Shown here: positions 1-64,000 of the stretch, piece after piece | Position numbering within the stretch: position 1 is the first letter of the stretch | How the letters are laid out: every line of letters begins with the position of its first letter | Source: Podarcis melisellensis | Taxonomy: Eukaryota | Length of the DNA stretch: 64,000 nt | Reading direction: 5' to 3' (one strand) | NCBI GenBank assembly: GCA_964234715.1 | Contig: OZ174281.1 | Notes under the pieces: generated by a model | The model's database searches: none | What the model was told of the DNA's origin: nothing | Seen by the model: the letters and a program-made list of their open reading frames with translations, nothing else | Program-made: the position numbers and the translations under genes

Positions 1-180
1 GCCAGGGGTGGGAGACCGAGGGCCAAATGTAGCCCTCTAGTCCCGTCTATCCTGGCCCTTGGGACTCTTCCCAGGCCACAATCCATATGGTCATCTTCTG
101 GGCCCTTCTTGAGAGCTTTCAGCTGCCTGGAATGTGTCCTTGAACTATGGCAATGCTTCTTGGAAGCCTGCATGGAAGAT

Positions 181-569
181 CATAGAATCAGAGTTGGAAG
201 AGACCACAAGGGCCATCGAGTCCAACCCCCTGCCAAGCAGGAAACACCATCAGAGCACTCCTGACATATGGTTGTCAAGCCTCTGCTTAAGGACCTCCAA
301 AGAAGGAGACTCCGCCACACTCCTTGGCAGCAAATCCCACTGTCGAACAGCTCTTACTGTCAGGAAGTTCTTCCTAATGTTTAGGTGGAATCTTCTTTCT
401 TGTAGTTTGGATCCATTGCTCCGTGTCCGTTTCTCTGGAGCAGCAGAAAACAACCTTTCTCCCTCCTCTATGTGACATCCTTTTATATATTTGAACATGG
501 CTATCGTATCACCCCTTAACCTCCTCCTCTCCAGGCTAAACATGCCCAGCTCCCTTAGCCGTTCCTCAT
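181..569 (-). mobile_element. CR1 LINE, 5'-truncated 3' end (young copy)
   Basis: Minus ORF 250-600 (EERLRELGMFSLERRRLRGD...FLTVRAVRQW) is the CR1 ORF2 C-terminus; CR1 tail (..ATTCTATG) at 181; near-identical to 7520-7913. Confidence 0.95.
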
Positions 570-849
570 GAAGAGATGCAGACAGAATAGTCACCCACAA
601 GCCACAAGCTTAGTTTGCTTGAGGCTTTGACCGGAGTACCATTTTGGAAATTCTCAGCCTCACAATAGTTTTTGATCATGGTGCCCTTTTGGAAGACCTC
701 AAAGGAATGGAAGTCAAAGGCTCTGCACGGTGGTTCAATGCCTACCTGTGTGGTAGGAATCAACACCATAAAGTACTACTACTACTACTAATTTTATTTA
801 TACCCTACCCATGCAAGTACACAAGAATAAGGCTGCTAGGGTAGTCATT

Positions 850-1150
850 GGGGCAGCCCAAATGGACCATATCTTGCCAGCTGCAAAAGCTCTGCCCCGG
901 CTGCCAGTGGGCTACTGAGCCCAATTCAAAGTGTTAGCACTAGCACAGAAAGCCCTACACGGCTTGGGACTCAAGTCCTTGAGGGAGTAGCTCTCCTGTA
1001 TCAACCATCTTGGGACTCTATGATCGGCAGTGGAGTTTTTAACTGCTTTAAATATGTTTTTATCTTATCTTAAACTTTAACACTCCAATGTTTGCCATCT
1101 TGGGCTCTCCTTTGGAAGGAAGAGTGGCATAGAAGTGTAATGAACTAATA
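850..1150 (+). mobile_element. Degenerate L2 LINE 3' fragment
   Basis: ctgccccggctgccagtg...ccaattcaaagtgttag...aaagccctacacggcttggg resembles the L2 LHWLPV..I.FK..L..KAL.GLG region; ends taataaacaaata. Confidence 0.6.
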
Positions 1151-1429
1151 AACAAATATTTTGGGGGGCAGTGCAGCCTTTGCCATCCTGGTACCCCCCA
1201 GTTGTTTTTGACTATGACTCCCATCAGCCCCAGCTGGCATGGTCATGATGGCTGAGACTCATGGGAGTTGTAGTCCAACACACCTGAAGATCTCCAGATT
1301 AGGGGAGGCTGTGGTATTTAGGGGGAAGCAGAGAGGTGTTTCAGGATGGAAGGATCTAGAGGAAGGTCTGATGGCCTGCCCTTAGGTAGATCAAACCTAT
1401 GTAGCAAAATTGAATGGGAACCACCCTCC

Positions 1430-1643
1430 CAGTGGTGTAGCGTGGGGGGTGCAGGGGGGCCCGGCCGCACCGGGCGCAACATCTGGGGGTTAGGGTTAGG
1501 GGGCGCAAATCCACGGATTAGGGGGCGCAAATCCACGGGTTAGGGGGCGCAAATCCACGGGTTAGGGGGCGCAAAATCCACGGGTTAGGGGGCACAAATT
1601 ACTTGCCTTGCCCCGGGTGCTGACAACCCATGCTACGCCACTG
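1430..1643 (+). mobile_element. hAT-type MITE carrying TTAGGG units (copy 1, with internal 22-bp tandem expansion)
   Basis: TIR cagtggtgtagcgtggg / cccatgctacgccactg; perfect 8-bp TSD caccctcc (1422-1429, 1644-1651); internal gggggttagggttagggggcgcaaatccacgg repeats. Confidence 0.9.
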
Positions 1644-1662
1644 CACCCTCCCCTGATTTTTA

Positions 1663-3300
1663 TTTTTTTTTTTAAATAATTTTTATTAAGGTTTTCCAAA
1701 TTAAAACAAATAAAATCCAATTCATAAACTTTTTCCAATATCCAGGACTTCCCCTCCCCACCCCCTCTTGTGTTCCAGATCTTCCAAAAAAGCAATAATA
1801 TTCAACAAATTCTTATTCCCAAAATACACTCATCATCAATAACTCAATTTATCCAAATTTCCATCCCCTAAGGTCGACCTCTTCCCTTCCACGAGTTCCC
1901 CCCTTTCAAATATAGTACAGATGAAAATAGAATAAAAACAAACAATAATTTTACAACCTTTGGATTCCAAATTTCCCTCCCCTCTTTCCCTGTTGCGTTC
2001 CTCCTATCCCTCCACTTCTAATGTCTTCCTGATGAACCCACATTTCACTAAACCCACATCCCTCTGGTTCTTTACCGGTCTTTTTTTTTTAAATTACAGA
2101 TGTCCAATCATAGAAGGAGTCTATCAAAGGGGGCCCATTTCTTCTATCCAGATTTTTATATCCAGGAGTATAAACTCCAATTTTATATCCATAAGCTTGT
2201 CAAATCTGGATATCCCAAATGTTCCCACTCCAGTTCTGTCCAGTTCTTGTTGTTTCCTTGTTCTTGTCAATCACTCTCCTCCTTTTTACTTCCCTGTTCC
2301 CTCACAGAAATGTTCTTTTTCCAAAGGCTTCTAGTGTCTCTACAGAGGCTTGTTATTCAGGAGCAAAACATAATCCATTGTTTCCAGTAAAGTGTAGGCC
2401 TCTGTAGACAAAATAATGTTCCATTTCTGCAGTTTCCCAGGAGATTAAAAGTTCTATCCAACTGTTCAAGTTTCCCGTCGAAAACACATGCAATGTCCCT
2501 CAGCTCCTCTAGGTGGATTACAATAACAAAGTTCCCTTCCAGATCACATCCGCCAGTCCAAATAACTTATAAATCCTTATTTGAAACAATTTATCTCCAA
2601 TTTATAACAAATGTAACCGGCAAAGTCCTCATAACAAAGTCTCAATTTCATTCTTCCGTTTTGACAGCTCTTTGACAGCTGTCAAAACCTCCGTTATTCT
2701 TCTCCAGGCATTTTCCCGAATCGCTCCAGGGGTTCCGGGGGGGTTGCTTTTTAATACGAATTCCACTTTTCTCCTCCAGCTCAATCTTATAAATTTCCCT
2801 CGCGAAGTTGCTAGTTCGGCAAGATAAGGTTCCTCTCGATCTTAGTTATCCAGTCCTTTGTTTTGGCTCTTCTACAATTTGGGGGGGGTGCTGACTTCCT
2901 TTTTTCCTCCTCCCCCGTTCGCTCCAAATTCTAAAAATTTATCCCTCTTTTTAGTCCATATTCCAATTACTCACGGGTTCTTCTTTTGGGTCCAAATTTT
3001 CAATAGAAGAAGTCAGCGCTCTCCGCCGGATGGCATGCGGCTGCGCTCGGCAGGGATAGCAGAGGACTCAAAGCACCACGCTCCTCCCCGGCACCCGATC
3101 CGTAGCCTTTAAAAAGGCTCCTTCACGAATCGAGAGGGCGCTGACGGTGCCAGCCGAGTCTCCATGTCCACGGCCTCCGTGGCCGTGGTTTTTAAGGGTC
3201 CCCGCATCGCCGGTGCGGTAGGACCCAGCCCCTGCCGAGCAGGCTCCCTCCGGAGCTCGGAGGGAGCCCGCCATTCGGCGATGGCGCCGACCCGGAAGTC
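1663..3300 (-). mobile_element. Non-autonomous L1-like (TPRT) retroelement, apparently full-length, no long ORF
   Basis: 19-bp TSD caccctcccctgattttta (1644-1662, 3301-3319); AATAAA plus A-rich tail at the 1663 end; CpG-rich 5' end starting GACTTCCGG; target CT/AAAAA fits L1 endonuclease preference. Confidence 0.85.
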
Positions 3301-6300
3301 CACCCTCCCCTGATTTTTAGAGCATTATAGCTGGAGTCACCCATGCTTCTGAGGAAAAATAACATGAGTGGAGACAGAATTGACTCCACCCCCAGTTATC
3401 AAGGTTACATTTGCCAAACTAAAATGCATCCAATTCTAAACATTTCCATTATTTCCAGAATGTATAGGCCCTATGGAGCCCCAATGTTCAGAAGAAGAAC
3501 CACCCCCCATTTACTTTGCAAAACATTTGAAATTTCAAAAGGGTACTTTGGGGCTCCAAATTAGGATTTCTAAGTCAGTATGTGCATTTCACGTATGTTA
3601 ATGGTGAGCAAAATATTATATACTAACTAGATTCCCGCCTCTATATAGTATATCTATGTATTTTGTGGTATTGAGATTATAGAACGTTTAGTGTCTGAAG
3701 TATGCGTTTAATGTGTATTTTTAAACAAATTTATGGCAATTAATTATTTGGAGAATAGGGTATCACATTTCAATTTGTAAAGATCTTTTTAACTTTAACT
3801 TTTAAAATGCTTTGTACAATGCAAAACTGTAACTGGAGAAACTAAGTTTAATAAATATCAAATAGATTTTCTGTATTAAACTTTTAAAAGAAGAAGAGGA
3901 GGAAGAGGAGGAGGAAGGAGTGTAGCAACTAGCAAGTGTGCAACATGGCCCTCTCGTGGACTGAGGCATTTTTAAATAAAGATGGGATCCACCCCCCCTC
4001 GCACACACTTTTGTTAAATATAGTATTTTCTCAGGTACATTGGCTATATTAAGAGGAGGCCGGTTTGTTTTGAACGATACCGTTCTGTGCGAGGATTGCA
4101 GACTCTAGACATGCGCCAGCGCACAGCGGGTGGCAGACATCACTCCTTCAAGAACAGGAGAAGCCCACCAGGCCTCCTCCTTCCCCCAACTGTTTGCAAA
4201 AGAAAGGTGAATCATTGCTGCAAGCATCTTTCTCTGCAGGCGATCGGGCTGAATAACAATCTACATGATCCCCAGCAGAAAATGAGGCTTCCAGCATCTT
4301 AACTTTGCAAACAGCTGTGTGGCGGGGGGGGGGGAGGGGGGGAGAGGACTCTGGCAAGGTTTTTCCCTTTTCCAAGGAAGCTGTCATATTCCCGGCTCCC
4401 AGGGTGTGTGTTCTCTGATCCTTGGGTAATGAGACAGTAGGCAGTGGAAGGCAGAGCTTGGAAAACGTTCAGCAGTAATTAGGTTCTTGCAACATCCCAG
4501 ATGTGGTCACCCTGATAGGGTGTGGGAAAAACTGTGTGGCACAGCCCTTGTGCCACTTTCCAGAGGTAGTTGCGTGGGATAACTAATTCATCTGAGTGCA
4601 ATGTTCCTTAAAACAGCTCGTCATGGACAAAATACTTTTGATGCAATATTGACGGAAATACGACCTACCCAGTTAAGTTAAGATGTTAACATCTTTTCAG
4701 GTACTGGTAACTCGCAACTTATGCACATTTAACTTGTCCGCATTGAGCTTTACACATTTGGCAATTAAAGAAAAATTAAAAAGGAAGGCCAGCTGCCGTT
4801 GCACCCAATGTGTTTTGACTATATGCAATTTTGGCTTTATGTGCTGTCCCAGGAATGTAAACTATCGTACGTTGAAAGTCACCTGTATACCCTTCTTGCA
4901 CAACAAGTTTCACTCAAAGATAAATCAGAAAGTTTTTAATGTCTGGCATTTTATTATATTTTTATATGTGCTGGAAACTGCCCAGAGTGACTGGGGTGTA
5001 AGTAATAAAATTATTGTTATCCTTATTGTTATTACCTACCTAAGCAAGCAGTTGGCTGTTCTACATTTAGGAAGTCAGCACTTCTGACACAGACAGATCC
5101 CTTGTAGTGGTTGCTCAGTAATGGAAGCCACAGGTTCAGTAACTTCCAAAACCAGCTGCATATAAAGTGAGCACTTGTCACTCAACACTCGCCACTGGTC
5201 GGACCTGGTAGGCCAGCTCTTAGTGTATATCATTATAATGCTAAGGGCTGATATACCATGGGAGACCAGGGTTCTGTCTTGTCCTGTATTCTCTGCAGTA
5301 GAAAGGGTTGTGGGTTAGGTGTGTATTTATGCACACATTTCTAAAATATGCTGCTTTGCCAAAGACCTAGTTGCAATGAAGAGTACTAAAAATAAAATTT
5401 GCATATTACTAAACTTTAATATAAGGGCTTTTTTTAAAAAAAATAGGAAGTTGTAAGGTAACAAAAACAAGGATATATGTTCTTTTCCGTTCCATTATAT
5501 TAATTCTCCAGAACCAGTACAGGGTATGACACATAATATACAGACAACCAAGATGGAAATTATTTCTCACCTATTATAGTTGGCCCTCCATTGGTTAATC
5601 AGTAGATTAATCAAGTGAAATTGTAGCTGACAAGTGTGCAACTCTAATATTGCTAAATGTTGGCAAAATCCTGGTTTTGCTCAAAAGTAATTCTTATTGT
5701 GTTAATCAGGATTTGGTCCTTAAAGAGTGTTTAAACTGGTTAAACCCATAAATTAAAAGCCTTTCCATCAATTAATACTTCCAGAAGCGAACTGGATTGT
5801 GATACATCCTTTGTTTTCCAGGGAGTGAAGCACAGCTGCCATTTATCCCAATCACCGACATCCTATTTAGACTTGTGTCCTCCACACCCACTTCCATGGC
5901 CTCAAAACAAAGTACATTCCTTTCTGAGAAAGGATCTTCAAACGCTATCTTGCTTACATTCAAACAAAGTCATTACCCAACTTCGGCTCAGCCTACCCAA
6001 TAACATGCCAGAGTGCAACCCAAACTCACTTCCTCCAAACAGTGTGCAGCGCATTGAAGTCACAACATACCATCTGCCTACCATCCTGTTTACCAGTCTC
6101 ACTGACCCAGACTTCCTCCCACTCATCATTCCTCCTCCTCCTCCTCTAAAATAACTCCACTAGCCATACATGATACAACACCAACTTCCCAGGCAATTAT
6201 CGCAAAATAGAAAACAGGCAGTTATAATCCTTGTCATAGCAAACTTCATGTCAAATTAAACAGAGCCTGCCCTAACATATGTGAGAATTTTTTGGGGGTG

Positions 6301-6999
6301 GGAATTACCCCCTCCCCCAGCATTTCCTTAAAAACCAAAACCACACAACAGCTGACCGGATAACAACAGAAGGCTAGCCAATATTATGGATGGGGCAGGT
6401 ACCACTAGGACGGGAGCAATGGAACACCCAATCTCAGTGACCCTGGTCAGCAGGAGGAGCTGCACTAGGACCAGACCATGGCATTACCAAGGAGGCAGGT
6501 TTAGTCACTATCTGAAGGCTATCCCAGAAGGATACTGGTGTCAACAAGGATGTCCCACATGACTTGAAGGTGCTGCTCTGCAGTGCCAGGTCAATGACCA
6601 AGAAAACCAGTGCCATCCATGACTTGATCATGGCTGGGGGAACTGACCTGGCACATGTAACAGAGACTTGGTTGGATGAAGCAGATGGGCCTGTTCTTGC
6701 TGCTGCTTGTCCACCATGTTTCTCTCACACACAGCAGCCCAGGTCATGTGGGTAGGGAGAGGTGGATTCAGTGGTTTTTAGGAAGCCTTCAGTTTTCATC
6801 AGGTGTCCTATTAAGGAGACCCAGTTCTCTGAGTGCATGTTCTAGAACAGTGTTAGAAATTAGCCAAGTGCTGGGCGCATTTTGCAACTGGCATGGGTCC
6901 AAGAGTGACCATGTGAAGATCTCTGGACACCAGGTTGGTGAATGGGAAGAGCAAAACGTCACTCAGATAAGGATCCTTGAAGCTTGAATTTGTTTTATT

Positions 7000-7913
7000 C
7001 TGGATGATGGACTCAAGGGCATCCTGATCAAATTTGCAGATGACACCAAACTGGGAGGGGTGGCTAACACCTCAGAAGACAGGCTCACACTTCAAAACGA
7101 CCTTGACAGATTAGAGAACTGGGCCAAAACAAACAAGATGAATTTTAACATGGAGAAATGTAAAGTATTGCACTTGGGCAAAAAAAAATGAAAAAAAAAA
7201 TGAGAGGCACAAATACAAGATGGGTGACACCTGGCTTGAGAGCAGTACATGTGAAAAGGATCTAGGAGTCTTGGTTGACCACAAACTTGACATGAGCCAA
7301 CAGTGTGAAGCGGCAGCTAAAAAAGCCAATGCAATTCTGGGCTGCATCAAGTATAGCATCTAGATCAAGGGAAGTAATAGTGCCACTGTATTCTGCTCTG
7401 GTCAGACCTCACCTGGAGTACTGTGTCCAGTTCTGGGCACCACAGTTCAAGGACACTGACAAACTGGAACATGTCCAGAGGAGGGCAACCAACCACGGTC
7501 AACGGCCTGGAAACGATGCCTTATGAGGAACGGCTAAGGGAGCTGGGCATGTTTAGCCTGGAGAAGAGGAGGTTAAGGGGTGATATGATAGCCATGTTCA
7601 AATATATAAAAGGATGTCACATAGAGGAGGGAGAAAGGTTGTTTTCTGCTGCTCCAGAGAAGCGGACACGGAGCAATGGATCCAAACTACAAGAAAGAAG
7701 ATTCCACCTAAACATTAGGAAGAACTTCCTGACAGTAAGAGCTGTTCGACAGTGGAATTTGCTGCCAAGGAGTGTGGTGGAGTCTCCTTCTTTGGAGGTC
7801 TATAAGCAGAGGCTTGACAACCATATGTCAGGAGTGCTCTGATGGTGTTTCCTGCTTGGCAGGGGGTTGGACTCGATGGCCCTTGTGGTCTCTTCCAACT
7901 CTATGATTCTATG
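7000..7913 (+). mobile_element. CR1 LINE, 5'-truncated (RT C-terminal half to 3' end)
   Basis: IKFADDT RT motif at ~7027-7048; [19 protein letters not shown]; CTATGATTCTATG tail; flanking ttgttttatt duplication. Confidence 0.95.
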
Positions 7914-8120
7914 GATTGTTTTATTTGAGGTTTAATGTGTTGTAAGCCACTTTGAGATTTGTTCTTTAAAATATAAAATGCTATAGAAATGAATCTAACA
8001 ACAGCAACAAATTCCAGTTATGGTGGGGAAATGCCACCTAGACATTCCACTGTGGCGACTAACTTAGGTTTAAGGTGCCATTTGGCAATTAGATTATATA
8101 TCTAATTATATATCTAGATT

Positions 8121-8370
8121 TCCTGCCCACCTAGCAGTTCAAAATCATGTCAAAGTGCAAGTAGATAAATAGGTACCGCTCCGGCGGGAAGGTAAACGGC
8201 ATTTCCATGCGCTGCTTTGGTTTGCCAGAAGTGGCTTGGTCATGCTGGCCACATGACCTGGAAAAACTGTCTGTGGACAAATGCTGGCTCCCTCGCCTAT
8301 AGAGCGAGATAAGCACGCAACCCCAGAGTCGTTCATGACTGGACCTAATGGTCAGGGGTACCTTTACCTG
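8121..8370 (+). mobile_element. Sauria/Squam1 SINE, 5'-truncated
   Basis: gtgcaagtagataaataggtaccgct core; acctttacct tail; TSD tatatatct(a/g)gatt. Confidence 0.9.
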
Positions 8371-8537
8371 TATATATCTGGATTATATAACACTAGTTCT
8401 GGAATTTGGGCAATAGAGGCAGTACAGGATACCTATTGGTGTACCAACCTCCCTGCTGCACCAAAAATCCCCTGCCTGAGTTGCTTCAGGTCCTGCCGGG
8501 TGTTCTCCTGTAGACATTTAACCTGGTGGTCCTGGGA

Positions 8538-8899
8538 CAATGGTTTTCAAGCACTGTGCTCTGGCACCTTGGGGTGCCTTGAATGATGGTCAGGGGTGCT
8601 GCAACCTTGCACAGCTGTTTATTGCAGCAGCCCTGGCTATAAGCTTGGCAGGCGAATGGTGCCTCTGGGGTTGGGCAGGGGAGCAGCTCAGAGACCAGGT
8701 ATGGCAGCAGCAGCTACACAGAGGACTCCCAAGGAGAAGAGGAGAGGAGGCTGAGGGGAGGTGTTTTGAAAAAGGTGAGAGGCATTCAGCTCTGCAGGCA
8801 AGGGGTGACATAACTTGGCTCCTGAGCCCCACAGGGGTGCCACAGAAAGAATGTAGCTGGTCAAGGGAGCCATGGACTCAAAAAGTTTGAAAACCTCTG
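8538..8899. mobile_element. hAT-type MITE inserted in the L2 endonuclease VVLGDFN motif
   Basis: Ends caatggttttcaa / ttgaaaacctctg; TSD tcctggga / tcctaggg (6/8). Confidence 0.7.
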
Positions 8900-9745
8900 T
8901 CCTAGGGGATTTTAACCTCCATGCCAACTTGGCCATACAAGGGGCTGCTTGAGACATTGTGGAAAGCATGGCCTCCATGGGTCTCTCCTTGCATAAATCT
9001 GACCCTACTCAATAGTCATGGACACGCCGTAGATTTGACATTTTCCTCTGTGGAAGTGGGTGATCTAACACTAAGTTCCAGTAGAACAAAAGAAGTGCCA
9101 TGGTCAGATCACTTCCTGGTGTAACTAGACTTTTCTGCGACCCTTCCTTTCCACAGGGAAGGGCGACAGATTTGAATGGCCTACCCCCGCCACTTAATGG
9201 ATCCAAATGGCTTCCAGAAAGTGGTAGGGAATGAATTTTCCCAGGTTGATGGCCTCTCAGCTGATTCCCTGGTGGCCTGATGGATTGCAGAGTTAAACAG
9301 GGCTATCAACTGTCTGGCTCCAAAGTGCCCTCTCAATTGCATGGACCCCGGATGGCCTCAAGGTTTTCCCCAGGGCTGAGTCATTACTGAGAAGGCTAGA
9401 ATGCTGGTGGTGAAAAACTCATTTCATATCAGACCAAACACGGGTGAGAGCTCAACGGGTGAGAGCCTACCTAGTGGCGATAGCGAAGAAAATTTATTCG
9501 CCACCTCTGTTGCATCCACAGAAAACTGTTCCAGGAGACTCTTTCAGGTGGTTCAAAGTTTAACAGAACCACCTTCACTATTGGGGTCTAATAAGGACTC
9601 CAAGATCTCCTGTAAAGGTTTTACACAGATGGCGTTCAACAGATTGAGGTTAAATCCTGGCAAGACAGAAGTACTGTTTCTGGGGGACACGGGGAGGGCA
9701 GGTGTGGAGCCCCTGGTCCTCAACAGGGTAACTGTGCCCCTAAAG

Positions 9746-9880
9746 TAGGGTTGCCATATTTTGAAGAGCAAAAAAGAGGACACATTTGTTGACTTCTACT
9801 TTTAATTATGGATCGCTATGACGACTCTACCCATGAAAAAGAGGGCATGTCCTGGAAAAAGAGGACATATGGCAACCGTA
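9746..9880. mobile_element. Short hAT-type MITE nested in L2
   Basis: TIR tagggttgccatat / atatggcaaccgta; subterminal gaggaca repeats; TSD ccctaaag / tcctgaag. Confidence 0.8.
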
Positions 9881-11911
9881 TCCTGAAGGACCAGGTGCAT
9901 AGCCTTGGTGTCATTTTGGACTCATAGCTGTCCATGGAGGCACAGGTTAATTCTGAGTCCAGGGCGGCTGTCTACCAGCTCCATCTGGTACGCAGGCTGA
10001 GACCCTACCTGCCTGTGCACTGTTTCACCAGAGGGGTACCTGCTCTGGTTATCTCCCACTTGGACTACTACAATGCACTCTACGTGGGGCTACCTTTGAA
10101 GGTGACTTGGAAATTACAACAAATCCAGAATGCAGCAGCTAAACTAGTGACTGGGAGTGGCTGCCAGGACCATATAACTCTGGTGCTGAGAGACCTGCAT
10201 TGGCTCCCAGTACGTTTCCGAGCATAATTCAAAGTGTTGGTGTTGACCTTTAAAGCCCTAAATGGTTTTGGCCAAGTATACCTGAAGGAGTGTCTCCACA
10301 CCCATCATCCAGCCTGGGCACCGAGGTCCAGCTCTGAGGGCCTCCTGGTAGTTCCCTCACTGCAAGAAGTGAAGATACAGGGAACCAGGCAGAGGGCCTT
10401 CTCGGTGGTGGTGCCCGCCCTTTGGAATGTGCTCCCATCAGATGTAAAGGAGATTACCAACTATCTGACTTTGAGAAGATATCTGAATGCGAACCCTGTA
10501 TAGGAAAGTTTTTTTAATGTGTGATGTTTTACTTTGGTTTGATAATTTGCTGGAAGACTCTCAGAGTGGCTGGGACAACCCAGTCAGATGGATGGGGTAC
10601 AAATAATAGAATTATTATTATTAGAGGACTAAATTGCAGGGCTGTCATACATTACCCAACAAAAAGGGTCCAACACTGAACTATTTTGCAGGGCTGGTGT
10701 AACTTGTACTCTCTAAACCACAAGCCCAGCTCCTGAATAAAAACGATGGTGTTTATTGGTGCTTCTTCCCCATCACATTTATTTTTAAAAATAAACTGGG
10801 GGGTGGGGCATTAAGTAAGATATGACTAAATCATTAATCCTGCTGTCATTTTTTTTCTTTGATTTTGGGTACAAACACTACTACCCAGTCACAGCTACTC
10901 TCAAATGCTGAATTTCTGGTTTTGCTCTTGCCCTTTGGGGCAGCAATCACTTCTTCACCAGCGAATGAACCAGGAAGTTTTTCTCTCTAGCCTTTTCTTC
11001 CTAAATATGAACCATTGCTACAGGTTATTGTTGCTGCTGCTGTTTTTCGGGAATAGTTGTTTTTGCTCTGGGTTGAGGTCAGCCCCAATGGAGGGGTAGA
11101 TGTGGTACAAGTGTCTTGGGGACCAGGTCTACCCAGCTTGGTAGATTTGCTGCCCAGGCTTCACTGCCACTTACTCAACAGGACTAGTTTTGTACACCCA
11201 TGCATGTACTTTAGACACACAAACCCTGGAAAAATGGCTGCAGTTGCCTTGGGCAATGCAATGGAAAACAGTGATGACTTATGGCGCACACGTTACTGAT
11301 CATTTGAACAGGATTTGTGCAGGAGAGTGCAGCAAGAGCAGTAGCAGAAACTTTATTGTTGGCTATCTATCGTTTTTGCTTTGTATTTATATACTTCAGC
11401 CTAGATTGGTGTGTTTTTTTGGTAATATTTAATTTATTCTGTTTGCTAAATTGTTGATTTTTGACATTTTATATATTTGCATATCTTATATAGCCTATAT
11501 ATTTGTATTTCCAATGTCCTCTATTTGAATGTTTTCAACGTTTACTGTAAGCTGCTTTGTGCACAGTTCAATGTGGGAAAGTGGCATATAAGTTAAATCA
11601 ATCAGCCAATTTCCTGGTGAATTGTGTCCGTTTGGGAGAGAATAGGGCTTCTTTGGGTAGAAGGGCACGATATACATTTAATAAAGTAAATAACTAGCCA
11701 TTTATGTTTTCCACATCAGACACCAAAATGCCTTGGCTCACTGCTAAAAGGCACCACTGCTAAAAATTAAACCCTTCTTATCAGACATAAGTGCTCTGGG
11801 TAATCATGGGACTTTAGTTAGAATTTGTACTCGTTGCTGTCTTGGAACCACCCAAGATCCCCAAATGGGAAGCAGCTAGTAAGTGGTTTGATCTGTGGAT
11901 GCAAACTTACA

Positions 11912-11912
11912 G

Positions 11913-11948
<36 letters not shown>
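11912..11948. repeat. (AAT)n microsatellite
   Basis: About 12 perfect AAT units. Confidence 0.95.
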
Positions 11949-12007
11949 GGCAAACTGAGAGCTACTTGTGATTTCTTTTTACATTTGAAAGGACCTCAGT
12001 GGGAGTT

Positions 12008-12020
12008 GTTGCCTAGCAAC
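12008..12020. promoter_or_regulatory. RFX X-box motif
   Basis: GTTGCCTAGCAAC matches the RFX consensus; function untested. Confidence 0.4.
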
Positions 12021-12255
12021 AGCCAGCAAAGACAGATTGTTCCCGTCCAGGTCTGAGCGAGATCCAGCTGCTTAGCCCCACTTCCCTGCCTCACTGGATT
12101 TGACAGGAGCTTCTGGATGGCATGATACCAGGGAAGAACCAGGAAGGGGCAGAAAAGGCTGCCTGGATAAGGCTGCCTGCTGGACTTGAGAGGTGGGGAA
12201 CACTTCTCAGCCCAGGGGCCTCCTTCCCTTGCTCGGTCCCTCCTGCCCCCCAGAT

Positions 12256-12510
12256 GAGAGCCAGCGTGGTGTAGTGGTTAAGAGCAGTAGACTCGTAATC
12301 TGGTGAATCAGGTTCGCTTCCCAGCTCCTCCACATGCAGCTGCTGGGTGACCTTGGGCCAGTCACACTTCTCTGAAGTCTCTCAGCCCCACTCACCTCAC
12401 AGAGTGTTTGTTGTGGGGGAGGAAGGGAAAGGAGATTGTGAGCCACTTTGAGACTCCTTCGGGTAGTGATAAAGCGGGATATCAAATCCAAACTCTTCCT
12501 CTCCTTCTCT
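12256..12510 (+). mobile_element. tRNA-headed MIR/Ther1-derived SINE (Squam3B-like)
   Basis: A box tggtgtagtgg, B-box-like ggttcgcttcc, MIR-core gggtgaccttgggccagtcac, (CTT)-like tail; second copy at 52961-53213. Confidence 0.85.
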
Positions 12511-13364
12511 AGTCCTTCATCCTAGTCCCTTTTGCCTGCTCCGTTTACTTTCTCCTAGTTAGTTGCCTCCCTATTCCTGCCCATTTCCTTTCACTAGACT
12601 CCTTTCCTTGCTAACCCTGCAACTTTCTCAGCCCAATCGTTTTTCCTGTTCTGTATCAGGAAGTTGACCAAGCATCAGGCATACACACACGCATACAACA
12701 ACAAGGAGCTAAAGGTGAGCTGAAGGCAATACGTGCCATTGCTTGCTCTGCACCAAAGCAGACCCCAATACTCCTCTCTTGGCTTTTAATTCCCTTCTCC
12801 TCAGCTACTTACTGTGCCCTGAAAAGATCCCAGAAATGCCATCCTATATCAGACCAGCATCATCCACTCAACAAGGGATGGCAAAAGCAGAGGCCCTTCA
12901 AATGTTGGACTCCAACTCCCATCAGCCCCAGGCCAGCATAGCCAATGGTCATGGAAACGGAAGTTGTAGTTTAATAATATCTGGAGGGCCCATCACTGCA
13001 CAAACACACTTACTGATGCTCTTATGTCCTTGTTTTATTCCTTCCACCTAACTACCTGGCCTCTGCAATGTGTTGAGCTCTCAAACTGTGAATATTTAAT
13101 TGTTTAATTGTTTGCAGTGCTTATGTGCTACCCGGTAGCAATGTTACCTGGGTAGCTTACAACAATCCAGCATTAAAATGTAATGACAAACCAGCAATAA
13201 ACAATAAAAAGTAGCACAAAATGTTTAGCAGCAGCAGCAGCTAATAAAACAGTATAATAAGATTCACAGCATTGCTAAAATTATGCTGCAAATGGGGATT
13301 ATAAATGCACAGGTCAAAAAATATTTATGATTCCTAATCAAAATACACGAGCGTTTGCTTTCCA

Positions 13365-13755
13365 CCAGTTCACACATCATGCTAACCAAAACCCTGACTT
13401 AGCATAAATGCATGAGCATGTGCACTTCCAGAGAGACCACAGCTGCTTTGCTCTCTTGCTGCATCACTGAGAGCTAAGCAATGGTTTGGTTTAGCATATC
13501 ATCCGTACTTGGTTCATGATTTGTCTCCTACAAAAAAACCCACGAGCAGTAAGCCATAAAACAAACCGTGGCTATAGCTCATCATTTGTCTGGAGTAAGG
13601 GAAACTATGAGCCCAGGTTCCAATGACACACTAAGCCTAACCATGGCTTAGCTCACAGTGGCGCAGCAACAGGCAATGAGGAGCAGCATAGCAACAGCTA
13701 TCTCCCCTGTAGGAAGGAACCCACATTGTTTGGCTTAGCATACCATGTGAACTGG
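13365..13755. mobile_element. Palindromic MITE (Harbinger-like), degenerate
   Basis: Inverted ends ccagttcaca..atgctaa / ttagcat..tgtgaactgg; internal aaccatgg-type repeats. Confidence 0.55.
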
Positions 13756-13801
13756 GTCTGTACTGAGTTGCAACTGCACGGGGCTTTTGGACAATCTAGG
13801 A

Positions 13802-14055
13802 AAGGGGTCAGCAACCTTTTTCAGCCGTGGGCCGGTCCACCGTCCCTCAGACCATGTGGTGGGCTGGACTATATTTTGGAAAAAAATAATAATGAACAAA
13901 TTCCTATGCCCCACAAATAACCCAGAGATGCATTTTAAATAAAAGGACACATTCTACTCATGTAAAAACAAGCTGATTCCCAGACCATCCACGGGCCAGA
14001 TTGTGAAGGCGATTGGGCCACATCTGGCCCCTGGGCCTTGGGTTGCCTACCCCTG
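13802..14055 (+). mobile_element. hAT-Charlie-type MITE (family also at 47995 and 61901)
   Basis: Ends aggggtcagcaacc / ggttgcctacccctg; perfect TSD atctagga. Confidence 0.9.
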
Positions 14056-15912
14056 ATCTAGGAGCAATAGGCAACCTTTGGAGGTCAGTCCACATGTCTT
14101 TTGTATTGGAGTATTCTAAGTGTTTTCTGCTTGGCTTTTATCTACTTGGATATAATCCTAATTTCATTTAGTTATAACTTCATTAGGGTCTTACATATGT
14201 AAAGATACTAAGCAAGATCATGTGTGTAGAGATTAAGGCTGTGGTTTTATGGACGACTATTTGGAAAGAAGTCCCACTGAACAAAGTAGGGCTTACAGTC
14301 TGGTCCTATGCATGTTTCTGAAGAACTGTTCAGAATTTTCCAGAAATAAGGCACAGAAGGCACTAGGCAATTTTTAAAAATGCTATTATGGCAACTGGTT
14401 GGTATACATACATTCGGTGAAGAACTGAATTCAAGAAAGCATTTCTTTTTTTAAAAAAAGAATCACTAAAATACATAAAGCCAATTAAAAATCAGAATAA
14501 AATACACAAAACCAATTAAAAACCAGAACAGAAACCAAAGCAAATGCCCTTAGAAACAACAGTCAAAATAAATACAGCACAGAGATAGCCCTGCATATTG
14601 GGAGGGGCTGGGGGTTGTAGCTGCAATGGAACTGGACCTCCTCCACATGGAAGCCAACCTTGCCCCCCTCCCCACCCAGGATAAACTTTGAAGCAGGCCC
14701 TCCCTACTATTAGACCTTTATTGCTGCGGATGTTTGATTTCAATCCACCTTGTACGTGAAATGTATGGACTCTGCCCTTCAGATAGGATGGGGTGGTTGT
14801 CTGTAAACTATAGGGATTATATCCTGATGGGCAGTAAAAAGGGAGGGGCAGTGGTGCAGGCGGCGAGGAAATGAGAGAAAGCCAAAATGTGGGAGGGATT
14901 TGCGAGAGGATAGTTTTGCAACACGTATCACCCAGAAATACTTTGTACTTAGTACCCAGTATAGGCCAATGCAATGGAAGGAACCCTGTTAAAACAAAGA
15001 GCTCCACTTCTAAACATTTAACAGAACCCAAGAAAGCAGATAGCCGAGCAATTCCTGAACTGCATTTCAGTCATCTAATGATGCAGCCAACATGGTAGGC
15101 CTGCAATAGGGAGCAGAAAAAGGAACTCATACTACTGCCAATTCAATTCAGAGCCTAGCAACAGCAGAAATGTGGAAATAGGATAGCTAAGCCTTCCTTA
15201 AAGTCCATCGCATTAGGACTTCATGGGATAAAAATGAAATAATTGCATTTCCTAACGTAATTACCTGTGCAATCTGACCAGATGCAGGCAAAGGAAGATA
15301 GCTGACTCTGGGCATTGAGAAGTTCCTGAAGGAACTTGCCAGTGGATTGTAACCACGCTTAATTACTAAAATAAAGTCACCATTTTGCATTTCCATCTCA
15401 AGCACCATATTTTGAGCCACACCTGGCTAATGAATGGTCAAGGCTGCAGTGTGAGTTGTCACAGCCTCTTGCCCACGGATTCTGCACCGCATTTGCCCTT
15501 GAGAAATTCATTGTTGATTACTTCATACATGTGCATACCCAGTGGAAACAAGCACATCCATACATTCCTCTCTATCCATGTCCCCGTACAATATGAGCAC
15601 GCATGTGCATTATGAGCTTAAGCCCTTGCAGCATTCCTGCAGAATGATGCTCAACACATACCAGCTCAACACCAACCTTCAACACAGACTATTCACCGTC
15701 TCACAATAGTGCATTTCTTATTATTTTTGTGTGATCTTAGAGAAGCCACATTTCACCCAGGAGAAGGAAAAAACAACAACAGAACAAGCCACAGCTCATG
15801 CTCTTGCCTAACAAATCCAGCTCCACCACTTCGTTAGGCTCCTTCTGCAACGCTTCTAAGCCAGAGTCAGGGTCAGAGCTTTAACCTTGTCGAGCTGCTT
15901 GCCTAGTCTAGT

Positions 15913-16384
15913 CGGTGCTGGATTTGTGCACAAGCAAAATAAACTGCAGCTTGGGGCCTCAGATTATGAGAGGCCTCTAAGTAAAAAACAAACTAACCAA
16001 ACTAACCTAAATTTGGAGTTTTGCATAATTGGTTAATGAAGGAAATAGGAAAACAAACTCATTCTGATATGATGAAATATACTCAACGGCTACACAATAA
16101 TTTGTCACGTTGTGTTTATATATCTATTCAGAAATAACAATAATATTGTTTTAATATATGCTAAGAAATCATATGGTATTTTCGTAAGCAAGCAGGCTTA
16201 GATGTGCAAGATTGTTAGTTTTCAGTTCCATCCTAGCCTATGCATCGGCATGTATACAAATACAATAGTTCATTATTTCTATTTCCGTTGTCCTTCTTGT
16301 TAGAATAATACAGCCTGGGTAATGCTCAGGGGCCTCTTAAAGCTGCCATAGCTTGGGGCCTCAGCATGTATCAATCCAGCTCTG
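15913..16384. mobile_element. hAT-type MITE, degenerate
   Basis: Ends cggtgctggatt / aatccagctctg; subterminal agcttggggcctc repeats; TSD agtctagt / agtccaga. Confidence 0.55.
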
Positions 16385-17739
16385 AGTCCAGAGGGTGCCA
16401 ACAGGGTGTTGGCCACCAACGCCAGGTATTCTGGAAGACCACTCCCATCCCTAAGCATGTTGGCTGGGGCTGAGGATTATGGGTTTGGCCCATGATCCAT
16501 GACCTAGTCTTTTGCCCTGTAGGTCCCACTGATTTGTTGCAACCCAGACTTTTGGCCAAAGGCCTATGCTGGCTGAGATGCTTTCAAATCCCCAAGGAAA
16601 GCACCTGTTATCTACACCTGGCTTTGTTAGACCAATTTTCCCTTCCTCTTACAACTGGCTTAGCAAGACCATTCTCCAACTCATTTAGGTGTAAACACAT
16701 TAGCATATACAAAGCTATTCAGCAGGGCTTAGGCCTCCTGGCTCCTATTTGGAAGCAGGTTCTGCCTATAGGGATACAGTGGTGGTGGTCTTTTGTAGCA
16801 TTTGATTCTGGGAAACACATAGATAACAGATCTGCCTTAAGGCAACTCAGAAAGCAATAAAGATTTCTTTAGAAGTCCTAGAACTCCTTGGGGTCACCAG
16901 CAGCTGGCAATGGCAGTTAACTCATGACTTCCCTATCAAAATATCAAACCCCCCTACCTTACTAGAAGAGGCTATAGGATGAAAGCCATACACTGAAAAC
17001 ACTGTGCACAGGAAATAAAAGCTCTCCGGGCAACAGAACACACACACACAGGAACACCAGGAAGCACAAATGAGAATTAGGGCTTGGGGTCGAAATCAGA
17101 TTGTGCTGTGCAAAACCCTTAAAACAGCAGCTACCTAATTCACGTAGTGATGGCAGATAAAAGGCACAAACTTATTCTCTGGTCTCAAATATTGTGTTGG
17201 AAAGAATGCTTGGATGTTGCTGCAGTTTTTTTTATAAAAAAAATAATCATTGGTTGGGTAACACATAAGAAACATTCAGTACTAGCGCTGGGAAAATGAG
17301 AGGTCCCCAGATGCTGGACTAGAAACTTACAGTAACCACAAACGGGAGGAGGAAAATAGAGCATGATTCATAGTTAGTATCTGCATACGAGGCTGCATAT
17401 AACTAGCTGTAAAGGGGACTCCGCCTCACCCCACCCTTCCAGCCCCTCAAAGAGGTCGGGTTAAGAGCGAATGGCAACAAGTAATCCGGCAACAATACAG
17501 CAAATGGCTTTTTGCACAATCAAATCCATACAGCCCCTCTCGCAGGGCACACCTAACCCATCCCTCACTCCTAGGAACATCCTCATAGGATACACACGCA
17601 TTCCATGCTCCTCCTCCATAGGAAGGTACATGCACCGCCACCACATTCTTCCAGCCTGCCTCACCCCCCCCCCCGGGATACCCAGGGGCGCCTCTTTTCT
17701 GTGCACCTTCCACGTCTCCCCTTCTTCCACCCATCGTAC

Positions 17740-20700
17740 TTCATCTGCGCGCACACACACTCCGATTCATCGACGACACGCTACGGGCGCGAGTTCTCAC
17801 CGAAAGCGTACGCCAGCGCTGAAACCCGGGTCTCCATGCATGCCCACTTCCTTTACATGCCCAACACCTGAAGTTCACCTCAGACCTGTCCGCTCTTGCA
17901 TGCACACGCACCCCGTTCGCCTTCCTCCTCTTTCGGGCGTATTCCCCAGCCTTCCCTTGGGCTGCCTTCTGCTCCTTCCCCAGGCACTCCTCGGGGTCTC
18001 TACACCCGAACCCGCTGCGCGGCAGCACCCTTTCCCGTGCAGACGCTCCTCCAGACCCCAACCCCGGAGCAGCAATGCCCCGGACAGAGCGTGTGTGGGG
18101 GGGGGGGGACCTGGCAAGGGCGAGAATGCAACGCACTTTTCACCCGGGGAAGAGGAGGCGCGCTTGCCGCCTCGGCCATCCGCGCGCAGGAACGAAGCAC
18201 GAGCGCCAGCCAGGGCAGCTGCCAGCCTCGCCCGCCCGCGCCCCCCCCTCGCCGCACCAGCAAAACACGCGCAGTCCGAAAAGGCGCTTGCAGGGATGCC
18301 ACGTCCCCGGAGCCCGCACACAGGCAGGGCATTCCGGGGCAGGGGCAGGCGTCGGGGCGGGCGGGGGGGGGCACACGAGCGAAGCGGAGTTCTCGCCACC
18401 CCCAGCACCCAACAAGTGGCAGGAGGCGAGGGGGCTTGGGTCCTGGCAGGAGCCCGACTACTTGCCCCCCTTTCTGATCCGGGAGGGGGCGCACGCAGCG
18501 CATCGGGGTGCAGCCATCGGGGGGAAGCCAGGCGTCGCCCACAAACGCCTCCCTGTCGTCGTCGTCCCCCCCGCTGCTTCTCGCCTGTAACGGGAGGGGG
18601 TATCAATGTGCGCGGAGCCCTCACTGCCTCCCCCCCCCCCGGGAGCTGCTTCCGATTTCGGGGGCGCTCCTGTCTCCGCAGATTGGAAAAGATTCATCGA
18701 GACCCCGATCCGTGAAAAAACAGGGTGCCGAAAAGGAGGGGCGCGCGCGGGGGGGAGAGAATGAATCGAATTGGCTCCGGGAGGGAGAGCAGCAACGGAG
18801 GCGCCGCAGCTCGCGGGGGGGGGGGGGCGCGAAGCAGCTGGATGCGGCGAGAGGAAGAAGGACCCGGCGCAGGACCGCAGGCGAGTCGCCCGCCGGCTGC
18901 AGCAAAAACTTGACCCCCACAAGCTGCCTACCAAGTATCGCCATCCTCGCCCCTCCACCCACCCCTCGCCCGTCCGTCTTCGGGGAGCTGCGCGGCTGCT
19001 CGCCCGCCGCTGCTCCCGCCACCCGCAGCCTCGAGCGGGCGCCTGCCTCGCTCGCTTCCCTCCAGCCCGGCGCCCGCATTCCGACACAGCCGCGAGCCGA
19101 GCGCGGTCCTCCGCCGCGGGGTCCGCCCTGGCCGCTTCCCGCCTGCCCGCCGCGCTTCCTTACTTCGCGGCGCCCGGGGCTTCCTCCTGGCTCGCCGCTC
19201 CTCGCCGGGCATCTTCGCCTCCCGCCGCTGCTCTCCGCAGCAAATCCGCCAGCAGCCGGGCTCTCCGAGCCCCCCGCGCCGTCGCGCTCCGCTCCAAATC
19301 CGCGCCGCTCCGTTCAGTCCCTTCCACCCGAAGGAAGCCCTCCCTCCTGCCCCGCTCGCCCGCGCCACGAGCCCAGCCAAGCAGCCGCTGCTGCCGGGGC
19401 GCGCGCCGAGCCGGGCTGTGTCCGAGCCGGAGCTGCTCTCTCGGTGTGTGTGAGGAGGAAGTGCAGGGGAAGCGCAGCCCAGGGATTGCATCGCCCCCCC
19501 CGCCCGCTCCTCTCGCGCGCGCGCGCCGCCGCCGCCTCCCTCTCCGCGCTCGCTCGCTCCCTCCCGGCTGGCCGCCTCCTCCTCCTCCTCCTCGCCGCCG
19601 TCCTCGCTGCCCGGGGAGAGGGAGGCGGAGCTCCGGCGCCTTGGCAGAGCCGGTGCCCAAGCCAAGCTCCGCGCGGAGGTGGCCGCAGCGCCAGCGACCC
19701 AGCCAGCCTCGCGTGCCTTAGCCGAGCCCAGCCGAGGAAGGGAACAAGCCCTCCCCGAGCGCCTTCGGGAGCATCATCGCGACCGGCGCGCCGCCTCGGG
19801 CCCCCTGTTCGCGGCCGCTGACTTGCCTGCTTGGGGGGAAGCGATGGGCAGCCCCGCGCTGCCCGGGGAATTCGCGGCGAGATGCCCGCCCGCCCGCCCC
19901 GAGGATTTGCAGCCCGTCGCTGCAGCTGCCCGAGCCGCGAGGTCGCGCGCTGGCGCCCGGCAGCAGGAGGCGTCCCACTCGCGGCGGCGGCGGCGGCCAC
20001 GGCCACTAGGGGCGCGCGAGGCCTGCTCCCCACGAGACGCGGACCAGGCCTGCGCGCCCGCCCGCCCGCCCGCCTGCCTGCCCTGCTGGCCGGAGCCGCT
20101 TGGAGCGCCGCCTGCCCGCCGTTCGCTCTCCCCGCGTGACTCCCGCTGACCTTGCCCCCGCCAGCCCCGCCGCGCGCCCTCCCCTCCCCCTCCTCCCCCG
20201 CTGTCCTCGCGGCCGGTTCCGGTGAGTCACCCGCGCGTCGCCGGCTGCACCTGCCGGGGGAGGAGGGAGCGAGCTGGGACTGCGCACCTGCCCAGCCGCC
20301 CGCCCTTCCCCCTCGCCGCCACTGCAGCAACCCCCGAGGGGGCTGGCCAGTGCCATGCCGATGCCCCTCGGGGATCGCGCGGCGGAGCTGCCCTCGGGAT
20401 CCGTCTCCGGAGAGCCGCTTCCGAGCAGGCGGCGACCCTCCCGCGGGCCCTTTGGGGCGGGCGGGCGGGCGAGGGGCTTCCAGGGAGAACTCCGGGCTGG
20501 CGAGGCCAAGATGGTTGCCAGCTGCCCCGGCATCCAGGGCGGCCGAGAAAACCGCGGGCACTCACACGCGGGGAAGCGGCTGCCGAGCGCCGGCTCCTGC
20601 TCTGCCCCTTTAAGCGGCGCGGGCCCCGCTCTGCCAGTGGTCCGGATTTCCAAGCTGGATTCTGGTCCTTTGCCAAGGACTGAGCGCTCGTTAACATTCA

Positions 20701-21000
20701 GCCTGGCGCTCCCGGTGCCAAGCTGCCAGGCTCCAGAGATCCCTGGCTCTTGGGCCCCTGCAGGCCGGCCGCGTCAGACAACTCAGCAGGCGCCTTGCGG
20801 AGCCCTCCCGGGGTGGGGGGCTGCCGGGCTGCCCTGCTGGCGAGCTCCCAAGTCCGCACGGTGTACTTTCTAGCATCGTTAGGAGTAGATTAGAGGCAGA
20901 GCCAACCTGTTAAAAACACGTGTTGCTTCTTTCCTGCAGCTCCAGATTTTTTACATGCTGCTCAGCTCTATGAACCTGTTGCGCAGCGCAGCCCCCGCGT
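17740..21000. promoter_or_regulatory. Large CpG island, probable promoter and first-exon region of an unidentified host gene(s)
   Basis: Very high GC and CpG density against a CpG-depleted background; (GCC)n/(CCT)n runs and GC boxes; splice-like motifs on both strands. Confidence 0.9.
18932..18944 (-). CDS. Candidate short first coding exon (MAIL+G) of a minus-strand gene
   Basis: aggATGGCGATACTTG|gtaggc: strong Kozak context followed by a GT donor inside the CpG island; gene not recognised. Confidence 0.3.
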
Positions 21001-21091
21001 CCCTTCTTCCCATACATGCTCCATTCGCCTTCCATAACCCATTGCACCATCTAGAGGCTGCTTTGTCTTCCAATGGAATGACGGGCTTTAT
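20940..21091 (+). other. Candidate internal exon (5'UTR or early coding) of a plus-strand transcript
   Basis: Acceptor ttgcttctttcctgcag|, donor |gtgagt; an upstream donor cg|gtgagt lies at 20221/20222 in the CpG island. Confidence 0.5.
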
Positions 21092-23686
21092 GTGAGTTTG
21101 AGTCCTTGGGCTGTGTGTGTGTGTTAAAAAGAGAAAGAGAGAGTATCTCTGCACCTTCCTGGGAGAGAGGGGTCTTGTGAGGAATGTGAATTTCTTATCA
21201 AAAGACTCTTCCCCCCCCAAAAAAAAGAGAGAGTCTCTTAAGGATTCCTGCTGCTCCTCTTTGCTCCTACTCATCTCTCCAGTCTAATCCTCCACTCCTT
21301 GCTTGCTCCAGGCTTTTCTGCTACTGCCCACTGCTCTGGAGCTATGTTTATCCCCCCCCCCCACTTTTGTTTCATTTCATCTTAAATTAAATCATATCCA
21401 AGGCTTGAAGTTTGCTTTCCCCTAGTACATCACTCGATGCTGATGTTTGGAAAAGCAACGCACTGCAGTGGAACTGGCCACTTCAAGCTTTTTAGTTTGA
21501 TCTTCACCCAGTAGTGAACTCTGACCCCAATTAGGATGGCGTTTGCATGTTCCCATTGTAGCTACAAATCTGGCTAAGGTAATGTGCCTGTTGCCCAGCC
21601 CAGTCTCAAAGGACTTTGCTCTGTTTATTTTGTAGGTAGGCCTGCAAGACTTTGTTTGCATAAGATACCCAGGTAACTGGTGTGAGGCCGCACCTGCGTT
21701 AGAGACTGGGGAAGGGTTATTCTAGTTGGGTTGTTAAGACTAGGAAGCATGCAGCTGGTATTAAAAAGTTTACCTTTTCCCTTTTATTTTCTGTCTGCTT
21801 TCAAAAGCTTGCTGGAGCATCAAGGATGTTGATGGGTTGAGATCATGTTCAGCTACATGGTCTTCTCAGAAGTACAGTACACTTCCTGTTCCTGTTCCTT
21901 CAGGTGTTTCCAGTTCTTAAAAGAGAACTGAATGTTACCCTAAGATAGATTTATGAGGAGAGAAATTGAAGTAGCAACGTCCCTCCTCTTAACTCGCACA
22001 AGAGTCAAAAGGAGGGAGGTTGTCACTTGAATGCCCCTCCTTCGAAACCTCTCCCATTAATTAACTCCCATTATTTTCCTGGTGGGTGGTGTTCAGAGGG
22101 CTGCATTTGTTTATTTCTCACCGCAGTCCTTGAGTGGCATGCTCCTCTGCATTTGCCACCTGAGGCAGCTCCTTGCCTTTGCCTTGTGGGTACAGCTGCT
22201 TATGACTGAAAAGGCCCTGCCCGTGTCCTTCAGCCTGGTTCCTACTGTGTTCAAGAGGAGGAAGCGAATCTCCGTGAAGGCGTGGGTGATCCTCAGAAGA
22301 AGAGCGGCTCTCAGCAGTGCCTTCTCTCCCTCAACCACCCGCAGGTTTTGATGCTGCCCCTTCCGGAGGACACTGGGGAGCCCAGCATGGCGCAGAAGAG
22401 TCCATCAGCCCTACCATGCTGTGGCACATTGCACAGAGACAGCTGCAGTGTGGTGCCACGGGGCCTTGTCAGGAAAACAAAGTCTGTGACGGGAGAGTAG
22501 CCAGATAAACCTCCAGGAAAGGGGAAATATAGGAGAGCAAATGAACCTTACATGAGAATAAATACTCTCCCCCAACACAAATGCTGCAAACCTGGCTGCT
22601 GGTTGCTGTGAGCTGTTTCAAAGGCTCCTCTGTTCTCTCATCAGCTCTGGGCTCCACAGGAGGGGGGAGGGAGAGGATTCGGGCAGCTAATGCTAATAAC
22701 ACAGATGTTCTGACAATTCTCTCCTTCCTACAATTAAAAACAAAAGGCACTGAAAAACAAACATGAGGAAATGAGCAACATGAAAGACTCTAGGCTTTTC
22801 CCCTCTTCCCCCATACAGTATTGCTCCTGCAAACAAATACAAGGCCAAACAAAGATGGGTGTCTCTGTGTGGCAGCCTGGGCACCATTGCTAGATCTGAG
22901 CGCAATGTTGATTTTTCAAGCCAGGTTCTAACAGTATCTAGGGCACACTTGGGGAGATGTCCTGCTGATATGAGGACCGCCTGGGCTGCTTTTAAGAATT
23001 TACAGTACCAAATGGGTGGGCAGAAAGGAACCACTGTTTGGGGAGGGGGCACCAGCTCACACTAAGGGGGGGGGTAGACATGAAATAGACAATGTTATGG
23101 TGGTGGTTCAAAGACACAGTGCTAATTCCTGGGTGTTGATTGTGATGACAATCTCAGAGTTGTCATGCTGATCGGCAAGTAGAGGCAGGAAGTGTGCCAG
23201 TTTGGGGTCCTGAGATAGAATGTATTTGCTGATATTCTTGTATGATATTCACATGGATTTGGGGTGTGGCATCATCCTGAGTCCAGGTTATAGTCAGAAG
23301 GGTGCCAGACACTGTGAGACCTTGGGCTGGGGTTGTCAGGAGAGAAGGTTTGGCATGGATTTGGGGTGGTGGGTTTTTTGTTTGTTTGTTTCTGTTTTTT
23401 GCAGCATCACTCACATATTGGAGTGGCACCAGGAAGGAGCTCTTGTGTAGGTGTGATTCCTGTCGCACAGGGCTTTTCGCGGAGGCCATGATGTATGCTC
23501 TTCCCTGGAAAGCTTTCTCTCTCTCTCTCTCTTTCCTCTTGCCTGTAGGATACATGCTGCCAAATTATCAAGAGGTTGTTTTTATTACTGTTTTAACTCT
23601 TTCTTTAACCTTGTTTTTCTCTCTGCTGCACTTTCACTCACTCATTAATTTTGGTATTTTTCTCACGGTATATAACCCCTGTCACG

Positions 23687-23700
23687 GCTGCCATGGCAAC
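23687..23700. promoter_or_regulatory. RFX X-box-like motif next to a TATA-like element
   Basis: gctgccatggcaac preceded by tatataa at ~23669. Confidence 0.35.
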
Positions 23701-26559
23701 AGGAGGGAATGCGTTCAGCGCTAAAATATCCTCTCAAAAATAACAAAAATAAGAAAACACAGGCAGCTTGTGTCAGCCGCTGCAAATGCCAGTTTGATGC
23801 AGACCTTGCGGTGATGGGAGGAAGAGGAAGGGGCTGTGAGCTAGAGGAGAATTCCCATTATTAGCCCAAGGCCCCTCAAGTCGTGGTCTTGTCTGAAGAT
23901 TACCAGATGCAGATGGCTGCACCCACTGAACGAGAACCCTCTGAGTGGATGTTGCCCTTTCCCGCTCCCTTTGATGTCAGTTTTCCTTCCTGACTGTTGA
24001 TTCCCCTGTTCCTTGAGAAGCAAGTCCCAGAAGGAAATCTGGAAGAGAGGGAAATATTGGCTGCTAACGGTTACATCACTGGTTTGCTTATGTCTTTCAG
24101 ATTCCCCCCTATGAGCCTAGTATTCCAAAAGAAGATGCCAATCCTTTTTAAATATTCCCTGTACAGTACAGGGTGCTTCTTCGGCACCCTGAGATCTGCT
24201 TCGTCCTGCTGCTTCCACCCATTCAGCCTGCCAGCTCCCTCTCCTTCGGGTCCTAATTCGTTACCTTGGCCTTTGGAGTCCACACAGAATGCAGAGCGTG
24301 GACCAAGAGGAGGACGGAAGGGACCACTGCCCCAGGGGAAGGGAATGGCCCAAATTGCTCAGCTCATTTTTCCTTCACCACATAATACTTCATACCAAAA
24401 TCTAATAAAACAAGGGATGTTTTTATTGGAGACATTTACATGGGGGGAAAAGGAACACAAACATCTGAGCCGTGATGGCTATTCTTCCTCCATGGTTGGA
24501 GGCAATGGATGGAACACCACAGCTGGTACCAGATAATACCTGCTGCATACCTTCATTTCTATGGCGCTCTGCAGAGAACAGGACCTTCCATGTATGCAGT
24601 TCTTGGTAGACCACAAGGGAGGCCTCACAGCAGTCCTAGCAGCAGGGTGCTGAGTGCTCCCAGCTGTTCCTCAGTGTGGTGGACAACCAACTTGTTCTAG
24701 TCAGGATCCTGCACCTTTGCAAGTTCCATGAGAGGCAGTTCTATAACAGGCAAAGAGATATGCAGAACAGAGATGGAGTCACAGGCAATGTGACCCTCCT
24801 GTCCTGCTGTTGGCCATGCAGCTGTCAAAGGCGGAAGAGCCCTACTGGAGCAACCACTTGGCAAACCCATACGCATGTTGCAGAAACCCCCTCCCCATCC
24901 CTGGTGCTGTTCAATAAAAGTTTGCATCTTTGTCACAGTGAGTGAGCAAATAAGGAGTCCATGCCCCCCCTCTTCGTGGTAATTCATTGTTGCTACAGAT
25001 GAGTGCAATGGGACACTGACAGAAAGGGGAACCAGGGACTCAATTGCTACTGCAGGTGTCGCTGTTAGTAGCTCCTCTACTGTGGGTATGGGTGCTTCGT
25101 TCTGTGTTTCTTGGAGAGGTACGGAATACATTCTACCAACACTGCAACAGTGCAAATGGTCTGCTTGAATAGCAGAACCATAAGGCTGCCCAGTATATCT
25201 TGAGAACTATGATACATTTAGATTTCCAATGCCATCTCTAACCCTGAGGCCCTGCTTTGGGCAAGAACACAGGTAAGATTCCTCCATTAACTTAACCCAT
25301 GTTTTATAGACAGTTGCATTTTGCATGGTTAGAGCACGTTCCTGGTAAGCAGTAATCCATGGGATACTGCTCTGGGGATGATAACAACCCTAGTCCACCT
25401 TACAAGAAACTTGTAAGGATTCTTGAGTGATTCTTGAAACACAGGGAGTACTTAATTGTTAATATACTACCAAGAACCAGAGTGACATGTGATAATGAGG
25501 TAGTGTCTTCCATCCCTACAGCAGCCTCCACCGTGGCAAGCAATGGGGATTACAGTTATAAGTGGAAAGGCTTTTTAAAAATTATTATTAACCTGCTTCA
25601 GCCTTAGGTAGCCCTAAATCAAGAACCCCTCAGTGGTGTTTACTTATGTGCAGAGATGCTCAAATAGGCAATCTTTCTGGGGTGGCCACTGTATTGGAAA
25701 GGCTTGCGTTGGCATGATATTTGGAGGTATTCTTGTTTGAAAAAAGCAAGTTACCAATGCAGTAGAGTCCGCTTCTTAAATTTCTAGGTATCTGGTCTGC
25801 TGTGTTCTAATGTAGCCTTATACCAATGGATGAATCCAGTTTACCATACTTCTCAGTAACAAAACACGTAGCTGCTTCCCAGCCAGCAAGGTCACATAGA
25901 TTAATAAGGTGGCATTGTGGAATGATTTGGGGCCCTGGAAGGATAGGGGTTTATTTATTAATATAAGCCATGCTCTTTAGGGTTGCTAACCATGAAATAA
26001 TATCCAGCTTTCCTGCCAGTTTAGTTTCATTTAACCTGTGAGGTACTCGTTTATTTTGAATTTGTAAATAAAGCAGGATATTAAAATAATGCTAATTGCA
26101 ATGCTCATTAAGAAGAGCAAATTATGCAAAGTGTAATGTAATGTAATTGGGTTAATCAATTTATCTTCAGCCCATAACTATTGTTATACGACAGAGGGGT
26201 TGCTTTGGTTGACTTCAGTGGATGCCAATCAAGCCTGTGATGTTATCTCTGCAGGACTACAGTCTGTGGTAGAAGGAGCTGCTGAACTGGTCAAACCAGT
26301 TTCTTTATTATGTTTATGTCCCTGGGATGGGCCTGTATGCACTCCATTTACATGCCTTAAGAGCTGGAAAAGGACAGGTGTGCCACCACTGCAACAACTG
26401 GTTGGTGGTGCTATTTCAGGAGGGGGTAGGCCTCCCCCTTCACTCTGCTAGAGGCTACATCATCTAGGAGAACAAAAGGCCAACAGCTGGTCTTCCATTT
26501 AGTTTGAGTTGAAGCTGCAGAGATACACAGAGGCTTGTTTTGCTCTCTGTGCTGAATCC

Positions 26560-26795
26560 AAAATTATGGTTTTGGGGACATACCTATACATTGAACGGGG
26601 AAGCCAGAGCTGTTGGAGAGTTCATGCTGTAAGCTTTTCCATCCTATCCTCATGTTGTATATATGTGTGAATCAAATCACAAATCCTAACCACATTACAG
26701 TCTCCAGTGATCTTCATTCCAAGGAAACAGAACCCTGGGTGAGAACTGGAACGGCTGGAGTCTCGTACCACTCAGAGATTGGGGTGCAAGCAACA
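26560..26795 (+). mobile_element. Degenerate LTR 3' part related to the 29462 and 56416 solo LTRs
   Basis: Shared cattccaaggaaa...ctcagagattgggg...gcaaca end; 5' boundary uncertain. Confidence 0.6.
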
Positions 26796-27403
26796 GCATT
26801 CTCAGGATTTCTCAAAGTTAAAAATTAATCCATTCACATGTTTGCGTGTGAAGGGGACAATAGTCATAAAAGAGTATGTGGAACCTTTGGAAGTGGGTTC
26901 TAGTATATAAAAAGAGACTAGCCAATAGAAGCAAGATGGACAGGAACAGAATGCTAGGAGTGAGGAGGGAGATTTCCCCCAACCGTTCTAAGGCATGAGC
27001 TGAATAATGGCCTTGGTTCTAACTTAAAATATGTGAATATGTGACAATTCTCTGGCAAGCAAAGGCATTCTTGGCACCCTCTTCCCCTGCTGTCAAACTC
27101 CTTGTGTCACACACATGAGTCACACATGATCCCAGACGAGTGAGCAAATGTCAGCCCTTGTAATAAGTTTTGTGCTTACATGATGCTCAAAGCCAATGGG
27201 TTTCAAACATAGATTCTGTGTGTAGCCTTTGGCAAGTCTCAGCCTCAATTGCCCACTTGAAGAATGGAATTATTTGTTGGTATCTCTATTGTTATACATT
27301 TATGAGCCGCTTGTTCTGTTTGCAACTCTCAAAGTGACTTGCAGTCAATTAAAATAGACCTTAAAACCATGCAGTTAGTTAAAGTGATTTTACATAACTT
27401 GAC

Positions 27404-27528
27404 TGCTGGGATAGCTCAGTCAGCAGAGCATGAGATTCTTAAGGTTGTGAGTTTGAGCCCCACATCGGGCAAAGATTTCCCTGCATTTCAGGGGGTTGGA
27501 CTACATGTCCCATGTGGTCCCTTCCAGT
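27404..27528 (+). mobile_element. tRNA-Lys-derived SINE with CR1 3' tail
   Basis: Head gatagctcagtcagcagagcatgagattcttaa..gtttgagccccac resembles tRNA-Lys(CTT); tail cagggggttggact..gtggtcccttcca matches the CR1 3' end at 7860-7900. Confidence 0.75.
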
Positions 27529-27731
27529 GGTTTGAAAGCAATAGATGTAAGGGAGAAGAAAGGCATTAAACTGCCAGAATGGCTAACTAGCTAAAACCCA
27601 GGAAATGTTTACTTGGGGGTCAAGGTACAAGAAGGGCAGCTTCACATATAATGCTGATCTCAATCTGACCCTCAAAATTCATCAGAGGCAGTGAATTGGG
27701 GGGGGGGGAATCAATTTTGGTGATTTTAAAG

Positions 27732-27914
27732 NNNNNNNNNNNNNNNNNNNNNNNNNNNNNNNNNNNNNNNNNNNNNNNNNNNNNNNNNNNNNNNNNNNNN
27801 NNNNNNNNNNNNNNNNNNNNNNNNNNNNNNNNNNNNNNNNNNNNNNNNNNNNNNNNNNNNNNNNNNNNNNNNNNNNNNNNNNNNNNNNNNNNNNNNNNNN
27901 NNNNNNNNNNNNNN
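27732..27914. other. Assembly gap (183 N)
   Basis: Run of N. Confidence 1.
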
Positions 27915-29461
27915 GTGGCCATGCAGCTGTCCAAAGTGGTGGCTGTGGGCTGGTGTCCACCATTTAGTTTTTGCCCTAATGCCCAAGATGTAGTTTCAGC
28001 CCAAGGCACCTGGACTGGGGAAGCCACTACACAGGCATACAAAGACAGCTGCTATTGGTGGTAGAAAGTTTGTTTGTTTGTTTGTTTATTTATTTCTGCC
28101 TGCTGCTGCATCATCATCATCATCATCAGGAAGGAGTCACTTAGTGAAAGAGACCCCTTGCTGGCCACCATTGATCTTAAGAAATCCACAATAAATCCCT
28201 AGTTCTCCCACCCAGATTTGTGAGCCAAATGTCCTTGAGTCTGTCCACTTATAGCCATGCGAAACCCCTCTCAGCAGAAAGCAATACATGGGCACAGGCT
28301 TCAGTTGGCCAGGCTAAAGGGCTGGATGGCGGAAGGGAGGGAATGGCTTCCTGCCTTCATCCTTTCAACTCCTGCCATGCATTTGGGGCCATTGCAGGAC
28401 CTGAATTTGCTAACCGCTTCAGCTCTGAACCCATCAGAAGTATGTAGCATGTTGGAATCAGGGTTGCATTCATCCTCTGAGCTCAAGAAAAGGCCACCAC
28501 CATAGAGTTGAAACCAAAATGGAGCAACAGCAGCAGTTCTTAATAGCACAGCAGCGAATTCCTCCCACAATTAATAACCAGTAGATCTGCAAAATTGTAA
28601 CAGGATTCATGAGTTTCAACTGAAAATTCAAAGCACATTACAAAGAATTTGTGTGACAAACTGCTCATGATTCCAGTACCAGCCATGTTCCGCCTGCATA
28701 TGCCAAAGCAGACAGGCAGGTGGTGAAAAATGGTTTCTGGTTTAGTGAAGTGGTGTGTCAGTTTGTGTGTTTTTTCCCCTGCTGGATGGGAGGGTACTAT
28801 TTGAATTTTCAGTTAAGGTGCAAAAAATTGGTCAATCCTGCCAAAGAAACAGGTGGTTGTTGTTGTTTAGTAAACTCCTGCACACAGTATTTGCTCTCTG
28901 CAGTCATCTTGATCATGAAAAATGCATAACAAACTCTCTCTCTCTCCTCCCATCTCTCTCTCATTGCTCTGTGCACCGGATCTTCTCCAGTATAGCATCT
29001 TTGAATCCCATTAGTCTAGGTATTTACTCTATCTCTAAGATCACTAGGGAAAGGTGTTTAAATAAGATCACCGCAGTTCACAAACAGATACCGCCTCATT
29101 CTCTGAAATGCTGACACCTCTCATTATCTTTTATTCAAGATGTTCAGCCAGCTTTCTGTCCAATTGACAGCAATGCATCCATGCCAATGGATTTAATTTT
29201 GTGAGGAGGACTTAATGAGACAGAGCATTAAATTTCTTAAAGGACGTCTAAAGAGGAACATCCTACTGCATTCCTTTCCTCAGCCAATCAGGCTCAAATG
29301 CTTCTTTAGTTTGCTGTTTCATAAAAACAGTAAAGATTATTCTTACTTCCATTTAAATTGGAACTTCTCAAAAAGATCAGGTCTGTTCTGCTCATAGTTC
29401 TGATGCTGCTATTTGATGATTCATGATGCATAGGGTTCTGAGTTTGAGGGGCTTGTCTTTA

Positions 29462-29922
29462 TGATGCCTGAACCTCTTACCATCCCTGGAGAGCTGGACC
29501 CAGCAAGGGTTAAACTCTCAAGGAGGATCCCATTGTTGGACTGAGAGAATGCCCATAGTTACCATCTAAGTATGGTCATTAGACTGACAAGGGAAGCTGC
29601 TCTGAGCCAGAGGGCAAATGACCTTCTTCACCTGGCTGATATAAAGAAAGATAAGGGCAGAGAGCTGAGCTGGAAGGAGGCAAAAGCTAGGAGTCCAGAT
29701 TTCAGCTGGAATCCAAGGCTGTGCAGGTGGGAGAGGCAAGATGTTCTGGGGTGTTGTAAGCCCCTCCATCATATGATCACGTTATACATTTGTGTAAATA
29801 AACCACATATCATAAAGATGCCACAGTCTCTGCTCTCCCTCATTCCAAGGAAATGGAACCCTGGATTAGCGCCGGGAACCCCTGGACTCACACACTGCTC
29901 AGAGGTTGGGGGGCATGCAACA
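29462..29922 (+). mobile_element. Solo LTR
   Basis: TG...CA ends (tgatgc / gcaaca), TATA-like gatataaag, AATAAA at ~29797; homologous to 56416-57251. Confidence 0.75.
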
Positions 29923-29934
29923 ACACTCGCATAG

Positions 29935-30288
29935 GTAAAAGGTAAAGGGACCCCTGACCATTAGGTTCAGTCGTGGCCGACTCTGGGGTAACAGCGCTCA
30001 TCTCGCTTTATTGGCCGAGGGAGCCGGCGTACAGCTTCCGGGTCATGTGGCCAGCAGGACTAAGCCGCTTCTGGCGAACCAGAGCAGCGCACGGAAATGC
30101 CGTTTACCTTCCCGCCAGAGTGTTACCTATTTATCTACTTGTACTTTGAAGTGCTTTTGAACTGCTAGGTTGGCAGAAGCTGGGACCGAGCAACGGGAGC
30201 TCACCCCATTGTGGGGATTCGAACCGCCGACCTTCTGATCGGCAAGTCCTAGGCTCTGTGGTTTAACCCACAGCGCCACCCGCATCCC
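29935..30288 (-). mobile_element. Sauria/Squam1 SINE, full length
   Basis: tRNA-like head, conserved core, (ACCTTT)n tail; 13-bp TSD aacactc(g/a)catag. Confidence 0.95.
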
Positions 30289-31661
30289 AACACTCACATA
30301 GTAGCAGCCTTATTCCAGACCATGACACAGCTTCCATGCTAGTCCCACCCAAAGCCCAGGTGCAACTCCAGCAACAGAGACACTGTATTCTTGTCTCAAC
30401 TAGGGCCTAACCCTGCCCTGGACATTCTGTGTCTGAGGCAAAAAATGCAAAACATCCGCATTTTTTGATCATAGTACACAGTATGGCTGCCCTTGCAGAT
30501 TGTCCAGAAGGTGTGCTTGCTGTTTGGAGCTAACCAGTACCAACATATCACAGCTTTGTCTAAGCTGCTGGACTAGTGGATTATCTGCTACCAGACCAAG
30601 TTCTTAAGAAGTCCTAAATAGGTGTGGACCAAGTTACTCAAGAGACGGCCTCTCCCTTACACCTCTGCCTGGGTGAGGCCTTCCCTGAGGCAGCCCCTAA
30701 GTGCAGAATTTCCTCCCTGCAGAAGTGTCTCCAGCAGTTTCATTAAGCTGCCATTTCTCCATCTTTTCCACACAGCAGACTTACACTTCCTTGTTTTGCC
30801 TCTAGCTCTGAACACAGTCGAAAATCCCTTATTGTGATTTTTTTTACCTATCTCGAAAGCCTAAGCTCATTCTGAGCTTTAAGCCCCCCTGACACTCCTT
30901 CTGTTTCCTATACATGTCCCTTTAAAATATGAGATCATCAGAAAGCTCCTTTTGCACCCACCCAAGTTTTCTTGCTCTGCAGTTGTTGGCTATTGTGCTT
31001 TCAACATCCTACTTCTAACAACCTCCCAAGGCTAACAGATTTATTATGGCACAAGGTTTTGAGGACTACAGTCCACTTCATCGCTGCATTGAAGTGTTAT
31101 CCTGAGTTACAGGCATACATACACAGGGTTGTAAGCAGCAAGACCAGAGGGAACTGAAACGCAGAAAAGTACAGAAAGTGATAATTACGGTACGTAAACA
31201 TCAGTGGCAATTCACAAAGCAGCTTTTGATAATACAGACATTCCAGCATTGGTCAGCTAATTAACATATGAAGGATCTTGGAAAATTATTTGTCTCAATT
31301 CAATCCAAAAGTAATTGCACTGAACATCTTGTTCAGTTGTAATACAGAGGTTTCATGTTTAAGGTTCGTTTGCTCCTGGATGGCCACTTTAAGGTCATTT
31401 ATAGAGTGTTCTCAGAGGTTGAAATGTTTGCTCACTAGCTTTGGAAAATAGTCGTTTCTGATTTGTGTCTATTTATTACCGGTATTTCGCACAGAGACCA
31501 GTCTGTTTGTCTTAAGTAGAATGCAGAAGGGCATTGCTTGCAGATGATGGGCTTTATCATATTCAAAGAGAGGCAAGTAAAGGAACACTTGACGTTGTGG
31601 ATGAAATTATTAGGTCCTATACTGAGACAATCAATTTCTAGCACAATACCTGTGTTAATTA

Positions 31662-32032
31662 GGGACACGGGTGGCACTGTGGGTTACACCACTGTGTTGC
31701 TTGGGCTTGCCGATTGAAAGGTTGGCAGCTCAAATCCCCACGATGGGGTGAGCTCCCGTTGTTCGATCCCTGCTCCTGCCAGCCTATCAGTTCGAAAGCA
31801 CTTCAAAGTGCAAGTAGATAAATAGGTACCACTCCGGCCGGAAGGTAAATGGCGTTTCTTTGTGCTGCTCTGGTTCGCCAGAAGTGGCTTAGTCATGCTG
31901 GCCACAGGACCCGGAAAAACTGTCTGCGGAAGCGGACAAATGCCGGCTCCCTTGGCATGTAAAGCGAGATGAGCACCGCAACCCCAGAGTTGTTTGAGAA
32001 TGGACTTAATTGTCAGGGGTCCCTCTACCTTT
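31662..32032 (+). mobile_element. Sauria/Squam1 SINE, full length
   Basis: gggacacgggtggcactgtggg head; TSD acctgtgttaatt. Confidence 0.95.
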
Positions 32033-32865
32033 ACCTGTGTTAATTGGTTTACCAATGCCAGGATGTTTGTGTCATCAACAACTGTGTTGTGATTTGTCAC
32101 TGTTATTTGCTTAATTATCACTGTCTGTGGATTTCATTTCCCTCTGACCTCACTATTTACAATCCCACCCTCTGGAAAAAAAAGTGTGTCTATTATTGTA
32201 ACTGTAACTCAAACAACACTTTGTACTACACTGTAGTCCATGAAAGCTTTTGCCATCAAACACTTGTTAGGCCTCAAGATGCCACAAAACTCTTTGTTCT
32301 TTTTCTTGAATCTAAATACCCTTGGGGGGTGTACCGGCAACAGTAGCTGGAGGAAACGTTTCCTTAGACCCTAGTGGCATCCTTGGAAAGGAGAGCAAGC
32401 AAATTGGAGCGTTGCTGTTGCTGCCACCACTAACCGAGCTCACAATCTCAGAGACTGTCTGGAGCTATTGGACAAGTCATTGCAGAATCATGCTTTATTA
32501 TAAGTCTGAACAGGAGCAAGTACAGCATTAAGCAAGGATCAGCCCATAAGGATTAATTCAACACAGCGCTGGGGGATCAAAAACAGCAGGGGAGTGAAGC
32601 AGCAAATGATGTTTAGGACAGAGAGGCCAAAGGCACAAAATCAGACACACAGCCACAGGGCGCATGCAGACAGGAGAGATCTTCTGCTCCAGGGCAGAAG
32701 AAGAGAAGGAACAAGGGAGGAGCTGAGGAAACGAGGGTTGTGCACAAGAGTCTAAGCAGCACCTGGAGTAAAAATGGAAACTCCCAAACAATTGCATGAA
32801 TTCAGACCATTGTATTAATGGACCTTTGACAACTGAACTCCATCAACAGCAGTTTGAGACAAAGA

Positions 32866-33001
32866 GACCTAGTGTGGCACAGTGGTTAGAGTCTTGGTCT
32901 TAAAGGAGGGAGGCCTAACTTCAGATCTGTGAAGCTTTTGGTACAACATTGAACCAGCCACTACCTTTCTGCCTAATTTGCCTCACAGGGTAGTTGCAAG
33001 G
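32866..33001 (+). mobile_element. Old MIR/Squam3-like SINE remnant
   Basis: agtgtggcacagtggttagag head and cctcacagggtagttg tail. Confidence 0.55.
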
Positions 33002-34677
33002 CAGGCACAGCAATCAAAAACACAGGAAGTCAGCACAATTTAGGCTGCCCTGTCCCACCACCAGAGGTGGCAAGTTCCATTTTGCCACCTGAGGTGCGTG
33101 CCCCACACCCCTGCCAAAGCCTCCCTTACCTGAGTCGTGTGGTGGCACCCATGAAGCAGTCAACAACTGGCCATGAAGTTGTAACTGTAAGTGACACCCT
33201 TTTAACATTGGGGAGGGGGTTGCTGGTACTGTATACCCTTGAATACCCCCAGAAAAAAAGCACTGACTATTTACAGTCTGTTATAAAGTACATGACTTTG
33301 GCTTTTTTAAAAACAGCATCCTCCCAGTAGTAGGACTAGGGAGGACTTGAAGAACCTGTCCTAGCCAGAAGAGTTAGTACTGGGCTAGACACTCTAGCTC
33401 CATATAGAAGTGCCACCCTGTCCCCTCAGGGTCACAGGGGGTGGGGAGCCAGGGCTCTGGCCGGCTTTCTTGGATTTTGATGCCTCATCATCAGACGGCA
33501 GTACCTGGTTCCCACATGCAGCAGCTGTCATCAATGACAGAGAAGCTCTTTTCCTTTCCAAGATGACCATATCCTGTCCTGATGGAAGACTGAAGTCTTG
33601 GCCGCAGTCTGTCGGCCTCCCCCAGTGATTCCAATGATCACCCTCTCACTGGGGAAGTGTCCAGTTGCCCTTTGCTCTCACAGCACGACCAGAAGTCTAC
33701 CTATTGTGACTCCTTGCCTGAAAGGACCCTCTTCCTTCTCCCCCAGCCCTGGTTCGGGTTGAGTTTGAGCCCGCCATCATGACGCCAACTCAGCCTACGA
33801 AGCGCAGCCAGAAGCGGTTTCCGCACACAGTTATGCAGTAATATCCAAATCTGCTTACTGTCTGCCACTGTGATTGAAGAAGTTTCTGCAATAATGTATT
33901 AGCTAAAGCTTCCAGATTATCCCCGAAACATCAGCTTTAACAAAAGGGTAATGCCTCTTTAATCCCTGCATGATCCAGGTTCCAGTCTCTGCAGGACATT
34001 AATTCACAGCTAATACATGGATTCCCTGACAGTTTGCTTATATGGTTGTACAAGAGGCCCTGGCATGTCCAGTTGTCCCAATTGTAAGCTGCGCCAATGC
34101 CAGCCAAAGTCCTTCCCTCTCTTCTCATCATTTCAAGGTATTAGACACGAATCCTGCAGCCACTGAGAGTGAAAGGGGTCAGTGGGTGGCTGGAACACAC
34201 TTCCCAAACCTTTAGGATGTCAAGACCAAGTGCATGCACAAATTGTGATGCAGGGTTTTAACCACTTTGGCTCAGTGCAGACAGGGATTGGGCATATAGC
34301 ATTATTTATGTTCTCAAAAAATGGGAGTACAGATCCCAAATTCAAGAGCTACATACCCTTGATCATGGCCAGCTGGTTGAGAACAGCAGTCCACAAGTTT
34401 GTAGCTACATTCCTCATGGCAGCATTCATCAAGCCTTCCAGATGTTTCAGAGTGCAACTTTGATCAAGTACAGCTGGGAGCTCAAAACATCCCGTGGGCA
34501 CCAGGTTCGTTATTTATTTATTTTACAAAGTTATAAACTGCTTCACAGACTGAAGCCCGCAAAGTGGTATACCACGTAAAAATGAGATAAAATACAAAAA
34601 ATAAATAATAAAAAGGCAAGCTCTAAAACGATAAAGCACAAAATGACTGGGGAAACTTTCTTAAATAAAAATGTCTT

Positions 34678-35042
34678 GGTAAAGGTAAAGGACCCCTGAC
34701 AGTTAAGTCCAGTCACGAACGACTCTGGAGTTGCGGCGCTCATCTTGTTTTACTGGCCGAGGGAGCTGACGTTTGTCCGCAGACAGTTTTTCCGGGTCCT
34801 GTGGCCAGCATGACTAAGCCACTTCTGGCGAACCAGAGCAGCACACGGAAATGCCGTTTACCATCCTGCCGGAGCAGTACCTATTTATCTACTTGCACTT
34901 TGACGTGCTTTCGAACTGCTAGGTTGGCAGGAGCAGGGACTGAGCAATGGGAGCTCACCCCATCGTGGGGATTCAAACCACTGACCTTCCAATTAGCAAG
35001 CCCTAGGCTCTGTTGTTTAGACCACAGCGCCACCTGCGTCAC
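34678..35042 (-). mobile_element. Sauria/Squam1 SINE inserted into an L2 3' remnant
   Basis: Same core sequence; TSD taaaaatgtctt. Confidence 0.95.
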
Positions 35043-37139
35043 TAAAAATGTCTTTAGTGGGGGCCTAAATATCATGGCGCCACCTGCCTGGCTAATTTTA
35101 GCCAGTAACTTATTCCAGAGGGCTGACATCATGGGTTAAACTCATTGGATGGGATAGATTATGTAGACTCATTACAATTTGGGTCTGGACCTGACTTCAG
35201 AACTAAGTAAGCCTTGGGGTTTGCCCACACTTACCTTCCTCTGTGCTTTCTGGGCACAATCCATGCTTTAAAGCTTCATTTTTTCGCCCCAGAGCTTTTC
35301 TTGCAAAAACCTGCTCTTTATCGCTGAATAGGAACAAACGGCAATCTGTGGAGAAACCTAAAGGCAATGGTTACATTTCAGCTTTAAAGAGCAGGTTTTC
35401 ACAGAGAAAGCTTTGGGGCTAAAATAAATAAATGCAACTTCTCCTTTTCTTGCCCCAGCTGTATGTTTAAGTAATTAGCCTTTCGCTGAACCAGGTCCAG
35501 GGTGGGGTGGGTGGTCCCTGGGTTGGCTCAGGGTGGGTCAGCCTGATTGGGGACCCCTCCAGATCAGAGCCATGAGGCAGAGTGGGTGAGCTGTGTGCAG
35601 CCCCATTACAAATCAGAGAACTATCTGCATCTGAATGAGCACGCCCTTTTATTTGCACACATGAGAGTGTGCACAAAAGTGCAGTGCTAAGTGGTGCTCT
35701 GAAGAGCTTTTTAGAGCAGCCATTCTGCTCCACTTGATTTCAAAGTGCAAGATTTCTGCCCATGTTCTTTCCAGTATATCCTTTCCTCCCTAAAGGCTAG
35801 ACAACGACTTAAAAAAGAAAAATGAAAGCAAGCAGAGACTTCTAGGAAGCAGAACTCAACACGGAATATCACATTCTATATTGGGTGAAGCCAATATTTG
35901 TCCTTTTAGCCAGAAGTAAAAAAGGGCAGTTGTAGCAGCAGTAGTGGGAAAAGATCATACTTGAGAAAAAGAATTCTGGGCTAGCTTAAAATGTGATTTG
36001 TTCTGTTTGTGCTCTAGTTTTCACACACACACACACATTTTTAAAGCTTGATTTCTATTGTCCCAAGCCATAGAATCGTACTTGCTTTTAATTGTTTTGT
36101 TTTTAGTTGTTTTTAAGCAGGAGCTCTGTTCAAATTCTCTCACAGCTATGATATCCAACTCCCTCTGCCCAGTTTCTAACATGCTAGCACAGGCTCCCTG
36201 ATCACTTCAGTTTCATATTAAGCTACATATCATTATTATTTTTTTTAAAAAACACCCTGATGTCAAATAAGGGGTTGCTAGAAAACAGTCAGCAGGGGGA
36301 GAAACTCACTGCTTGCTAAATGAATGGTGGATGTTCATAAATTTTCTGTGGTGACTTTTAACTTAAATGCTCACAAAGTCTCCTCAGAGAGACAACCTTT
36401 CAATTTTAACTTGAAAGGAATCAATGAACTGAGATGTTTGCCTTTGCTGAAATCTGAAAATGGTACCCATGCCCAGAGCACCACAGCTAGTCTATCCTAC
36501 TTAATATAAAACCCAAATAGATCTACACATGATATTCACTTTTGCTGGTAGGTTATCCTGCTATGAAGAAACAGTCATGAGCTCCTCATGGGCATATGTT
36601 TTCCCATCTCATCCAAAATGTGGATGCTAACTGACATCTGAAGGCCTCTAGCTCCAATCCCAGAATGCTCTCTCCCTACCCTTCCTTGCCTGAACTCTGT
36701 TGTCCCTCAGCTCAGGCTGATGAAAAGAATGCCTCTTATTTTTTAACATATCTGTAATCACAGATCCACAGAGCCTGATCAACACCACACAGTAGAAACA
36801 AAATCATTCCTCTCTTCAAAGGGCTCAAAATCAAATATAGCTTCCTGGAAGCCTCCAAAACAGAGGCTACCGAGCCACATAGAATAGGCTCCCTACCAGT
36901 GGAAAGATCCTAGAGCAGGGGACCCCTCCAGATGTTGTTGGATTACCAGCATGCTCAGTGGTTAGGGGGTGCTGGGAATTATAGTCCAACAGTACCTGGG
37001 GGTGTGTGTCACAGATTTCCTACGTGAGGAAAGAATCATTTATTCTTTTGACCCATCAGAAACAGAGGGTGGGATTCAGCTAAGCAGCCCTACCAGCGGA
37101 AGTCCTGTGGAAGGACTTCCACCTGTGCGATGGGACTTT

Positions 37140-37376
37140 CTCCCGTCAAAAGCCTTACTGAAATCCAGATATACTACTACATCCACAGCATTCCCTTGAT
37201 CCACTAAGCTTGTAACTCTATCAAACAAAGAAATGAGATTGGTCTGGCATGACTTGTTTTTGAGAAACCCAGGCTGGGTCTTAGTAACCACAGCATTGTT
37301 TTCTAAGTGCTCACAGACTGACTGTTTAATCATCTCTTTTAGGAGCTTTCCTGGTACCAACGTCAAGCTGACCGGT
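37140..37376 (-). mobile_element. CR1 LINE RT fragment
   Basis: ORF 37076-37366: GFLKNKSCQTNLISLFDRVTSLVDQGNAVDVVVYLDFSKAFD. Confidence 0.9.
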
Positions 37377-37579
37377 CAGTACAGTATTTACCTGGGTCTT
37401 CTAAATCTATGCCATGTTTGAGAATTCATTGTCTATTTCATGGTAAACCCACAGATAATTTTTTGTATGTGCAACGAGATTTTACTGTGATACCCACAAA
37501 AGACTTCTAACAGCCAGCAGCACAATTACGTATATGCTCATTCATTCTCACAAGGGGACACCGCTTGGATTTTCCACCA

Positions 37580-37730
37580 AAATGAATGCAGAAAGTCCCA
37601 GGTTCAATCCGCAGCATTCCAGTTAAAAGAATCTCAAGCAGCTGGGCTAAAAAAGGCCTCTGCCTGAAACCCTGGAGAGATACTTCCATTCAGAGTAGAC
37701 TAGATGACAGAGTAAGGCAGTTTCATATGT
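37580..37730 (+). mobile_element. Degenerate tRNA-derived SINE
   Basis: B box cccaggttcaatcc; tail ctctgcctgaaaccctggaga...taaggcagtttcatatgt. Confidence 0.55.
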
Positions 37731-39123
37731 AAAACTATTCTTATCTTCATTGCTGCTTCTGTGATGTCAATAAAGCAAAACACAGTTCATTTTCCTTTTC
37801 CTACATCTTAGCAACGCTGTGGGACCTGCATTGCTTCCTAATTAGTTTCCTGGTGTGATTTAAGATGTTGGTTTTAATTTTATAAAGCTCTGAATGGTTT
37901 TCCTCAGAGGCCGACACCTCTCCTTTTGGTGTAATACCAAGGCTGCGAAGAGACTCGGAGGCCCTTAGGTGTGTTTAGAAATAGAATAAAGAGTGTTTAA
38001 AAGCAAGGGTGGATTGTATGTGTCTGTATTTGCTTTACATTATCATTTTCTTTAGCTAACACTAAAACTTTGGTGTAGACACATTAGTTGACTATAGGCT
38101 CTCTCCAGTGCATGAATAAGCTCAATACATCTGACATTTGTTGTTGACTTTACAAGAAAGGTCACCGAAGGTCAGCCAGTTCATGTGATTTATTTGTTAT
38201 GGAATTCAGGCTGTAGAGATATCATATGTAAAAGCTCCTCTAAAACAAATGTGCATGCAAAATTAGCTTATCAGGGTGAAGATTGGCCTAGAATCTTTCT
38301 CCACAATGTGTTAGTTTTGTGCATGCATATGCACAAGTTTGGTTTTGTGGGGACCAAAACCATGAATTCACTGGGTTTAACCACCATGACCCCATTCCAA
38401 ATTGGGGTCAGAGTTCTCTAGAATGAAATTGACCCTCATGTGTGATGCCCCTTCAACCACAACTGCCCCTTCCCTTAGCCAGCCCCAGATTCAGCCACTA
38501 TTGGCAAGGACACATGCAGGGCAGCCTCAAACAGATGCTCCTACCATCCACAGCAGCCATGATTTGAGGTGCTCCTGGGTGCTTCTGTGCCTGCTTAAGG
38601 CAGGATCTAAGACCTAATAGAGGCCCTGCTGCAAGGCCTCTACATTGCTGCTACCAAAAATGCTTTCGAAATGGAAACGGGGTTATGGCTGGACAGTGGG
38701 AGAAGCCCTCTGGGTGCTAACATGACAGTGATGACATAATTGGGTGAGGGCATGACATGGTCTTGATTATTAATGGTCCTAGTTTAAAGCAATTTAAAAT
38801 CCAAGCGCCCATTGAACTCTTGTCAAATGAATTAATTTTAATCAGGCTCATTAAGAATCAGACTTGGAGGAGGATACCCATCACTAAGGGCAAGGAAGCA
38901 TTTTCCGTGAAAAAATATTTAAACATTTCACACCCTACCTGCATCCCAAACAGATATATAGTGCAGCAACAAATACAGAACACAAACCTGCTGATCATGT
39001 GTTTCAGCTTTAGGTTACGTATACCTGGTTCAAAGAGATGATGGGGAGCTCTCAAGTTTAGAAAATCTGTTCACTTTCCATGTGTATATCATATGTACAC
39101 ACACACACAGCAGGAACTAAATA

Positions 39124-39376
39124 CAGTGGTGCCTCGCAAGACGAAATTAATTCGTTCTGCGAGGTTTTTTGTCTTGCGAATTTTTCGTCTTGCGAAGCAC
39201 AGATTCCCTGGGTATTAACAGTTTTAAGAAAATGGAAACAAACTTGCAAGACGTTTTCGTCTTGCGAAGCAAGCCCATAGGGAAATTTGTCTTGTGAAGC
39301 AACTCAAAAAACGAAAAACTCTTTCGTCTTGTGAGTTTTTTGTCTTACGAGGCATTCGTCTTGCGAGGTACCACTG
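39124..39376. mobile_element. Tc1/mariner(Tigger)-type MITE
   Basis: TIR cagtggtgcctcgcaagacga / tcgtcttgcgaggtaccactg; TA TSD; internal gtcttgcga repeats. Confidence 0.9.
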
Positions 39377-39386
39377 TATGGAAAGG

Positions 39387-40450
39387 TGTAATGGCACAGG
39401 TGTAGCACACCTTGATTTGTGACCAGTGATGTTTTGTATTCAGAGGAGAGCTGACGCTAATGTGGCGTAAGGAATGTGAGTCTAGTAACTCTTGATTATG
39501 TAAGTTTAGGAAGTCAGGTCCACGTAGAAGGCAAGGCTAGAAGCCAGAGCAGCTAAATATGACCTATTGTACACAATCATTTAATAATACTATTTCTTGT
39601 TCAATTTCTCTGACCTGCTCATCATTAAACAGAGGTAACATTACATGGTACTCGGAGTGGGGTCAGCATGGAAAGTAAGGGGCAGAAAACTGAGATAAAA
39701 AGATGTATCAAGGCCTCAAGAGAGTTGAGAGTGACAATGCAACAGAATCTTGGGAAATGTTTAAAGAAGGCTTTGCCATCTATATGCAAGCTAGAGGAAT
39801 GAATGAAAAGGACGCTCAAAAACCAACCACATATTTGCATATAGCAAGGCAGGAGGCAGCTGAAGTTTTCCGTGTCATGCAAATCAGCCAGAGGAGCAGG
39901 ACAGTTTTTCAGGCATTCTAAAGAAATTAAGAGGTATTGCATGCCCAAGAACTATGAATCTGTTATGCAAGGAGAAGAATCAGTAAAATAATTCCTTACT
40001 GACGTTAAACTGATGAGTCAGGCATACAACTTTGGGACCCTAACAGAGCCGTTGCTTTGAGTTCAGATAGTGTTGGGAGTTAGAGACAGCTAATTGGAAA
40101 AAAAAAAGACTTATGGAAACTGATCTGGCTCTAGAACGGGCAATCAGGCCTGCACAAGCTACGGCTGCTATAGAGGCTAGAATTCAAGTGGGGGACGGTG
40201 AGCATTTCAATTGATAGTTTGTGGAGGTGGAAGCCCCAGGAATCCTACATACAGCAGGAGGAGATTTTCACAGAAGAGACAGCCCTGGAGGGGAACGGCA
40301 CAAAGAGCCACAAAGAGCCAAGAACAAACCAGGGGCCAGATGAATGCACAATTCCTTTAAAAACAAATGGAATGCTACTGGAATGCAAGTTGGACAAAGG
40401 AGCACGGGTAAATGTCATCACTGCCACAATCCTTCAAAATCTTTTTTAAA
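39387..40450 (+). mobile_element. Decayed Ty3/Gypsy LTR retrotransposon 5' part (LTR 39387-39645, PBS, gag, protease remnants)
   Basis: LTR ends tgtaatg / cattaca; PBS tggtactcggagtggg (tRNA-Leu-like); gag-like ESWEMFKEGFAIYMQARG...LHIARQEAAEVF; protease-like KLDKGARVNVI (DTG>DKG). Confidence 0.8.
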
Positions 40451-40461
40451 ACCTCATCCCA

Positions 40462-40594
40462 TAAGGTTACTAGATTTTTTCCAATGAGTCCAGGGAAATT
40501 TTTCAACTTCAGTCGAATTCAGTGGATTTTGTCAGAGGACTGATTTGTAAATCTGGGGACTGTCCCCGGGAAACGGGGACGTCTGGTAACCTTA
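40462..40594. mobile_element. Short hAT-type MITE
   Basis: TIR taaggttactaga / tctggtaacctta; subterminal ggggac repeats; TSD not evident. Confidence 0.7.
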
Positions 40595-40609
40595 CATTAG
40601 AAAACAAAA

Positions 40610-41296
40610 TGTAAGGCTGAGGGTTTCCACTGGGAAGTAATTCCACACAGAGGGGTCTGGGGGTTGGAGATCAGGATTCCAAGAGCAGATAGATGCCATC
40701 TCATTTGTGACCGTGTATTGGAACACCACTTCTTGTTAACAACACTCCTTTGGGTCCGCAAGGAATGGGATGCACCCAAACTTCACCTTTGAGCTTTAGA
40801 AGGCTGGGGACCGGGCAGAGGAGGAATAGTGGAGACTGCCTTCCCGTCTGGACCCTTCCAGGGAGGAGGAAGAGGAGGACCATATAGATTTACAACAGCG
40901 GTTTGAGGGTGGTAGCAGCTCAGAGGCAGATGAGGGGGAAAGCTGGGAAATCAAGGGAAAGCCAGAACAACACCCAGCTGACATGTTGTCATTGGAAAGC
41001 ATTCCAGACCCCCCATCTCCCAGAACCTGGTGGGCCTTAAAAGTAGGAGAGCAAAGAGCTCAAAGACAGAGGGCACGTAGCAGCACCTGCAGAGGACATG
41101 ATGAGAATGATGAATGAGGTAGTGGGAGAGACAGGGTAGTGGAGGAGATTCACTCAGGACAGTACCATTATCCAAGAGGCTGGGTTCTATAGCCTCTCTC
41201 TGTAAAGATTGAAATAAAAAAGGAGGGTAAGAAACTTTCCCTTATCTTTATACTTTCATGGGAAACCAGCCAGGAAGTGCTGACAGCATCCTGACA
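40610..41296 (+). mobile_element. Probable solo LTR
   Basis: tgtaagg...cctgaca ends; AATAAA at ~41213; TSD not found. Confidence 0.5.
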
Positions 41297-41344
41297 TAGA
41301 GGGACCAGCCCAATATCATTTCTTTCTCAGTCTCATATGTAGCA

Positions 41345-41585
41345 CAGCGGAACCTTGGTTTTCGAGCATCTCAGAAGCCAAATGTTCTGGTTTTCAAACG
41401 CCGAAAACCCGGAAGTAATTGCTTCCATTTTTGAACATGCCTCAGAAGTCGAATGGCTTCCGAGGCGTGTTTATCAATTTTCTCCACTGAAATTGCTGAC
41501 TGCCCATTGTGCCTTGGTTGTCGAACATTTCGGAAGTTGAACGGTCTTCTGGAACGGATTACGTTTGACAACCGAGGTTCCACTG
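41345..41585. mobile_element. Tc1/mariner-type MITE
   Basis: TIR cagcggaaccttggtt / aaccgaggttccactg followed by TA. Confidence 0.8.
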
Positions 41586-42060
41586 TATTTGAATCCCATT
41601 GAGTCAGAATTAAGGTGAGCCACCCATGGCAGTTCAATCTTGAGTTTGCTATGGGGGGAAAAACCACCTCAGCAGGATTGGGAGGGATAGATGAAGTATG
41701 AGGAACGCAGCAGGGGAAACATCAGGAGAAAAACACTGAGCCTCACACAATGAAGAATCTTCGGAAATAAGTCTGAGAATGCCCAGCTAAAACTAGAAGA
41801 CTCCAAAGCACTGCTATTTTTTTTTAGATTCTTTAATTGGGGAATGGAGATTGCAAAAAGCAGGGACAGGTTCTGAAGGAGAACATTCCAGAGCAGATGA
41901 AGGCGAACAAGCAATGTGAGCACTAAGGTTCCTGTTCTTAAATCTCTGTCCCACCCTTCCTCCCAAAGGAGTCTACCATTAAGGAGCCTAACATAAGCAG
42001 TAAAGAGGCAACAGCCGATATGCTCTTGAAGCAGAACAGGAGATGGAGGAAGCATTTGAT

Positions 42061-42423
42061 GACACGGGTGGCGCTGTGGGTAAAAGCCTCAGCACCTAGG
42101 GCTTGCCGATCGAAAGGTCGGCGGTTCGAATCCCCGTGGCGGGGTGCGCTCCCGTTGCTCGGTCCCAGTGCCTGCCAACCTAGCAGTTCGAAAGCACCCT
42201 CGGGTGCAAGTAGATAAATAGGGACCGCTTACTAGCGGGAAGGTAAACGGCGTTTCCGTGTGCAGCTCTGGCTCGCCAGAGCAGCGATGTCACGCTGGCC
42301 ACGTGACCCGGAAGTGTCTCCGGACAGCGCTGGCCCCTGGCCTCTTGAGTGAGATGGGCGCACAACCCCAGAGTCTGTCAAGATTGGCCCGTACGGGCAG
42401 GGGTACCTTTACCTTTACCTTTT
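42061..42423 (+). mobile_element. Sauria/Squam1 SINE, distinct CpG-rich subfamily
   Basis: Same architecture with diagnostic differences (gtaaaagcctcagcacctaggg; gaaagcaccctcgggtgcaag). Confidence 0.9.
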
Positions 42424-42692
42424 ATGGAAGGAAGGGTGGGGTCTGGTTCTGAGATGGGCCCAGTGAGGCATGGATGCCTCAAAGGCATTTAGTGTCGGTG
42501 CAGAAGGAGCGTTGGCTACAGCAAGCAGTGCTACTTGCTCAATTATAAGTAATCCCAACCAGGTATTTATTTTAAATGTGGGTATTATTTATTTTGCACA
42601 GAAAGCAGCTTAATTTTTTTAAAAAAACAACAACTACAAAAACATAGTACGGTACACAATGATCACAAAACATTTAAAGCAGAACATATAAT

Positions 42693-43010
42693 CAGTGGCG
42701 GAGGAACTCTCTCTGGCACCCAGGGCAGGATGCCGAGGGGCAGGGCGAACAGCATGGCGGTGCATGCGTGACGTCCGTATGGACTGCACATGCGCGGCAT
42801 CCCGTACGGACTGTGCATGCGTGGCAGCCCATACGGATGACTTTACGGACGCCACACGCGAGCAGCAGCCCATATGGACGCCATGCAAGCGGCGTCCATA
42901 CTGATTGCGCCCGTTAGCCACTCCACAGCTGTGGGGAGGCAGTGGGCCATCTTGTCACCCCCCCGGGTTGGTACCTGGGGCAGCCCCCCCGCCCCCTTCA
43001 TATGCCCCTG
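42693..43010. mobile_element. hAT-type MITE with internal gcatgcg/cgtacgga repeats
   Basis: Ends cagtggcg / tgcccctg; perfect TSD catataat. Confidence 0.85.
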
Positions 43011-43939
43011 CATATAATGTAGCAGAAGGTTTAAACTGAAACTACATAAAACATAAAATGAAACCATCATCTATGGAGTAGTTCCACAGTGAACAATGTA
43101 CCATTATTAAGCTTCTTTACATAATATTTTGTGTTTTAGCTGGGAGGAGAAGACAAGCTCAGTTGACAACTCTCTCTTTTCCCCTGTTTCCTTCAATAAG
43201 AAGCCATTTCCAGTGAGTGTACTCAACAAAGATGGGAATTTGGGGCTCTGTGTGACAAAGTGAGAAGCCTTATGGGTTTTCATTACGGTTCCAGCATTTT
43301 TGGAGCAGTTGGAGACCATGGTGACCAATGTGATCCAAAGCAAGACCCTGCGCATACGATTCTTTACTATGCATTCACAAGCTGCAGGTCAACATTAAGT
43401 CCAAGTGGGAAGTTGTATTGTCCACAGGAGTTTAAATTTACATAGCTGTGGGAGCACCCTAAGGATTTGTTTCTTTTCAACCCAACACTGATAATCATTT
43501 AGTTCCCTTTGTTAAGAAGAGGGTTTAATACTAATGATTCACCACCCACACTGCTGTAATGTTTGCCTCTCTGAATAGCTTGCAAACCGGGGAGTCTATA
43601 TATACCAATTCTGCAACAGGTAGGGGTGTGTGTGTGTGTGTGTACGTGATCCATCGTTCTGCAAATCTCTTTGTCCACCTCCACTCGTGCTTATGAAAGC
43701 AAGCAGGTGGAGGAGGACAGCAGAATTGTTTGAGGGAAAGGATGTGCTTCAAAGATACAACGAGATCGCTTGTGATTGTCAACCAGATGAACCTGTAGGA
43801 CAACTACGGTGTGATCATGTGATATAGTTTGGTACAGTATATCGCCGTATTGGTGCCAGAATGCAAGACTCTCAAAAAGTCGCCCAACAGAAAAAGCTGG
43901 ACTAAACTCACTTTGATTGTCTCATTCATAAAACGCCCT

Positions 43940-44475
43940 TGCTACAACAGCTCCATGGGTTGTTTATGGGCACAACTCAAAGCGCTGCTGATAACTTATA
44001 AAGCCAAACACGGCTTAGGTACAAGTTAGCTGAAAGACTGTATTTCCTCATATGAACCTGCACAGGCTCTGAGATCTTGGGGGGAAATCCTTCTCTCAGC
44101 CTCTGGGCCCTCACAGGAATGCTTTGCAGAGACATGGGAGAGGGCCTTCTCAGTGACTGCTCCCAGGCAACTTTGCGACTCTCTCCCTGGATAAGCCAGA
44201 CTGGCTCCCTCCTTGCTGTCCTTCCGCTGGCAGGTGAGGGCCGCCTTCTTCCAACAGGCTTTTGGGAACTGGCTGCTTTAAATGAGGGGGCAGGTGCCAT
44301 GCTGCCTTTGTTGTGATTATCTGTATGTTTTTAATAGATGTTGTATATTAATAATTTTAATTCTAGCAATAATTGTTTTTAATGATTATTTTTGCTATGT
44401 TTTTAGCTGTTCTTATTTTATCTGTAAGCCACCCAGAGGCCCTGTCAGGGAAAAAGGCAGGATATAAATAAATAT
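43940..44475 (+). mobile_element. L2 LINE 3' fragment
   Basis: ctccatgggttg...ttataaagcc..cggcttagg...agagggccttctcagtg...tgtaagccacccagag...ataaataaata. Confidence 0.7.
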
Positions 44476-44708
44476 CGTAGTAGTAGTAGTAGCAGCAGTA
44501 GTAAAAGTAGTAATTTGTATGCTGGAAGTGCAAGAAAGGGGAATCCCTTTGTGATTTTGAGAACTGTCTATTAAGATTTGGACAATGGCACTGTGACAAA
44601 AAGGAGAACTTGATAATTGCTTGGGATGGTAGATTATGGTGGAATATCAAACTGAAAAAAATGCATTTCCACTGGATTAACTCACCCAGTTTCTTGCCTT
44701 GAGACAAA

Positions 44709-45109
44709 AGGTCAAACTACATGTGACATTAACAGAAGCATGTTTATTCAGGAATAAGCTCCACTACTTTCCCCCTATTGTACATTTAGGATTGCACCCT
44801 AAACATGATTTTGGATCCCAGAAACAGAATTCTTTGTTTATCCCTCTTTCTCTCTTTTTCAACTCACAGCAGCTACAGGGGATAGTAGGCTGTAAACCCT
44901 GCCTGATTTTTCTGCTGAAATCTTCCCCGAGTGGTTCCAGGGTGGATTTTCAGCAGGAAAATGGTGCAATGGAGAAAGGTTAAACTCTCCCTCCCCAGTC
45001 CTGTTCCAGGTCATCCCTGCTCTCACAGCCACGCTGACTTAAGAGAGAGACAGAGAAACAGAGAAGCCCAATTATAGGATTCATTTAGCATTATGTGTAG
45101 TTTGACCCT
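44709..45109. mobile_element. Palindromic MITE (Harbinger-like)
   Basis: Inverted ends ggtcaaactaca / tgtagtttgacc; internal hairpin tttttctgctgaaatc / gattttcagcaggaaaa. Confidence 0.55.
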
Positions 45110-45832
45110 AGAGCCACGTTATACAATCAGCAGAATCAAGTAGTAAAGCTCTGCCTGAGTTTTATTACTTTGACTGCAGGTGTGGGGCTGTTTATTTGAA
45201 AACGTTACCCCTGCAAAACAATCCATATGTGAACAAAATAGCAAGTTGGGGGAAAGGGCTAGGCTTAAGCCTTCTTTCTGAAAAGCTACTTTTCCACAGG
45301 CAAGGATTATATATCTATATATCTATATATTTCTCTCTGAGATTTGCTGCCACAAAATGTGATGACCACAGGCTTAGAAGACTTCCAAGGGGAAATGCGC
45401 AAATTCATGGAGGGCAGGTGTGGCTATAAGCCATGGCAGCTAAATGGAACCTCCATGTTCAAGGGCACTTACCGTACTTCTGAATACAAATTGCGAACAG
45501 CTGGCAGGGCAGGAGCATTGCTTTCAGTGCCTCATTTGTGAGTTTCCAGAGACTTTTCTCTGGCTGATATTGGAAATATGATGCTGAACTAGATGGACTG
45601 TTTGTCTGATCCAGCAGGACTCTTCTGACGAAAGAGCATTTGAATGCACACCCTTTGCTTGCAGCCTAGTGGTATGGTCTAAGAAGAAACAGATGGATGA
45701 AGTGCCTCTTGCTACTGAGACTCTGTGAACTTGCACACTTGTCGGCGGGAGACTGTCCCAGGAGGGAGGGAAGCGTCACTTCATTTCTGGGCTCAATTCA
45801 AGGTGCTTACATTAGCATTTAAAGCCCTAAAT

Positions 45833-45970
45833 CAGGCTTCCTCAACCTCGGCCCTCCAGATGTTTTGAGACTACAATTCCCATCATCCTTGACCACTGGT
45901 CCTGCTAGCTAGGGATCATGGGAGTTGTAGACCAAAAACATCTGGAGGGCCAAGGTTGAGGCCAAGCCTG
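45833..45970. mobile_element. Palindromic hAT MITE (degenerate relatives near 1180-1310, 12870-12995, 36915-37000)
   Basis: Long inverted arms cctcaacctcggccctccagatgtttt / aaaacatctggagggccaaggttgagg; perfect TSD ccctaaat. Confidence 0.9.
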
Positions 45971-46625
45971 CCCTAAATTATCTGAAGCCCCAAATATCTG
46001 AAAGACTGTCCCCATCATTTGCTCCCCCTTGCCCCAGGGGGTCCCAGGGCCACATGACACCAGTGCTCCATGTGCTCAGCACACCATGTGCTCAGCTTGT
46101 GAATGACGTCAGTGCACCCCGTGGCATGCTGATGTCACACAGGCACACTGTGGGGCGTGATGATGTGCATGTGGACGCCCTGTGGTGTGCAAGGAAGTTT
46201 GGGGGGCCCTGGCCCTTTGATATGGGAATTTAGGAGGGCCTTGGCCCCATGCCCGCCCCCCCCGGTGCCCCTGGTCCCCAACCCTATTGACCTAATCGGG
46301 TGTGAAGATCCACAGAAGGGATCCTTCTTGGAAGTTCTGCTACCCTCAGAAGTGCAGGGAATGGCAGCCGCACAAAGGGCTCTCTGTCTCTCTCTATCTC
46401 TCCCTCTGGCATCTGCTTCTCTCATCCTGCAATTTTCATCATGCGCTGAAGACTCATCTTGGCCTTTGATAGTTAAGATACGGAGTTTCATATGTGTGAA
46501 CTGCCTCCTTTATGGAATTTATATTGCTCTGTTCCGTTTTGGAATGGGTTTATGTGTTTTAAAATTGTATGTTCTATTTGTTGTAATTTGACCTGGGACC
46601 TCACAGTCAAGGGCAGGTAACAAGT

Positions 46626-46671
46626 CAAACAAACAAACAAACAAACAAACAAACAAACAAACAAACAAACA
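46626..46671. repeat. (AAAC)n microsatellite
   Basis: About 11 units. Confidence 0.95.
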
Positions 46672-46789
46672 GCTCACTCTTAGCAGTTCACGAGGCCAGG
46701 CTTTCCAGGCCTCTGCCTGGAGAAGGCAAAGCAAGTGCTCCAGTTAGTATCATCTTTTTGTTTTTGTTTTTTTGCATTATCTAATTCTT

Positions 46790-47120
46790 ATACAAGTGAA
46801 ACTCTCCAGTGGAGCTATTTATGCCGCATCCCTCCAAATGCTGCTACTTAAAGAATGGGTGTAATTTCTCAGAGACCCTTTTGCCCATTGTTTGTCGCTA
46901 AAAGAAATATCAAGTTCTTCTTCCCATCTACATTTTAATGGCACCATAGGAGGCGACTGTGTATTTTCATTCTTAGCTGAGTAAACAAAAGAAATAAAAG
47001 CTGTGATGATTAAACGGCAGAAGAAAGAGCCATTTTCAAAAGGCAAAAGCTTTCCCCTGCTGATAAACACAGAATGGCTGCTCAGAAATGTTCTATCCCT
47101 GGGAGAAGATGCCCTGAGTT
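46790..47120 (-). mobile_element. L1 ORF2 C-terminal remnant
   Basis: ISFVYS...LKCRWEEELDISFSDKQW resembles the L1 KWE.DL...W region upstream of zf-RVT. Confidence 0.5.
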
Positions 47121-47994
47121 GCACAGAGAGCCCTCTAATTTGCCTCTGGAGGGAAGCAGAACAGACACTCTGGTTACTGGGCCCTGGAAGTGCAGTCTCT
47201 TCCTGGGTGGGTGTTAAAGGGAATGCTGCAACCAGGAGAGGATTCCCCCCCCCCCCAGCCGTACATCTTTGCACTGTACACATCAGAAGTGGCAGCAACT
47301 TTACTGGAGTGAGTAATCCCCACTGACTGTGAGTTTATTCAAGTTATTTAAACATGTAGGTGTTTCACTTTGCTGGCTGCAGGGTTAAGCACCATAATCA
47401 AATGTCTTTACAAAGCCACAGCCTGTTAGTTAAACGGAATTACAGGATGCAAGGAGGGTAGCTGTGGCTCCGTAATGGCATATTCATTTCCCAATTGCAT
47501 ACTTCCCCACCTGCACTCTGGCTGACTCAAGAGCTGGACTGGCAGTAATTTTACATAATCATCGTATGGGTAGCCTCAGTTGGCCGTTCCTGCACTTCGA
47601 TTGGTTGCCAGAAGAGCCCATGCTAATGAGGCTTCAGAGGCCGGGTACTTTGCATTTGGGATGGCTGCATTTGCCTAGGGATCAAAGCCGTGAACAGGCA
47701 AACCAGTCTAAACACAAACACGCAGATGTGCACTAAGGAGCCATCCTTAGCAGCATTGCCCTGCCTACTGCAATTACAAAACAATCTGAGCCTCCTGTCC
47801 TGCAAAGAGCGGGTCTATTTCAACACATTATAGGCAGCTATAAAATGGCTATTGGTCTTAAAAATTATCTGCCTGCCAGCTTTTCCATAGAGGACAATGA
47901 TGCAGGGTTGAGGTGTGGTATTTCCATCTGAGTGAGGAGAAAGTGCTGTCCCCTTTCAAGGGGCTCAAAGTGTGAATGTCAGATGCTTAAATGC

Positions 47995-48406
47995 CATGGG
48001 TAGGCAAACTAAGGCCTGGGGGCCGGATCCGGCCCAAATGCCTTCTAAATCCGGCCTGCGGATGGTCCGGGAATTACCGGTAGCATGTTTTTACATGAGT
48101 AGAATATGTGCTTTTATTTAAAATGCATCTCTGGGTTATTTGTGGGGCATAGGAATTCGTTCATTTCCCCCCCCTCAGTGGCGTAGCGTGGGGGGTGCAG
48201 GGGGGCTGGCCGCACCGGGCGCAACATCTGGGGGTTAGGGTTAGGGGGCGCAAATCCATGGGTTAGGAGGCGCAAATTACTTGCCTTGCCCTGGGTGCTG
48301 ACAACCCACGCTACACCACTGCCCCCTTTCAAAATATATTCCGGCCCCCCACAAGGTCTGAGGGACAGTGGACCCGCCCCCTGCTGAAAAAGTTTGCTGA
48401 CCACTG
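47995..48406 (-). mobile_element. hAT-Charlie-type MITE containing nested TTAGGG MITE
   Basis: Ends catgggtaggcaaact / agtttgctgaccactg; TSD ttaaatgc / ttatatgc. Confidence 0.9.
48176..48321 (+). mobile_element. TTAGGG-carrying hAT MITE (copy 2)
   Basis: TIR cagtggcgtagcgtggg / cccacgctacaccactg; flanks ccccccct / cccccttt. Confidence 0.9.
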
Positions 48407-48579
48407 TTATATGCCTTCACGTCCACCATGGCAACCAGCAGACCCAACCACATCACCTTGGCAGAGGCTGGCACGCAGGACATTGAACTGAAAGACCCTT
48501 GCCAGGCAAGCTCAGTCCCTGGATTACTACTTACTTGTTGATATATTTGGGGTGCGTGGGGTGTTAGGGGAGGGGTAGT

Positions 48580-49360
48580 ACCTCTGGTGGGCAACATGTC
48601 ATGTTCCTTCCAGGGTAGTTTGTCCACATTTGGACCCCAACCTTCACTCAGTGCTCATCTGTGGCTCCTAGTAGCTGTCAGCAAGCAACAGTGGCCGCAT
48701 TCTGGGAAATGGCTTTGACTAGCTGGCTAAAACAAAGTGAGGGGAGCCGATGGGTCTCAAACTCTCCATGAGTTAGGGTCTTCTCCTGCATGCAAAGACA
48801 GGGTCCAATGGACTATCAGACAAGACCAACAGCAGGTCCAGCGATCAAGAAGTAAGTTTCTGCACATGCTGTAAAGGGAAGTGAGGGGCGAATGGGGTTC
48901 CTCAACCTGGGAAGGTTGACCTAGGAGAAGGAAAACTCTGGTGCTAAACCTCTGCTGCCTTCCGAGATATCTTTGGGAGAGGAAAAGGCTAAGGAACAAG
49001 CCCTGTACAAATCCGGAATGGAGTTCCTAAGATGGTTGGATGATGTCTTGTATGCCTCCTTCCGTAAACTCCTGCAGGCAAGCTGGTGCCAAACTATTGC
49101 CCTTCTTTCCTTTGGACTACATCAGCGAGGCAGAGAGGTGGGTCTTGTCTAGGCAGGCCAGGACCTCCATACATACGGCCCAGGTTTGTGCCCTGGAGAT
49201 GTCACTTGGGAACTGCTAATGGAACAAAAACAACGTGGTTATGAGCAGTTATGAGTTACCAGTCTCTGCAGCCACAGCAGGTGCTGTGATTCCTGGGCAG
49301 TTTGACTTCACCCTCAGAGGCACACACCATTGTCTCTCAAGACAGACGAAAGCCAACCAA
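48580..49360 (+). mobile_element. RTE-clade-related non-autonomous element or 5' region remnant
   Basis: ctaggagaaggaaaactctg..taaacctctgctgcc motif typical of RTE 5' regions; 3' gtctctcaagacagacgaaagccaaccaa. Confidence 0.45.
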
Positions 49361-49866
49361 GTTGATATATTTATTTATATACTGCATACTTGCCAAAAAG
49401 GCTTCTAAACAGTTTTAAATCATTTCTAAGCAGACTGTCCAGGAGGAGCAAAATGTTTTAGGTTCAGAGCTGAGGTACAGCATTGAAAGAATGACAAAAA
49501 TTACGGTACATGGTCAGAACTGAGGGACTGAATCCAAAGGCAGGCGGTCAGGCAGAGGATGCAAACTGTAATTATGGCAGTCTTGTGGCAGTCAACATGC
49601 AGCTGCTGCAGCAAAGTGTGTTGAGTTCAGAGGGTAAAAAGCCAAACATTTTCAGCCAGATTCAAACCAGTTTTGATTAATGTACACATTTTTGCATGCC
49701 ATTTCCACTAATATAATTCAAGTTTGTTTGGTATTTTCACTAACATATGCATTTGTATGCAAATTTTCTCCTAATACAGTTTGTATCAGGAGACAGGGAT
49801 CTTTGGATTATTTCTGACTGCGCCATCATCCAGAATTTAAACAGAAGGTCTGCGATTAGCACCTTT

Positions 49867-50219
49867 GCAGGTGGCGCTGTGGGTTAAACCACAGAGCCTA
49901 GGACTTGCTGATCAGAAGGTCGGCGGTTCAAATCCTCTTGATGGGGTGAGCTCCCGTTGCTCAGTCCCTGCTCCTGCCAACCTAGCAGTTCGAAAGCAGG
50001 TCAAAGTGCAAGTAGATAAATAGGTACCGCTCCAGCAGGAAGGTAAATGGCGATTCCGTGCGCTGCTCTGGTTCGCCAGAAGCGGCTTAGTCATGCTGGC
50101 CACATGACCCGGAAGCTGTACACCGGCTCCCTCGGCCAATAAAGCAAGATGAGCGCCGCAACCCCAGAGTTGGTCACGACTGGACCTAATGGTCAGGGGT
50201 CCCTTTACCTTTACCTTTA
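49867..50219 (+). mobile_element. Sauria/Squam1 SINE
   Basis: Near-consensus copy with (CCTTTA)n tail. Confidence 0.95.
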
Positions 50220-51933
50220 TAACTGCGGTGATCTTTCCCTTCCTGTTCAACAGGATATGTGGAGTTGCAGGTATGCTTAGGATATAACAGGAAGGAACTC
50301 AAAGAATGGAGATCATTTTCATTGGAACCAGGTAAAGGGATTCTTAAAGCAACAGGTGTTGCATGGTTAGCCTGCTTTCAGAGCCCCTTTCTGTCAAGCA
50401 CATCTCGCTGAATTTACAATGGATTATGTGGGAGGTGTGCCAGCAGCTCCCAACCTCAGCTCATCACTGCCAAGGATTAGACCAAGGTGTCTCCATCTAA
50501 ACCTTCCCTCTGCTTCCAACAGTGACCATTCAGGAAGTTCACCAGCAAAGCATGAAGGCAACACCGAAATGCTGGAAGCAAGATAGCTAATGCCCTGACA
50601 TAAACGTAGGCCTTTCAGATGTCAGTTGATACCCACACAATGCATCTAACCTGTACACATATAATTAATATATGACAGAGTATCTCTAACAGAGACTAGG
50701 AGAAAGCAAGATTGTATAGGAGACAGATTCCACAGCATGCCTTTTTTGGGGGAAATGCAGAAATACATGCTGAGCCAGAATCCAGCATGCAATAGGAAAC
50801 TGCTGTTGTTACTATGACAACATCCAACAAATTACTGAAGTCCAACATAGCTGTGGGCAGAGATGTTAATAATGATAAAATGAATCCCGTAGAAAGTGAG
50901 GTAGGGGTCTAGTGTCTCCCGATTCTGGCAGTGTGCTCAAACACCTGAGCCTTCAAGTCAAAGGGAAACTGACCGGTTAATTAATGAGACAGATAACTGA
51001 AACAAAGACAGCACAGAGAGCTATGGCACCTTACAGACCAGCACATTTCTTATGAACTCTGGTCCACAAAGTTCTTTAAGTGTATGGTTCAGATGCTACT
51101 TTTGTTGTTTTTCTAGCTAAGATGACTACCCATGCTGGAAATTAAAACAAGCAAACCTGGCCAGGCCATCGGTGTCCTCCTACAGTGACTCCTGTGACAC
51201 ATTTCTGTCAATGTCACACAGAACTATACCTGTCAGATTTTCCATCTTACCTGAACCTTGCCTAAGCCTGCATTCCCTAGCAAAGCTTGGAACAAAAGCT
51301 GGTTTTAAGTAGGGGCTGTATTTAAAATCAGAGAAAACCAAGCAATTGCCCTCCTCTGGTTCCGGTGGCACATAAACATGCATCTAGCAATCCACGTGCC
51401 TGGAGAGTTCCCCTCTTGCTTTTATTATTATGGTTTTTCATTTTGTAACACCCTGAAGTGTATGCTAGGTTTTTTAGAGAGAAAAAAAGGCACAGAAGCT
51501 GTGCTGCAAAGAGCTGATAGCTGGAGTGGCAGGGGGCCAAATCACTCTCCCTACAGAAAGTTGTGCCCCATTCACCCACAAAGCAGCATTGATCAAGATT
51601 TCACCCACTATGAAAACCAACACATTTGCTGTTGTGAGGCGACTGCTGCATGAGCTTGCTTAAACAATGCCTCTCTTTTATAGGTGCATGGCAGAAAGCA
51701 TGTCATGGCAGTGCTATGTCACACAGTGTGGCAGTGCTGTGATGTGAGAAGGTGCACTGCGCTGAACGCCTTTGATGTCATGGTCTTTCTGGTCACTGAA
51801 CAACACACCTCCAGCAGAAATACCTGCTAGGTAGCCAGATTATGGCAGTGTTGAAGGACAAAGACCAGATTCTCAAATATCAGTGGAGCGCTGATGTCAA
51901 TGAAAAAAATGCATTAGCTTGGTGGAGAACCAT

Positions 51934-51947
51934 GTTGCCATGGTAAC
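51934..51947. promoter_or_regulatory. RFX X-box motif
   Basis: GTTGCCATGGTAAC, canonical 14-bp X-box. Confidence 0.4.
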
Positions 51948-52786
51948 AGCTGTATCCAGGAGTCTTTCTTTGGGATTATCATGGGGGTTTGCCCCTCTGA
52001 TCAGTGTTGCACCTCTTGAGGACAATGATGACAACAGTGCTGGCATCAGCATGGAGATAGCCCATGTGATCCACCAGACAATATGGTCCCATCAAGTTAA
52101 GTGCCGGCAGATGCCATCTGACCATATCGCTAAGAGCAAGGATGATCACTTGGGAAGGGAGCACAGTACAGAGACAGTAGCTTTCCCCTGCAAAATGTTT
52201 TCAGCTCCTCCTTTTGATGTGCAAATGTGTAGCCAACTCAAAGAGCTTTGGAATGGCTGCTATGGCAGCACAAAGGGAGCACCTCTCTATCGTGAAGCTT
52301 CTAATAAACCTCACCAAATGCAGATTCTTGCATTTCCAGCTACTGAACAGTCCTTTACATTTTTAAAATAAAAGTCTGTTGACTGCTCCCTCCTCCACAA
52401 CACCACCTCTGCCACTTTGTCGAGCTTGCCAGGGATGCATGATAGAGAGCTTCTCACGACAAAGATGTGCTATATCACTGCTTTACAGTGAGACACGACT
52501 GCATCTCTGCTCACAATTCCATCTCCTTCCTATGTACTCTCCTTATACAGTGTCAGGCTGTAGGTCAACTCAGCCAACTGTCATCTGCTCAGACTAGCTA
52601 CCCCAGGACAGTAGCTCTTTCCCAGCTTACTAGCTAAGATCCATTTTAGACTAAACATAACCAGGATTGAAACTAGAGCAGTTTTTCCTCAAACAGTCTG
52701 CTAGGACCCACCATTGGGCCACTTTTAGGTGGGTCTCAGTGCCACAACCTACCCAGGGCCTCTTCACTTTCCAGCCTGCCTATATC

Positions 52787-52933
52787 CAGTGGTGTAGCGT
52801 GGGTTGTCAGCACCCGGGGCAAGGCAAGTAATTTGTGCCCCCTAACCCGTGGATTTGCGCCCCCTAACCCTAACCCCCAGATGTTGCGCCCGGTGCGGCC
52901 GGCCCCCCCTGCACCCCCCACGCTACGCCACTG
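52787..52933 (-). mobile_element. TTAGGG-carrying hAT MITE (copy 3)
   Basis: Same TIRs; ccctaaccctaaccccc core; flanks gcctatatc / gccatatc. Confidence 0.9.
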
Positions 52934-52960
52934 GCCATATCCTTTTGGTTGGACAAGTGT

Positions 52961-53213
52961 AGAAGAAGAAGAAGAGTTTGGATTTGATATCCCGCCTTTC
53001 ACTCTCCTTAAGGAGTCTCAAAGCGGCTAACATTCTCCTTTCCCTTCCTCCCCCACAACAAACACTCTGTGAGGTGAGTGGGGCTGAGAGACTTCAGAGA
53101 AGTGTGACTGGCCCAAGGTCACCCAGCAGCTGCATGTGGAGGAGTGGAGACGCGAACCCGGTTCACCAGATTACGAGTCCACTGCTCTTAACCACTACAC
53201 CACACTGGCTCTC
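52961..53213 (-). mobile_element. Squam3B-like SINE
   Basis: Reverse complement of the 12256-12510 family; (CTT)n tail. Confidence 0.85.
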
Positions 53214-53669
53214 TGTAGGCACCAGCAACTCCAGGCATGTAGAGTAAAGGCGATCAGGAGACGGAAGTTTGGGTGGAGAGGGAGAGGAAAGGGCCAGAGG
53301 AAACGTTGAGGGAAATTAGGAAGTGAGGAAATTGTGAACTATTATTATTATTGAAGCAAACAAATGGGGAGTAGGAGACAGGAGCTGAAATAGGAGAAAA
53401 AAGTGAGTGTAAAGACCGGGGAGGAAGGGTGAAAGAAACTGGCAATTTGGGAAGATTGGATGAGGTGAACAAGGAGAAAGGGAGGAGAAATTATAGGAGA
53501 TGGGTAAAAATAATTTGGGAGGCATGTGGGGGCTGGAAGTGAAAAATATAAGAGAAACACCTTGTAGAGCCTCTGGATCAGCCTGGGCACTTGAATTCTT
53601 GGCAGAGACAGCTTGAGCAGTCCCTATGCTTCTGGGGTTCTTCTTATGTCAATTAAGTGTGGCAGCACC

Positions 53670-53932
53670 CAGGGCCGTCTTACCCATAGAGGCTAGTGGC
53701 GCGGAGAGCCAGGGCGCCAAGTTCTGGAGGGCGCCAGGGAAGAGGTGGAGGCTGGACACGGCGCCTCCTGGCATCAGCTCGCCGCCCTCGCCCACCTCTG
53801 CCACGCTGCGCCGAAGCATGCCCGCCTCCTCCAGCCCCGCTGGGAGCGCCGTCCTCCCTAAAAAACTCTGGGAAATGGGGTGGGGGTGGGGCGCTTTGCA
53901 CCATGGCACTGGATATGCTTAAGACAGCCCTG
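53670..53932. mobile_element. hAT-type MITE with ggcgcc subterminal repeats
   Basis: TIR cagggccgtctta / taagacagccctg; TSD gcagcacc / gcagcacg. Confidence 0.85.
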
Positions 53933-55034
53933 GCAGCACGTGCCTTTTGGGATGTGGTTCCAGTGATCATCTGGCAGGTGCCTACAGTATCGGCATTCAG
54001 GAGCCTGTGTAAAGCTGAACTGCTCACCCAGGATTTTCCTGGAATGTTTTCCAGCTATGTTGATGTATTTATCTAAACTACTGATTTGTGATGTGTTTTT
54101 TGTTTTGTGGTTGCAATTTTATTGTTTTTTAAGCTGATCACTGACATGATATTTTTTCTTAATGTTCACCACACACACACACTCTAACCCACCTCCCCCC
54201 AGAAAAATGGGTTTAACGATGCTGGATTACTTTTGCACAGCTAATGGAACCCATACTCTCTCAGTTCCAGCCCTGCAGTATGAGCATAATGATGGATTTT
54301 ATCTGCACTGGCATTAGCAGAGTAATTTTAAAAATGTCTTTGCATGAAATAAATCCTAAGCTGGAAAGATAATGAACTCCTGTCTTAGCTTCTACCTTTT
54401 GTTTTGGAGTCAACTCACTACTTTCCAAACAGTTACACTAAAATCCTGCATACCTGAGTTATGTGCCAGTAATCACTCCTCCACGAGGGAAGACCAGCAG
54501 AAAAAGCTAAAAAACGAACCAGGAAGTTCCTTCTCTAGACAATTATACCTAGTTGTCTAATTGGCTAGATGATCTGCTTTCCTTAAGGCAAAAGATTTAT
54601 ACAGATGATCTGCTTTCCTAAATGTCAGTCATTGCTTTGACTTCATTCATTGGCTGAAAACATTGTAAGGTGGGAGCAAGCTAGTTTTTCCAACAAAAGA
54701 AGGGTGAGAAATGTGCCTGTATGTTTTGCCTCATATAACTCAGGTTCTACAAACATTAGATTGTTTTTTTTTTTATAAAAAAACTAAACCTGTAAATTGG
54801 GGGATTATGTCTCATCCAGGGAGGCAATTACCTCCTTGCCCTCCTTGTAGATGCCCAAGCTTCCTGTTTCTGATGCCTGCCTTACCCAGGAGTGCAAAAA
54901 TTAGGATTGTCCTAATTGGTTTGGCAAATGGGCTGTGTCCAGTTTGGGGGTCACGAGTGATGCGTCCAAAACCACATTGTGTCAGGGCTGTTTCTCTTTT
55001 ACCTCTTTCCTCCTCGCCTGTCTCCTGTCATTAA

Positions 55035-56060
55035 CGATCTCGAGTTAGGAGTGAGCAGTGAGGTGGCCAAGTTCACTGACAAAGTTAAATTGTTCATAGT
55101 TGTTAAAACCAGATTGTGAAGAACTCTAAAAGAGCCTCTCAAAACAGAGGGAATGAGTGTTAGAATGACAAATCCAATTCAATGTTAAAAAAAAAAAGAG
55201 TAAAGTGTTGGGTTGCAGAAACTGTTAATTTCACATATGTGAGACCTTGCGATCACAAGAGATAGCTTGATGACGATGTCAACCCCCAGTGTGCGGTGGC
55301 CATGAAAAAGGCATATTCCATGCTGGGGATCATTAGGAAAGGAATGGACAATAAAACTGCCAATATCATAATGCCATTATACAAATCTATGGTGCCACTG
55401 CATTTGGAATACTAAGTACTGGTAAAAAGGTAAAGGGACCCCTGACCATTAGGTCCAGTCATGGCCAACTCTGGGGTTGCGGCGCTCATCTCGTTTTATT
55501 GGCTGAGGGAGCCGGCGTACAGCTTCCGGGTCATGTGGCCAGCATGACAAAGCTGCTTCTGGCGAACCAGAGCAGCGCACGGAAATGCCGTTTACCTTCC
55601 TGCCGGAGCGGTATCTATTTATCTACTTGCACTTTGTGCTTTTGAACTGCTAGGTTGGCAGGAGCAGGGACCGAGCAACGGGAGCTCACCCCGTCACGGG
55701 GATTTGAACCGCCGACTGTCTGATCGGCAAGATCTAGGCTTGGTGGTTTAACCCACAGCACCACCCGCGCCCCCCTGGTACTGGTAGCCTCACCCCAAAA
55801 AGGATTTTGTAGAGTTGGAAAAGCTGCAGAAAAGGGCGCCTCACATGATCAAGGTGATGGATCAAGTGCCCTATGAAGAAAGCTGCAACATTTGGGACTT
55901 TTAGAGGAAAGTGTGCAAGAAGCAACAGGACGGATGTTTATAAAATTAGGCATTGACTGGAGAGAGTGGGTAGAGAAAGGTTTTTTCTCCCTCTCACAGC
56001 ACTGGAACTCGTGGACATCCAAGGAAGCTGAATGTCGGACAATTCAGGGCAGATAAAAAA
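55035..56060 (+). mobile_element. Old CR1 LINE 3' portion, interrupted by Sauria SINE
   Basis: gtggccaagttcactgac (KFADD remnant), ccattatacaaatctatggtg (PLYKSMV), gagttggaaaagctgcagaaaagggc (LEK.QKRA). Confidence 0.75.
55421..55775 (-). mobile_element. Sauria/Squam1 SINE
   Basis: Consensus core; TSD gtactggta. Confidence 0.95.
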
Positions 56061-56535
56061 TTGATGTCCATCTGTGACTGTGTGCTAATTCCTGTATCCT
56101 GGTTTGCTGCATTCTCATCAGGGGGAAGGGAACCTGCAAACGTGCTAGGAGTCTGCAGTCCTAGTAAAATGCGTTTTTTTCACCGTTTTCCCGCCTGGAG
56201 ATGGATGGGAGGGACTTCTGGCCACAGCAGTATAGACTGCACATCATACATAATGCTTAAAACATATGACTCCCCACCCCCCAAGTCTTGGGAACTGTAG
56301 TTTAATCCTCACAGTTCCCAGTGTCCTTAGCAAATTAATTCCCAGAATTCTTGGGAGGAACTTACATGCTTTAAATGTATTGTTGTGAGTTGGAGAGGGG
56401 GCATTTTAGTCTGTATAGTGCCTGCATCTCTTACAATTCCTGGAGACCTGGATCCAGCAATCCACTGGGAAGATCCCATTGTTGAACTGGCTGGACAAAT
56501 TCCTTTCTAAGAGAATGCCTGTAGTTATCGCCTAA

Positions 56536-56893
56536 GGGACGCGGGTGGCACTGTGGGTTAAACCACAGAGCCTAGGACTTGCCGATCAGAAGGTCGGCGG
56601 TTCGAATCCCCGCGATGGGGTGAGCTCCCGTTGCTCGGTCCCTGCTCCTGCCAACCTAGCAGTTCGAAAGCATGTCAAAGTGTAAGTAGATAAATAGGTA
56701 CCGCTCTGGCGGGAAGGTAAACGGCGTTTCTGTGTGCTGCTCTGGTTCGCCAGAAGCGGCTTAGTCATGCTGGCCACATGACCCAGAACCTGTATGCCGG
56801 CTCCCTCAGCCAGTAAAGCGAGATGAGCGCCGCAACCCCAGAGTCGTCCATGACTGGACCTAATGGTCAGGGGTCCCTTTACCTTTACCTTTA
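56536..56893 (+). mobile_element. Sauria/Squam1 SINE
   Basis: gggacgcgggtggcactgtgggttaaacc head; acctttacct tail. Confidence 0.95.
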
Positions 56894-56913
56894 TGGTCAT
56901 TAGTCTGACAAGG

Positions 56914-56915
56914 GA

Positions 56916-56974
<59 letters not shown>
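56914..56974. repeat. (AAAG)n microsatellite
   Basis: About 15 units inside the LTR. Confidence 0.95.
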
Positions 56975-56975
<1 letters not shown>

Positions 56976-58158
56976 CAAAGGCAGTAAAGTTTTGAGAACT
57001 GGGCAAGAAGCCGTGCTTGATTTCAGCTGAAATCCAAGACTGTGCCTATGGGAGAAGCAATACCTTCTGTGGTGTTAATGCTATGGATCACTCCATCATA
57101 GGCTCAGGTTGTATATCGCTGGAAATAAACCATACATCATAAAGACGCTACAGTCTCCGCTCTGTCCCACATTCCAAGGAAACTGAATCCTGGGTAAAGA
57201 GCCTGGAACCCCTAGACTCACACTGCTCAGAGATTGGGGTGGTGTGCAACAGTATTGCATGTATACAGCCATACTTTTGGGTTGGGATTGGCTGAGTGGT
57301 GCAGAGAACTGATTGGTCAGAGAATGGAAGTCTGACACAAATATTTCCAGGAATGTTTCTAAGCTCAAACAGAAAGATACAAGTCTACAGAGAACAGGAG
57401 GGAGTGTGGCTTTTTTTTTGTAGCAATATTTTAATGCAGTTCTAATCTGCTTCAAAAGTTACACACACACACAAAGAGTATTTCAGAGGAGAGGTTTGTT
57501 GTACTTGCTTTATAGCTAACAAATGTTTTCTCCCTTCAAACTAAGAAAGGGGAGGTGCTGCTGCTTAGATCACCCCCCAAACACCTCAATGATTCTGCTG
57601 TGAACTTAGGCTGTTTTGTGGCAACCTTACAATTGACTCACCAGTGGCTGAGCTTCATGGTAGACAAGAGGTAGATGGAGTTTTCGAGAAGTGTTAAGTA
57701 GGAACAGAAGCAGGGGAGCAACTTACAGAAAGAAAAGAGAATGACTGAGAAACAATAAAATGTGGGAGAATATTGCAGTGGGAAGTGACCTCCGCCTCAG
57801 TTTCCTGATGAGGATTTCAAGGGCTCAAATGCACCTTGACCAAGGGAAAAGGAAGGTTCAAGCAGCTGCAAAAAGAACGCCCCCGGCTTGCACAGTCCAG
57901 GGTGTGGTCATATAGTCCAGGTCCCAAACACACAGCAAAGACTTTTTTTAATAGCCCAGTGGCAGGATTGTGAAAGCAACACTCTGCAAGAATTGGAAAC
58001 CAGTGAGTCTCACACTGCAGTAGACTTGTGGCCTGTTAGTTCTTTGGGGAATCCCACCTCAGAGCTTTTACAAGTCCTGGGCTGGGATCGTAGCCTTCCA
58101 AAGCACCTTTTCAGTTGGGGCTCCATTTGTGAGGAGCCAGGAAGGCCTTGCTTCCTCG

Positions 58159-58742
58159 CTAAAGCTCATCAAGGCTGCTCACGATCTGTTGACCTTCTTG
58201 AGCAACTGCCTGCCACTCTTCCTTGCTCTTTCTGATCTCCTCCTGCAGGTCTGCAATTCTCTTCTGACCAGCCAGCATGGCTTCAGCCAACCGTGAGTTC
58301 GCCTCTTCCTTTTCTTTTATGGCCTTTTGTAGGAATCTGTGCTGCTTCAGAAGGAATGGTACAATAGCACTGTGGACGTCTTCCTCTGGGATTCCCCTGG
58401 TGTACCCCTTTTCTTTGCTTCTTCCACAAGTTCAACTAGTGATTTAAAGAGCACACTGAGATTCCCCTCTTCCTTCAGATCCTGGATCTTATCCCGAAAG
58501 GAGGTTTGCAGGTGGGAGATCAACTGATTGTAAACACACTTGGTGAGTTCAGGTTGCACTTTGTAAAGACGACTGTAACACTTCGCAAACCTATGGTAGC
58601 TGCCTGCTTCCACAATCTTCTGCAAGGAAACGTTGACGATGTAGTTCAGGAATTGCTCCCGGCTGGGGTTGGTCAGTGGCTCAACAGCAGCAGCAGCAGC
58701 GTCGGCGGCCTCCTTCTCCCCCTCAGCCACCTCAGTTGCCAT
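58159..58742 (-). pseudogene. PMF1: Processed pseudogene of polyamine-modulated factor 1 (Nnf1, MIS12 kinetochore complex)
   Basis: Intronless; LQKIVEAGSYHRFAKCY...QLISHLQTSFRDKIQDLKEEGNL then a frameshift near 58397 (AWRPS lost), continuing GIPEEDVHSAIVPFLLKQ...SLDEL*. Confidence 0.88.
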
Positions 58743-58889
58743 TTTAGGCCCGCCACAAATCCGAATGCCTCCGAGTCTGCCTTTGAATATATATATGGGA
58801 GAAGTTAATTGTTTGCTTGCAATTCTGCTTACCAGAGTCATGTCCCAGTGCATCTAGTGGACTAGCCTCAACTGTGGTATTTCTGAATA

Positions 58890-59115
58890 CAGTGGTACCT
58901 TGGGTTACATACGCTTCAGGTTACAGACTCCGCTAACCCAGAAATAGTGCTTCAGGTTAAGAACTTTGCTTCAGGATAAGAACAGAAATTGGGCTCCGGC
59001 GGTGCGGCGGCAGCGGGAGACCCCATTAGCTAAAGTGGTGCTTCAGGTTAAGAACAGTTTCAGGTTAAGAACGGACCTCCAGAATGAATTAAGTACTTTA
59101 CCTGAGGTACCACTG
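58890..59115 (+). mobile_element. Tc1/mariner-type MITE (226 bp)
   Basis: TIR cagtggtacct / aggtaccactg; TA TSD; internal ttcaggttaagaac repeats. Confidence 0.9.
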
Positions 59116-60046
59116 TACAGCTTAGAATGAGTTTCTTTGCATGCAGTAAATTAGCACAGTATAGTGAGGGCTATGCTAAAGCTGTCTCACTGATGAACTA
59201 GTTTGTTAGATTCAGGGATGTGTTGGTTTTGTTTAACATGGTGGGCACTGAAAACAAGAATGCACGACCCCCTCCCTTGCCGCAGTCTGAAGAGGCACAG
59301 TTCAGGATTCTACCCTTTCATTCTGTTAATGTGGGCAACAGCTGTTAGTTACAGCCATTTGTGGTTTTTAGAATCTGAGGCTCCATGGAAAAAAATCTAG
59401 GGATCTGAAATTACTGATGCCCTCCTGGAAATAAATGGATGGCCTTTCAAATGCAGTATTCACCATATTGCCCTTTCCACTTCAAGGTTGTTATTATCCC
59501 TAATTTCAGAAAAAGAATGAGAAGCTTGTAGACTGAAGCTCAGAATGGCAAACAGAAAAAAGTTGAAAGCTGAAATAAATGTATTCTTACATTTAAATCC
59601 TTATATTTCCCTAGATAATTCAGAGTAGTATACATGTTTCCTCCCATCCTTTTATCCTTACAAGTTTGCAATATTTATTTATAAAAAATATTTATATACA
59701 GCTGTATCATAAAAAATATCAAAAGTTTACAACAATATCCTTATATAATAAAAACACGCAAAGATTAAAAATCAAAGGCCATCAATAAACCATTATGGAA
59801 AGATTTTATTTATTTTTGCTTGCATAAGCTTGGCAGCATAGAAAGTTTTCAGCAGACATTTAAAGGTTCAAACAGAAGGTACCTGCTGAATCTATATTGG
59901 CAGAGCATCCCACAGGACTGGGCCAGTGACACGAAACTCTCGGCTTCTTGCTGTTGTCAGATGAGCCTTGCCAGTTGGGGACAACCAATGATCCTCCTGC
60001 AGATGATATCAATAAAGCAGGGATGTAAGGGTTTAGATGGTACCTA

Positions 60047-60406
60047 GGTAAAAAGGTAAAGGACCCCTGAACGATTAAGTCCAGTCAGGGGTGACTATGG
60101 GGTTCTGTCGCCCATCTCGCTTTCAGGCCAAGGGAGCCAGCGTTCCGAGTCATGTGGCTGGCATGACTAAACTGCTTCTGGTACAATGGAACACTATGAC
60201 GGAAACCAGAGCACATGGAAATGCCATTTACCTTCCTACCGCATCTGTACCTATTTATCTACTTGCACTGGTATGCTTTCAAACTGCTAGGTTGGCAGGA
60301 ACTGGGACTGAGCAATGGGAGCTCACTCCGTCACAGGGACTGCTGACCTTCCGATTGGCAAGCACAAGAGGCTCAGTGGTTTAGACCACAGCGCCACCTG
60401 CGTCTC
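60047..60406 (-). mobile_element. Older Sauria/Squam1 SINE within an L2 remnant
   Basis: Diverged core; flanking tggtaccta duplication. Confidence 0.85.
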
Positions 60407-61107
60407 TTGGGGTGGTACCTAAGGTTTCCTGGATCAAAGTTTTTTTGGGCTTTGTACATTAATGCAGGCTCCATAGTAGATGAGCACCCAGTGTAGATAC
60501 TTCCACAATGGTGTCTTTCCAGCACCCTGGCCACCAGCTGGAGCTTCCGAACCAGGTCCAAGGGCAACCCACATAAAGCACATTGCACCTACCCAAAGAG
60601 CCTCTTCCCTGGATTCAAACACAATTTTTTTTTAGCCCTCATACAATCCACCATGACATTCAGAAACTGATCTAGAACTTTCACAGCCTCTCCTGATTCA
60701 GGTGATATGGAGAAAAAGAGCAGGGTGCCGATGACACTGTGCTCAAAAACTCCTAATGACCACTCCCAACAGCTTTATACAGATGTTAAAAAGCAGCTGT
60801 TAGCAGCTCTAAACCTTTGGAAACCCTAAAAAAACTTTTGACCACCCACGTTATTATAATGGACATGCACAGACTCAACTGTAACAGCAGCAACAGCAGC
60901 AGCAGCAACAACTACAATAATACTTTTATTATTTAAACCCTGCCCATCTGGCCGGGTTGCCCCAGCCACCCTGGATGGCTTCCAGCACATATAAAAGCAT
61001 AATAAAGCATCAAACATTAACCACTGTAGTGCTGTAACTGTTGCATCATAAACTTCCTTTTTGTAAGAAAAAACATTTATTGAAGAACACAAAAGCCCAA
61101 AACCAGC

Positions 61108-61255
61108 CAGTGGCGTAGCGTGGGTTGTCAGCACCCGGGGCAAGGCAAGTAATTTGCGCCCCCTAACCCGAGGATTTGCGCCCCCTAACCCTAACCACCA
61201 GATGTTGTGCCCGGTGCGGCCGGCCCCCCCCTGCACCCCCCACGCTATGCCACTG
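61108..61255 (-). mobile_element. TTAGGG-carrying hAT MITE (copy 4), inserted in the SNRPD3 retrocopy 3'UTR
   Basis: Same TIRs; flanks aaaccagc / ccaccagc. Confidence 0.9.
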
Positions 61256-61317
61256 CCACCAGCACCACATTCCACAAGAACAGTTTTCAATTCATTGAGA
61301 AAAGGCTGCATCCCATG

Positions 61318-61686
61318 TTACCACCAGTTCTGGAAGATGTTGCCACGCTCTCTTCCTCTGGCAGCTACCTGGGCATTCAGGATAGCTGGTTTGCCCCATT
61401 TCGGCCCCAGAGCCCCGGTTTTTTTCTTCATACTTTTCAGCATTGACACATTTTTCAGCATATTTGGCAAGACGAGGAACTGGATTTTGCTGCCTCGAAT
61501 GTACACCTGCTCTAGTTGCGCCACATGCCCATCTCTGTAGGTCACTGTGATGTTGGACATTTGGCCATTCATGTTGTCCTCGGCCTCAGTGAGCTTTCCC
61601 CAGTACACTGCTTCAGTATTCATCTCACAGGTCACAATATGACTATCTGCTTCATGCAGGACTTGAATTGCCACTCCGATAGACAC
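61318..61686 (-). pseudogene. SNRPD3: Processed pseudogene of small nuclear ribonucleoprotein Sm D3
   Basis: Intronless SIGV.I.VLHEA..HIVTCE...[33 protein letters not shown]; start is GTG; many substitutions; 3'UTR with AATAAA at ~61076-61081. Confidence 0.93.
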
Positions 61687-61900
61687 GACTGAAGCCGGGC
61701 ATGTTCAAACCACCAGGCGCTCCCAACTCTCTGCAACGGCATGCCTTCATTTCCATGCCCACTGATGTCGCAGCATGCAACATGCCTCTGCATCATAAAC
61801 TGCTTGATGGGCTTCTATTTCCTGTTATTTCTTCAGGCCTTTCAGCTGTTGGTTTATATACCAGATTTCCAAAGGTTTCTATGTTTTGAAAGGTTTAAAT

Positions 61901-62152
61901 CAGGGGTCAGTAAACTTTTTCAGCAGGGGGCCAGTCCACTGTCCCTCAGACCTTGTGGGGGGCCGGACTATATTTTGAAGGGAAAAATAAGAACAAATTC
62001 CTATGCCCCACAAATAACCCAGAGATGCATTTTAAATAAAAGCACACATTCTACTCATGTAAAAACACGCTGATTCCCAGACCGTCTACGGGCCGGATTT
62101 AGAAGGTGATTGGGCCGGATCCAGCCCCAGCGCCTTAGTTAGCCTACCCATG
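61901..62152 (+). mobile_element. hAT-Charlie-type MITE
   Basis: Ends caggggtcagtaaact / agttagcctacccatg; perfect TSD gtttaaat. Confidence 0.92.
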
Positions 62153-62229
62153 GTTTAAATACTTGAAGCAATACTTTGCCAAGGCTCTGAAGATCCCAAT
62201 GTATACCAAAGACTGTTGCCATCCCAGTA

Positions 62230-62455
62230 AAGTGGTACCTCGGGTTAAGTACTTAATTTGTTCTGGAGGTCTGTTCTTACCCTGAAACTGTTCTTAACCC
62301 GAAGCACCACTTTAGCTAATGGGGCCTCCTCCTGCTGCTGCGCCACCGGAGCACGATTTCTGTTCTCATCCTGAAGCAAAGTTCTTAACCCGAGGTACTA
62401 TATCTGGGTTAGCGGAGTCTGTAACCTGAAGCGTATGTAACCCGAAGTACCACTG
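62230..62455 (-). mobile_element. Tc1/mariner-type MITE (inverted copy of 58890-59115)
   Basis: Same 226-bp family, TA TSD. Confidence 0.9.
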
Positions 62456-63548
62456 TACTGTTTCCAATCTCCTCATTCCCATGCTTCGTGTCTGCTCCTC
62501 AGAAGGAGGATGTGCACTCTCTGCCCTCCTAAAAGCTGCCCCAGCCCCAGCAGTGTAGCATATACCCACACTGCCCAGGGCGGACGCTCTCCTGAGGTGG
62601 GCAGGGTGTGGAGGGTGCCCTCCCACACACCGCAGTTCAGGGTAGGAGGGGGCAGGGAAGCTGCTGCTCACTTTCCTCCTGCTCTCTGCAGCTGGGTCAG
62701 ACATGACCCGGCAACAGAGCTGCTGCCACCGGGCGCGAGGTGTGCCGCCCACTTGCCTTCCATTTTGTCACCCCCTCAGTCATGACACCCGAGGTGAGCC
62801 GCACCCACCGCACCCCCCTTCCTACGCCTCCTCACAGCACCTCTCAAATCCACTCACACAGTAACACAACCTGAGAAATATTGAGACCTCGGATGTATTT
62901 GAGGAAAGCGGAGTAGAAATGTTTTCTCTGCATCAATCCTGTGGCGACTGCTCTGTTGATCTTGAGCCTGGAGGAGACAACCCAGTTGGACACATTTATT
63001 CCCTTTCTCCCCTGAAATACGGAAATACCTCCAGGGGTTGTGTCTGGCCATCTGTATCCTCAGCTAGGGATGTATTAAAATGCTTGATAGAATATCAAAT
63101 CCCAGAATAGATCTGGTTATAAAATGGCTTCAAACTTTACTACCTGGATTGTGGTAGTTTGAGGGGTGCATTTTGAAAATGCGTCCCCAAAAGGCAAAAT
63201 ACAAACTGTGTTTTATCAGAAACAAGGAAGGAAAAATAGAGGGTGCCCTGGTAAATAAGGTTAGGGAACATTTAAGGAACATTTGTCAGTTGTGTATAAT
63301 TCAAATATATTCATGCCATTCTTCCATATCTAGCTATAATCAGGTAGCCAAAATTACAAGGATTTAAAACAAACTAAACTAAAAAAAAATCCACACTAAA
63401 GCCTATAAATTCAGTATTCCCAGTGCAAATAGCAACACCCAAGGCCTTTATTGTAATTTTCTTTTTTCAAAGCAGAGAAGGAATCAAGTCGGGGGGGGGG
63501 TAAGGTAGAAGGTTTTAACTGGCCCTGCAGAAATGATGCTGAGTATGA

Positions 63549-63934
63549 TCGCCAAAGAATTGATGCTTTTGAATTATGGTGCTGGAGGAGACTCTTGAGA
63601 GTCCCATGGACTGCAAGAAGATCAAACCTCCTCTCCATTCTGAAGGAAATCAGCCCTGAGTGCTCACTGGAAGGACAGATCCTGAAGCTGAGGCTCCAAG
63701 ACTTTGGCCACCTCATGAGAAGAGAAGACTCCCTGGAAAAGACCCTGATGTTGGGAAAGATGGAGGGCACAAGGAGAAGGGGATGACAAAGGACGAGATG
63801 GTTGGACAGTGTTCTCGAAGCTACCAACATGAGTTTGGCCAAGCTGCGGGAGGCAGTAGAAGACAGGAGTGCCTGGTGTGCTCTGGTCCAGGGGGTCACG
63901 AAGAGTTGGACATGACTAAACGACTAAACAACAA
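63549..63934 (+). mobile_element. Bov-B (RTE) LINE 3' end
   Basis: RIDAFELWCWRRLLRVPWTARRSN..ILKEISPECSLEG..LKL..FGHLMRREDSLEKTLMLGK; (CAA)-type tail cgactaaacaacaa. Confidence 0.95.
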
Positions 63935-64000
63935 TAATGAGAAACCAGCATAATGAGCAGAAGCACCAGGCTTTGCTGTACTCCCTTTACTCATGCCTTG

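What the first reader, a model, noticed from the sequence alone, without database searches (positions are those of the whole stretch)
1430..1643. Young hAT MITE family that disperses telomeric TTAGGG / G-quadruplex modules (4 copies in 64 kb)
Seen: four ~146-148-bp elements (1430, 48176, 52787, 61108; copy 1 is longer) with 17-bp TIRs (CAGTGGCGTAGCGTGGG), 8-bp TSDs and retained CpGs. Each has the core GGGGGTTAGGGTTAGGGGGCGCAAATCCACGGGTTAGGGGG or a close variant: three TTAGG(G) units and at least four G-tracts with TTA loops. Established: TTAGGG is the vertebrate telomere repeat bound by TRF1/TRF2 (half-site TAGGGTT) and by HMBOX1/ZBTB48, and G3-TTA arrays fold into G4. Inference: a cut-and-paste transposon is seeding short interstitial telomere-like, shelterin-bindable G4 sites genome-wide (four copies here implies many thousands). 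This could protect or target the element, supply regulatory sites, or seed interstitial telomeric sequence in lizards. I do not recognise a described family with this structure.
Basis: partly seen in the sequence, partly recalled or inferred. Interest (0 to 1): 0.8.

Follow-up and report, generated by a model that had tools for sequence, protein, structure and literature searches.

The report
Abundant young lizard MITE with telomere-like core
A real, very abundant and recently mobile miniature hAT-type DNA transposon carries two TTAGGG telomere repeats inside a duplicated 22-base internal unit, but nothing testable here shows that this motif acts as a telomere-protein or G-quadruplex module.

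Summary
Four copies of a 146-148-bp element lie at the stated places; copy 1 is 214 bp. Each has 17-bp inverted ends, 8-bp flanking duplications and 92-96% pairwise identity. Nearly all differences between copies are CpG decay.

New evidence shows it is mobile and young. Contigs of three related species (about 2% diverged) lack copy 3, and the missing length fits element plus 8 bp. Copy 2 sits inside another hAT-like MITE whose other copies lack it. Summed contig depth and window density both suggest roughly 10^4-10^5 copies, and all four species carry the family.

The telomere/G4 reading is not supported:
- The TTAGGG units belong to a tandemly duplicated 22-bp internal unit, which has expanded to 4.8 units in copy 1.
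- Each copy holds exactly one TRF-type half-site (YTAGGGTTR).
- No copy has a canonical G3N1-7 quadruplex motif. A G4 needs an 11-13-nt loop and is only marginally favoured in folding.
- Two of the four non-CpG substitutions fall in the G-tract/TTAGGG units.

Verdict: a new member of a known kind, a non-autonomous hAT MITE. The telomere-like core is most likely incidental or related to transposase binding. Dfam and Repbase could not be checked.

The parts
1430..1643 (+). MITE copy 1, 214 bp. TIRs at 1430-1446 and 1627-1643. Perfect 8-bp TSD CACCCTCC at 1422-1429 and 1644-1651.
1493..1599 (+). Internal tandem array of the 22-bp unit GGGTTAGGGGGCGCAAATCCAC, 4.8 units and 94% matches. It accounts for the extra 66-67 bp of copy 1.
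   Evidence: TRF score 191; alignment
48176..48321 (+). MITE copy 2, 146 bp. Flanking 8-mers at 48168-48175 and 48322-48329 match 6/8 in a poly-C context. It is nested in another hAT-like MITE at 47995-48406.
   Evidence: In one search, many paralogous contigs of the host repeat skip from 48166-48174 to 48327-48332 (156-168 bp).
52787..52933 (-). MITE copy 3, 147 bp. Flanking 8-mers at 52779-52786 and 52934-52941 match 6/8. The copy is absent at the orthologous site in three related species.
   Evidence: In one search table 8, records 12, 19 and 28 run to 52787 and resume at 53214 with 15 letters between. The 411 extra letters equal 147+8 (MITE) plus 256 (adjacent SINE with its duplication).
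61108..61255 (-). MITE copy 4, 148 bp. Flanking 8-mers at 61100-61107 and 61256-61263 match 6/8. It carries GGTGG in place of the first G5 tract.

Best explanation
This is a high-copy, recently active, non-autonomous DNA transposon (MITE) of the hAT type in a lacertid-like lizard genome.

Inferred mechanism: a hAT transposase encoded elsewhere recognises the 17-bp inverted ends, and probably short motifs just inside them. It excises the roughly 147-bp element and reinserts it with an 8-bp target duplication.

The interior is about three tandem, degenerate copies of a 22-bp G-rich unit (GGGTTAGGGGGCGCAAATCCAC). The unit itself contains GGGTTAGGG. One extra 6-bp GGGTTA step, most simply explained by slippage, made the perfect (TTAGGG)2 dimer. 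The same instability expanded the array in copy 1.

The telomere-like motif is therefore a by-product of this internal repeat, carried passively to tens of thousands of sites. It is not a selected shelterin or G-quadruplex module. After insertion the copies decay as ordinary methylated neutral DNA, mostly by CpG to TpG/CpA changes.

Shown here: copies, TIRs, TSDs, an orthologous empty site, a nested insertion, abundance and the internal repeat structure. Inferred: hAT transposase dependence, the slippage origin of the dimer, and the lack of a telomeric function.
For: - TIRs: 8 hits against 0.08 expected, pairing into four elements.
- Pairwise identity is 92-96% and there are no fragments.
- The terminus CAGTG fits the hAT YARNG motif, and 8-bp TSDs are the hAT criterion used for lizard hAT families (PMC3014272).
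- TSDs: copy 1 is 8/8; copies 3 and 4 start their match exactly 8 bp from the end.
- Copy 3 has a precise empty site in three related species, and the arithmetic fits 147+8 bp.
- Copy 2 is nested in another MITE whose paralogues lack it.
- Summed contig depth on a MITE-only bin is about 3.4 million against about 100 for single-copy sequence in the source species. The ratios are similar in three relatives. Window density independently implies about 10^5 copies per 1.5 Gb.
- Internal direct repeats have 22-bp spacing, and a third partial copy is present.
- Eleven of 15 substitution events are CpG transitions. Non-CpG divergence is about 0.8%, below the roughly 2% divergence between species.
- There is one YTAGGGTTR per copy, no G3N1-7 motif and only a marginal G4 gain.
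- hAT transposases are known to bind short repeated subterminal motifs (PMC3143072).
Against: - No autonomous partner or transposase was seen, so the hAT assignment rests on end signatures only.
- Three of the four TSDs have two mismatches each. In copies 3 and 4 they lie next to the same end, which is odd for such young insertions and unexplained.
- The four target sites do not fit the common hAT nTnnnnAn preference.
- Four copies give almost no power to exclude selection on the TTAGGG units.
- G4Hunter scores of 1.9-2.3 and relaxed (loop up to 12 nt) motifs mean G4 formation is not excluded.
- The depth-based copy number is explicitly not a measurement.
Confidence: 0.8

Rival explanations
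1. One reading: the TTAGGG/G-tract core is a functional module. It is bound by shelterin-type proteins and/or folds into a G4. Selection keeps it because it protects or targets the element, or supplies regulatory or telomere-like sites to the host.
For: - A perfect TTAGGGTTAGGG is invariant in all four copies and occurs nowhere else in the window.
- G4Hunter peaks reach 1.9-2.3, and relaxed G3N1-12 motifs occur in every copy.
- A three-layer G4 using the TTAGGG tracts appears in the minimum-energy fold of copy 3.
- TRF2 association with non-telomeric G4 promoters has been reported (PMC11677240, listed; only title and abstract seen).
Against: - There is only one YTAGGGTTR half-site per copy, even in the expanded copy 1.
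- There is no canonical G4 motif, and the strongest G-propensity lies beside the TIR rather than in the telomeric part.
- The G4 energy gain is at most 2.5 kcal/mol for the telomeric G4 and zero in copy 1.
- Copy 2 has TTAGGA and copy 4 has GGTGG in these units, which is 2 of the 4 non-CpG substitutions.
- Invariance of non-CpG columns is expected anyway at 0.8% divergence.
- The motif is explained by a duplicated 22-bp unit.
Confidence: 0.07
2. The 22-bp units, or the shared GGGCGCAA(A)T part of them, are subterminal binding sites for the mobilising hAT transposase. They are repeated because multiple sites favour synaptic complex formation. The TTAGGG is an accidental part of, or neighbour to, that site.
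For: - hAT transposases (Herves; also Ac, Tag1 and Tol2 by citation) bind short repeated subterminal motifs (PMC3143072).
- The motif GGGCGCAA recurs three times in direct orientation at 22-29-bp spacing.
- An unrelated metagenome contig, L001, shares the left 34 nt plus a GGGGGCAAAT and an ATTACTT block, but not the TTAGGG stretch. This suggests the shared blocks are the conserved end features.
Against: - The units lie in the middle of the element and all in one orientation. They are not mirrored at both ends as in Ac.
- There is no transposase to test.
- The L001 similarity is short and its organism is unknown.
- Copy-number variation of the unit (1.8 against 4.8) looks like neutral minisatellite behaviour.
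Confidence: 0.3
3. The element belongs to another superfamily that also makes roughly 8-bp duplications (P, Merlin or a short-TSD Mutator) rather than hAT.
For: - No transposase was seen.
- The target sites do not match the nTnnnnAn hAT preference, and three TSDs are imperfect.
Against: - The terminus CAGTG fits the hAT YARNG motif and resembles many lizard hAT TIRs that begin CAGTG/CAGGG (PMC3014272).
- The 17-bp TIR length is typical of hAT.
- The host element of copy 2 has a similar CAGTGG terminus and an 8-bp TSD.
Confidence: 0.07
4. The TTAGGG dimer was written into a master copy by telomerase during repair of a break, as proposed for short interstitial telomeric sequences. It was then amplified by transposition.
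For: Short ITSs of 2-25 repeats are widespread in the human genome (review PMC6410037).
Against: - Only 6 bp distinguish the dimer from the GGGTTAGGGGG present in the other units.
- The array is demonstrably slippage-prone.
- The other TTAGGG units lie at 22-bp spacing as part of the unit.
Confidence: 0.04

Closest known systems
Non-autonomous hAT families of lizards, e.g. hAT-N1_AC (135 bp) and the other 31 hAT-N/hobo-N/SPIN_NA families of Anolis carolinensis (PMC3014272)
   Same: - Small size and no coding capacity.
- Short TIRs beginning CAGTG/CAGGG (the YARNG motif) and 8-bp TSDs.
- Copy numbers in the thousands or more.
- Low divergence from consensus, which indicates recent activity.
   Different: - The 17-bp TIR CAGTGGCGTAGCGTGGG is not among the TIRs listed there.
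- The interior is a G-rich 22-bp tandem unit holding a (TTAGGG)2 dimer.
- The crude abundance estimate of 10^4-10^5 is at or above the largest Anolis family.
Short interstitial telomeric sequences (s-ITS; review PMC6410037)
   Same: Two perfect tandem TTAGGG repeats at internal, non-telomeric positions. The review already lists transposition by mobile elements as a possible route of spread.
   Different: - Here the repeat sits at a fixed position inside a TIR/TSD-bounded element.
- It is at the minimum length of two repeats.
- It arrives with the element, not by break repair or chromosome fusion.
Subterminal transposase-binding repeats of hAT elements (Herves CG/AATTCAT; Ac, Tag1, Tol2; PMC3143072)
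   Same: Short motifs repeated inside the ends of a hAT element.
   Different: - Binding was not tested.
- The units are central and all in one orientation.
- The motif sequence is unrelated to the described ones.
Transposable elements that carry G4-prone sequence, e.g. plant LTR retrotransposons, the L1 3'UTR and SVA (my knowledge of the literature, not checked here)
   Same: A mobile element that spreads strand-asymmetric G-runs with a high G4Hunter score.
   Different: - This is a DNA transposon.
- It has no canonical short-loop motif.
- G4 formation is only a prediction.

Membership tests
hAT superfamily, non-autonomous element (MITE) | 8-bp target site duplication | tested here: met
   Copy 1 is 8/8. 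Copies 3 and 4 start their match exactly 8 bp from the end, and copies 2-4 match 6/8 in the 8-bp register. The extra length at copy 3's empty site is 147+8. The mismatches remain unexplained.
hAT superfamily, non-autonomous element (MITE) | Terminal motif YARNG and short TIRs (about 10-25 bp) | tested here: met
   The ends begin CAGTG, and the TIR is 17 bp at 94-100% complementarity. The criterion is as stated in PMC3014272.
hAT superfamily, non-autonomous element (MITE) | Mobilised by a transposase with hAT catalytic and dimerisation domains that shares the TIRs | not testable with these tools
   The window has no TIR hit other than the four copies, and the eight long ORFs scanned gave no hAT domain. 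The host genome cannot be searched.
hAT superfamily, non-autonomous element (MITE) | Evidence of mobility: empty sites, high copy number, no ORF, under 800 bp | tested here: met
   There is an orthologous empty site in three species and paralogous empty sites for copy 2. Summed depth is 10^4-fold or more above single-copy sequence. The element is 146-214 bp.
Interstitial telomeric sequence (short ITS) | Tandem perfect TTAGGG repeats (2 or more) at an internal site | tested here: met
   Each copy has exactly two perfect repeats, plus 1-4 isolated TTAGGG or TTAGGG-like units.
Interstitial telomeric sequence (short ITS) | Origin by telomerase-mediated break repair or chromosome fusion | tested here: not met
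   The repeat is at a fixed position in a TIR/TSD-bounded element and forms part of a 22-bp tandem unit.
Canonical G-quadruplex motif | Four G3+ tracts with loops of 1-7 nt | tested here: not met
   There are 0 matches in all four copies. The relaxed 1-12-nt loop motif does match, and the G4Hunter maximum is 1.9-2.3. The G4-aware fold gains 0-2.5 kcal/mol for the telomeric G4.
TRF1/TRF2 (shelterin Myb) duplex binding site | Two YTAGGGTTR half-sites for the homodimer (criterion from my knowledge of the literature) | tested here: not met
   There is exactly one YTAGGGTTR per copy, including the expanded copy 1. Actual binding is not testable here.

The most novel reading that the evidence does not exclude
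The telomere-like, G-rich core is a functional cargo. Tens of thousands of MITE copies would form a dispersed network of weak TRF/TZAP/HOT1 or G4 sites. These could influence chromatin or replication, act as seeds for de novo telomere addition, or give rise to interstitial telomeric arrays in lacertid lizards. The core would be retained because it favours the element's spread.
Probability: 0.06. Interest if true: 0.65.

Novelty: new member of a known kind. Interest (0 to 1): 0.3.

Why it matters
As it stands, this is a well-behaved example of a recently active, extremely abundant hAT MITE in a lizard. It includes a clean lineage-specific insertion, which makes the family useful as a presence/absence marker. 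It also indicates that a hAT transposase was active within roughly the last 1% of sequence divergence.

The family probably accounts for most (TTAGGG)2 dimers in this genome. That is worth knowing for anyone counting short interstitial telomeric motifs or designing telomere probes in lacertids. A 12-bp dimer is too short to matter for FISH or qPCR (inference).

If the core were shown to bind telomere proteins or to fold in vivo, this would be a natural system in which a DNA transposon distributes telomere-like sites. No present evidence points that way.

Tried and rejected
- Rfam scan of the whole window: no family matched, so there is no sign of a small-RNA origin.
- DNA fold of the element: only the TIR stem is stable (z = -1.7). 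It is not a hairpin-type MITE.
- Literature: six topic or sequence-string searches found no description of this family or its TIR. Two further searches for SINE sequence strings gave no sequence match.
- Exact-pattern scans: the core pattern found nothing in metagenome or viral contigs. The TIR pattern found nothing in prokaryotic genome contigs and one metagenome contig, L001.
- L001 shares about 34 nt of the left end and two short blocks. It has no TTAGGG core, no second TIR and no Pfam domain. It is a weak lead to a related element in an unknown eukaryote and is not used as support.
- PMF1 route to orthologous loci: the PMF1-like ORF in the window proved to be a processed pseudogene. The PMF1 loci fetched from Podarcis lilfordi, P. 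muralis, Lacerta agilis and Zootoca vivipara (L002-L005, about 98 kb of one orthologous locus) are therefore not orthologous to the window. They contain no copy of the MITE. This says little about the family's distribution.
- Earlier-findings look-ups by place and by sequence were blank.
- Per-site variation of genome-wide copies could not be read. The MITE positions were among the rows not shown.
- Dfam and Repbase are not available here, so whether the family is already catalogued could not be tested.

Full report
**Observation**

The hits pair up as the inverted ends of four elements: 1430-1643 (+), 48176-48321 (+), 52787-52933 (-) and 61108-61255 (-). blastn with short words finds only these four. 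Pairwise identity is 92-96% and there are no fragments or solo ends.

The alignment shows that copy 1 is longer only because a 22-bp unit, GGGTTAGGGGGCGCAAATCCAC, is present 4.8 times in tandem at 1493-1599. The other copies have about 1.8 units plus a third, partial copy of its GCGCAA part.

The perfect dimer TTAGGGTTAGGG occurs once in each copy and nowhere else in the 64 kb.

**Flanks**

In a common orientation, copy 1 has a perfect 8-bp duplication, CACCCTCC. In copies 3 and 4 the match begins exactly 8 bp from the end but breaks down in the 2-3 bases next to the same ('left') inverted end. Copy 2 lies in a poly-C run, where a length change could explain the discrepancy. Counted in the 8-bp register, copies 2-4 match at 6/8 positions. 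Six or more matches out of eight has a chance probability of about 0.004 per site, so the duplications are real. The mismatches in such young copies are unexplained.

**Mobility and age**

Public runs of the source species (organism A) and of three relatives (B, C, D) were laid on 47600-53500. The relatives differ from the window by about 2.0-2.3% in unique sequence: 51-58 differences over about 2,560 aligned letters.

In each relative one contig runs through the unique sequence up to 52787 and resumes at 53214, with 15 letters in between (records 12, 19 and 28). The window therefore has 411 extra letters. These are exactly:
- the 147-bp MITE plus 8 bp; and
- the 256 bp between two TGTAG copies that bracket a tRNA-derived SINE lying 21 bp away.

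So copy 3, and independently the SINE, inserted after organism A split from B, C and D, or else they are polymorphic.

Copy 2 lies inside another MITE at 47995-48406. That element has termini related to CAGTGGTCAGCAAACT and flanking TTAAATGC/TTATATGC. Many contigs from other copies of this host element skip 156-168 bp across copy 2 (table 5). These act as paralogous empty sites.

Among the four copies, 11 substitution events are CpG transitions and 4 are not. There is also a one-base length difference in a G-run. Non-CpG divergence from the majority sequence is about 0.8%, while about a quarter of the CpGs have decayed. This is what neutral, methylated DNA of that age should show, so the retained CpGs indicate youth and not protection.

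**Abundance**

The bin 52722-52918 contains only unique flank and MITE. Its summed contig word depth is about 3.4 million in the source species, against about 100 in single-copy bins. The ratios in the three relatives are similar (about 28,000-45,000 before correcting for the MITE fraction of the bin). The tool warns that this is not a copy number.

Window density gives an independent crude estimate. Four copies per 64 kb, with about 1.3-1.5 Gb of contigs per run, extrapolates to the same order of 10^4-10^5.

An earlier unchecked note of this scan (s1-494089) reports two insertions of what appears to be the same 146-letter element at another locus of this genome.

**Host**

The window is CpG-depleted (o/e 0.37). 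It holds tRNA-derived SINEs, one of which matches a SINE in a Podarcis locus at 92.5%.

It also holds an intronless PMF1 copy. All five exons are contiguous at about 57418-58771 (-). The closest matches are lacertid PMF1 genes: Podarcis at 91% in the last exon/UTR, Lacerta at 87.5% and Zootoca at 84.6%. The species was not identified.

**What it is**

The features are small size, no coding capacity, 17-bp TIRs beginning CAGTG, 8-bp duplications, very high copy number and low divergence. These are the criteria used to assign lizard non-autonomous families to hAT (8-bp TSDs and YARNG termini; PMC3014272). That paper lists 32 such families in Anolis, 135 bp and longer, with up to about 12,000 copies. 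None has this TIR.

No autonomous partner is in the window, so the superfamily call rests on end signatures alone.

**The telomere/G4 inference**

Five points count against it.
1. Each copy has exactly one YTAGGGTTR, even copy 1. The other units read TTAGGGGG. From the literature as I know it, TRF1 and TRF2 bind as dimers to two such half-sites.
2. No copy contains four G3 tracts with loops of 1-7 nt. Three tracts are linked by TTA, then comes an 11-nt spacer. With loops up to 12 nt the motif matches, and G4Hunter peaks reach 1.9-2.3. The higher peak, however, is the G-run pair just inside the left TIR and not the TTAGGG part.
3. A G4-aware fold of the single strand places a three-layer G4 on the TTAGGG tracts in copy 3 and partly on them in copy 2. 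The gain is only 1.1-2.5 kcal/mol over the hairpin fold, and zero in copy 1. The larger gain in copy 4 comes from a two-layer G4 beside the TIR.
4. The TTAGGG units are accounted for by the 22-bp tandem unit. The dimer differs from the other units by one extra GGGTTA, which is most simply explained by slippage in an array that demonstrably changes length.
5. Two of the four non-CpG substitutions fall in these units: TTAGGA in copy 2 and GGTGG in copy 4. A further G-to-A change occurs in the expanded array of copy 1.

Four copies give little statistical power, but there is no hint of special conservation.

**A weak lead**

A TIR pattern scan found one metagenome contig, L001, from an unknown eukaryote with CpG o/e 0.86. 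It shares the left 34 nt of the element and, further in, a GGGGGCAAAT and an ATTACTT block, but lacks the TTAGGG stretch.

If this is real homology, the conserved end features are the TIR, the adjacent G-runs and the GCAAAT block, and the TTAGGG-bearing repeats are a lineage-specific elaboration. This fits the view that parts of the unit are transposase-binding subterminal motifs, as known for Herves, Ac, Tag1 and Tol2 (PMC3143072). It is too thin to rely on.

**Comparison and verdict**

The element is a new member, as far as the searchable literature shows, of a well-known kind: lizard hAT MITEs. The idea that mobile elements can spread telomeric repeats is already stated in the ITS literature (PMC6410037).

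The finding is real and the element is nicely documented as recently mobile. The reading that made it interesting is not supported by anything testable here, and several tests go against it. The functional reading keeps a small residual probability.

Noticed in passing
window 52779-52786/52934-52941, 61100-61107/61256-61263, 48168-48175/48322-48329: In three of the four copies the 8-bp target duplication has two mismatches. In copies 3 and 4 they lie in the 2-3 bases next to the same ('left') inverted end. Copy 3 is younger than the roughly 2% species split, so ordinary mutation is an unlikely cause. Possible causes are imprecise gap repair, carried-over donor bases or assembly error.
   Followed up: partly
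window 47995-48406: A second hAT-like MITE, about 258 bp without its insert. Its termini are related to CAGTGGTCAGCAAACT and its flanks are TTAAATGC/TTATATGC. It is very high in copy number in all four species and hosts MITE copy 2 as a nested insertion.
   Followed up: partly
window 52963-53213 (-): A tRNA-derived SINE with an (AAG)n-type tail, bracketed by TGTAG. It is absent together with MITE copy 3 from the orthologous site in three related species, so it is a second lineage-specific insertion 21 bp away.
   Followed up: partly
window 49870-50219 (+); further copies near 29938-30288, 55426-55774, 56536-56888: A tRNA-derived SINE ending in (CCTTTA)n, with by far the highest summed depth in the laid stretch. 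Copies are 90-93% identical to one in the Podarcis lilfordi PMF1 locus. From memory it resembles Squam1-type SINEs; this was not verified.
   Followed up: no
window ~57418-58771 (-): A processed (intronless) copy of PMF1 (Nnf1 domain). All five exons are contiguous, at 79-98% identity to lacertid PMF1 exons. The reading frame is lost after about residue 115 of the PMF1 part, so it is probably a pseudogene.
   Followed up: partly
window ~17500-21000: A large CpG island (73% G+C over 18-20 kb) with many long ORFs on both strands. None of the four ORFs scanned from this island has a Pfam match. The gene to which it belongs was not identified.
   Followed up: no
L001 1480-1603 (-), metagenome contig Ga0209628_10175246: An unknown eukaryotic contig with CpG o/e 0.86. 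It carries an element end that shares about 34 nt with the MITE's left end, plus two short internal blocks. This may be a related hAT family in a distant organism.
   Followed up: partly
window 27732-27914: A run of 183 N (assembly gap or masked).
   Followed up: no

Follow-up and report, generated by a model that had tools for sequence, protein, structure and literature searches.

A young ORF-less retroelement family of Podarcis melisellensis, probably derived from a half-L1 (HAL1-like) lineage

The stretch of Podarcis melisellensis DNA analysed here (64,000 nt, hereafter the window) carries a young member of an amplifying, abundant and near-identical family of non-autonomous retroelements without open reading frames (ORFs). 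In our reading, which we hold with a probability of about 0.85, the element is a young copy of an ORF-less family that arose from a half-L1 (HAL1-like) derivative of one L1 lineage and that likely uses the ORF1p and ORF2p of intact L1s in the same genome.

Direct reading of the locus (Table 1) bore out the main landmarks of an earlier sequence-only reading, namely a perfect 19-bp target-site duplication, an AATAAA signal, an A tail, a CT/AAAAA target and an intact-looking start (GACTTCCGGGTCGGCGCCATC). The ETS and YY1 sites at this start are putative and named from motif likeness. The undecayed CpG claimed for some 300 bp was likewise found, the first 300 nt of the element holding 31 CpG at an observed/expected ratio of 0.89–1.03 (0.37 for the whole window). 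The longest sense frame of the window copy is 76 codons from stop to stop, in agreement with the claim of short sense ORFs only (<80 aa), and antisense frames reach 132 codons. An ATG at element position 27 opens a frame of 68 codons; in relatives this frame can have anything from 5 to 68 codons. ARAGORN detected no tRNA in the element, the single Rfam match (E = 0.31) lay far below the cut-off, and none of the 11 open frames had a Pfam match under E = 0.05; the element thus lacks a tRNA, 7SL or 5S head, as had been stated to set it apart from classical SINEs, and its head is L1-derived. The inner bound of the 5′ UTR (2486) was placed at the ORF start of collinear relatives. The GTGAGT block, presumably splice-donor-like, is kept from the L1 lineage through all families, and some contigs of sequencing run X15 (RNA by guess only) depart from the element a few bases beyond it.

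Table 1. Features of the retroelement by position in the window
Feature	Position	Strand	Remark
Whole retroelement, 1638-nt variant	1663..3300	minus	Youngest in the length series of about 1703 > 1670 > 1638
Target-site duplication, 5′-side copy	3301..3319	.	Perfect 19 bp
Target-site duplication, 3′-side copy	1644..1662	.	Perfect 19 bp
L1-derived 5′ UTR, 815 nt, presumed internal promoter	2486..3300	minus	L1 identity and ORF start of collinear relatives
CpG island	3001..3300	minus	94–97% identity with head of L225/L266 sister family
Conserved 5′ terminus GACTTCCGGGT	3290..3300	minus	Resembles the lizard clade-1 L1 start in the excerpt of PMC5381506
Short palindrome or candidate hairpin	3239..3271	minus	Kept across families, sequence nearly invariant
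Conserved block, core GAGCGCTGAC, common to L1 lineage	3010..3024	minus	Family alignment
Conserved block with GTGAGT, common to L1 lineage	2968..2979	minus	Family alignment
Shortened-ORF1 relic	2024..2485	minus	Start codon gone, frameshifts, longest open stretch 48 of 154 codons
TAA, in frame in ORF-bearing relative L256	2353..2355	minus	Present in 13/13 ORF-less rows
Relic of last ~45 ORF2 codons	1945..2023 (bounds approximate)	minus	Traced via L249 and L256
L1-derived 3′ UTR with G-rich motif	1675..1944 (5′ bound approximate)	minus	Alignments to L1 lineage
AATAAA polyadenylation signal	1682..1687	minus	Direct reading
A tail, 11 nt	1663..1673	minus	Direct reading

Next to the retroelement lies a 214-bp element (1430–1643) that is flanked by an 8-bp duplication (1422–1429 and 1644–1651) and ends in 12-bp terminal inverted repeats differing at one position. 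Tandem repeats of 22 nt occur in its interior, and we take it to be a likely hAT-type MITE. Its right duplication is formed by the first 8 nt of the 19-bp duplication of the retroelement, so both inserted at one spot. Elsewhere in the window, a long GC-rich stretch with many overlapping frames (17465–20873) is likely a CpG island with gene starts, a 168-codon frame (58347–58853) presumably resembles the first part of a PMF1-kind kinetochore gene, and the frame at 7381–7842 resembles, in our judgement, the C-terminus of a reverse transcriptase from a CR1-type LINE.

A genome search for copies with distinct target-site duplications, as the sequence-only reading had proposed, revealed an amplifying family. 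All 40 scored matches of the element showed 97–100% identity, and with a 281-nt 5′ query all 30 fetched loci went on as the same short element. Over 59 loci of the young family the mean pairwise divergence is 0.64% (range 0–1.6%); the copies fall into three length classes (about 1703, 1670 and 1638 nt) generated by deletions of 33 and 32 nt, and no sense frame exceeds 83 codons in any of them. A 3′ 30-mer specific to the young family (57 of the 59 known young copies carry it, and none of 50 older relatives does) gave 232 exact genome matches and its control none, whereas the 333 matches of a 5′ 30-mer were dropped as a measure of family size because older sister families carry it too; a degenerate pattern for older copies returned 0 matches. 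Among the first 30 copies by position, 27 reach the edge of the locus and three are 5′-truncated. One duplicated insertion on contig C19 accounts for 11 of the 59 loci, which leaves 49 distinct sites. Of these 49, T precedes the nick in 36 and A follows it in 43 (TT/AAAA nicks), and the duplication measures 16–19 bp in 34. At least one extra G beyond the element's own first G was found at 23 of the 49 sites; an extra 5′ G of this kind is taken as a reverse-transcribed cap in the excerpt of PMC4859970, which points, indirectly, to transcription by RNA polymerase II. A single-copy internally deleted L1 is ruled out by this amplified family with distinct sites. One locus considered as an ORF1 chimera (L112) proved to be a truncated copy that had inserted, with its own duplication, into the ORF1 of an old L1.

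The presumed donor lineage was reached through L1 comparisons. Searches by tblastn and blastn with 14 large and 30 small loci from a zf-RVT search yielded no real match except one copy of the element, a pattern for other L1 starts had 4 matches, and a Pfam Transposase_22 search of the genome was uninformative, with 0 matches for the query and for its controls. Of 45 further L1 loci a single one matched the element, and it led to L189 and what we call the parent lineage. L189 is a 6.2-kb L1 that matches the first 408 nt of the element at 61% (E = 9e-16) and the last ~210 nt at 62% (E = 3e-6). Heads of 18 out of 20 parent-lineage loci match that of the element at E = 7e-13 or better (61–63% over ~410–450 nt), and seven of the 20 have both frames open, with an ORF2 of 1248 codons. 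Among the 150 ORF1 matches listed, 76 share one identical score (hand count), which suggests a young subfamily. At the other end, the last 200 nt of the element score 45–72.5 against the 3′ UTRs of the parent lineage (n = 15) versus 20.5–39.5 against other L1s (n = 29) and 23–36 for shuffles. The parent lineage's own insertions show similar duplications and the extra G in the 13 loci where a duplication was found. These alignments support the derivation of both ends from one L1 lineage with intact copies in the same genome, read with the reservation that identity to the presumed donor is only ~62% and that other intact L1 lineages exist in the genome. Copies, sites and end alignments together thus uphold the earlier view of a non-autonomous family with L1 hallmarks and an L1-derived 5′ UTR and 3′ end. 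L189 itself (C19 near 21.2607 Mb) interrupts, with its own duplication, the end of ORF2 in L178, an L1 from a different lineage. This part of C19, at about 21–38 Mb, is a large segmentally amplified region in which one element insertion and several L1s recur in many identical copies (L008, L009, L015–L017, L019–L022, L024, L025, L178 and L189).

The hallmarks of the element match those of the parent lineage's own insertions. Mobilisation in trans by a partner LINE is presumed. RNA polymerase II would start at the kept L1 promoter and give a capped, polyadenylated RNA of 1.65 kb. L1 ORF2p would then bind the A tail of this RNA, probably aided by the kept lineage-specific 3′ end, nick the target at TT/AAAA and reverse-transcribe the RNA (target-primed reverse transcription), the likeliest source of the trans-acting ORF1p and ORF2p being the related lineage, which still has intact copies. 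Owing to the shortness of the RNA, most insertions are full length and include the promoter. That the lineage-specific 3′ end helps A-tail capture is the version we favour, at about even odds. Somewhat short of that stands plain abundance, by which any L1 ORF2p would take the RNA via its A tail as it does with a processed pseudogene, success would come solely from a strong germ-line promoter and shortness, and the 3′ end would be mere ancestry. This alternative accords with the intact frames of many L1 lineages in the genome, with the lower conservation across families of the 3′ end (0.61–0.73) than of the head (0.78–0.91) and with the lack of a consensus fold at the 3′ end across families. 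It is harder to square with a 3′ end that is still recognisable and lineage-specific, unlike the middle, and with HeLa cells, in which an unrelated tagged mRNA was rarely moved according to the excerpt of PMC11260458.

Relatives of the family were sought with a motif that excludes the young copies, which gave 957 further matches in the genome. Fifty were sampled (the first 30, 20 of them re-fetched longer, and 20 more picked for varied motifs), all from contigs C1 and C2. They form a ladder from a full L1 through an ORF1 fused to an ORF2 stub (HAL1-like) and a shrunken ORF1 to ORF-less forms. At its top stands L283, a 5.6-kb L1 whose start is nearly identical to that of the element. Relatives of ~2.1–2.2 kb carry an internally deleted ORF1, which in L249 runs into the last ~45 codons of ORF2; those of 1.8–2.0 kb have an ORF of 105–227 codons; and those of 1.66–1.75 kb, 11 of the first 30, are ORF-less. 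In a tree of 44 5′ UTRs the nine ORF-less rows form one clade (100/100) inside short-ORF rows, which in turn lie inside truncated-ORF1 rows; six rows labelled 'truncated' there are without a verified ORF, and two labelled 'short' (L276 and L277) have broken frames. L250, which has a full ORF1 and more of ORF2, falls among the truncated forms, which means that the rungs do not follow one another in strict single file.

The first 300 nt of the young family and of the L225/L266 family are 94–97% identical, while most of the rest is 44–77% identical, and a promoter (head) swap between these two ORF-less families is therefore likely from the alignment. Because of the swapped heads, the tree was rebuilt without the head, from 30 rows rooted on L283 and over a largely different stretch; the unverified rows, L232, L250, L260, L267 and four L1s of the intact lineage were omitted. 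The ORF-less clade was again recovered (100/100) with the same nesting, and the four states need three changes, the minimum. The shared TAA can be compared with three ORF-bearing rows that keep the segment. Families within the ORF-less clade differ from the young family by 13–30% and their own members from each other by 2–9%, which indicates that the loss of the ORF is old and that amplification continued afterwards. In the sample, the frame thus appears to have been lost once, in the founding lineage, before amplification and radiation into several families.

The history we propose would begin with an internal deletion that joined ORF1 to the last ~45 codons of ORF2. ORF1 would then have been shortened and eroded with its frame still open, until one lineage dropped the frame and divided into several families, the young family being the latest. 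Other deletion forms were met along the way. In L250 and L267 more of the ORF2 end survives (about 240 and 130 codons), preceded by an ORF1 that is full or eroded, which suggests several breakpoints or stages of deletion. L239/L255 (C1 near 121.896 Mb) combine the same kind of 5′ UTR with the last ~95 codons of ORF2 and show no ORF1 match, and L279 is 1329 nt long with a duplication and no ORF; these may be independent ORF1-less deletions.

The middle of the element yielded to analysis through its relatives. As claimed earlier, no ORF1 or ORF2 motifs appear in direct searches: none of the six frames of the element was matched by profiles built from 171 ORF1 and 20 ORF2 proteins, and frameshift-aware alignment with ORF1 and ORF2 of the intact lineage (L197) scored 36 against 35 ± 5 for shuffles, where L197 ORF1 artificially decayed by 33% substitutions and 5% indels scored 119–209 as a control. 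An early guess that the middle is mostly ORF2 was abandoned after this alignment, and a faint resemblance of the antisense strand to the ORF1 C-terminus (E = 0.005) was taken as chance, with no support from the profile and frameshift tests. An ORF1 relic is nevertheless recoverable with intermediate relatives. The ORF of L256, aligned across frameshifts, scores 65 with the window copy and 73 with the longest variant (shuffles 34–35.5, maximum 46), and that of L257 scores 52, while other single proteins failed to detect the relic (L275, 45; L282, 36–39; L252, 31; L249, 40–43; shuffle level). At the protein level the relic aligns over its first 33–60 codons only. A nucleotide alignment of 28 rows shows the element to be collinear with short-ORF relatives and so places the relic; the element shares 71% identity with L228 over its first 1010 nt. 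The relic is visible solely in frameshift-aware and nucleotide alignments; tblastn of the short ORFs on the element found nothing at E = 0.01.

The link to true ORF1 passes through the intermediates. Among 203 sequences, a profile of 12 short ORFs matches seven truncated ORF1s (E = 4e-6 to 5e-24) and, though weakly, true ORF1s (L283 ORF1, E = 1e-3), and the truncated ORF1s match ORF1 profiles (best L249, E = 6e-34). The ORF2 stub and 3′ UTR can be followed from L249 to L256 (148 versus a null maximum of 63) and from L256 to the element (148 versus 58), and without the intermediate step at 65 versus 56. On these alignments, the middle of the element is best read as the frameshifted remains of a shortened ORF1, behind which comes a relic of the ORF2 stub. 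The earlier description of a non-coding middle unlike HAL1 is therefore not sustained, the family being nested in HAL1-like relatives. An unrelated non-coding middle between an L1 5′ UTR and an L1-like 3′ UTR, with no HAL1 stage, would explain the empty profile and frameshift-aware searches with intact-L1 proteins; it is very improbable given the collinearity with ORF-bearing relatives such as L228, a relic alignment above every shuffle and trees that place the family inside those relatives. A processed pseudogene of a host gene was rejected in comparison with the L1 relatives, to which head, ORF relic and tail all align. A decayed HAL1 with a recoverable frameshifted ORF1, named earlier as a refuting outcome, holds as to origin; the element is not a dead HAL1 copy, since the ORF died in the founding lineage before amplification. 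Dead HAL1 copies, or spread by segmental duplication without retrotransposition after the ORF loss, have a negligible chance of being the explanation: the insertion site common to 11 of 59 loci on C19 fits such a spread, while an own duplication at each of the 49 distinct sites refutes it and a long frame is absent from all 59 copies at 0.64% divergence.

We then considered selection on the intermediate ORFs. In seven of the 14 short-grade rows the frame is open throughout; the rest keep 87–189 codons, compared with 48–93 in ORF-less rows. Of 46 indels in the short ORFs, 25 have a length divisible by three, versus 16 of 101 in the 5′ UTRs of the same pairs (p = 3e-6; some rows were used in more than one pair) and 25 of 94 in the ORF-less relic. 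Under neutral simulation the whole frame survived in 0–4% of runs when substitution was 12% and in 11% when it was 3%. The ratio of changes at 0-fold to 4-fold sites was 0.87 and 1.02 for the intermediate ORFs (p = 0.41 and 1.0; 170 and 231 four-fold sites), and 0.34 and 0.26 for L1 ORF1 controls (0.053/0.157 and 0.075/0.286). Purifying selection, read at first from Nei-Gojobori dN/dS values of 0.37–0.73 in 18 pairs of truncated or short ORFs, was rejected on account of this 0-fold versus 4-fold result. On the simplest reading, the intermediate ORFs would have been selected for an open frame and not for a protein; possibly, positive selection masks constraint.

Known systems were compared with the element as they are described in excerpts of the cited papers. 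Mammalian HAL1 likewise arose from L1 by internal deletion, retains the L1 5′ UTR and 3′ end, has lost ORF2 and bears L1 insertion hallmarks (PMC5753468, PMC3627910, PMC11260458). These excerpts report that HAL1 encodes ORF1p (PMC5753468) and keeps it over long periods (PMC3627910), and that an ORF1-only (half-L1) reporter in human cells needs functional ORF1p in cis, an RNA-binding mutant failing (PMC11260458). The element shares with HAL1 the origin from L1 by loss of ORF2, a multi-copy family with L1 insertion hallmarks and, in the sample, ancestors that carry ORF1 only. It differs in that no ORF1p is encoded (start lost, frameshifts, a shared stop, no frame above 83 codons in 59 copies) and the family has amplified without an ORF, in that its ORF-bearing relatives are without amino-acid selection, and in its lizard host, the HAL1 descriptions compared being mammalian.

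Bipartite non-autonomous LINEs are split in the excerpted 2018 survey (PMC5786205) into ORF1-present and ORF1-absent forms, the latter from RTE, Ingi, Vingi and R2 only. The ORF-absent forms described there (Bov-A, RTESINE, MAR4, RIME, NARTc and Vingi or R2 derivatives) resemble the element in being non-coding, in joining LINE 5′ and 3′ parts and in presumed RNA polymerase II transcription and mobilisation in trans. The element has the LINE 5′ end (61–63% over ~410–450 nt, 18/20 loci), the 3′ end of the same lineage (45–72.5, n = 15, versus 20.5–39.5, n = 29) and an amplifying master without coding capacity, and the extra 5′ G at 23/49 sites, the AATAAA and the CpG island are indirect signs of a putative internal RNA polymerase II promoter. 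Unlike those forms as surveyed, it derives from L1, is long (1.65 kb) and arose through slow erosion of an ORF1-bearing stage rather than one clean deletion. SVA and Sadhu, in the excerpts of PMC4494074, PMC2848041 and PMC4859970, are also long, non-coding, A-tailed and LINE-moved and have no small-RNA Pol III 5′ head, but SVA is composite, whereas the traceable parts of the element all lead to one L1 lineage, and Sadhu is described there as having no recognisable promoter. Lizard clade-1 L1s share the 5′ start GACTTCCGG...ATGGCG and a long CpG-rich 5′ UTR in the excerpt of PMC5381506; the spacing ahead of ATGGCG is longer in the element than in the consensus published there, and these L1s are autonomous, with two open frames and 6.2 kb in this genome, while the element has no intact ORF1 or ORF2. 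In our literature search no lizard ORF-less L1 derivative was described in titles or abstract openings, and Bao and Jurka 2010, the primary HAL1 paper, stood outside the comparison. The element fits the ORF-absent bipartite class with an L1 origin, and the family may already carry a library name in Repbase or Dfam.

Taken with the survey excerpt (PMC5786205), an ORF-less bipartite derivative of L1, a class unreported from L1 in 2018, is present here in about 230 young copies, and the family scatters full-length CpG-island promoters across the genome. Since this genome also holds ORF-bearing relatives and a likely intact donor, natural sequences could serve to test, step by step, cis-preference, 3′-end recognition and the part that translation plays in ORF2p capture. 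More tentatively, the genome may preserve the full route from L1 to half-L1, to a frame kept open only for translation of the RNA, and to no frame with amplification still going on. If so, lizard L1 proteins would be much less restricted than their human counterparts in acting in trans, or would recognise a lineage-specific 3′ end, the intermediate stage would have been selected for being translated and not for ORF1p itself, and an L1 would have turned into a SINE-like parasite without a small-RNA head.
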